A DNA stretch of 44,350 nt from Octopus sinensis (lineage: Eukaryota): NCBI RefSeq assembly GCF_006345805.1, contig NW_021834912.1, positions 1-44,350 on the forward strand, written 5' to 3'. The notes under the pieces are model-generated. The model worked only from the letters and a program-made list of their open reading frames with translations, ran no database searches and had not been told where the DNA came from. Positions within the stretch are counted from its first letter, which is position 1. Each line of letters opens with the position of its first letter. The translations under genes and the position numbers were made by a program. Positions 1 through 44,350 of this stretch are shown here, in pieces.

Positions 1-258
1 TCAGCAATATTTACTCTTAAATTATATTTATAATTTTTACTGTCAAATGTTTGTCTGAGTTCTTTCATTTCTTCCCTGTCAGGATTTTTAAAGTTTATTT
101 AATCTTCTGCTTTGGATTTCTTTTCCTTTCTTTTTTTCTAAATTACCTCCTGTTTTTTGTTGGTTCTTTTTTTTTTAAACACTTTTATTTATTTTTCCCC
201 CTCATCTGATTTATACTCCATTACAGTTTCTGTTTTCATTCAGCCTGTGACTGTTTGA

Positions 259-987
259 TTGCAGTGGACACATAAGAGGTGCAGCAATGTCAAAGGAAGG
301 CTAACTAGGAAAATAGTTTTTGTCTGTGGCAGATGCTCAGGAGCAATAAACTCTGAAAATGTGCAGAGACCAACTTCTACCACGTTCCAGGGAGAAAAAC
401 TAGAAGTAGTTGATAGCTTCCGCTACCTAGGTGACCAAGTCAGTAGCGGGGGTGGGTGTGCTGAAAGTGTAACTGCTAGAGTAAGAATAGCCTGGGCAAA
501 GTTTAGAGAGCTCTTACCCCTGCTAGTGACAAAAGGCCTCTCGCTCAGAGTAAAAGGCAGATTGTATGATGCATGTGTACGTACAGCCATGCTACATGGT
601 AGTGAAACATGGGCTGTGACTGCTGAGGATATGTGTAAGCTCGCAAGAAATGAAGCCCGTATGCTCCGATGGATGTGTAATGTCAGTGTTCATAATCGAC
701 AGAGTGTAAGTACCTTGAAAGAAAAGTTGGACCTAAGAAGCATCAGTTGTGGTGTGCAAGAGAGACGTCTGCGCTGGTATGGTCATGTGATGAGAATGGC
801 TGAAGATAGTTGTGTGCAAAAGTGCCACACCCTAGCAGTTGAGGGAACCTGTGGAAGAGGTAGACCCAGGAAAACCTGGGATGAGGTGGTGAAGCACGAC
901 CTCCGAACTTTAGTTCTCACCAAGGAAATGACTAGAGACATAGACCTACGGAAGTATGCTGTGCGTGAGAAGACCCAGCAAGACTAG
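259..987 (+). CDS. C-terminal fragment of an RTE reverse-transcriptase polyprotein with a Cys/His PHD-like segment
   Basis: 242-codon ORF starting at TTG (no true start; 5'-truncated). WTHKRCS...VCGRC is followed by RT thumb and C-terminal motifs. Confidence 0.8.
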   Translation: MQWTHKRCSNVKGRLTRKIVFVCGRCSGAINSENVQRPTSTTFQGEKLEVVDSFRYLGDQVSSGGGCAESVTARVRIAWAKFRELLPLLVTKGLSLRVKGRLYDACVRTAMLHGSETWAVTAEDMCKLARNEARMLRWMCNVSVHNRQSVSTLKEKLDLRSISCGVQERRLRWYGHVMRMAEDSCVQKCHTLAVEGTCGRGRPRKTWDEVVKHDLRTLVLTKEMTRDIDLRKYAVREKTQQD

Positions 988-1093
988 TGAGACCATAACC
1001 CGTGGCCTCTACCTGGTATGTAGCCAGTCGACTTATACATACCTTTCCTTCTTGGGACACAGAACTCCACTTGTGAAGACCCGTTGAGGCAAT

Positions 1094-1190
1094 TGAAAAT
1101 CAAAAATCAAAAAATCAAAAAATCAAATTCAAAATCAAACCAAATCAAATCAGATATCAGAAAGCAGAACCAAAATCAAAGTCGATCAAC
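1094..1190 (+). repeat. Degenerate (AAATC)n simple repeat inside the RTE 3' UTR
   Basis: aaaatcaaaaatcaaaaaatc...aaatcaaatcag read directly. Confidence 0.85.
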
Positions 1191-1217
1191 ATCAATGGAA
1201 ATCGCAGCTGTGATACC

Positions 1218-1560
1218 AGTGCCGGTGACAAGTAAGCGAACCATCCGATCGTGGCCGTTGCCAGCGCCACCCCGACTGGCCTCCATGCTGGTGGCACGTA
1301 AAAAGCACCATCCGTTCGTGGCCATTGCCAGCCTCACTTGGCCCCCGTGCCGGTAGCATGTAGCACCATCCGTTCATGGTCCTTGCCAGCCCCGTCTGGC
1401 CCCCGATCCGGTGGCACGTAAAAGCTCCATCCATTCGTGGCCATTGCCAGACTCGCCTGGCCCCCGTGTCGGTGGCACGTAAAAATCACCATCCGTCCGT
1501 GGACGTTTGCAAGCTCTATCTGGCACCTGTGCGGGTGGCACATAAAAAGCACCTACTACA
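1218..1560 (+). repeat. ~60-bp tandem array (about 6 units) in the RTE 3' UTR
   Basis: The core GTGGCACGTAAAA(A)GCACCATCCG recurs near 1225, 1291, 1352, 1411, 1472 and 1535. Confidence 0.85.
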
Positions 1561-1715
1561 CTCACGGAGTGGTTGGCGTTAGGAAGGGCATCCAGCCATA
1601 GAAACACTGCCAGATCAGACCGGGCCTGATGCAGCCTTCTGGCTTCCCAGACCCCAGTTGAACCGTCCAACCCATGCTAGCATGGAAAGCGAACGCTAAA
1701 TGACGATGATGATGA

Positions 1716-2126
1716 TATATGTGTGGGTGTGTGTGTGTGTGAGTAAATGTATGAATATATACATACATACATATATATATATATATACATACATATATAT
1801 ATGAATATATATATGTGTGTGTGAGTATATGTATGAATATTATATATATATATATATCATGTATATATATGCATATATATGTATGAATAGATATATATGC
1901 ATATATATACACATGTATATATATGCAGGAATATATATATGTATGAATATATATATACACATACATATATGTATATATATATATACACACACACACACAT
2001 ATATATATGTATACACACACACATATATATGTATACACACACACACATATATATATATATATACACACACACACATATATATATGTATACACACACACAT
2101 ATATATGTATACACACACACACACAG

Positions 2127-2157
<31 letters not shown>

Positions 2158-2195
2158 TATATATATATGTATACACACACACACATGTATATACG
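1716..2195. repeat. Compound (TA)n/(CA)n/(TG)n microsatellite
   Basis: Directly visible. It generates the spurious YI/HT/CV ORFs. Confidence 0.95.
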
Positions 2196-2311
2196 AGCAA
2201 AACACCCCCTCCCCGCCCAATGGACGGTGCTGAGTTGTCAAACATTTAAACCAAATTTTCTCAAAACAACTTGTCCGACAGTCCCATAGGCCACCCCTTT
2301 GAGAAGCACTG
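2196..2311. mobile_element. One end of a hAT (Charlie-like) DNA transposon/MITE
   Basis: Ends in CCCCTTTGAGAAGCACTG, whose reverse complement CAGTGCTTCTCAAA resembles Charlie-type TIRs. The other end was not found. Duplicated near 12140-12265. Confidence 0.45.
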
Positions 2312-2812
2312 ATTTAACCTAAATTTGAGACACCAGCAAAAGAAGAAATAAAGATAGACTTTTTTTCTATTCCAAAGAAAAACGATTTTATTCACCCAAA
2401 TATGCAACCGAAGAGTTTAAAGTACTAGAAATGATAAGTCTGTAGACTGGGAGAACACAAACATGGAAAATCATTTATTAACAAGAAAATAATATTTTCT
2501 TCCTTGAATAAAAAGCAATCTGTGTTTTCTTTTCATTAAAAAATAATTAAGCATGCCTTTATTTCAATAAAACTTTTGGTTTTGTTAAACGAAATTAAGG
2601 CAAAAAAAAAAAAAAAGACTTCTTCAGAAACAAAATAGTTTTTCCTTCCTTCATGCCAAGTTTGGAGAAAATATCTCTTTTGCATCTTACGTTTTTGGTC
2701 TCTTAAATATTCTGCATTTTGTGGCATTATTTCAAGCCAGCCGGCTTTTTTGCGCAAACTGCACGTGCAATTTTCTCGCGTATGCGTAGTATCGATCGCA
2801 ACAGCTGATGTA

Positions 2813-3010
2813 CTAGCACGTACAAATGCACGTTCCCACGGATTTATCGATCACATTCTCACCTGGAATCGATTTTTGTAATTTTTTTAAGAGTGATACA
2901 CGCCCTGATACCATTGGTATCTACATATCAAATTTGAGCGCAATCGGATGGAGGATGCCCGAGATCCTAGAAGACACACAGACAGACAGAACGGATTTTA
3001 TAAAAGAGAT
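2813..3010 (+). mobile_element. Non-autonomous Helitron/Helentron (DINE-1-like) element
   Basis: Starts with ACTAGC. Contains CATATCAAATTTGAGCGCAATCGG, then an ACAGACAGACAG microsatellite, and ends TTTTATAAAAGAGAT. This layout is typical of DINE-1/HINE-type elements. Duplicated near 12765-12975. Confidence 0.5.
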
Positions 3011-3580
3011 GTATATATATATATTTAATAACGAACCATGTAATTCACACTCTGGAAAATTTATTTCTGTAAAATGTTGGGAGTGGGTACAATTTCCAAT
3101 GCTTCTGCCTCACCCCACCCCGTTTTGCAGACCCAAAAAGGGTTTTGTAGCATAATAGGTCACGGGAATTCATCCAACAAAAACCAAAAATAATAATTTC
3201 CAATGATTTGGGAATGAGGTGGGAGTGCGTCCCCGTCGTGGCACCCTTTTCTTCTGAACCATAATAAGTGATTTCCAGCATATTTGGAGGTCAGGGTACT
3301 TCATTCCATGCAAAAAAAATTCGAGTTTTTTTCTTTCTTGGTGAAAATCGTGCGTGTGTTAATCTGAAAGTTTACCGAGGACGACACCCCCCTCCCCACC
3401 ACTGCTAACAAGATATTGTATATAAAGGGTGCAGTGTAGCAGCGATAACCCACTGGTGGAGAATCTGCCTTGGGTTAAACTAGTAGTAACCTTCAGCAGC
3501 CACTTTGATGTGCTGACTCACTTTACTTTGTGAGATTTTACAAACTACACACACACACACACACACACACACTATAACGG

Positions 3581-3618
<38 letters not shown>

Positions 3619-3621
3619 CTG

Positions 3622-3652
<31 letters not shown>

Positions 3653-4416
3653 GTCTCTCTCTCTCTCTCTCTATTTATTATGTAATGAAAGAAAGGACAT
3701 GACCATCATGAAATACAACAATGTCTCTTTCAACACGCAACTTCACATGAAGAATCCGGCAAAACAAATGCATAAAAGTATGCCTGTGTCTGTGTGTATC
3801 TTTTATCTTTAATGTGTTTCAGACATTAGACTGTGGCCATGCTGGAGCAACACCTTGAAGAATTTCTAGTCGAAGAATTGAACCCAGTACATCTTTGTGT
3901 TAAGCCTTGTATTTATTCCATCGATCCCTCCATATAGCACCTTCTTTTTCACTCGCTCATCCTCTCTCTCTCTCTCTCTATTTCTAACAAACTGAGTCAC
4001 AATGCAAATATTTCCTTCAGGCATTACACAGTATAATGTGTGATTTAAAGGGATTTGACTGCTATTTCTGCAAGAGAAAATATCGATAACAACTATTTCA
4101 CAGATATACAAGAAGTGACTCCCAGACCTCAAAAAGAATTATAGTTCCTCATCCACGCCAGAAATTTTAAGGGGACGGGTTAAATCGACATTTACCGAAA
4201 GTGGTCTAGTCACCAGATAGGGGTCCTGCATGGCCTCATTAGACACACATAAGAGAGTACGCTGTAATTAATTGGTAATTCCAACGAGCCTACTTTCATT
4301 GCAGATAATCCCCTCAGATATTACACAGTATGATGTGTGATTTCAGGAGATTTGACTGCTATTTCTAGAAAGAGATGTATTATATATATTATTGTTGCTA
4401 TGGTGCGTGTGTTTGT

Positions 4417-4454
<38 letters not shown>

Positions 4455-4460
<6 letters not shown>

Positions 4461-4680
4461 CAGTGGGGAAATTGGTAGAATCGTTGCCATGCTGGAGGAA
4501 ATGCTTAATCGCATTTTGTATAGCTTCATGTTGTGAGTTCAAGTTCTGCCTCAGTTGATTTATCCATTTCATCGTTTCAGGGTCAATAAATTAAGTACCA
4601 GTCAAATACTAAGGATGAAGTAATTGATTAGTTGCCCACAGTAATTGCAGGCCTTGTGCTAATAGTAAAAAGTGAATTAG
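4455..4680 (+). mobile_element. tRNA-derived SINE, family B (Meta-domain-like body)
   Basis: GGTAGAATCGTT...GCTTA...TGAGTTCAA...CATCGTTTCAGGGTCAATAAATTAAGTACCAG. Related copies at 6201, 15778, 17560, 29600 and 30115. Confidence 0.7.
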
Positions 4681-4939
4681 AGAGAGAGGGGTAGATAGAT
4701 CTGTTATAGTATGTGTGTGTATAAGCCGATGAGGTGACAGAATCGTTCACACGCAGGGTCGTTGGAGTCAATTAGTTGCCTCTATTAGAATTCCAGGCCT
4801 TGTTTTCTTTAGACAAAGAATGATCACATATGTGTATGGTAGAAAGCGGAAGTCTCCATGGGTGCCCTGGGACTGAATGTCGATGTGGGTGAAGATTACA
4901 AGAAAAATTTCTGCTCCCAAATTCTGAGAAGAAAAGAGA

Positions 4940-6030
4940 GTAACAGACAAATGGCTGTGAGATTTGGCTGTTATTTCTTGCAGCAGGTCTACTGTACATT
5001 AAGCATTGATACGTTATATATTTCGATCTTGTTTTTTCTGCATCCTTCTCTCGTTTTCTGTGTCCATCTTTGCATATATTTTTGCTAAACTCTTGCTGTT
5101 GTTTCTAGCATATGAAATGTCTCAGTTTCATGGACCTGTTGTATTGGATTTGTGTCGTGTGACAAATAGGTGTACAATTTATAAACTGCAATTAATTTCA
5201 GAAGAACAGTAGATTGGAGGGGCATTTAGCTGCTATTTCAAACAACTCTAGCTATCATGTACACTTCAGCTTTCATCAGCTAATATATAAATATGTATGG
5301 AGTTAGAAGAGACGGTATGATGTTGTTTCAACGTAGATTTGGCTGCTATATCTAGCAGCTCTGGCATTCGTTTGCATTTTACACATGATTAATTTAATTT
5401 TCTCATTAAATTAAACTTTAATTTGCATTTAAGTATTACAGTGAAATTAATACAACAACCAAAACTAGTTACAAACACACACTTACATATGCTAGAAACA
5501 GCAGCTATATAGAAGTATTTCATGTTTCTTTTTACACAGTTTCCTTTCCAAAAACGTGTGTCTACGAAAAGTTTGTGCTTCAGTAGAAGAGACTGAGTGA
5601 ATATGTATAGGGGATGGGGGTCGGTTTTCTGAAATAAAATCTGTGAGACTGGTGCCCCTAAATCAGCATAAGCAACAAGAGTATGGATGTATTCGGCAGA
5701 GGAAGGAATGGAAGCCACATTTAGGAGAATATCTTTGCATCGTTTAGGAGTGTGTGAGGGAAGACGACTGGGAACAAACGAATGGATTGATATCTATGTA
5801 TATACATTTGTACTTATATATTATATATCTCCCTCCATCTAACTATACAACATGCATTCACATACAGGTGTGGCTGTGTGGTAAGAAGCTTGTTTCCCAA
5901 CTACACACTCGGGGGTTCAGTCCCACTGTATGACAACTTGGACAAGTGTTTTCTACTACAGCATCTGGCCAACCAAAGCCTTGTGGGTAGAATTTGGTTG
6001 GCGGAAACTAAAAGAAGCCCATCGTATATT
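4940..6030 (+). repeat. Unit 1 of an older tandem triplication (motif array + conserved block + SINE head)
   Basis: Homologous to 6850-7960 and 8340-9492. Shared landmarks: GAGACTGGTGCCCC, CGGCAGAGGAAGGAATGGAA and GGGAAGACGACTGGGA, each followed by a SINE head. Confidence 0.85.
5868..6030 (+). mobile_element. tRNA-derived SINE family A head (CORE-like)
   Basis: A-box-like GTGGCTGTGTGGTAAG, B-box-like GGTTCAGTCCC and CORE-like CTTGGACAAGTG. Confidence 0.8.
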
Positions 6031-6064
6031 TATACCCATACATACTATATATATATATATGTAT

Positions 6065-6115
<51 letters not shown>

Positions 6116-6118
6116 TAT

Positions 6119-6173
<55 letters not shown>

Positions 6174-6200
6174 TATATACATATATATATACAGAGAGAG

Positions 6201-6410
6201 AGAGGTGAGCTGGCAGAATTGTTAGTGCACTGGACAAAGTACTTAGCGGTGTTTCACCTGTCACTATATTCTGAGTTCAAATTTCGTCAGGGTTAACTTT
6301 GCATTTCAACCTTTCAGGGTCAATAAATGAAGTACCAGTGAAACATTGGAGTCGATCTTATCAACTCGACACCCCCCCGCAAAACTTTCAGGCCTCGTGC
6401 CTATAGTACA
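6201..6410 (+). mobile_element. SINE family B copy
   Basis: GGTGAGCTGGCAGAATTGTTAG...CTGAGTTCAAATTTCG...CCTTTCAGGGTCAATAAATGAAGTACCAG. Confidence 0.75.
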
Positions 6411-6650
6411 ATAGATATATATATATATGTGTGAGTGTATATATCTGTGTGTGTGTATATATATATATATATAATATATATATTATATATATATTCATGT
6501 GTGTATATCTGAACCCCACCCCACATAACCATCACTTGACAACCTATGTTGGTCTGTTTACAACCCTTTAAGTTAGTTTGGCAAAAGAGACTGATAGAAT
6601 AAGTCCTGGGCTTATGAAGAATAAATCCTGGGGTCGATTTGTTTTAGATG

Positions 6651-6835
6651 CAGGGTTTCCCATCCAGGGGTGCACACACCACTTGGGGGTGCGAGCAGGG
6701 CTGGATTTATATGGGGTCAAAGTCGGCAATTGCTCCGGGCACTTTTATTCTTATATAAACTATTACTTTAAGGGGTGTGAGAACATATTAAAGGTTTTTA
6801 AGGGTGCAGGGCATAAAAAAGGTTGGGAACCTCTT
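6651..6835. mobile_element. hAT (Charlie-like) MITE, ~185 bp, copy in duplicate A
   Basis: Imperfect ~15-bp TIRs CAGGGTTTCCCATCC ... GGTTGGGAACCTCTT. No exact 8-bp TSD seen. Confidence 0.65.
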
Positions 6836-6849
6836 CGATAGATAAACAG

Positions 6850-7960
6850 ACAGATGTGAGATTTGGCTGCTATTTCTAGCAGTAACTCTGGCATCCATTA
6901 AGCATTGAAACATTCTATATTTAAATGTCTTTTCTTTCTGCCTCCCTCTCAGTATTTTCTGTATCCTTCTTCGCATATATTTTTGATCAAGTTTTGCTGT
7001 TGTTTCTAGCATAGGAAACGTCTCAGTTTAATGGACCCTTTGTATTTGTCTTGTTTTGCGTGACAAATAGGTGTAGAATTTATAGACTGAAGTTAATTTC
7101 AGAACTACAGCAGATTGGAGGGACATTTGGCTGCTATTTCAAACAAATCTAGCTATCATTTTCATTGGCTTCAATTTTTATCGGCTCATATATAAATATG
7201 GATGGAGTTACGTGAGGCAGTATGATGCTGTTTCGACGTAGATTTGGCTGCTATTTCTAGCAGCCCTTGCTTTCATTTACTTCTTATACATCATGAATTT
7301 CGTTTTCTTTTCTAAATTAGACTTCATTTTCCATTTAATTATTCCAAATAAATTAATACAAAACTGGAAAACCATATAAGACAAATAGATAGATAGACAG
7401 CTGTGATTCAGTGAGTTTTGACTGCTATTTCTAGCAGCAAGTCTATAAAATAGTTACAAATGCACAATTAAATACAAGTTGAAGCTAGAAATAACAGTTA
7501 AAGGAATGTATCACATATTTTTTTATAAAGTCTCCTTTCCAAAGCTTTGTGCCTAGGTTTAGTTTGTTGTTTGAGTAGAAGGGACGGAGGGAATATGTTT
7601 GGGGTCGATTTTCTGAAATAAAATCCTTGAGACTGGTGCCCCAGAATTGACAGAAACAACAAGACGAGTAAAATCGGCAGAGGAAGGAATGGAACCAACA
7701 TGTTGGAGTATACCTTGGTGTCGTTTAGGAATGTGTGTGGGAAGACAATCGGGAAGAAACGAGTCGACACAGGTACCAGTAATGCAAACTGGCATCGGCC
7801 AGGCTCTGTCATAAGAAGTTTGCTTCCCAACCACATGTTTCCAAGTTCAATCCTACTGTGTGGCACCTTAGGCAAGTGTCTTTTAAATGACCCTTAAGCC
7901 AACCAAAGCCTTGTGAGTGGATCTGCTAGATGGAAACTGAAAGAAGCCCATCATATATGT
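6850..7960 (+). repeat. Unit 2 of the older triplication
   Basis: Same landmarks as unit 1, followed by a SINE A copy beginning near 7800. Confidence 0.85.
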
Positions 7961-8240
7961 ATGTATGTATATCTATTTGTATGTGTGTATATATATATAT
8001 ACATATACATACATATATATATATATACATATTCATTTGTATGTGTCTACCCTACACCACACATCCCCATCGTATGACAACCGATGTTGGTCTGTTTATG
8101 TCCCTGTGACTTTGATTTGACAAAAGAAACTGATAGAATAAGTACTAAACTTACAAAGATTTGTTTGACAGAAACCCAGTAAGGTGGTGCTCCAGCAGGG
8201 CCACAGTGAAATAACTGAAACAAATAAAAGAATAAATAAA
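7800..8240 (+). mobile_element. SINE family A, head + microsatellite + tail
   Basis: The head has CCTTAGGCAAGTG. The tail has GACAACCGATGTTGG...GGTGCTCCAGCAGGGCC...GAAACAAATAAAAGAA. Confidence 0.8.
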
Positions 8241-8257
8241 TGTACAAGAATAAAAGA

Positions 8258-8298
<41 letters not shown>

Positions 8299-8339
8299 GA
8301 GACAAACAGACAGACAGACAAATAGATAGACAGACAGCT

Positions 8340-9274
8340 GTGATTCAGTGAGTTTTGGCTGCTATTTCTAGCAAGTACATTTAACATTGATACATTATAT
8401 ATTTCGATCTTTTTGGGTTTTTGCTTTCCTCCCAGTTTTTTCTCTGTCCGTCTTTGTATATATTTTTGCTAAACACTTGCTGTTGTTTCTAGCATATGAA
8501 ATGACACAGTTTAATGGACCTGTTGTATTGGATTTGTTTTGCATGACAAACAGGCGTAGAATTTTAAACTGTAGCTAATTTCAGAAGTACAGTGGATTGG
8601 AGGGGCACTTGGCTGCTATTTCAAGCAACTCTAGCTATATAACTATGTATGGAGTTACGTGAGACAATATGGGGCTGTTTTCTCTGTAAATTTGGCTGCT
8701 ATTACTAGCAGCTCTTGCATTCAGTTGCATTTTATATGTCATGCTTTTAATTATATTTTTAAATTAGGCATTAATTTGCATTTAATTATTAAAATGAAAT
8801 TAATACAACAAAAAACTAGTTACAGACACAAACTTAAATACAAAGTTTGCTAGAAACAACAGTTATATGAATGCATTGCATATTTTCTCACAAAGGGTCC
8901 CTTCCCAAAATATATGTCTAGATTTGGTTTGTGCTTCAGTACAAGAGACTAACTGAATACGTATGGGGTGGATTTCTAAAATAAAATCTGTGAGACTGAT
9001 GCCCCCAAATCAACATAACGAGACTACGAATATAATCGGCAGAGAAGGAATGGAACCCGCATGTCAGAGTATATCTTGTCATAGTTTACGAATGTATTTG
9101 GGAAGATGACTGGGAGCATACGAATGGATATATATATATATATACATCCATCATTCTAGCTATACAACATACATTTACATATATATATGTTTATATATCA
9201 GGGCATTACCATACATAAATGCTTCACACTACGAGGGACTATTAAAGTCAAACTACCATAATAAACACATTATA

Positions 9275-9335
<61 letters not shown>

Positions 9336-9492
9336 GTTGTGTGCTCCACAAATGTATAAGCACAGGTGTTCCTGTGTGGTAAGAAGTTCTGTGTTCAGTC
9401 CTACTGCATGGCACCTAGGGCAATTCTCTTCTATTTTGACCTTGGGCCTTGTAAGTGGACCTTGTCAGATGGAAACTGAAGTGAGCCCATCA
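8340..9492 (+). repeat. Unit 3 of the older triplication; ends in a truncated SINE A head
   Basis: Same landmarks as unit 1. The SINE head at 9362-9492 is the last sequence shared with copy B. Confidence 0.85.
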
Positions 9493-9495
9493 GAC

Positions 9496-9584
<89 letters not shown>

Positions 9585-9764
9585 GATAGATAGATAGAGA
9601 TAGATAGATAGATAGATATATTACGGAGATGTACTCGCATAGCAAGTAACTTGATCTGAGATCGTGTGCTGAAAGGAAAACAATTGCAGCGTGGAAGGTG
9701 TTTATAAGCCATTTAAGAAACACACAAAAGCCGTTCGATTCACTTCAACATTTAAGTTTAATTT

Positions 9765-9809
9765 GTCAAAATATTTTCGTCGCTTTAAGACCGCGACCTC
9801 TTCACTGAC
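9765..9809 (-). ncRNA. Minimal type I hammerhead-ribozyme-like motif, non-canonical core (G3/G8)
   Basis: The minus strand reads GTCA-GTGAAGA-G-GTCGC-GGTCTTAAA-GCGAC-GAA-AATATT-T-TGAC. Stem I is GTCA/TGAC, stem II is GTCGC/GCGAC, and stem III is the palindrome AATATT. Confidence 0.6.
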
Positions 9810-10698
9810 CAAGTCCGTGCTGCATCTGAGAAAGTAACAGTTAGTTCGTCATATATATGTACGTATGTATGCGTGTATGTGTATACATGTGTGTATGTAT
9901 GTACGTATGCATGTACGTACATACGCCTGTGTATGCATGTATGTATGTATGTATGTATGTATGTATGTATATATGTATGTGTGTGTATATGCACGCACAT
10001 ACACTCTATAAAACATAAAGCTATAAACCTGTAGCGATGGATGGATGTAGAGTGACCACTCATCACAAAGCTATCAAATTTCAACTTCCTCCGGGCCGAA
10101 GCTAGAAAGTGAATTTATGACGCTTACTCCCAAAACTATACCCTAAAATCCATTATCAGATTTTTATCTCTATATCACAGAACTAATGTTTTACTATTGT
10201 TCGTATGTATGTATGTATGTGCGTATGTATGTATGTATGTATGTATGTATGTATGTATGTGTGTATGTACATACGTACGCATGTGCGTATGTATGTATAC
10301 GCGCTTGTATGCCTGTGCCCATGTATGTGTGTGCGTACATGTACGTGTGTATGCCCATACGTAGGTATGTATGTATGTTTGTATTCATGTGCTACGTATG
10401 TATGTGAGTGTCTAGGAGAATGGGCAGACGTGTCTGTGAGAGTGTGTACATGTGTATGTGTATATGAACGTATGTCCGTGTACCGGCATGTGTCCGTCCA
10501 AGTTGTGTACATGACTGTTACTTTGCTGAAGGTTGTATACATATTCACATATATGTTTGTATAGACGCACACATATATATATATATATATGTGTGGGTGT
10601 GTGTTTGTTCCTCTCATCATCGTCTAACCGTGAATGGATACAACGCCTAAGTGCAACTGTACGTATCAAACAACGTCCGCTCATACCGTTGTATATAA

Positions 10699-12022
10699 CT
10701 GCACATACGCATTGCAACCTGTACCAATGAATACCTGTCGCGCAATAACCTTCTATATGCTTGTCCCACCCGTAACAAACGCGGTAGACCACCTACCATT
10801 ACCTCAGCTTACAGGAAGACTCACTGTGAGCGCTGGCAGGGATGGACAAAGCCGGACTACCCACCTTCAAGTGCACACGATATTAGAACCACCATCGCAC
10901 ATGCTATCGGTGTCAGCCTGAGATTTACGCTAAAAACACATATTTTTAAACTTGACAACAAACTGTATAAGCAAACGAAAGGCGGTGCTATTGGAGTGGG
11001 GATCGCCGGTGACGTTGCTAACCTCTTCATGGTATGGTGGGACAAGCGTTTTAAACAGTGCCTAGCAAACCGTAACATCCACTTGGCTATGTACTCTCGT
11101 TACGTCGACGACATTAACCTTGTTGTGAAATATAATACAGACACAGTTATGGGCCCTCTACCAAGTGAAGAACAGGTGATGACATCTATACAACACATAG
11201 CTGACTCTATCCACAGCAGTATAAAACTTACCATAGACTACCCCTCTAAACACCCCAGTAAACGATTACCCGTCCTAGATACTGAGCTATGGATGGAAGA
11301 TGCTATGGCTAATGGTACCATTAAACCCTGTATACTCCACTCACACTATCAGAAACCGATGGCTAATCCACTAGTAATCCGTAGTGACTCAGCTATGTCG
11401 GATACTGCCAAACTCAACATCCTAGTGGCAGACTTAGTTAGAGTAATGAGGAATGTATCACCACTATGCCAACCACAAGAACGACAACAACACATCCAGC
11501 ACTACATATTCCGAATGCAACGCTCCGGATACACACAAGACGATAGAGTCAGGGTGTACAAAGGAGCGAAAGCTAGATTCGAACGCATTCTAAGGAACGA
11601 CGAAAACGGTATATGCCCCCTGTACCGCAACAAGTTCTGGAATAGGTTAGAGAGGGACACCAACAAAAAGATGAGAAACGTTACTTGGTACGATAACAGG
11701 AGATTTCACGGAGTGATGTTCGTTGACGCCACACCTAAGAACGAGCTAAGTAAGGCATTCAAGAAAGTCCTGCGCACTACGGGCCTAAAAGTTAAAGTTG
11801 TAGAAAAGACAGGTAGGACTATCAAATCGGCATTATGCAGATCATATCCATTTGATAGAATCACCTGTCAAAGTAATTGTGCAGTATGTTCGACAAATCC
11901 ACATGTAAATTGTAAAACCAAGGGCACTGTATACCAGATTAAGTGCCAGGAGGGAGCTTGCGCGACTAACCCAGAGTCATACATAGGTGAGACTTCTAGA
12001 AGCATCAATGATAGGTTCAATG
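10699..12022 (+). CDS. Penelope-like reverse transcriptase + GIY-YIG endonuclease (partial, likely non-functional)
   Basis: Frame 1 is open from the TAA at 10696-10698. It encodes PTRNKRGRPPTIT, FKLDNKLYKQTKGGAIGVGIAGDVANLFM, YSRYVDDI, LPVLDTELW, HSHYQKP, then CAVC...C...GTVYQIKC...C...YIGETSRSINDRF. It runs into the microsatellite/duplication boundary near 12022, so the tracked tail to 12201 is spurious. Confidence 0.88.
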
Positions 12023-12969
12023 ATATATGCAGGAATATATATGTATGCATATATATATATATATATATACATATATATATGTATATATACATACACACAT
12101 ATATATATGTATACAAACACACACACACACATATATACGAACAAAACGCCCTCCCCCCCTCTCCCCGTCCAATGGACGGTGCTGAGTTGTCAAACATTTA
12201 AACCCAATTTCCTCAAAACAACTTGTCCGACAGTCCCATATGCCACCCCTTTGAGAAGCACTGATTTAACCTAAATTTGAGACACCAGCAAAAGAAGAAA
12301 TAAAGATAGACTTTTTTTCTATTCCAAAGAAAAACGATTTTATTCACCCAAATATGCAACCGAAGAGTTTAAAGTACCAGAAATTATAAGTCTGTAGACT
12401 GGGAGAACACAAACATGGAAAATCATTTATTAACAAGAAAATAATATTTTCTTCCTTGAATAAAAAGCAATCTGTGTTTTCTTTTCATTAAAAAATAATT
12501 AAGCATGCCTTTATTTCAATAAAATTTTTGGTTTTGTTAAACGAAATTAAGGCAAAAAAAAAAAGAAAAGAGTTCTTCAGAAACAAAATAGTTTTTCCTT
12601 CCTTCATGCCAAGTTTGGAGAAAATATCTCTTTTGCATCTTACGTTTTTGGTCTCTTAAATATTCTGCATTTTGTGGCATTATTTCAAGCCAGCCGGCTT
12701 TATTGCGCAAACTGCACGTGCAATTTTCTCGCGTACGCATAGTATCGATCGCAACATCTGATGTACTTGTGCGTACAAATGCACGTTCCCACGGCTTTGC
12801 CAATCGTATTCTCCCCTGGAATCGATTTTTGTTATTTTTTCAAGTCATACACACCCCCTGATACCACCAGTATCTACATATCAAATTTGAGTGCAATCGG
12901 ATGGAGGATGCCCGAGATCCTAGAAGACACACAGACAGACAGACAGAACGGGAGAACGGGTTTTATATA

Positions 12970-13006
<37 letters not shown>

Positions 13007-13086
13007 TTTTAATATTTCTTTGTAGTTTGATCGTTGATGATCTATTTCTAGCATGCGGCCAACCACCTAACGGTCGTGCCCTGTCA

Positions 13087-13134
<48 letters not shown>

Positions 13135-13279
13135 CCATCATTCTAACCATACAACATACATATATATATGTTTATATATCAGGGCATTACCATACATAAG
13201 TACCTCACACTATGAGGAACTATTACAGTCAAACTACCATAACAAACACATACGTATATATATATATATATATATATAT

Positions 13280-13760
13280 ATGCTTTCAATTTGACCATAG
13301 ATTCCCTATTTCTCGGTCAGTTTAAACACAAACCAGCTGCACTCTGCTACACCCTCTATAAATTCCCTACTGGGAATCACCAACTTTAAGAGAATCTTAC
13401 ATTGCTTATAAACTCTACATCTGGATGGACTCATATTAAACTCTGTTGGACTTTTGGATTTTACTCAAAGGATACTGGAATATTGCACATATATACCCTG
13501 ATGCCTATAAAACGGATTTACGAATCCAATACCCATACATATCTTACATCTATTTTCTTTCCTCCATCTCACTCGCTATTTGTATCACATCGAAACTATG
13601 ACTTAATTTTTCCTCTCACACCGTCTCTGATGAAGGGATATTATTAATTAATATCCTACAAACAGCTGTAAGACCTTCTATCTATAAATGCTCTAATATC
13701 TATACAGCCTTGGTTTTTTTATCTCATTACGCAAAAAATTCATATATTTAATCGAAGACT
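13280..13760 (+). mobile_element. Degenerate Penelope-like 3' terminal (pLTR-like) fragment
   Basis: Contains a hammerhead-like motif at 13623-13674. The upstream sequence only weakly suggests a decayed endonuclease end. Confidence 0.45.
13623..13674 (+). ncRNA. Minimal type I hammerhead-ribozyme motif, degenerate (G12 to C)
   Basis: GTCT-CTGATGA-A-GGGATATTA-TTAAT-TAATATCCT-A-CAA-ACAGCTGT-A-AGAC. Canonical CUGAUGA, stem I GTCT/AGAC, 9-bp stem II, palindromic stem III ACAGCTGT, GUA cleavage triplet. It has CAAA where GAAA is expected. Confidence 0.7.
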
Positions 13761-14878
13761 GTTTGATTTCCTTATTTTCCTTCTTTTTACCTGTGTGAGT
13801 TACAGGTAAGGTTATCTGTGGAATCATATTTTGTAGCGAAGAAGAAATAACGGTCTTTTGGCTGCTATTTCTAAATTTTCGGTATGTGGTGAAGCAACTT
13901 GTTGCTAAAGCCTTAATTACTGTTATAATTAAATATAAAACTTCTTGTATAAGTTTTTACTGAATATGGTTCTTTTCCATACCGAAACTACTTGGTAAAA
14001 TTTATTAATTATAAATTAATAATTATTTAAACTTATATCTATAAAATATATATATATATATATACATATATGTATATATATATATATTTAATAACGAACC
14101 ACTCTGGAAATTTTATTTTTGTAAAATGTTGGGAGTGGGTAAAATTGCGGACCCAAAAAGGGTTTTCTGGGATATTAGGTGGGTCACAGCATTTCATTCA
14201 ACAAAATAAAAAAAAAAGATTTCCAATGATTCTGGAATGGCGCAGAGGGTCCCCTTCGAACCCTATTCCTAAAGGGATTTGCAGCATATTAGGAGGTCAC
14301 GGTACTTGATTTCATGCAAAAAAATGTGATTTTTTTTCCCTTAGTGAAAATGGTGCTGGTGAAAAGATCACTGAGGATGGGGGTGGGTACAATTTCCGAG
14401 GCTTCCGCCTCACCCCACTCCATTTATCAGACCCCCTAAAAGGGTTTTGTAGCATATTAGGTCACGGGAATTCATCCAACAAAAACCAAAAATAATAATT
14501 TCCAATGATTTGGGAATGGGGTGGGAGTGCGTCCCCGTCGTGGCACCCTTTTCTTCTGAACCATAATAAGTGATTTCCAGCATATTTGGAGGTCAGGGTA
14601 CTTCATTCCATGCAAAAAAAATTCGAGTTTTTTTCTTTCTTGGTGAAAATCGTGCGGGTGTTAATCTGAAAGTTTACCGAGGTACGACACCACCCCTCCC
14701 CACCACTGCTAACAAGATATTGTATATAAAGGGTGCAGTGTAGCAGCGATAACCCGCTAGTGGAGAATCTGCCTTGGGTTAAACTAGTAGTAACCTTCTG
14801 CAGCCACTTTGATGTGCTGACTCACTTTACTTTGTGAGATTTTACAAACTACACACACACACACACACACTATAATGG

Positions 14879-14914
<36 letters not shown>

Positions 14915-15739
14915 GTCTGTCTGTCTGTCTGTCTCTCTATCTATCTGGCTGTCTGTCTCTCGCTCTCCCTCTCTCTCTATTTATTATGTAATGAAAGAAA
15001 GGACATCACCATCATGAAATACAACAATGTCTCTTTCAACACACAACTTCACATGAAGAATCCGGCAAAACAAATGCATAAAAGTATGCTTGTGTCTGTG
15101 TGAATCTTTTATCTTTAACGTGTTTCAGACATTAGACTGTGGCCATGCTGGAGCAACACCTTGAAGAATTTCTAGTCGAAGAATTGAACCCAGTACATCT
15201 TTGTGTTAAGCCTTGTATTTATTCCATCGATCCCTCCATATAGCACCTTCTTTTTCACTCGCTCATCCTCTCTCTCTCTCTCTCTATTTCTAACAAACTG
15301 AGTCACAATGCAAATATTTCCTTCAGGCATTACACAGTATAATGTGTGATTTAAAGGGATTTGACTGCTATTTCTGCAAGAGAAAATATCGATACAACTA
15401 TATTCACAGATATACAAGAAGTGACTCCCAGACCTCAAAAAGAATTATAGTTCCTCATCCATGCCAGAAATTTTAAGGGGACAGGTTAAATCGACATTTA
15501 CCGAAAGGGGTCTAGTCACCAGATACGGGTCCTGCATGGCCTCATTAGACACACATAAGAGAGTACGCTGTAATTAATTGGTAATTCCAACGAGCCTACT
15601 TTCATTGCAGATAATCCCCTCAGATATTACACAGTATGATGTGTGATTTCAGGAGATTTGACTGCTATTTCTAGAAGGAGATGTATTAGTACAACTATAT
15701 TGATATATATTATTGTTGCTATGGTGCGTGTTTGTGTGT

Positions 15740-15776
<37 letters not shown>

Positions 15777-15997
15777 CAGTGGGGAAGCTGGTAGAATCGT
15801 TGCCATGCTGGAGGAAATGCTTAATCGCATTTTGTATAGCTTCATGTTGTGAGTTCAAGTTCTGCCTCAGTCAATTTATCCATTTCATCGTTCCAGGGTC
15901 AATAAATTAAGTACCAGTCAAATACTAAGGATGAAGTCATTGATTAGTTGCCCACAGTAATTGCAGGCCTTGTGCTAATAGTAAAAAGTAAATTAGA

Positions 15998-16045
<48 letters not shown>

Positions 16046-17421
16046 GATAGATCTCTTATAGTATGTGTGTGTGTGTGTGTATAAGCCGATGAGGTGACAG
16101 AATCGTTCACACGCAGTGTCGTTGGAGTCAATTAGTTGCCTCTACTAGAATTCCAGGCCTTGTTTTCTTTAGACAAAGAATGATCACATATGTGTATGGT
16201 AGAAAGCGGAAGTCTCCATGGGTGCCCTGGGACTGAATGTCGATGTGGGTGAAGATTACAAGGAAAATTTCTGCTCCCAAATTCTGAGAAGAAAAGAGAG
16301 TAACAGACAAATGGATAGATGGATGGCTGTGAGATTTGGCTGTTATTTCTTGCAGCAGGTCTACTGTACATTAAGCATTGATACGTTATATATTTAGATC
16401 TTGGTTTTCTGCATCCTTCTCTCGTTTTCTGTGTCCGTCTTTGCATATAATTTTGCTAAGCTCTTGCTGTTGTTTCTAGCATATGAAATGTTGCAGTTTC
16501 ATGGACCTGTTGTATTGGATTTGTGTCGTGTGACAAATAGGTGTACAATTTATAAACTGCAATTAATTTCAGAAGAACAGTAGATTGGAGGGGCATTTAG
16601 CTGCTATTTCAAACAACTCTAGCTATCATGTACACTTCAGCTTTCATCAGCTAATATATAAATATGTATGGAGTTAGAAGAGACGGTATGATGTTGTTTC
16701 AACGTAGATTTGGCTGCTATATCTAGCAGCTCTGGCATTCGTTTGCATTTTACACATGATTAATTTAATTTTCTCATTAAATTAAACTTTAATTTGCATT
16801 TAAGTATTACAGTGAAATTATTACAACAACCAAAACTAGTTACAAACACACAATTACATATGCTAGAAACAGCAGCTATATAGAAGTATTTCATGTTTCT
16901 TTTTACACAGTTTCCTTTCCAAAAACGTGTGTCTACGTAAAGTTTGTGCTTCAGTACAAGAGACTGAGTGAATATGTATAGGGGATGGGGGTCGGTTTTC
17001 TGAAATAAAATCTGTGAGACTGGTGCCCCTAAATCAGCATAAGCAACAAGAGTATGGATGTATTCGGCAGAGGAAGGAATGGAAGCCACATTTAGGAGAA
17101 TATCTTTGCATCGTTTAGGAGTGTGTGAGGGAAGACGACTGGGAACAAACGAATGGATTGATATCTATGTATATACATTTGTACTTATATATTATATATC
17201 TCCCTCCATCTAACTATACAACATGCATTCACATACAGGTGTGGCTGTGTGGTAAGAAGCTTGTTTCCCAACCACACACTCAGGGTTCAGTCCCTGTATG
17301 ACAACTTGGACAAGTGTCTTCTACTACAGCATCTGGCCAACCAAAGTCTTGTGGGTAGAATTTGGCTGGCGGAAAATAAAAGAAGCCCATCGTATATTTA
17401 TACCCATACATACATACTATA

Positions 17422-17505
<84 letters not shown>

Positions 17506-18093
17506 ATATATATATAATATATATATATATACATATATATATACACACACACACACAGAGAGGTGAGCTGGCAGAATTGATAGTGCACCGGACAAAGTAC
17601 GTAGCGGTTTTTCACCTGTCACTATATTCTGAGTTCAAATTTCGTCAGGGTCAACTTTGCCTTTCAACCTTTCAGGGTCAATAAATGAAGTACCAGTGAA
17701 ACATTGGAGTCGATCTTATCAACTCGACACCCCCCCGCAAAACTTTCAGGCCTCGTGCCTATAGTACAATAGATATATATATATATGTGTGAGTGTATAT
17801 ATCTGTGTGTGTGTATATATATATATATATATAATATATATAATATATATATTCATGTGTGTATATCTGAACCCCACCCCACATAACCATCACTTGACAA
17901 CCTATGTTGGTCTGTTTACAACCCTTTAAGTTAGTTTGGCAAAAGGGACTGATAGAATAAGTCCTGGGCTTACGAAGAATAAATCCTGGGGTCGATTTGT
18001 TTGACTAAAACCCTTTAAGGCAGTGCTCCAGCATGGCCGCAGTCAAATAACTGAAACAAGTAAAAGAAACAAAGAATGTAATATATTTAGATG

Positions 18094-18278
18094 CAGGGTT
18101 TCCCATCCAGGGGTGCACACACCGCTTGGGGGTGCGAGCAGGGCTGGATTTATATGGGGTCAAAGTCGGCAATTGCTCCGGGCACCTTTATTCTTATATA
18201 AACTATTACTTTAAGGGGTGTGAGAACATATTAAAGGTTTTTAAGGGTGCAGGGCATAAAAAAGGTTGGGAACCCCTT
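18094..18278. mobile_element. hAT (Charlie-like) MITE, copy in duplicate B
   Basis: TIRs CAGGGTTTCCCATCC ... GGTTGGGAACCCCTT. Confidence 0.65.
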
Positions 18279-19244
18279 TGATAGATAAACAGACAGATGT
18301 GAGATTTGGCTGCTATTTCTAGCAGTAACTCTGGCATCCATTAAGCATTGAAACATTCTATATTTAAATGTCTTTTCTTTCTGTCTCCCTCTCAGTATTT
18401 TCTGTATCCTTCTTCACATATATTTTTGCTCAAGTCTTGCTGTTGTTTCTAGCATAGGAAACGTCTCAGTTTAATGGACCCTTTGTATTTGTCTTGTTTT
18501 GCGTGACAAATAGGTGTAGAATTTATAGACTGAAGTTAATTTCAGAACTACAGCAGATTGGAGGGACATTTGGCTGCTATTTCAAACAAATCTAGCTATC
18601 ATTTTCATTGGCTTCAATTTTTATCGGCTCATATATAAATATGGATGGAGTTACGTGAGGCAGTATGATGCTGTTTCGACGTAGATTTGGCTGCTATTTC
18701 TAGCAGCCCTTGCTTTCATTTACTTCTTATACATCATGAATTTCGTTTTCTTTTCTAAATTAGACTTCATTTTCCATTTAATTATTCCAAAGAAATTAAT
18801 ACAAAACTGGAAAACCATATAAGACAAATAGATAGATAGACAGCTGTGATTCAGTGAGTTTTGACTGCTATTTCTAGCAGCAAGTCTATAAAATAGTTAC
18901 AAATGCACAATTAATACAAGTTGAAGCTAGAAACAACAGTTAAAGGAATGTATCACATATTTTTTTATAAAGTCTCCTTTCCAAAGCTTTGTGCCTAGGT
19001 TTAGTTTGTTGTTTGAGTAGAAGGGACGGAGGGAATATGTTTGGGGTCGATTTTCTGAAATAAAATCCTTGAGACTGGTGCCCCAGAATTGACAGAAACA
19101 ACAAGACGAGTAAAATCGGCAGAGGAAGGAATGGAACCAACATGTTGGAGTATACCTTGGTGTCGTTTAGGAATGTGTGTGGGAAGACAATCGGGAAGAA
19201 ACGAGTCGACACAGGTACCAGTAATGCAAACTGGCATCGGCCAG

Positions 19245-19442
19245 GCTCTGTCATAAGAAGTTTGCTTCCCAACCACATGTTTCCAGGTTCAATCCTACTG
19301 TGTGGCACCTTAGGCAAGTGTCTTTTAAATGACCCTTAAGTCAACCAAAGCCTTGTGAGTGGATCTGCTAGATGGAAACTGAAAGAAGCCCATCATATAT
19401 GTATGTATGTATATCTATATGTATGTATATATATACATATAC

Positions 19443-19475
<33 letters not shown>

Positions 19476-19680
19476 CATATTCATTTGTATGTGTCTACCC
19501 TACACCACACATCCCCATCGTATGACAACCGATGTTGGTCTGTTTATGTCCCTGTGACTTTGATTTGACAAAAGAGACTGATAGAATAAGTACTAAACTT
19601 ACAAAGATTTGTTTGACAGAAACCCAGGAAGGTGGTGCTCCAGCAGGGCCACAGTGAAATAACTGAAACAAATAAAAGAA
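19245..19680 (+). mobile_element. SINE family A (duplicate of 7800-8240)
   Basis: Near-identical to the copy in duplicate A. Confidence 0.8.
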
Positions 19681-20575
19681 TAAAAAATAAATAAATGTAC
19701 AAGAATAAAAGAATGTATATATATATATATATATTTATATAAATAGAGAGACAAACAGACAGACAGACAAATAGATAGATAGACAGCTGTGATTCAATCT
19801 TTTGGCTGCTATTTCTAGCAAGTACATTTAACATTGATACATTATATATTTCGATCTTTTTTTGTTTTTGCTTTCCTCCCAGTTTTTTCTCTGTCCGTCT
19901 TTGTATATATTTTTGCTAAACACTTGCTGTTGTTCTAGCATATGAAATGACACAGTTTAATGGACCTGTTGTATTGGATTTGTTTTGCATGACAAACAGG
20001 CAGCGTAGAATTTAAACTGTACCAAATTTCAGAAGTACAGAGGATTGGAGGGGCATTTGGCTGCTATTTCAAGCAACTCTAGCTATATAACTATGTATGG
20101 AGTTACGTGAGACAATATGGGGGGCTTTCTCTCTGTAAATTTGGCTGCTATTACTAGCAGCTCTTGCATTCAGTTGCATTTATATATCATGCTTTAATTA
20201 TATTTTTAATTAGGCATTAATTTGCATTTAATTATTAAAATGAAATTAATACAACAACAAAAAACTAGTTACAGACACAAACTTAAATACAAAGTTTGCT
20301 AGAAACAACAGTTATATGAATGCATTGCATATTTTCTCACAAAGGGTCCCTTCCCAAAATATACGTCTAGATTTGGTTTGTGCTTCAGTACAAGAGACTA
20401 ACTGAATACGTATGGGGTGGATTTATAAAGTAAAATCTGTGAGACTGATGCCCCCAAATCAACATAACGAGGCTACGAATATAATCGGCAGAGAAGGAAT
20501 GGAACCCGCATGTCAGAGTATATCTTGTCATAGTTTACGAATGTATTTGGGAAGATGACTGGGAGATACGAATGG

Positions 20576-20606
<31 letters not shown>

Positions 20607-20733
20607 CATCATTCTAGCTATACAACATATATTTACATATATATATGTTTATATATCAGGGTACCATACATAAATGCTTCACACTACGAGGGACTATTAA
20701 GTCAAACTACCATAATAAATACATTATATGTGC

Positions 20734-20770
<37 letters not shown>

Positions 20771-21027
20771 CACATGTTGTGTGCTCCACAAATGTATAGG
20801 CACAGGTGTTCCTGTGTGGTAAGAAGTTTGCTTTCCAACCACAGGGTTCTGTGTTCAGTCCTACTGCATGGCACCTAGGGCAATTTTCTTCTATTTTGAC
20901 CTCGGGCCTTGTAAGTGGACCTTGTCAGATGGAAACTGAAGTGAGCCCATATATGTATATATATACATATATATATATATGTATATATATAGATAGATAG
21001 ATACATAGATAAATATATGTATATATA

Positions 21028-21410
21028 GTGGCTGTGGTAAGTAGCTTGCTAACCAGCCACATGGTTCCGTGTTCAGTCCCACTGCGTGGCATCTTGGGCA
21101 AGTGTCTTCTGCTATAGCCCCGGGCCGACCAATGCCTTGTGAGTGGATTTGGTAGACGGAAACTGAAAGAAGCCTGTCGTATATATGTATATATATATAT
21201 GTGTGTATGAGTTTGTGTGTCTGTGTGTCCCCCAACATCGTCTGACAACCGATGCTGGTGTGTTTACGTCCCTGTCACTTAGCAGTTTGGCAACAGAGAC
21301 CGATAGAATAAGTACTGGGTTTGCAAAAGAATAAGTCCCGGGGTCGATTTGCTCGGCTAAAGGCGGTGCTCCAGCATGGCCGCAGTCAAATGACTGAAAC
21401 AAGTAAAAGA
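21028..21410 (+). mobile_element. SINE family A, apparently full length
   Basis: GTGGCTGTGGTAAG...GTTCAGTCCCACTGCGTGGCATCTTGGGCAAGTG, a central microsatellite, and the tail GGCGGTGCTCCAGCATGGCCGCAGTCAAATGACTGAAACAAGTAAAAGA. Confidence 0.85.
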
Positions 21411-21469
21411 GAAAGAGAAAGAAAGAGATATATATATATATATATTCATGTGCATGTAGGTGTGCCTGT

Positions 21470-21690
21470 CTGTGTGTCTGCCTCCCTCCCACCCTCATCA
21501 TAACTTGACAACCGATGGTGGTGTGTTTACATCCCTGTAATTTCATTCGGTAAAAAAGACTGCCAGAATATGTACTAAGCTTTCAAAGAGTAAGCCCTGG
21601 AGTCAATTTGTTTGGCTAAAGCCCTTTAAGGCATTGCTCCAGCATGACCACAGTCCCATTGCTGAAACAAGTAAAAGAATAAAAGAGTGT
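21470..21690 (+). mobile_element. SINE family A tail
   Basis: TTGACAACCGATGGTGG...GCTCCAGCATGACCACAGTC...GAAACAAGTAAAAGAATAAAAGA. Confidence 0.7.
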
Positions 21691-21827
21691 TTATATATCT
21701 ATACAGATGGATGGTTAGATAAATAGATAGAAAGAAAGATAGAAAGATAGATAGATAGAGAATATGATGATACTGTGGTGCCCCTGCATGGCCGTGACCT
21801 TTACACCAGAGGTCAATACTACATATG

Positions 21828-21862
<35 letters not shown>

Positions 21863-21869
21863 ATAGATA

Positions 21870-22050
21870 TTCTTTTAGTTACATGACAGTGGCCATGTTG
21901 GAGCACCACCTTCAGTCAGGCATATCAACCCCAGGACTTATTCATTGTAAGCCTTGTACTCATTCTGTCAGTCACTGTTGCTGAACCACAAAGTTACAGG
22001 GATGTAAACACACCAACATCGGTTGTCAAGCAATGGTGTGGACAACCACA
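21870..22050 (-). mobile_element. SINE family A tail, antisense
   Basis: The plus strand shows GTGGCCATGTTGGAGCACCACC...CACCAACATCGGTTGTCAAG. Confidence 0.7.
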
Positions 22051-22070
22051 GACAAACAAATATATACATA

Positions 22071-22320
22071 CAGTGGTGGGGAAATAAATATTCGTGATGT
22101 GTCATAATTCTTTATTTATTTGATTTCTAATGAACATAAATGGGATATACCAATACTATATTTGCATTCACTTGCATAAACTAAGAATACTTTTTCACCC
22201 CTAAATATTTATAATTGTATATAAACTCCTTAGTTACTATAATTTATTAGTTTCATTTGCATATTCTTAGTTTATGCATGTGTATGCAAATATAGTATTG
22301 GTAGATCCCATTTTCCTATC
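22071..22320. mobile_element. Tc1/mariner-like fragment with an internal 52-bp inverted repeat
   Basis: Begins TA|CAGTGGTGGGAAATAAATATT, a Tc1-like terminus after TA. Inverted arms lie at 22138-22189 and 22262-22313. No matching right terminus was found. Confidence 0.45.
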
Positions 22321-22920
22321 ATTTTCCCTAAACATGTTAGGTATTTAACCAGCAACTCCTTGAATGGTGCCATCCCTTAACTAAGGCGAAATTCACCTCT
22401 AATTGAACTTATGAATATATGAAAACATCCAAGATTGTATTCTGATAGGAAAAAGGAAAACACCCAAAGGTGCTGCTTCACCTTTTTAATCAGTGAACGG
22501 AAATAAAAATAGAATAAATAAATTTATTTTTAATAAATTCAAAATAACACAATGATTGTGATGGTGATGATGATGATGATGACGAAGGTGATAATGCTGT
22601 TGTTGTTGGTGGTGGTGGTGGTGTTGGTGGTGTTGGTGTAAGTATTTGCATCCAGACTGAAGAAAGTGAAATTTATACAGAACAATGCATATTCATTAGA
22701 AAAACCACAGTTTCTAAGGGTTTTAAAAGCAAAACCCTTGAGATGACCCCGAATCTGTAAATGAATGTGTTATCAGTTTGCAAAGAGGTTTCAATTATAT
22801 TTATTTTTGTCTAAAGGCAGCTTAGCCATTGTGACACAAAAGCAGATTGTTAGATGTTGAGAGGGAGGGAGGGGAAACGAATCAAAAGAACAACAAGGAT
22901 CAATGATTCAGAGTGATTAT

Positions 22921-22967
22921 TGAGAGAGAGAGAGAGATGAGAGAGAGTGGAGAGGAGAGAGAGAGGA

Positions 22968-23007
<40 letters not shown>

Positions 23008-23071
23008 GATGAGAGAGAGAGGAGAGAGGGATAGAAAGAGAAGATGAGAGAGAGAGAGTGAGAGGGAGAGT

Positions 23072-23115
<44 letters not shown>

Positions 23116-23143
23116 GAGAGAGAGAGAGAAAGAGAGAGAGAGG

Positions 23144-23180
<37 letters not shown>

Positions 23181-23190
23181 GAAAGAATGA
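22921..23190 (+). repeat. ~270-bp interrupted (GA)n polypurine tract
   Basis: Directly visible. Confidence 0.95.
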
Positions 23191-23486
23191 GGTGGTGTAC
23201 AGGAAAACAAAAACAATACACAAAGCATTATATTTTTAATAAATGACAGCTGAAACTAATGAATAAGATGATGATGGTGATGAGAGTGGGGTGTTTTTTG
23301 TGGTGGCGGTGGTGGTGGGGATGTGAATACTTGCATTTTGGGGACCAATGTGTAAACAAAACCCTTGAGTTGTTGAGTAAATGTAAATGAATGCTTTATC
23401 AGTTGGAAACAACTGGAATTATTTCAAAATGGATTTTGAGATCTTAAGAGGGAGGAAGTGAAAATCAAATCCAAATAACAACAGGA

Positions 23487-23655
23487 GTGTCTTTGGGATA
23501 AGAGGCTTGCTTCCCAACTACATGGTTCCAGGTTCAGTCCCACCGTGTGGCACCTTAAGCAAGTGTCATCTACTATAACCAAAGCTTTGTGAGTGGCTTT
23601 GGTAGACAGAAACAGAAAGAAGTCCATCCTGAATATATGAGTGTGTGTTTGTGTA

Positions 23656-23709
<54 letters not shown>

Positions 23710-24026
23710 ATACATATATATGTGTGTGTGTGTGTGTATGTTGATAAATATATGAGTGCAATTATGAAGGTGTTTAATCTGTACTAGTGCATGTGTGTGT
23801 GTGTATATATATGTATGTATATATATATGTATTATATATATATATATATATATATATAGATAGATAGATATAGATAGATACATAGATAGGTAGATAGATA
23901 GATACATAGATAGGTAGATAGATAGATATAGAGTTAAATGCGGGTTTTGTTCAAATTCTTTTACTTCCTGGTACCTGTTTATGTATTTTTTCCGTGTTAA
24001 TTGTTAACAAGGAAAAATACACATTC

Positions 24027-24064
<38 letters not shown>

Positions 24065-24275
24065 TGTGCATCTGTGACTGTCCACCCTCACCATCGTTTG
24101 AGAACCAGTGTTGCTGTGTTTACACCCCTATAACTTAGCAGTTCAGCAAAAAAGACCAATAGAAAAACTACTAGGCTTACAAAGAGTAAGTCCTCGGATC
24201 GATTTCTTCTACTAAAGGTGGTGCTCCAGCATGACCACATTGAAATTACTGAAACAAGTAAAGGAATAAGAGAAT
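23487..24275 (+). mobile_element. SINE family A with an expanded central microsatellite
   Basis: Head at 23487-23630 (GGTTCAGTCCC, CCTTAAGCAAGTG) and tail at 24060-24275. Assigning both parts to one copy is inferred. Confidence 0.6.
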
Positions 24276-24629
24276 ACATATACATATGTGCACACATACA
24301 TATAAGTTAGTTCCTGGTAGATTATTTCCAGAGAAACCCAACCTGAGCTCTGGGCTGTTGGATTCCAGACCAATACCAAAATTCTTCAAGCATAAGAAAT
24401 GCCGGTTTCACAACAGTAACACCATAGTTATGTTACTATCATACACAAACATGTATATATATATACATACATGTGTATATATAAACATGTGAGTGTGTGT
24501 GTATGTGTATATATATACACACATATATATATACATACGTATATAAAAACAAGCATATCTATATATATGTGTGAGTATTTATGAGAAGGTTGTATGTTAT
24601 TTCAGGAAAATTTCTTTATTATTTCTAAC

Positions 24630-24935
24630 AAGACTATGGCTATGCTGGAGCACTGCCTTTAATTGAGCAAATCGACCCCAGTATTTTTTCTTTGTAAGCC
24701 TAGTACTTATTCTATCAGTCTCTTTTCCTAAACTGCTAAGCTATGGGGGACATATACACACACATACATATATATAGAGAATGGGCTTCTTTCAGTTTCC
24801 ATCTACCAAATCTACTTACAAGGCTTTGGTTGGCCCCAGGCTATAGTAGAAGTCACTTGTGCAAGGTGCCACACAGTGGGACTGAACCCAGAGCCATGTG
24901 GTTGGTAAGCAATCTACTTAGTGCACAGCCACTCC
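24630..24935 (-). mobile_element. SINE family A, antisense
   Basis: The plus strand has GCTGGAGCACTGCC (tail) and GGGACTGAACCC...GCCAC (head). Confidence 0.75.
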
Positions 24936-27019
24936 CACACCTATACACACATAGAAATGTATATACACACAGACATGTATGTATGTGTATATCCATCTAT
25001 ATATACATACATACATAAAGATGTATACACACACACACACACATATGAGGAGGCAATGCCTACTACTCCCGGATATATTATAAGTATCCTCTTAACTGTT
25101 GCCATATCTTCATTGCTGTTCGAGCGAAGCAGACTCACAGAATATTTCTGAGACAGAAAGACTTCAAGCCAGTATCAAAACCCAAAAACCAACCCTGGTA
25201 AATAATATTCTTCTCCTATTTATTTAACACACAATTTACCACCACATTTACACTGCTAAACATTCATTAGACTTATTTCAAACATAAATATACTGTTATA
25301 TAGATATTGTTTTATTTGCACACACCATTTTATAGTCTAGACATTGTTTAAACATTTTGCAGTGTCACATCACACGTAAAACCTTTCATTTCCAGAATAT
25401 AAAGTATGGTTGTGTTATAACTATGTCAAAACTATTTGATGGAAATGTTCATCTAAGGATAAATTCATTTTACGTAGTTTAAAGTGGATTTCTAAGTCTC
25501 AAGTGAAATTTAAAATTTGCAAATTAATTTCATGGCAGATAAATTAATTGGCTGTTTTTCATAAACTTAATTTTTTAAAAGCTTTGTTGAGGGAGAAGGG
25601 CCTTGCATATGACCCTTTTATTTTCCAGGGTCTCTGACAGGGATGAGTGGGAGAAAACACATTCTCAAACAAGGGGCCTAATGTGAATGCAGACAAAAGA
25701 GAAATCCTCTGCTAAAAGCAGCTCAGGGGCCAGCTTTTGGTGTGAAATTTGGTGATGATATAGTCTGCAACATAGGGTGGCCACAATGGGATTTGAACTC
25801 AATTCATAAAGAACCACATTACCTACTGGAAGGCATCGTGTCCAGTATTAATTCTACCACCTCAAACTAGTATTTAAATTATTGACCCTTGCATAATAAA
25901 AGTCAAAGTTGACCATGCCAGAATTTGAACCCAGAACACAAAGTGTCAGTACTAATACCATTCTAACGACTCTACTAATTGAAATGTTTTAATTGATTTT
26001 TTATTTTAATATTAAACTTTGTATATAAATGGAATTGTTCTGGTGATTTCATTTCTATTTTATATCTTGAAGCAAACAAGAAGAATTGTTTAAATGTTAA
26101 ACAATTTGGTGACAACATATATTTTCTCTCTCAGCACATCTTTATCCTACATCAACATGTGCAATGCATTAAATATGTTTTCTCACCATCTTCGATATTA
26201 TTTATCAGATGGATGGCTTCTGGGAAATATTTCACATTGTCTGCATTTAATATAAACTCTATTACAAACAAAGAACAAAGTCCCTAAAATGCCCCTAAAA
26301 ACATATTCAATCATGACAACTTATGGGAGGGTCATGGTTAGAGAGTTTTGACTATAGCATCGCTAGACAAGAATTAACTTTCAGTGAAAAATCAAAAATG
26401 GAAATCATAGTTTTAATATATTTTAAACAAATGTATTTCTTTCATTTTAGATATATTTACTGTTATAAAAATAATTTAATGTTTCAATATTTCAACTTTA
26501 TAAATTGTATTTTGGAATTATAAAAGTTTTTTATAACATTTAAAAGATTGTATTTTTAATATATTTTATAAATTACATTTAAATATTGTATTTTTAATAA
26601 TAATAATATATGTTATAAATTTGTATATTTCTTCAAGTTAACAAAGAGAATTGTCTAAAAATTAAACAATTCCAAGTAACATCAGATATACCAATGAACA
26701 TGCACCTGTGTATAATGTAATTAATCATTGTTATTACCTGGCCAAGGTACGACCTGGTTATGTTTCTCTAATGATGCTCTCTCAAGCAATAATATATTCA
26801 TAGAAATCAAACAGTAGTAAACAAGTGAACTTATTCATGTAAAAGGGGGGTCAGTTGGCAAAGGCTTTCGCACATTTTACTAAAAGACTGTTTCCAGTAT
26901 CTGCTCTGCTGCCTCTGAGTTCAATACCTAGTGAGGTCAGCTTTACTTTATATTATGATTGATAAAGAACCAGTCAAGTACTGGAGTAGATTTGTCATCA
27001 TTGTTGTTCTTCCTCCTCT

Positions 27020-27330
27020 TCAACCACTTCTTTCTTCTATGTGCAAGACATTGCCAGGGGTTACACAAGTAGAGAGAAAGGCTCCTCCAGATTTCAAATC
27101 TCTTCAAGTCATTCTAATCTATTATGTCATCTGGTTGACCTCTTTTGATTTTAAATACAGCCAGAGAGGTCAGATCTTCTGATGCTGTTTTTCAACTTAT
27201 TTTCCATCAATGTAGACCCAGAGTTTATTTACATGCCTCCTCTTCATCCATTTCCTCCCTCTTTCATCGTTCTTCTCTTTGTTTATATTATCAAGTCTGC
27301 AACAACTGTTGTAGTTGACCCTTCCACTTT
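27020..27330 (-). mobile_element. Possible highly decayed 3' end of an RTE-like LINE
   Basis: A minus-strand frame reads RGQP...D*NDLKRFEIWRS, loosely like the RTE RGRP..W.D...DL...WR C-terminus. Confidence 0.3.
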
Positions 27331-27529
27331 TTTCAGCCGTTTAAGGCTCTGGTCTCAAAGACACCCATCCGGTCACTGCCACTGTGCTTCTGTTCTTGTT
27401 GTTGTTGTTGTCAACACCAGCTCATTGGCCATTCCCAGCATCAGCTCTGCCACTATAAATCCGTATGGAGTCAGGATCTTTAGGTTTGTGAATCTGTGGT
27501 GTATATATATATATATACACACACACACA

Positions 27530-28166
27530 GGAGTGGCTGAGTGGTAAGAAGCTTACTTCCCAACCACATAGTTCCGGGTTCAGTTCCACTGCGTGATACT
27601 TTGAGCGAGTGTTTACTATTATAGCCTCAGGCCAACCAAAGACTTGTGAGAGGATTTGGTAGACGGAAATGAAAGAATATCATCATCATTGTTTAACGTC
27701 CGCTTTCCATGCTGTCATGGGTTGGACAATTTGAGTGAGGACAGGTGAACCAGATGGCTGCACCAGGCTCCAATCTCATCTGGCAGAGTTTCTATAGCTG
27801 GATGCCCTTCCTAATGCCAACCATTCCGAGAGTGTACTGGTTGCTTTTACGTTACACCAGCACAAGGGCCAGTCAGGTGATACTGGCAACGACCACACTC
27901 AAATGGTGCCTTTTACGTGCCACCTGCACAGGAGCCAGTCCAGCGGCACTGGCTACGACCTCGCTAGAATCATTTTTTGTGCCACCAGCACAAGGGCCGA
28001 TGAGGCAATGCTGGTAGCGATCACGCTCAAATGGTGCTTTTCATGTGCCACTGGCATGGGAGCCAGACAGCTGCTCTGGCAATGATCACACTCGGATGGT
28101 GCTGTTAGTGCTCCACTGGCACGGGTGCCAGTCATCGAATTTGGTTCAATTTCGATTATATATATA

Positions 28167-28247
<81 letters not shown>

Positions 28248-28440
28248 TTGTCCCCCAGCTTCGCTTGACAACCGATTTTGATGTGTTTGCGTCCCTGTAT
28301 CTTAGCGATTTGGCAAAAGAGACTGATAGAATAAGTATTGGGCAAAACAAAGAAAAGAGCTGGGGTCCATTTATATTTGACTACAGGCGGTGCTCCAGCA
28401 TGGCTGCAGTCAGTTGACTGAAACAAATAAAGGAATACAA
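27530..28440 (+). mobile_element. SINE family A interrupted by an antisense RTE 3' tail
   Basis: Head at 27530-27678, insert at about 27679-28155, tail at about 28240-28440. Confidence 0.7.
27679..28155 (-). mobile_element. RTE 3' UTR/tail fragment (non-autonomous or truncated)
   Basis: ATCATCATC...CCATGCTGTCATGGGTTGGAC...GGATGCCCTTCCTAATGCCAACC...TTTTACGTGCCACC repeats. Confidence 0.8.
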
Positions 28441-28534
28441 TATATACATATATATATATTATGAGAGACAACGTAAAGGGGGAATGGTAATGTGGGAGGT
28501 GACAAGAATTAGAAGCAGTGGGGCAGGGGCACAA

Positions 28535-28880
28535 GAGTGGCTGTGTGGTAAGAAGCATGCTTGCCAACCACATGGCTCTGGGTTCAGTCCTATTGCATGG
28601 CACATTGGGCAAATCAAAACCTTGTGAGTGGATCTGTTAGACGGAAACTGAAAGAAGCCCATCAGATATATTTATGTGTCTCTGTTTGTCCCACCAACAG
28701 AGCTTGACAACCAATATTGGTATGTTTACATCCTTGTAACTTAGCAATTTGGCTAAAGAGACCAATAGAATAAGTATTGGTCTTAGAAAGAATAAGTCCT
28801 GAGGTTGATTTGTTTGACTAAAGGCAGTGCTCTAGCATGGCCACACTCAAATGACTGAAGCAAGTACAAGAATTAAAGAA
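28535..28880 (+). mobile_element. SINE family A, near full length
   Basis: GAGTGGCTGTGTGGTAAG...GGGTTCAGTCC...GTGCTCTAGCATGGCC...GAAGCAAGTACAAGA. Confidence 0.8.
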
Positions 28881-28914
28881 TATATATATATATATATATA
28901 TACACGTGGCCTTA

Positions 28915-29245
28915 CTTGTGCCCGGGCTAGTAGGGTGCTAAGAGCATCATCCAAGCGTGATCGTTGCCAGAGTGGTTAACTGGCTTCCGTGTCAGTGGCA
29001 CGTAAATGACACCATTCGAGTGAGGTCGTTGCCAGTACCGCCTGACTGGCCCTCCTGCCGGTGGCACGTAAAATGCACCCACTACACTCTCGGAGTGGTT
29101 GGCGTTAGGAAGGGCATCCGGCTGTAGAAACTCTGCCAGATCAAGATTGGAGCCTGGTGCAGCCATCTGGTTTGCCAGCCCTCAGTCAAAATCGTCCAAC
29201 CCATGCTAGCATGGAAGGCAGACGTTAAACGATGTTGATGATGAT
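28915..29245 (+). mobile_element. RTE 3' tail fragment
   Basis: GTGGCACGTAAAATGCACC...GGTTGGCGTTAGGAAGGGCATCC...CCCATGCTAGCATGG...GATGATGAT. Confidence 0.8.
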
Positions 29246-29288
29246 ACATAATATATATATATTATTATATACATATGTATATATATAT

Positions 29289-29335
<47 letters not shown>

Positions 29336-29599
29336 TCTATACACACATACACACATAATATATATATATATGTTTTGTCCAACCCATGCTAGCATGGAAA
29401 ACGGACGCTAAATGAATGATGATGATGTTTATGTAAAAGAAGGGAATGAAATGTTGAAGTTGATATTTAAAAGGAGACAGTGAATGAGAGAGAGAGAGAG
29501 AGATGAAAGTAAAAGGGGACATATGAAGGATATGAAATAGGAAAAGTATGGTTGTTGTTGTTATTGTTTATTATTATTATGATGATGATGATGATGATG

Positions 29600-30300
29600 T
29601 AGGTGGTGAGCTGGCAGAACAGTTAGCATGCTGGGCAAAATGCTTGGCAGCATTTTGGTTGTCTTTACGTTCTGAGTTCAAATATTGCCGATGTCAACTT
29701 CCATTCTTTCAGGGTCGATAAAATAAGTACCTTTCGAGTTCTGGGGTCGCTGTAATCAACTTACCTGCTCCCCTGAAACTGCTGGCCTTGTGCTAAAATT
29801 TGAAGCCATTCTTATTATTATCAATATTATGATGACTCGTTTGCCGTTACAGTCTGAGTTCAAATTCCACCAAGGTCGACTTTGCCTTTCTTCCTTTTGG
29901 GGTCAATTCAATAAGTACCAGTTACACACTGGAGTTGTGCAACTGGTACTTATTCCACCAAATTCCACAAGGTCGACTTTGCCTCTCATCCTTTTTCTGA
30001 TTGATAAAATAAGAACCAGTTAGGGGCTGGGTCTGATGTAATAACTAGTCCCCTCACCCGAAATTTCAGGCCTTCTTCCTATAGTAAGAAAGGATTATTA
30101 TTATTATTATTACTGTGACGAGCCGGCAGAATTATGTGGATGCAAAGCAGAATTTTGACCGTCTTTACATTCTGAGTTCAAATTCCACCAAGGTTGATTT
30201 CGCCTTTCATCCTTTTGGGATTGATAAATTAAGTTCTAGCTGAGTACTGGGGCCCCCTTCCTTGAAATTGCTGGCCTTGTGCCAAAATTTAAAATCAGTT
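29600..30300 (+). mobile_element. Cluster of SINE family B copies and fragments
   Basis: CTGAGTTCAAATT..CC.AGGTCGACTTTGCC-like cores near 29670, 29852, 29960 and 30170. Confidence 0.75.
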
Positions 30301-30309
30301 TTATTATAA

Positions 30310-30560
30310 TAGGAATATCAGAATATCATAAAAAATAGAGATTTTTATAGAAAAAAAGCACCTTTTTGATGTAAATAATTTTTGGTGTTAACATGGTCCA
30401 ATTTGAATTTTTTCTTCTGCGGAAGGAAGAGCAAACCTTCTTCTATCACACTCTCAATTTTGGTCAACTTGCGCGGCAGGATCTCGGAGGAGACAGTGTT
30501 AGTTGAAGGCTAACAAACCTGCCATACACAGACAACTTCAGCTTTATATATAGAGAGATA
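30310..30560 (+). mobile_element. Second Helentron/DINE-like non-autonomous 3' part
   Basis: AATTTTGGTCAACTTGCGCGGCAGGATCTCGGAGGAG...CACAGACAACTTCAGCTTTATATATAGAGAGAT terminus. Confidence 0.45.
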
Positions 30561-30944
30561 ATTAGGGTTCAGCTAACTGCTTCACCACATCCCGAAATTA
30601 GAAATGGGAGTTAAAAATTCCTTTTCTACTACTATAAGAATCTCCATGACGGTAAACATACTTTTTTACGAAGGCAAAGAGAAAGACAATGAATCAACAT
30701 GACCAGAATTAATTATATACGTGTTTCGAGATTAAAGTAATTTGAATTTTACTTACTTCTCTCTTCAGTACAATATTTCCAATTTTTATAAAATTTCAAA
30801 GTGCTATGACTGAATATGTACACAATCGAGCCTAATTATAATTATATGGATAATTTTACCTATAAAGGTAATTTTAACATACCGATCTACTTGGTAAAAT
30901 TGTTAATTAATTGATTAATTAATTAATTAAATTACTGTGCTAGC

Positions 30945-31297
30945 GGGGTGCAAAGAGCACCATACGAGTGTGGTCGCTGACAGAGCGGCTAACCGGGTTC
31001 TTTGCCAGTGGCACATAAAAGGCACCATTCAAGTGTGATCGTTACCAGCGTCGGCTTACTGGCACTCGAGCCCCGTGCTAGTAGGGTGTTAAGGGCACCA
31101 TCCGAGCATGATCGTTGCCAGAGCAGCTATCTGGCCTCCATGCCGATGGCACGTAAAACACACCATTCGAGTGTGATCATTACAGCATTGCCTTACTGGC
31201 ACCTATACCAGTGGCATGTGTAAAAGATTCGAGCGAGGTCATTGCCAGTACTGCCTGACTGGCCCCGTGCCAGTGACACGTAAAAGCACCCACTACA
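30945..31297 (+). mobile_element. RTE 3' UTR repeat-array fragment
   Basis: GTGGCACATAAAAGGCACCATTCAAGTGTGATCG-type units recur and end in AAAAGCACCCACTACA. Confidence 0.7.
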
Positions 31298-31638
31298 GTT
31301 GGGTGCTGGGGTTGATGTAATCGACTAGACCCCACACCCAAAATTTCAGGCCTTGTGCCTATAGCAGAAAGGATTATTGTTATTATTATTATCTTCAGAA
31401 TATCACCAAAAAAAGATGGGGGCATGGCTGTAAGGTTAAGGAATTCACTTTGCAATCTTGTGGTTTCAGGTTCAGTCCCACTTTGCAGCACCTTAAAGAA
31501 TTAACTTCTTCTAATGTTCCAGGTCGACTCAAGCCTTGTGAGTGGGTTTCGTACATGGAACTGATAAAGCCTATGGTATATACATGTGGGTGTATATTCA
31601 TGTATGCATATCTACATTTGTACTTGTATGTGTATGCA

Positions 31639-31689
<51 letters not shown>

Positions 31690-32639
31690 TATGTCTGCTC
31701 ATGTCTCCTTGTCTTGACATCTGCTGCGAATTATAAACAAATGTCACGTCAAACAAACAGAGTCGTTTGTTTGCAGTGTTCCACCAGAAAACATATCCAA
31801 CCATTGTGCTGTTCATGTTGGAAGAACTTGGGGAAATATTCTCTTGCTTGAAACCAGGTGAGGATTGGTGACCCTCATCGAGTGTAGTCATAGACTTGAC
31901 TGAGTGGGACTCACAAGAACCTGGCAAAAAACAAAACAAAATTATTAGAAGGAAAATGCAGAAAAGAAAATACATCATCTGATGTATTATAAAGGTTTTG
32001 ATATCCATTTTCCCTAACTGGCATGGGTAGGACAGTTGACGAGGAAGCAGTGAACCAGAGGACATTGCTGAGCTCCAATGAAAGATTTGGCAAGATTTCT
32101 ACAGCTGGATGATCTTCTTAACACCAGATGCACACATACACGTGTGTGTGTGTTTATGCATGCATAAGAGTATATGAATGAATAAACATGGGTTTACTTA
32201 TGTTTGATTGCACATCTGATTTTGTATGCTAGCATGGGTTAGGTGAATATATTATTGTAGCCTTGTTTTACAGACAGACAGCCTTCCTATTGCTCACCCA
32301 AAACCATTTTGCAAGAACAAAAGTTCTTATTTCCCATGTCTTCCAAGGTGGGGGTGAATGATTGACAGATGTTTCTGCTTGGAGCAATTTAAAAGAGATT
32401 GCAAACATAAACAAATGCACAGACACCTATGCGCACACACACTCAGCTCGAGTTCACTGCTTCCTGTAGCAGAAACAGCTGGAAGCTAATGAACGTGTCT
32501 ACGTAACTCTTGTTCTTTTGTCGTTCATTGATTCATATCTATAAACATACATAGACACAAACATTTATACACGGGTACGTGAAGGTATATTCATATAGTT
32601 TCACACGTGCATTTATGTATATGTGTATGTATGTATATA

Positions 32640-34008
32640 TCATCATCATGATAATTTAATGTCCTCTTTCCATGCTAGCATGGGTTGGACAATTTGACTG
32701 AAGGCTGGTGAACCAGATGGTTGCACCAGGCTTCAATCTTGATCTGGCAGAGTTTCTACAGCTGGATGCTTTTCCTAACGCCAACCACTCTGAGAGTGTA
32801 GTGGGTGCTTTTACGTGTCACCGGCACGGGGCCAGTCACGCGATACTGGTAATGACCTTGCTCAAATCTTTTACACGTGCCAGTAACGCAATGCTGGTAA
32901 TTATCAAGCTCGAATGGCGACTTTTATGTGCCACCGGCATGGAAGCCGGTTAGCCACTCTGTCAACGATCACACTCGTATGGTGCTCTTTGCTCCCCGCT
33001 AGCACAGATGCCAGTCATCGGATTTGATTTGATTTCACTTGCATCAACAGGTCTTCGCAAGCAGAGTTTTAGTGTCCAAAGAAGGAAGAGGAACGCATAA
33101 GTGAGCTGGTTACGTCCCTGGCATAGGCCACGAGGTTATGTTCTCATGTGGCTTGCCGAGTCTTCTCATGCACGGCATATTTCCAAAAGTGTCTGTCACT
33201 AATCATTTCCTTGGTGAGGCCTAAAGTTCGAAGGTCATGCTTCACCACTTCATCCCAGGTTTTCCTGGGTCTACCTCTTCCACAGGTTCCCTCAACTGCT
33301 AGGGTGTGGCACTTTTGCACACAACTATCTTCAGCCATTCTCGTCACATGACCATACCAGCGCAGACGTCTCTCTTGCACACCACAACTGATGCTTCTTA
33401 GGTCCAATATTTCTCTCAAGGTACTTACACTCTGTCGAGTATGCACACTGACATTACATATCCATCAGATCATACTGGTTTCATTCCTTGCGAGCTTACG
33501 CATGTCCTCAGCAGTCACAGCCCATGTTTCACTGCCAAATAGCATGGCTGTTTGTACACATGCGTCATACAGTCTACCTTTTACTCTGAGTGAGTGGCCC
33601 TTTGTCACCAGCAGAGGTAAGAGCTCTCTGAACTTTGCCCAAGCTACTCTTATTCTAGCAGCTACACTTTCAGCGCACCCTCCCCCACTACTGACTTGGT
33701 CACCTAGGTAATAGAAGCTATCAACTACTTCTAGTTTCTTCCTGGAATGTGGCGAAAGTTGTTCTCTGTGCATTTTCAGTGTTTATTGCACCCGAGAATC
33801 TGCCACATGCAAAAGCTATCTTCCCAGTTAGCCTTCCTTTGATATTGCTGCACCTCTTATGTATCCATAGCTTACACTGGGTACATCTTAGAGTTTCTAC
33901 CCAAACCTCAACTACAGATCGGGCAGGGCCATCTACCTGAAAGAATTTGTGGTTTGCTTGCCTTCCCACTTATTAGGACTTTGGTTTTAGCTAGGTTGAC
34001 TCTAAGGC

Positions 34009-34010
<2 letters not shown>
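32640..34010 (-). mobile_element. 5'-truncated RTE-clade LINE, second copy
   Basis: The minus-strand ORF pieces encode KGLRVNLAKTKVL...RWPCPIC, CTQCKLWIHKRCS, LYDACVQTAMLFGSETW and RRLRWYGHV...GRPRKTW. The 3' UTR ends in the tail near 32640, and the 5' end is in (TA)n near 34012. Confidence 0.9.
33144..34010 (-). pseudogene. Frameshifted RTE RT ORF remnant with a PHD-like finger
   Basis: Homologous to 259-987 but split over four overlapping ORFs (33144, 33465, 33721, 33908). Confidence 0.85.
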
Positions 34011-34056
<46 letters not shown>

Positions 34057-35849
34057 TATTTAGCAGAAGTAACAAAGTGACCCAAAATCCAAAAGTTTCG
34101 TTTATTAGCATTTATCAAACTGGTTCTTTGGAGGTATATTCCCAGACCTCCAAACACCACTTTGATGAGTGTCAACTCTTGGACCTTGAGTCCCAACTGT
34201 CATGCCCCTATCACCCCTACCTCTATCTTTCATCTCTCAATCACTCTCTCTTCTTCTTTTTACTCTACTATCTTACTACTGTGACAAAGATTGGCAGTAA
34301 ATCTCTTCTCTTCACCATTCTTCCAATGAAACTAGGGATGTTACTGGACCTACCTGAGTCTCTCCCCAACACTCAGCCACTCCTTTTCATATATTTATTA
34401 CCCTAGATCTCTCACACATCCCAGGGTATATGTCACACCAGAGATTGAGGGGAACGTTTAGTTTGTCAAGGACATGGCGATTGTCTCTAGCGATGGTACC
34501 ATAAGATGCACCCAGTGCACATTGTGCGCAAGGTGGTTGTGTCAGGAAGAGCATCCAGCTGCAGAAAGAAAACCAGAAATGTAACTTCAGGCAAGATATT
34601 CTCTGAACCATCCAACCCATTCCAGCTGGAAAGTGGGGGGTAAAATGATGATCATCATATACATACATACTGGATGTATTATACATATGTGCATCCTTGT
34701 GTATATTATTACACATTCATTCTATCATATATATATATGTATGATCCTGAAGAAGGTTCTCTTTTATTTTATTTCATTCCTGGGGTCATAGAGTAAAGTC
34801 ATTATTTCATAGACCAAGGAGGCGGTGGAGGATCATGATGATGATGGGTCACCAGAATATCATTAACAACACACCCACCAATATTCCTAATCCACCTCAT
34901 TAACCCCTAATACTTCATAAACTACAAAAATAACTCCTACACTAACCACACAACAAAACACACTTCACCTGCCAAACCCCTTTTCATACAAAACACATCT
35001 TTCTCATTTCTACTACCCAAACATTGTCCCTTATATTAAAGATAATTAAGATGAACCTACCTTCATTAATTTGGGCTTATTCATTAACCAATCTTTATGA
35101 TCTCAATCAGCAAACAAATAAATAAACAGATCCTCATATCAACATGCTGTCTATCAGTTGATTATATGAAGCCATCTTTGGATAAGCTTTCCGAGTTAAT
35201 CAAATTGTGTATGATAATTGTGTGGATGTATTGAAATGTCGAGAGATTTACCGCATTTGTCAGGTTTAGAACAGTTTCATCTCCAGCTTATTCATATCTG
35301 TTAATCCAGGTAAATATGATGGAAACCAAGCCAACCATGATGTCCCATCATTAGTAATACTTGTACCTGACAAATGTCTATGAAACATAATAAAGTCTTG
35401 TTTTGCTAATTGTTCCATGTTAACGAAGTAGTTGAACATGATTGCTGTGTTGGGACATAATATAGCATGTACACCAATTAAAGTTAATTTTCTCTACAGC
35501 TTAGAGTGTCTCGTTATTGAGTGCTTTTGGAGCAGGGGAATCTCTTTGACTAATTATCGTTAAATAAATCTAAACCACACATGACTATTTCTTTGTGATG
35601 TTGAGAGCAAATATCATTTCCAGTGAAAATAATTATTCTAATATTTAGACTCCATGTAATTAATGAAACTTAATACATCTTAGAATAGATTGTAATAAGT
35701 TGTTTAAATATTATTAGACAAGATTAATTCATGACAGAAATACATAAATGTTTGTTTGTGTTTTTCAAATGATGAAGCAAACATCATCTCCTGAAACTTC
35801 AATATTTTCAAAAGCTAAATGTTTTCCTTATATTCTTTACAGATTCACT

Positions 35850-37679
35850 ATGGAAGACCAGACTGAAAATACTTTAAGGAAACTATCCCTCAGAAATTGG
35901 CTTTGAGTTACTCAACACCAAAAGGGATGAGAAGGAGTTGACCATCAAAGGTGTAAATATGTGGAGAGACGACGGTTCAGGGAGAGAAATGTCCGAGAAA
36001 CGAGCTTCATCTCAGCCAAACAAAACATAAAAGACATAAAGGAGACCCTAAAAACTGGGAAATAATGGGAAGACGAAATATTTTTGACAAACACATATTT
36101 TATACAAGATTCAATGCCTATGAGGCACAAATTGATTTGTTGATAAATTCTCGGAAAGAAATATGTACTTTTTAAAAAGAATAGGAATGGATGAAAATAC
36201 TTTTCTAAAACATTTTACAAGAGAATAGAAATTCTGACGAGACAAGACATTAAAAAAAAACGATTACAATCAAGAATTTATAATTTTGGAAAACTAGAAT
36301 TGTTCCTGGAACAAACTATATACAAAGAAATATTCTACAAGACAAACACAAAACATTGAAGCACCAAAAATAATCACAAAATTTCGGCCCTCTTCAGCCA
36401 GTTGTGACTAGAGAAGCAAACATTGAGGATCTGGAGAAGAATTGAAGAAGAAATCCCAATAATATCCAATATTGTCATCATAGAGGAGGGAGTGTGACAT
36501 ATAGACTTGATGACATATTCCCACAATTGCAAGATAATAAGTTTAGTAACAAGAGACAGTGACAGAATTGATGTCCATTGTCCATCTTCTGTGACCAGTT
36601 TCACAAGAATCAGTGAAGACATGGTTCTGGCAACCCTCCCCTTCCATGAAATGATTCTTATTATCAGCCCCAAAACCTTCAAGATCAAAAGGATACAGTT
36701 GTGGGTTACATATGGTGAGTTACTTGGAAGATTCTACACTTATAGGTGTAGAAATGTTTGGTAAGATAGTTTACCATTTGATTGGGAGGAGGATAATACC
36801 ATTAACTATCATTTATTACCAAAGAAGAAACCCCTACAGATATTGCTGTAGGGGTCCAGAATATACTTGTAATTACATTCGCCAGCATCAACAGAGTAAT
36901 CTGTTACAAACTGGATGGCCAACAGTTATGGGAGGTAGAGACCCATTCTCTGCACCTCCCAAGTAAAATCTCTCTCTACCAAAATATTTCTATGTCCTCC
37001 AGGGACAAATAATTTATAGGATTTCAGCTAATGGTGTGTGACAAGGAGGGACATTGGCAGGAAATGCCGCTCTATTTCTGTTGGTAAAGATACCATTTTG
37101 GTAACAGATTATTGCGGCAAACCACATGGTATTCAAATGATAAAGAATCCCAAGAGTTTGCCCAACCTGTCATACAACAACCAGCTACATACCCCCAGTT
37201 TAAAAGACTATATTGATATTGAGGATTGCTACAACATTACAAATATTCTACCTATGTCTACATCTTCTATATTTAATTTACAAAACAAGAAAGCTAAATT
37301 ATTCACTGATAACGGGGAAATAATTAACCAAAATAATTCAGTTTTCCTTGAGCTTCCTTCTTTCTTGTGTAGAATAAACGCAAACAGATTCCTGGTATTT
37401 TATCCTGAAATGAAAGGTTTCAGTATATCACCTGTCCTGAACTAAGAAAAGGCCCTTTAATAAAGGTGCAAACTGGTTACATGAAAATATGTATATTGTA
37501 TCAAATAAGTGTCTAGCTGTGACCACCACTGAAAACAAAAGCGAGGTCCATATCCTCTTGATCAACGAAGATAAAGTTGACATTGACATGCAGAAAGAAT
37601 TTCTCTGGGACATCATAATGTCAGCATTACTGCAACTCCAATTATTTTGTAGTGTAGATGGAAACGAAACGAAAATAAA
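35850..37679 (+). pseudogene. Frameshifted 5' extension of the multi-propeller gene (possible coiled-coil N-terminus plus about two propeller modules)
   Basis: An acceptor-like TTCTTTACAG (35833-35842) precedes an ATG at 35850. Fragments in all three frames resemble the downstream ORF: SSVTSFTRISEDMVLATLP, PTDIAVGVQNILVITFASINRVICYKLDGQQLW, SISVGKDTILVTDY, LPSFLCRINANRFLVFYP and KCLAVTTTENKSEVHIL. Confidence 0.7.
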
Positions 37680-40600
37680 ATGGTATTTTATTCCACATGT
37701 GGTGAAGAACTTTTTCAAAATTACCTTCCATTCTATGGCTACCCTCATCACATCTACTCTGATAATGTTTATTTCTATGTCCTCTTCAGGAGACACTCTA
37801 TTCTCAGATGTTATGATCTATATGGACAAATGAAATGGCAGTGGGAACTGCCTTTCCCTGTTCACCCTCACATTGCTGTTTTCCAAGGAACTCTTTATGT
37901 CCCGGACGCTCAACTCAACAGGGTTCTTCTTTACAAGTATCAAGACCGGTCGTCTGGCGGTCTTTTACCCATTAAAAATCCTTACATCAGAAATCTAAAT
38001 CTACGACTCAAAGAAAAGGAGAATGACCAAAAACTTGTAATTGGCGAAATATGTAATCTGTCCAATGGACAGTTGGTGGTTTCTGACATCAACCATGATT
38101 GCTTGTTGTATATTTCTGAGGAAGGAGACATTGTGTCCAGATTATCTCTGCCGTCTACAGCCACAGATATATGTCGATGGGATTCTAATCATATAGGGGT
38201 CACATTACCCCTACAGAAACAATTAAGGGTCATCGGAAACCTATCAAAGAGAGTGAGAAGTGTATCATTTAGGCAGCCTTATGTACGGGTGTGTAAGATG
38301 GGTGAATGTGAAATTGTTTGTTATTGTGATAAACCATCACATTTAGATATTTTAGCCATCAATTATTATAATCAAGTTGAAGGAATTAAGACAATTAATA
38401 TCCCTGTGTTTGTAAAATCATTATCAATAGACAAGAAAACAGAAAAGCTATTAATTGTTACTAGGGGAAAAGCTTTTCAGTACAACACTAGAATAGGTGG
38501 TGGTGGTCGTGGAGGTCGTCAGATGGTTCCCAGTGTTTTAATGTCCCAAGTGAAACGTCCCCTCAGTCTCCAAGGTGGATCTATTGACCAAACGTCTGTT
38601 TATCTGATAGACAGAAGCCGTATGTTTGCCATAAACGATCAGAATTTGTTGGTTAATGATCTCGTTACTAATAATCAACTTAATTATTATATCGACCTGG
38701 TGGATGTATTTTCCAGACACATTTCTCTCAGTGAAATGTTGTCTTCCACTTTATATCTACAGGACCTGACAGTTTCTGATAAAGCCAGACATATTCCTCT
38801 CCCTAAACATTTGGGAGACAAAGAACCAGCGTGGATTAATCGTTTGGTTCTTACTGAAAATAATCTGATTGCAGGATGGGACGGGGGGAATAGAAACATT
38901 AAGATATTCACATTGGATGGTCACCTTATGGATTCAATCAAAGTGAATGTTTATAGAGATATTAAAATGTGTCGATGGCAGTCAAACACACTGGTCATTA
39001 CGAATTGGGATTATTTTGATGATAATAAACACCAACTGTTGACATTAAAAGTGGAATTTCCATTGTCGTTGGTAATTTACAAAACGAGAAATAAATATAA
39101 ATGTGTGGCTTCTTTATCAAACAATCAATTGGTTTTGAGTGAAAGTGGAGATGTAAGACGTTTGCATTTTGTTGATATTGATGAAATACATTCGAATGTG
39201 AAGGAAATAAAAAAAATAGACATACCTGAACCATTAATAAGGAGAAGAGAAGATGGAGATTATTCTGATATAATCCGGGATATTAAAGTTACTGATGAAG
39301 ATGTCATCATTGTCTTAAACTGGAGATTCATCATTTTCTTCAACAGTGGTGGTCAATATTTACATTCAGTCAGACACTACATGGAGGATTATGTTGGTGT
39401 TGACACGATGACAATCGATGACAGTTTTTTGTACATTTATGGTTATTGGGAGAAATATTTAGGTTCAACTGGATATAAAAACATTTTGTGTTTGACCCAG
39501 AATGGGGAATACAAGAGAATATTTTTAAATAAAAGGATTTATAAAGATGAAGTAGAATTCTCCAGTATAGACTGTAAAGGACCAAGGTTTGTTGGAAGCC
39601 CCAGGATGGGAAGGAGAGAGAATGAATTGTATGTTGAAGGGTTGTTTATGGTGAATCGAGACAGCTTCCCGGTTGCTCGTTTACAAACAGACGAATGTCC
39701 TGTTCAAGTAAAAGATTTTGATGTCTCTGAGGAAGGAAAGACAGTTGTGTGTGAAAAAGCCAATAATGGAAATGTTAAAATATTCGATGAAGACGGCCAG
39801 TTGCTATGTCACAGAAATGTTGCAAGTTTAGTTGGTGGTGTGTGTTTTACACAAGAATCACACATAATGGCCACGGTTCCTAAAAGGAAAGAAATATTTC
39901 AACTGAATGGAGAAGATTTGCAGACATCTCAAGTTTGGTCGAGTCTCATCCCTTATGGTGTAATATGGAGAAAAGTGGCGGGTATTTACTGGTGTGTACA
40001 TAATGAATTGATTGAATGTCATTGCATAAAGATTGATGGGGACCAAGTGAACATTCTGGAATCTGTGTCGTCATTAAATCTTGATTCTGGTCTTCGTTTC
40101 CCTTCCATTACATCTGAAACGAACAAGGAAATATTCAGTAATGAATTAATTAATAAATTGGAATACAGAGGAGGAGATGGAGATGGAGGAGGAAGAAGAA
40201 GAGGTAAATCAGGTGAAATAATTGGTAAAGGTAGATTAAAGGTGAGATGTGGTAATTACATAGCGGAGATTAATAATTCAGGAATTGATGAAATATCAGT
40301 GAGGAGACTTCCATATAGGACAGCAATGGTCCCTTTTTCCATTCCTGCATTCGAGGAACCTGTTGATTATGATTTGAGGGACATTAGGGACCGGAACAGT
40401 AAACTAATTAAGTTAGATGAGAATGTGAGTGTGTTGATGTTTCGAGAAAGTGTCACATTAATCAGAACAACAACAACAACAACAGTGGACATACTTCAAC
40501 ATGAACAACAACAACGACCACCACTGGACATATGTCGGTGGACAGAGGAATGTTTCATTGTCGCCTTTGGGAGAGAAATGAGGGTCTTCAACAGGGATCT

Positions 40601-41339
40601 CCGTCGTTTAAAAACCATCAGAACTGAGAAATACTACAACAGGATTTATAAATACAACGACAATCAACTCGTGTGTGGTGGTCATTATATTAGAGACATA
40701 ACTCAAGAAGAGAGACACAAGAAATACAAAAGAATATGGAGAAACAACAAGTATTACTATTATTGCAAAGACCCTGACATCTTTGACCCTTATTATGTGG
40801 ATGTGGTTGATTTTGAAGATGGGAAATGTAAAGATGAAGTGTGTCGTGGGAAGATGGGGAGATATGGAAGGTTTGAGGGAGATGAAGGGGTGGATGATGT
40901 GGGAGTCACATCTTTTGGTGATGTTGTTGTTGTGAGGTGGGAGATGAAGGAGGAGCAGTGGTCTGGATCGGGGGATATTTTGTGTTTTGTGGAATGGTTC
41001 AGGGAAAAGTCTTTGGTGAGGAGGATAAGAATAGAAGGAGGAAGGTTTTATGTTCTGGAAGAATATATTCCAAGACCTCGTCTGACCATAATTGGTGAAT
41101 GTGTTTATATAACAGATACAAGAAACAATATTTACGAAATACCTCGACATATTGAAGAGGAAACATCTGAAGATGATGAAATCCTGGGATTAAAAGATAA
41201 TCCAAAATATTTACTCCTCAGACGGGATGATAATGAAGTCTCTGAAGTTCTTGGTTTGGATGTTTCAGACAATTCTTTGATGGTTTTTGGAATTATTCCT
41301 GGACCTCAATCTTTTGCTTTCTTTTATTTTGACAAATAA
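37680..41339 (+). CDS. Intronless 1219-codon ORF: tandem NHL-like/six-bladed beta-propeller protein (TRIM-NHL-related, uncharacterised)
   Basis: A very long ORF in repeat-free DNA. It has NHL-like blades (PHIAVFQGTLYVPDAQLNRVLLY, ICNLSNGQLVVSDINHDCL, FDVSEEGKTVVCE..NGNVKIFDEDGQLL) and a recurring module landmark (DICRW, KMCRW, GGVCF, DICRW). No RING, B-box or signal peptide is visible. Confidence 0.8.
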   Translation: MVFYSTCGEELFQNYLPFYGYPHHIYSDNVYFYVLFRRHSILRCYDLYGQMKWQWELPFPVHPHIAVFQGTLYVPDAQLNRVLLYKYQDRSSGGLLPIKNPYIRNLNLRLKEKENDQKLVIGEICNLSNGQLVVSDINHDCLLYISEEGDIVSRLSLPSTATDICRWDSNHIGVTLPLQKQLRVIGNLSKRVRSVSFRQPYVRVCKMGECEIVCYCDKPSHLDILAINYYNQVEGIKTINIPVFVKSLSIDKKTEKLLIVTRGKAFQYNTRIGGGGRGGRQMVPSVLMSQVKRPLSLQGGSIDQTSVYLIDRSRMFAINDQNLLVNDLVTNNQLNYYIDLVDVFSRHISLSEMLSSTLYLQDLTVSDKARHIPLPKHLGDKEPAWINRLVLTENNLIAGWDGGNRNIKIFTLDGHLMDSIKVNVYRDIKMCRWQSNTLVITNWDYFDDNKHQLLTLKVEFPLSLVIYKTRNKYKCVASLSNNQLVLSESGDVRRLHFVDIDEIHSNVKEIKKIDIPEPLIRRREDGDYSDIIRDIKVTDEDVIIVLNWRFIIFFNSGGQYLHSVRHYMEDYVGVDTMTIDDSFLYIYGYWEKYLGSTGYKNILCLTQNGEYKRIFLNKRIYKDEVEFSSIDCKGPRFVGSPRMGRRENELYVEGLFMVNRDSFPVARLQTDECPVQVKDFDVSEEGKTVVCEKANNGNVKIFDEDGQLLCHRNVASLVGGVCFTQESHIMATVPKRKEIFQLNGEDLQTSQVWSSLIPYGVIWRKVAGIYWCVHNELIECHCIKIDGDQVNILESVSSLNLDSGLRFPSITSETNKEIFSNELINKLEYRGGDGDGGGRRRGKSGEIIGKGRLKVRCGNYIAEINNSGIDEISVRRLPYRTAMVPFSIPAFEEPVDYDLRDIRDRNSKLIKLDENVSVLMFRESVTLIRTTTTTTVDILQHEQQQRPPLDICRWTEECFIVAFGREMRVFNRDLRRLKTIRTEKYYNRIYKYNDNQLVCGGHYIRDITQEERHKKYKRIWRNNKYYYYCKDPDIFDPYYVDVVDFEDGKCKDEVCRGKMGRYGRFEGDEGVDDVGVTSFGDVVVVRWEMKEEQWSGSGDILCFVEWFREKSLVRRIRIEGGRFYVLEEYIPRPRLTIIGECVYITDTRNNIYEIPRHIEEETSEDDEILGLKDNPKYLLLRRDDNEVSEVLGLDVSDNSLMVFGIIPGPQSFAFFYFDK

Positions 41340-41401
41340 ATATTTCCAGAAATATTAAACTTCAATCTTCTTCTTCTTATTATTGTTGTTGTTGTTGTAA
41401 A

Positions 41402-41456
41402 TGGCTTCGCCCGGGAATCGAACCTGCATCGCATACATTGCATTCTACACACTAAC
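41402..41456 (-). other. tRNA-like fragment (T-arm/B-box and 3' acceptor half); pseudogene or SINE head
   Basis: The minus strand reads GTTAGTGTGTAGAATG...GCAGGTTCGATTCCCGGGCGAAGCCA. The B-box is perfect, but there is no matching 5' acceptor strand. Confidence 0.45.
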
Positions 41457-41718
41457 ACTTATTGTTGTAACATTCCTCAACACTCTCTCTTTGTGTGTGT
41501 GTGTATATTTATGTACAGTATATGTACATGTGTTTATATATATATACACACATATTTAGGAATGTATGTATAGAAATAAGGCTATAAGTATGTATGTTTG
41601 TGTGTGTATATGTGTATGTGTATATATATATATATATATACGCATGCATGTATGTATAGGAATGTCTGGTCCGAAAGCAGAGACTTTCATAATCATTGAT
41701 CCTCCATTAAAAGGCAGA

Positions 41719-41769
41719 CGACAACCGCCGCCGCCTCCACCATCATCATCATCATCGTCGCCATCATCG

Positions 41770-41815
<46 letters not shown>

Positions 41816-41842
41816 TATCATCATCATCATCGTCGTCATCAG
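41719..41842 (+). repeat. (CCG)n/(TCA)n trinucleotide repeat
   Basis: Directly visible. Confidence 0.95.
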
Positions 41843-42019
41843 CGTTGTGTGTGCGTGTGTGCAGTCTGCATCTGACAGTTTTTAACGTTTAATAAGAATA
41901 GATTGTTGTTGTTGTTGTTGTTGCAGTGACATTCCAACTGCACACACGCACAAACATTGCCTTTCGTCCTCGTAGGGTTGTTGTTGTTGTTGTTGTTGTT
42001 GGGGGTTCATAAAAAAAGA

Positions 42020-42360
42020 GAAGGACACTTTAAGAAGCATTCAGTAAAAGCTTTCCCATAGCTGGTCATTTTTCATGCTAGAAATAGAAACCACTTTACT
42101 TTTCATATAAAATTTGAAGGACAGATAAGAAGCATTCATAAATAAAATTGACCTGTATATGGTCTCATTTCATGCTAGAAAGAGCCACAAAAACCTTCAC
42201 ATTTTTGTTTCATCACAAATAAAAATCGAAGGACAATTTGCAAAGCATCCATGTCAAATATTGTCCTATAGATGGCCTAACATCATGCTAGAAATAACAG
42301 CCAAATACTCTGAAATTTGTATCGTTTGTCATAAAAAAAGTGAAGGACACTTTAAGAAGC
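42020..42360. repeat. ~96-114-bp tandem repeat (about 3.3 units) with a CATGCTAGAAA core
   Basis: GAAGGACA recurs at 42020, 42116, 42228 and 42342. Each of the first three units contains TCATGCTAGAAA. Confidence 0.8.
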
Positions 42361-43001
42361 AACTCCGAAAATATTGTCCTGCGGCGATTTAAGTGTAAAA
42401 TATTATAAAAGTATGCATCTATGAGTTTTATGTGTTTAAAAAACATAGCAAAGACCTGTGTGTATATGTAGGTATATACATGTGTATAAAGGTATTTTTG
42501 CATAAAAATGGGTATTTTTGAATGAAATTTGGTAGAAATAACTTTCAAGCGATGCAGATTACGATTAAAAAGAAATTTGTTGGCAAAATGTTTTGTAAGG
42601 GTTCGAGGGAAAAAGTGTGTGATTTAAGGGAGATTTGGCTGTTGTTTCTAGCACACCACCCTCCTTGTCTTCTTTTTTTTATCATTTTTTCCCTGAGAAA
42701 CACATTTATGTTATAAAAAAATAAAAAGAATATTTTAAAAATCTCTGATTATTTTTAGCCCCACTTCCTGGCCCCCAATTCTTTCTCTTTATATAATTGT
42801 AAAATATTGGAGAGCCTGAGAAGATTCTTGTTGGGATTTATCCACAGGGATTTAAATAAGAGCTTTGTAAAAGAGGATTTCTTTTGAGAGCATGCTTTTT
42901 TGTTAGAAAATGAAAGTGGAAGTTTCATTAAAAATATCCATTTTCCTGGAAGTTATGAGGAAACAAAGTCGATGGGGTGTTCATCTGTAGTTATGCCACA
43001 G

Positions 43002-43042
<41 letters not shown>

Positions 43043-43262
43043 CTGTAGAAATGTAGGTGTGTATATATATATATTATATGTATGTGTGTTTGTGTATACA
43101 TTTATTCATGTATATGTACAAGTTTAAAAAAGAAATATCAAAAGATGTTGGAATATTTGAGGTATTGGATAATTTCCGACTCAGGATTGCCAATACATTT
43201 ATATAGGAATATAAATATACATCATTATTATACGTAGCCTTCTTGCACACACATAAGCATAC

Positions 43263-43400
43263 CTCGAAGAAAAGACGACGGGTAAATCCATCTGTGACAA
43301 CCCATGCTTAAGGGTGTCTGGTGATATTTCTGGTCTGGTATCACACAAACCGCCCAGTCTGGAGTCTCTCTATAACTTCTGCCGCTTCCCGTTCAATTGT
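43263..43400 (-). other. Candidate first exon of a minus-strand host gene
   Basis: ATG at 43305 in a good Kozak context (AGCATGG) encodes MGCHRWIYPSSFLR. It is followed by the donor GAG|GTATGC (intron from 43262). An acceptor TTTGTTTCCTCATAACTTCCAG lies at 42946. Confidence 0.35.
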
Positions 43401-43408
43401 TTCTACTT

Positions 43409-43421
43409 GTTGCCTAGCAAC
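43409..43421. promoter_or_regulatory. RFX X-box-like palindrome
   Basis: GTTGCCTAGCAAC matches GTNRCC-N(0-3)-RGYAAC. It sits in a CpG-richer unique patch. Confidence 0.5.
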
Positions 43422-43454
43422 GCTAATTTGAATGACAAAAAACGTGGAGAAAAA

Positions 43455-43463
43455 GGCGGGAAA
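43455..43463. promoter_or_regulatory. E2F-like site
   Basis: GGCGGGAAA (TTTCCCGCC), about 35 bp from the X-box. Confidence 0.3.
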
Positions 43464-43923
43464 TTTAGACAAAACTTTGTCTAAATTAATTATTTAAAAT
43501 CAAAGAGACATTGTCAGCATTTTTATGAATTAAATAATGTTAAAAGACATTAAGGTCTCACAATTAAGTCATTAATTAGGAATTATAATTAATTTGGACG
43601 TGAAAAAGAAAGGAAAACTAACGGATGTGTGTATATGTATGTATTTATGTATGTACATAAGCAGGTAAATATTTATATATGTAAGTGTGTATGAATATTT
43701 ACATACGTCTATAGAGAGAGAAAGGGGGAGAGAGAGGGTGGAGTATTACACATGTATACACATAAGACGAATGATGTCTGGGGTGTGTATCGGTGTGTCT
43801 GTGTGTGTGTATACACGCCTGTTTATGTTTGTGCGTGTGTGTGTATTTATGTGTGATGTTGTGTGTGTGTGTGTGTATCCGGGAACGTCACTTTCTGCCT
43901 CTCTCTCTATATCTGACTGTCTC

Positions 43924-43976
<53 letters not shown>

Positions 43977-43979
43977 ATA

Positions 43980-44052
<73 letters not shown>

Positions 44053-44159
44053 GTCTGTTTGACTCTCTCCCCTATCTATCTAGCCATCTCTCTCTCTCTA
44101 TCTGTCTATCTTTTTATGAATATATCTATTTATGCATATATATATATATATATATATCC

Positions 44160-44330
44160 TTTTACTCTTTTACTTGTTTCAGTCATTTGGCTGCGGCCAA
44201 GCTGGAGCACCGCCTTTAATCGAGCAACTCGATCCCGGGACTTTTTCTTTTGTACGCCTAGTACTTATTCTATCGGACCGTTTTGCCGACCCGCTAGTAA
44301 CGGGGACGTAAACATCGGTTGTCAAACACA
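44160..44330 (-). mobile_element. SINE family A tail, antisense
   Basis: TTACTTGTTTCAGTCATTTGGCTGCGGCCAAGCTGGAGCACCGCC...CATCGGTTGTCAA. Confidence 0.8.
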
Positions 44331-44350
44331 GACACACTCATATATATATA

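What the first reader, a model, noticed from the sequence alone, without database searches (positions are those of the whole stretch)
35850..41339. Intronless gene for a giant protein of about six tandem NHL-like beta-propellers
Seen: an equivalent landmark recurs every ~690-870 bp, near 36600 (TSFTRISEDMVLATLP), 37370 (SFLCRINANRFLVFYP), 38170 (TDICRWDSNHIGVTLP), 38970 (IKMCRWQSNTLVIT), 39840 (GGVCFTQESHIMATVP) and 40530 (LDICRWTEECFIVAF). That is ~230-290 aa per module, the size of one six-bladed propeller. The modules are highly diverged, so the duplications are old. Known: molluscs expand TRIM/B-box proteins with a single C-terminal NHL-like propeller, and NHL domains bind RNA or protein. 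Inference: a ~1800-aa multi-propeller array without visible RING or B-box is an unusual architecture. It could be a lineage-specific multivalent recognition (immune or RNA-binding) protein. This is the best candidate for an undescribed system here.
Basis: partly seen in the sequence, partly recalled or inferred. Interest (0 to 1): 0.8.

Follow-up and report, generated by a model that had tools for sequence, protein, structure and literature searches.

The report
Octopus giant six-propeller NHL protein gene
This is one copy of an uncharacterised, octopus-only, heavily duplicated gene family encoding ~1,800-residue proteins built from six NHL-type beta-propellers in a row, two of which change amino acids faster than silent sites on one face, as binding surfaces in an arms race do.

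Summary
All six landmarks are at the stated places, in one frame, 690-873 bp apart. The 1,219-codon ORF 37680-41339 is real. The modules match each other in register (profile E down to 6e-8).

- AlphaFold models of the ORF are almost all beta.
- Module 4 alone folds confidently (pLDDT 86) into 24 strands, i.e. six blades. Its best PDB matches are the NHL domains of TRIM2, Brat, Thin and Mei-P26 (TM 0.63-0.71).
- A search of 1.84 billion proteins found the family only in octopods (three Octopus species and Argonauta).
- The nearest outside relative is a cuttlefish RING/B-box/NHL protein. No RING or B-box is present here.

New points:
- The gene is one of dozens of paralogues, mostly on one small O. 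vulgaris chromosome.
- Among four young copies, modules 4 and 6 have dN/dS about 2-3.5 and the other modules about 0.5.
- In module 4 the variable residues sit on one propeller face (p = 3e-8).
- The 5' third of the window copy carries 25 private frame-breaking indels. This is either an assembly-error patch or decay.

The function, a diversified intracellular recognition scaffold, is inferred and not shown. Transcription was not tested.

The parts
35850..41339 (+). Whole coding region of this family copy. It is a single coding exon of about 1,810 codons once the 5' indels are allowed for. The ATG is at 35850 (MEDQTENT...) and the stop at 41337-41339.
   Evidence: The region aligns end to end with three O. 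vulgaris paralogues at about 94-96% identity. One of them, in L008, is an intact 1,831-codon ORF with the same MEDQTENT start. Intact relatives P0001, P0027 and P0031 are single uninterrupted ORFs.
35824..35842 (+). Splice-acceptor-like tract (ttccttatattctttacag) ending 7 nt before the ATG. It suggests a non-coding upstream exon.
   Evidence: Read directly from the sequence. The tract is conserved in the L002 paralogue. RefSeq lists X1/X2 isoforms for relatives. The splice site itself is inferred.
34744..37700 (.). Indel-dense patch private to this copy. It holds 55 private indels: 27 upstream of the ATG and 28 in coding sequence, of which 25 break the frame. The last is at 37666.
   Evidence: Four-way alignment with L002, L007 and L008. 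Each of those copies has only 1-3 private indels over the same span. The indel contexts are listed.
35850..36427 (+). N-terminal non-propeller region of about 190 aa. It is of the L008/P0021 type and not the P0001 type, and is frame-disrupted here.
   Evidence: It has no Pfam domain and no match to any module or to the RING/B-box/coiled-coil part of the cuttlefish relative. This stretch does not align to the L001 gene but does align to L002, L007 and L008.
36428..37214 (+). Module M1 (landmark at 36594-36641). Frame-disrupted here.
   Evidence: Matches M2 and M3 in register at E about 5e-4. One M1 blade gives a weak hit to the Thin NHL domain. Its profile scores only 5.4 bits against the cuttlefish NHL region, against a decoy maximum of 4.3. 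This is the weakest module.
37215..38012 (+). Module M2 (landmark at 37359-37406). Its 5' part is frame-disrupted. The long ORF begins inside it at 37680.
   Evidence: M2-M4 match in register over 161 columns at E = 3e-4. The M2 profile scores 11.2 bits against the cuttlefish NHL region, against a decoy maximum of 4.3.
37680..41339 (+). Intact 1,219-codon open frame covering the tail of M2 and M3-M6.
   Evidence: ORF list. This copy has no frame-breaking indel against three paralogues over 3.6 kb.
38013..38810 (+). Module M3 (landmark at 38163-38210). It is conserved, with dN/dS about 0.5-0.6.
   Evidence: M3-M6 match at E = 6e-8. The M3 profile scores 27.2 bits against the cuttlefish NHL region. 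The model is all-beta but of low confidence.
38811..39683 (+). Module M4 (landmark at 38961-39002). It is a six-bladed NHL-type propeller and hypervariable among young paralogues (dN/dS 1.5-3.6).
   Evidence: AlphaFold2 model of 38772-39659: pLDDT 86, pTM 0.87, 24 strands. Foldseek top hits are the TRIM2, Brat, Thin, TRIM3 and Mei-P26 NHL domains at TM 0.63-0.71. The M4 profile scores 45.5 bits against the cuttlefish NHL region. Variable residues lie in the B-C and D-A loops (47 of 93) against 4 of 50 in the A-B and C-D loops.
39684..40355 (+). Module M5 (landmark at 39834-39881). It is conserved (dN/dS 0.3-0.55) and shorter than the others. About 16 strands flank a disordered Gly/Arg-rich insert (YRGGDGDGGGRRRGKSG).
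   Evidence: Model strands and pLDDT. M4-M5 match at E = 1.5e-6. The M5 profile scores 22.6 bits against the cuttlefish NHL region.
40356..41336 (+). Module M6 (landmark at 40524-40568). The model shows about 24 strands with long variable loops. It is hypervariable among young paralogues (dN/dS 1.9-3.3).
   Evidence: Model pLDDT is 75-94 over most of the module. M4-M6 match at E = 1.3e-7. The M6 profile scores 27.1 bits against the cuttlefish NHL region.

Best explanation
WHAT IT IS (shown). Window 35850-41339 (+) is one paralogue of an octopod-restricted gene family.
- Each gene has a single coding exon.
- Each protein is about 1,700-1,900 aa: a poorly conserved, domain-less N-terminal stretch of about 175-190 aa, then six tandem modules of 230-320 aa.
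- The modules derive from the NHL six-bladed beta-propeller of TRIM-type (RING/B-box/NHL) proteins. The RING, B-box and coiled coil are gone.
- No N-terminal signal-like hydrophobic stretch is apparent by eye, so the protein is probably intracellular.
- The family has amplified by segmental duplication, chiefly on one small O. vulgaris chromosome. Older dispersed members are conserved across Octopus species.

HOW IT MOST LIKELY WORKS (inferred). The array is a multivalent recognition scaffold.
- Four propellers (M1, M2, M3, M5) are kept under purifying selection. They presumably hold the architecture or bind constant partners.
- Two propellers (M4, M6) are driven to diversify between gene copies.
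- In M4 the changes lie in the loops of one face. That is the face NHL and other propellers normally use to bind ligand.
- Together with birth-and-death turnover of copies, this is the pattern of germline-encoded receptors or restriction factors that track fast-evolving targets such as pathogens, selfish elements or other conflict partners.

THE WINDOW COPY (shown, cause uncertain). Its 3' 1,219 codons are intact and about 98% identical to the intact P0001 gene. Its 5' third carries 25 private frame-breaking indels. I judge these more likely (about 65%) to be a poorly polished patch or mis-join of a nanopore assembly than real decay.
For: Family and its limits:
- 68 homologues, all from Octopus vulgaris, O. 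sinensis, O. bimaculoides or Argonauta hians, and all unnamed.
- An exhaustive profile search of 1.84e9 representative proteins gave only 32 hits.
- Outside octopods these were a cuttlefish protein (E = 8e-8), a unionid mussel NHL protein (E = 9e-4) and three bacterial WD40 proteins (E about 1e-4).
- The cuttlefish hit has RING, B-box and NHL by Pfam.

Repeat structure:
- Modules match in register.
- M2-M6 profiles each hit the cuttlefish NHL region at 11-45 bits. The decoy maximum is about 4-6, with one decoy at 12.

Fold:
- Searches show a multi-propeller fold.
- Searches show M4 as six blades with TRIM-NHL domains as top hits (E = 4e-9, TM 0.63-0.71).
- A PDB sequence-profile search was sub-threshold, but Brat, TRIM71, TRIM2, TRIM3 and Thin make up most of the list.

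Absent domains: no RING, B-box or any other Pfam domain.

Single coding exon.

Segmental duplication:
- Flanks align at about 93%.
- Copies sit at 5.7, 7.2, 9.6, 10.2, 10.4 and 22.8 Mb of OX597841.1.
- One member has 90%-identical orthologues in three Octopus species.

Selection:
- Old pairs have dN/dS 0.45-0.59.
- Young copies have M4 at 1.5-3.6 and M6 at 1.9-3.3, against 0.3-0.6 for M1, M2, M3 and M5. Three methods agree.
- dN/dS > 1 holds in two independent pairs (p = 0.026 and 2.4e-4). The contrast with the other modules gives Fisher p from 4e-3 to 9e-5.
- dS is similar in all modules, so differences in age or misalignment do not explain the result.
- One-face clustering in M4 has p = 3e-8.
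- Between the four young copies, all in-frame indels in the ORF except one in a Gly/Arg linker fall in M4 or M6.

Window copy. The related O. vulgaris assembly is nanopore R9.4.1 reads assembled with NextDenovo and polished with Hypo (PMC10700109).
Against: - No expression data could be examined.
- No member has an experimentally known function, partner or location.
- Pfam NHL is not reached by the window protein. The best family member scores 18.5 bits against a cutoff of 20.
- Only M4 has a high-confidence model. M3 and the M2 tail are below pLDDT 50. M5 shows about four blades. M1 evidence is marginal. 'Six six-bladed propellers' is therefore not established module by module.
- The blade and loop labels in M4 come from a predicted model. 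In M6 the same test gave enrichment in the other pair of loops, and the strand register there is uncertain.
- dN/dS rests on four closely related paralogues, two of them with a frameshift, in an assembly with suspected errors. Gene conversion is evident: a 600-bp stretch is 100% identical to L001.
- Module net charges are near neutral to acidic. This neither supports nor excludes RNA binding.
- An immune role is argued only by analogy.
Confidence: 0.6

Rival explanations
1. The window copy is a genuinely dead, chimeric paralogue. Its 5' third (L008-type) has decayed. Its 3' two thirds (P0001-type) stays open only because it was recently copied or converted from a live neighbour. On this reading nothing is made from this locus, or at most an N-terminally truncated protein from the ATG at 37680.
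For: - There are 26 stops and 25 private frame-breaking indels in 35850-37679.
- Some insertions are small tandem duplications, which look like real slippage events.
- The copy is a mosaic. It is about 72% identical to L001 before about 37165 and 93-100% after, while it is about 95% identical to L002, L007 and L008 throughout.
- Many annotated relatives are truncated or split, and L002 and L007 each carry a frameshift.
Against: - The 55 private indels come with only about 2% extra substitutions. The sister copies have 1-3 private indels over the same 3 kb.
- Elsewhere in the window, non-coding duplicates show about one indel per 110-165 bp at 95% identity. That is two to three times sparser.
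- The patch covers non-coding and coding sequence alike. It runs about 500 bp past the mosaic junction and stops abruptly at 37666.
- Most one-base deletions sit in runs of two or more identical bases. This is typical of nanopore error, and the related assembly is nanopore-based.
Confidence: 0.3
2. The family encodes RNA-binding post-transcriptional regulators, like Brat, LIN-41 and Mei-P26. Six propellers plus Gly/Arg-rich inserts would bind mRNAs multivalently. The variable propellers would retarget each paralogue to a different RNA motif, host or viral.
For: - The closest structures are RNA-binding TRIM-NHL domains, including RNA-bound Brat and TRIM71 entries.
- The Brat NHL domain contacts hunchback mRNA directly (PMC4015489, listed).
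- A family-conserved RGG-like insert lies in M5, and a Gly/Arg linker lies after M3.
Against: - Modules M4-M6 have net charge -2 to -8. The known RNA-binding NHL faces are electropositive (my knowledge, not tested here).
- TRIM2, TRIM3 and Thin NHL domains score as well as the RNA binders, so the fold match does not discriminate.
- No surface analysis was possible, because model coordinates cannot be inspected.
Confidence: 0.15
3. The family is a structural or housekeeping scaffold with no recognition role. The high dN/dS in M4 and M6 would reflect relaxed constraint, sequencing error and gene conversion in redundant copies.
For: - Many copies are broken.
- The assembly quality is doubtful in this cluster.
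- dN/dS in older comparisons is below 1 everywhere.
Against: - Relaxation or random error gives dN/dS near 1. It does not give 2-3.5 significantly above 1 in independent pairs.
- dS does not differ between modules.
- The neighbouring modules of the same genes stay at about 0.5.
- The variable residues cluster on one face of M4.
Confidence: 0.1
4. The ORF belongs to a mobile element, as a cargo or structural gene of a large transposon or an endogenous virus. That would explain the single exon, the many copies and the decay.
For: - The coding sequence has no intron, and there are dozens of copies of which many are degraded.
- Retroelement fragments lie in the window.
Against: - Homology between copies extends through at least 10 kb of ordinary repeat-rich flank in the same order. 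This is the mark of segmental duplication.
- The copies are clustered on one chromosome and not dispersed.
- No transposase, integrase, RT or capsid domain is part of the unit. DUF4371 and zinc-finger hits occur only in fused gene models.
- One member has stable orthologues on the largest chromosome of three species.
- The domain is descended from a host TRIM-NHL propeller.
Confidence: 0.04

Closest known systems
TRIM-NHL (RBCC-NHL) proteins: TRIM2, TRIM3, TRIM32, TRIM71/LIN-41, Drosophila Brat, Mei-P26 and Thin, C. elegans NHL-2, and the expanded molluscan RING/B-box/NHL proteins such as cuttlefish CAE1315789.1
   Same: The repeating unit is the same domain, a roughly 280-aa six-bladed NHL propeller.
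- M4 superposes on these domains at TM 0.63-0.71, and they are the top Foldseek hits.
- They dominate the weak PDB sequence hits.
- The cuttlefish RBCC-NHL protein is the nearest non-octopod relative by profile (E = 8e-8). Module profiles M2-M6 all hit it above decoys.
   Different: There is no RING, B-box or coiled coil, so no E3-ligase module. There are six propellers in tandem instead of one C-terminal propeller. Pfam's NHL threshold is not reached. Two propellers are under diversifying selection. The family is restricted to octopods and massively duplicated.
Multi-propeller scaffolds: DDB1/CPSF160/SF3B3 (three propellers), LRP2/megalin and LRP family (YWTD propellers), IFT-A subunits. From memory, EML5 and EML6 have six WD40-type propellers.
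   Same: Several beta-propellers lie on one chain. These proteins are the top Foldseek hits for the 1,199-aa model (E about 1e-16). They suggest a role as a platform that presents several binding faces.
   Different: Global TM is only 0.10-0.18. The blades are of WD40 or YWTD type and mostly in sevens. In the LRPs, EGF domains separate the propellers. No sequence relationship was detected. None is known as a lineage-specific family of dozens of copies.
Rapidly evolving germline-encoded recognition families (TRIM5alpha B30.2 variable loops, NLR LRRs, lamprey VLRs, sea-urchin and bivalve expanded receptor families). This is an analogy from general knowledge.
   Same: Tandem amplification with frequent pseudogenes. 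Conserved scaffold modules next to modules with dN/dS > 1. Variable residues and in-frame indels concentrated in surface loops of the binding face.
   Different: The fold is different, and in TRIM5 the domain is different too. No immune expression, ligand or signalling domain is known here. The resemblance is in the evolutionary pattern only.

Membership tests
NHL-repeat six-bladed beta-propeller (Pfam PF01436 type) | Closed propeller of six blades, each a four-stranded antiparallel sheet, about 40-45 aa per blade | tested here: met
   M4 (window 38772-39659) gives pLDDT 86, pTM 0.87 and 24 strands. It matches solved NHL domains over the whole domain at TM 0.63-0.71. M6 shows about 24 strands at good pLDDT. 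M5 shows about 16 strands. M3 is of low confidence. M1 and M2 were not modelled.
NHL-repeat six-bladed beta-propeller (Pfam PF01436 type) | Sequence match to the curated NHL repeat model at its gathering score | tested here: not met
   The window ORF and four full-length relatives give no NHL hit. The best family member, P0071, reaches 18.5 bits against a cutoff of 20.
NHL-repeat six-bladed beta-propeller (Pfam PF01436 type) | Demonstrable homology to bona fide NHL domains | tested here: met
   The family profile hits cuttlefish P0088 (E = 8e-8) and mussel P0092 (E = 9e-4). Both pass Pfam NHL, at 29.1 and 32.9 bits. Module profiles score 45.5 (M4), 27.2 (M3), 27.1 (M6), 22.6 (M5) and 11.2 (M2) bits on the NHL region of P0088, against shuffled decoys that mostly score 6 or less. 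M1 is marginal at 5.4 bits.
TRIM / RBCC-NHL proteins | N-terminal RING finger | tested here: not met
   No RING model hits the window ORF or full-length relatives. The N-terminal sequence has no Cys/His pattern.
TRIM / RBCC-NHL proteins | B-box zinc finger(s) and coiled coil | tested here: not met
   There is no B-box hit. The family N-terminal profile scores -2.1 bits on the cuttlefish RBCC-NHL protein. Coiled-coil propensity was not predicted separately.
TRIM / RBCC-NHL proteins | One C-terminal NHL propeller | tested here: not met
   There are six tandem modules.
DDB1/CPSF160-type triple propeller scaffolds | Three seven-bladed WD40-like propellers with the characteristic interleaved arrangement | tested here: not met
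   Foldseek E is about 1e-16, but TM is only 0.12-0.18 at 8-10% identity. The well-modelled module has six blades and is NHL-like.
LDL-receptor class B (YWTD) propeller arrays | YWTD propellers separated by EGF modules, in a secreted or membrane protein | tested here: not met
   No Ldl_recept_b or EGF Pfam hit. No signal peptide is evident in the N-termini (by eye). For single-domain M4 the top matches are NHL and not YWTD.
Expressed, functional gene (as opposed to pseudogene), for the window copy itself | Uninterrupted reading frame from the family start codon | tested here: not met
   There are 26 stops and 25 private frame-breaking indels between 35850 and 37679. Whether they are real is unresolved.
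Expressed, functional gene (as opposed to pseudogene), for the window copy itself | Transcript or peptide evidence | not testable with these tools
   No RNA-seq or proteome tool is available. No transcriptome-derived members appeared in the cluster look-ups.

The most novel reading that the evidence does not exclude
Octopods carry a previously unrecognised, germline-diversified repertoire of intracellular receptors built on a new architecture. Six NHL propellers lie on one chain. Four are constant, and two (M4 and M6) have a hypervariable ligand face. Dozens of clustered copies would each recognise a different fast-evolving target, such as viruses, transposons or other conflict partners. This would be an NHL-based counterpart of TRIM5, NLR or VLR-type recognition in an animal group whose immune recognition is poorly understood.
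Probability: 0.3. Interest if true: 0.85.

Novelty: new variant of a known kind. Interest (0 to 1): 0.68.

Why it matters
Cephalopods have no adaptive immunity, and little is known about how they recognise pathogens or selfish elements. Their lineage-specific gene expansions are usually discussed in terms of protocadherins, zinc fingers and GPCRs.

This is a large, unannotated, octopod-only family with a domain architecture not described for NHL proteins. It also has a sharp internal split between conserved propellers and positively selected ones. That split gives concrete, testable handles: which propellers bind, on which face, and which residues to swap.

The finding also shows how a TRIM-type substrate-binding domain can be freed from its ligase and multiplied into an array.

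On the practical side, gene models in this cluster of the O. vulgaris assembly are often split, fused or frameshifted. Family counts and any expression analysis need paralogue-aware, error-corrected sequence.

Tried and rejected
- Pfam scans of the window ORF and five relatives gave no domain above threshold. They gave only faint propeller-family hints: DUF4934, ANAPC4_WD40 and Mcl1_mid.
- A second word-indexed profile search with 18 full-length members added no new taxa.
- The first exhaustive profile job failed because full-length rows made the profile exceed 1,200 positions. I rebuilt it with C-terminal rows and substrings.
- An exact look-up of the window ORF product found no annotated gene, so the source record of the window was not identified.
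- Literature searches for the locus names, for octopus, NHL or propeller expansions, and for multi-NHL architectures found nothing relevant. The O. vulgaris repeat paper does not mention the family.
- tblastn across the frameshifted 5' part was uninformative because alignments ran through stops. I replaced it with DNA alignments to paralogues.
- P0016 and P0006 turned out to be gene models fusing separate copies or neighbouring genes. I used only their DNA.
- A first, over-verbose hmmsearch run was repeated in compact form.
- The loop-face test on M6 was ambiguous because the strand register is uncertain.
- I considered a transposon origin and rejected it (see rivals).
- I considered WD40 or YWTD identity for the modules and rejected it for M4.
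- Other long ORFs in the window have no Pfam hit. Two look like retroelement remnants.

Full report
**1. The observation**

The window is octopus nuclear DNA: AT-rich, full of microsatellites and retroelement debris. An ORF of 1,219 codons runs from 37680 to 41339 on the + strand.

They share one reading frame, which is also the frame of an ATG at 35850 (MEDQTENT...) and of the long ORF.

I aligned 19 full-length relatives and cut the alignment 50 residues upstream of each landmark into modules M1-M6. Profile-profile comparison then aligns the modules to each other in register:

| Pair | E-value |
|---|---|
| M3-M6 | 6e-8 |
| M4-M6 | 1.3e-7 |
| M4-M5 | 1.5e-6 |
| M3-M4 | 1.6e-5 |
| M2-M4, M1-M2, M1-M3 | 3-5e-4 |

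The N-terminal 174 residues match no module. The repeat is therefore real and old.

**2. A gene family, not a lone gene**

The ORF has 68 homologues. All are from Octopus vulgaris, O. sinensis, O. bimaculoides or Argonauta hians. All are named 'uncharacterized' or 'hypothetical'. Full length is typically 1,700-1,900 aa, and almost none has a precomputed Pfam domain.

- The genes of P0001 (O. vulgaris), P0027 (O. bimaculoides) and P0031 (O. sinensis) are each one uninterrupted ORF of 5.35-5.41 kb.
- In the window, a polypyrimidine-CAG tract ends 7 nt before the ATG. 'Single coding exon with a probable 5'-UTR intron' is therefore more accurate than 'intronless'.
- The window copy and its flanks align at about 93% to other copies, in the same order of flanking repeats. 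This is segmental duplication.
- Copies were located at 5.7, 7.2, 9.6, 10.2, 10.4 and 22.8 Mb of the 29-Mb chromosome OX597841.1.
- Some 35 or more 90%-identity clusters map to that chromosome.
- Other members lie on other chromosomes. One (P0071) has 90%-identical orthologues in three Octopus species.
- Many annotated models are truncated, split or fused with neighbours.

**3. Fold**

AlphaFold2 on window 37740-41336 (1,199 aa, 37-row alignment) gives an almost purely beta model. pLDDT is 70-94 over M4, most of M5 and M6, and below 50 over the M2 tail and M3. Foldseek against the PDB returns multi-propeller proteins first: DDB1, LRP2/megalin and IFT-A. E is about 1e-16, but global TM is only 0.1-0.18.

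M4 modelled alone (window 38772-39659) gives pLDDT 86, pTM 0.87 and 24 strands, which is six four-stranded blades. Its top Foldseek hits are the NHL domains of TRIM2, Brat, Thin, TRIM3, Mei-P26, NHL-2 and LIN-41 (E from 4e-9, TM 0.63-0.71). WD40 domains rank lower, with TM about 0.5.

M6 shows about 24 strands. M5 shows about 16 strands around a disordered Gly/Arg-rich insert. The blade number is therefore established only for M4 and is approximate for M6.

**4. Ancestry**

- Pfam finds nothing above threshold in the window protein or in four full-length relatives.
- A PDB sequence-profile search is sub-threshold, yet Brat (E = 0.046), TRIM71, TRIM2, TRIM3 and Thin make up most of the list.
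- The exhaustive profile search of 1.84 billion representatives found only 32 proteins at E <= 1e-3.
- Apart from octopod sequences, these were a 656-aa protein of the cuttlefish Acanthosepion pharaonis (E = 8e-8), a 468-aa protein of the mussel Sinanodonta woodiana (E = 9e-4) and three bacterial WD40 proteins at E about 1e-4.
- The cuttlefish protein is RING + B-box + NHL by Pfam. The mussel protein has NHL. One distant octopus member reaches 18.5 bits on NHL against a cutoff of 20.
- Separate profiles of M2, M3, M4, M5 and M6 each hit the NHL region of the cuttlefish protein at 11, 27, 45, 23 and 27 bits. 200 shuffled decoys mostly score 6 or less. M1 is marginal at 5.4 bits. The N-terminal profile does not match its RING/B-box/coiled-coil part.

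The modules are thus descendants of a TRIM-type NHL propeller, multiplied six-fold and detached from the ligase module.

**5. Selection**

Between old paralogues or orthologues, dN/dS is 0.45-0.59 overall. It is lowest in M1 (0.25-0.32) and highest in M6 and the N-terminus.

Four young copies (window, L002, L007, L008) differ at silent sites by only 2-6%. Among them the modules split sharply:

| Region | dN/dS |
|---|---|
| N-terminus | 0.6-0.8 |
| M1 | 0.4-0.56 |
| M2 | 0.3-0.57 |
| M3 | 0.5-0.6 |
| M4 | 1.5-3.6 |
| M5 | 0.3-0.55 |
| M6 | 1.9-3.3 |

- NG86, LWL85 and YN00 agree.
- dS is similar across modules.
- In two independent pairs, M4+M6 exceed neutrality (p = 0.026 and 2.4e-4). They differ from the other modules at Fisher p from 4e-3 to 9e-5.
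- On the confident M4 model, residues that vary among the four copies make up 47 of 93 positions in the B-C and D-A loops. They make up 4 of 50 in the A-B and C-D loops and 32 of 148 in strands (p = 3e-8).
- The two loop classes alternate between the two faces of a propeller. Variability therefore sits on one face whatever the exact strand labels. With the NHL motif register used here, it is the face that NHL domains use for ligand. That last point is established knowledge for Brat and LIN-41, not tested here.
- In M6 the variation sits in long insertion loops. The face assignment there is uncertain.
- Apart from one in a Gly/Arg linker, in-frame indels between young copies fall in M4 and M6.

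**6. The window copy itself**

Relative to the intact P0001 gene, the window is 98-100% identical over much of 37760-40750. It is only about 72% identical in 36275-37165 and unalignable before 36340. Relative to L002, L007 and L008 it is about 95% identical throughout. It is therefore a mosaic of two paralogue types.

In 34744-37700 the window has 55 indels that none of the three sister copies shares.
- 27 lie upstream of the ATG.
- 28 lie in coding sequence, and 25 of these break the frame. The last is at 37666.

Each sister copy has 1-3 private indels there. After 37700 the window has only two private indels, both in frame.

Several features argue for a technical origin:
- The patch has roughly one indel per two substitutions.
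- It ignores the coding boundary and the mosaic junction.
- It is rich in one-base deletions in short homopolymers.
- Non-coding duplicates elsewhere in the window are two to three times sparser in indels.
- The O. vulgaris reference that holds the paralogues was built from nanopore R9.4.1 reads with NextDenovo and polished with Hypo (PMC10700109).

I therefore favour an unpolished patch or a mis-join (about 65%) over real decay (about 35%). I could not show that the window comes from that assembly. Some insertions look like true slippage.

Either way, an intact protein of the same type exists in L008 as a 1,831-codon open frame.

**7. Mechanism**

Shown:
- the architecture
- the ancestry
- the restriction to octopods
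- the amplification
- the conserved-versus-diversifying split
- the one-face clustering in M4

Inferred: the protein is intracellular, because no signal peptide is evident. It acts as a multivalent recognition platform in which M4 and M6 carry paralogue-specific binding faces and the other propellers provide constant contacts.

An arms-race target (pathogen, transposon or reproductive conflict) is the most economical reading of dN/dS > 1 together with birth-and-death turnover. RNA binding remains possible, given the RNA-binding relatives and the RGG-like inserts. It is not favoured by the neutral-to-acidic module charges.

**8. Novelty**

The domain is known. New in the sense of undescribed are:
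- the six-propeller NHL array without RING, B-box or coiled coil
- its confinement to octopods
- its copy number
- its module-specific positive selection

No paper in the searchable library mentions these loci or such an architecture. I rate it a new variant of a known kind, of above-average interest. The caveats are that expression and function are untested and that the sequence quality of the cluster is doubtful.

Noticed in passing
window 2127-9567 and 12071-21028: A direct segmental duplication of about 7.4-9 kb at 94-96% identity lies inside the window, upstream of the gene. It carries no copy of the propeller gene.
   Followed up: partly
window 265-1111 and 33023-33867 (inverted): An inverted repeat pair at 87.6% identity, 32 kb apart. 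The left arm holds ORF 259-987, whose product (…FRYLGD…RLRWYGHV…GRGRPRKTW…) looks like the C-terminal part of a non-LTR retrotransposon reverse transcriptase. Pfam gave no hit.
   Followed up: partly
window 10996-12201 (+): A 401-codon ORF with a YVDD reverse-transcriptase-like motif and a Cys-rich tail, running into a microsatellite. It is probably a retroelement remnant. There is no Pfam hit.
   Followed up: partly
window 39854-40453: A 600-bp stretch is 100% identical to the P0001 gene (L001), inside a region that is otherwise 92-99% identical. This suggests very recent gene conversion between paralogues, or assembly mixing of two copies.
   Followed up: partly
window about 38500-38530 (after M3) and about 40070-40130 (inside M5): Gly/Arg-rich low-complexity inserts (GGGGRGGRQ; YRGGDGDGGGRRRGKSGEIIGKGR). 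The model predicts them disordered. The M5 insert is conserved across the family and resembles an RGG box. The M3 linker carries a 45-bp length difference from L002.
   Followed up: no
window 41741-41841: A (CAT)n microsatellite lies 400 bp downstream of the stop and gives a spurious poly-Ser ORF (41566-41892). An AATAAA overlaps the stop codon at 41335-41340, and the next is at 42141.
   Followed up: no
L002 3001-24590, L008 3001-45511, L005 2517-7915: Gene models in the O. vulgaris annotation of this cluster are unreliable. P0016 joins parts of two copies over 21.6 kb. P0006 fuses a copy to C2H2 zinc-finger exons over 42 kb. P0003 and a 465-aa neighbour are one gene split by a frameshift. 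L002 has a one-base frameshift in an A7/A8 run.
   Followed up: partly
L004 1-18460 (-): The O. sinensis family member P0031 lies inside the span of a large gene on the opposite strand (1,956-aa product), i.e. it is nested in another gene's intron.
   Followed up: no
family-wide (P0001 type versus P0021, P0031 and L008 type): Two unrelated N-terminal sequence types of about 150 aa precede the same propeller array. The window has the L008 type joined to a P0001-like 3' part. The N-terminus may be an exchangeable effector or localisation module.
   Followed up: partly
chromosome level (OX597841.1 29 Mb; CM046629.1 12 Mb; CM016888.1 15 Mb): In all three Octopus assemblies, most young copies sit on one of the smallest chromosomes. 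The single well-conserved member (P0071 group) sits on the largest (192-216 Mb).
   Followed up: no
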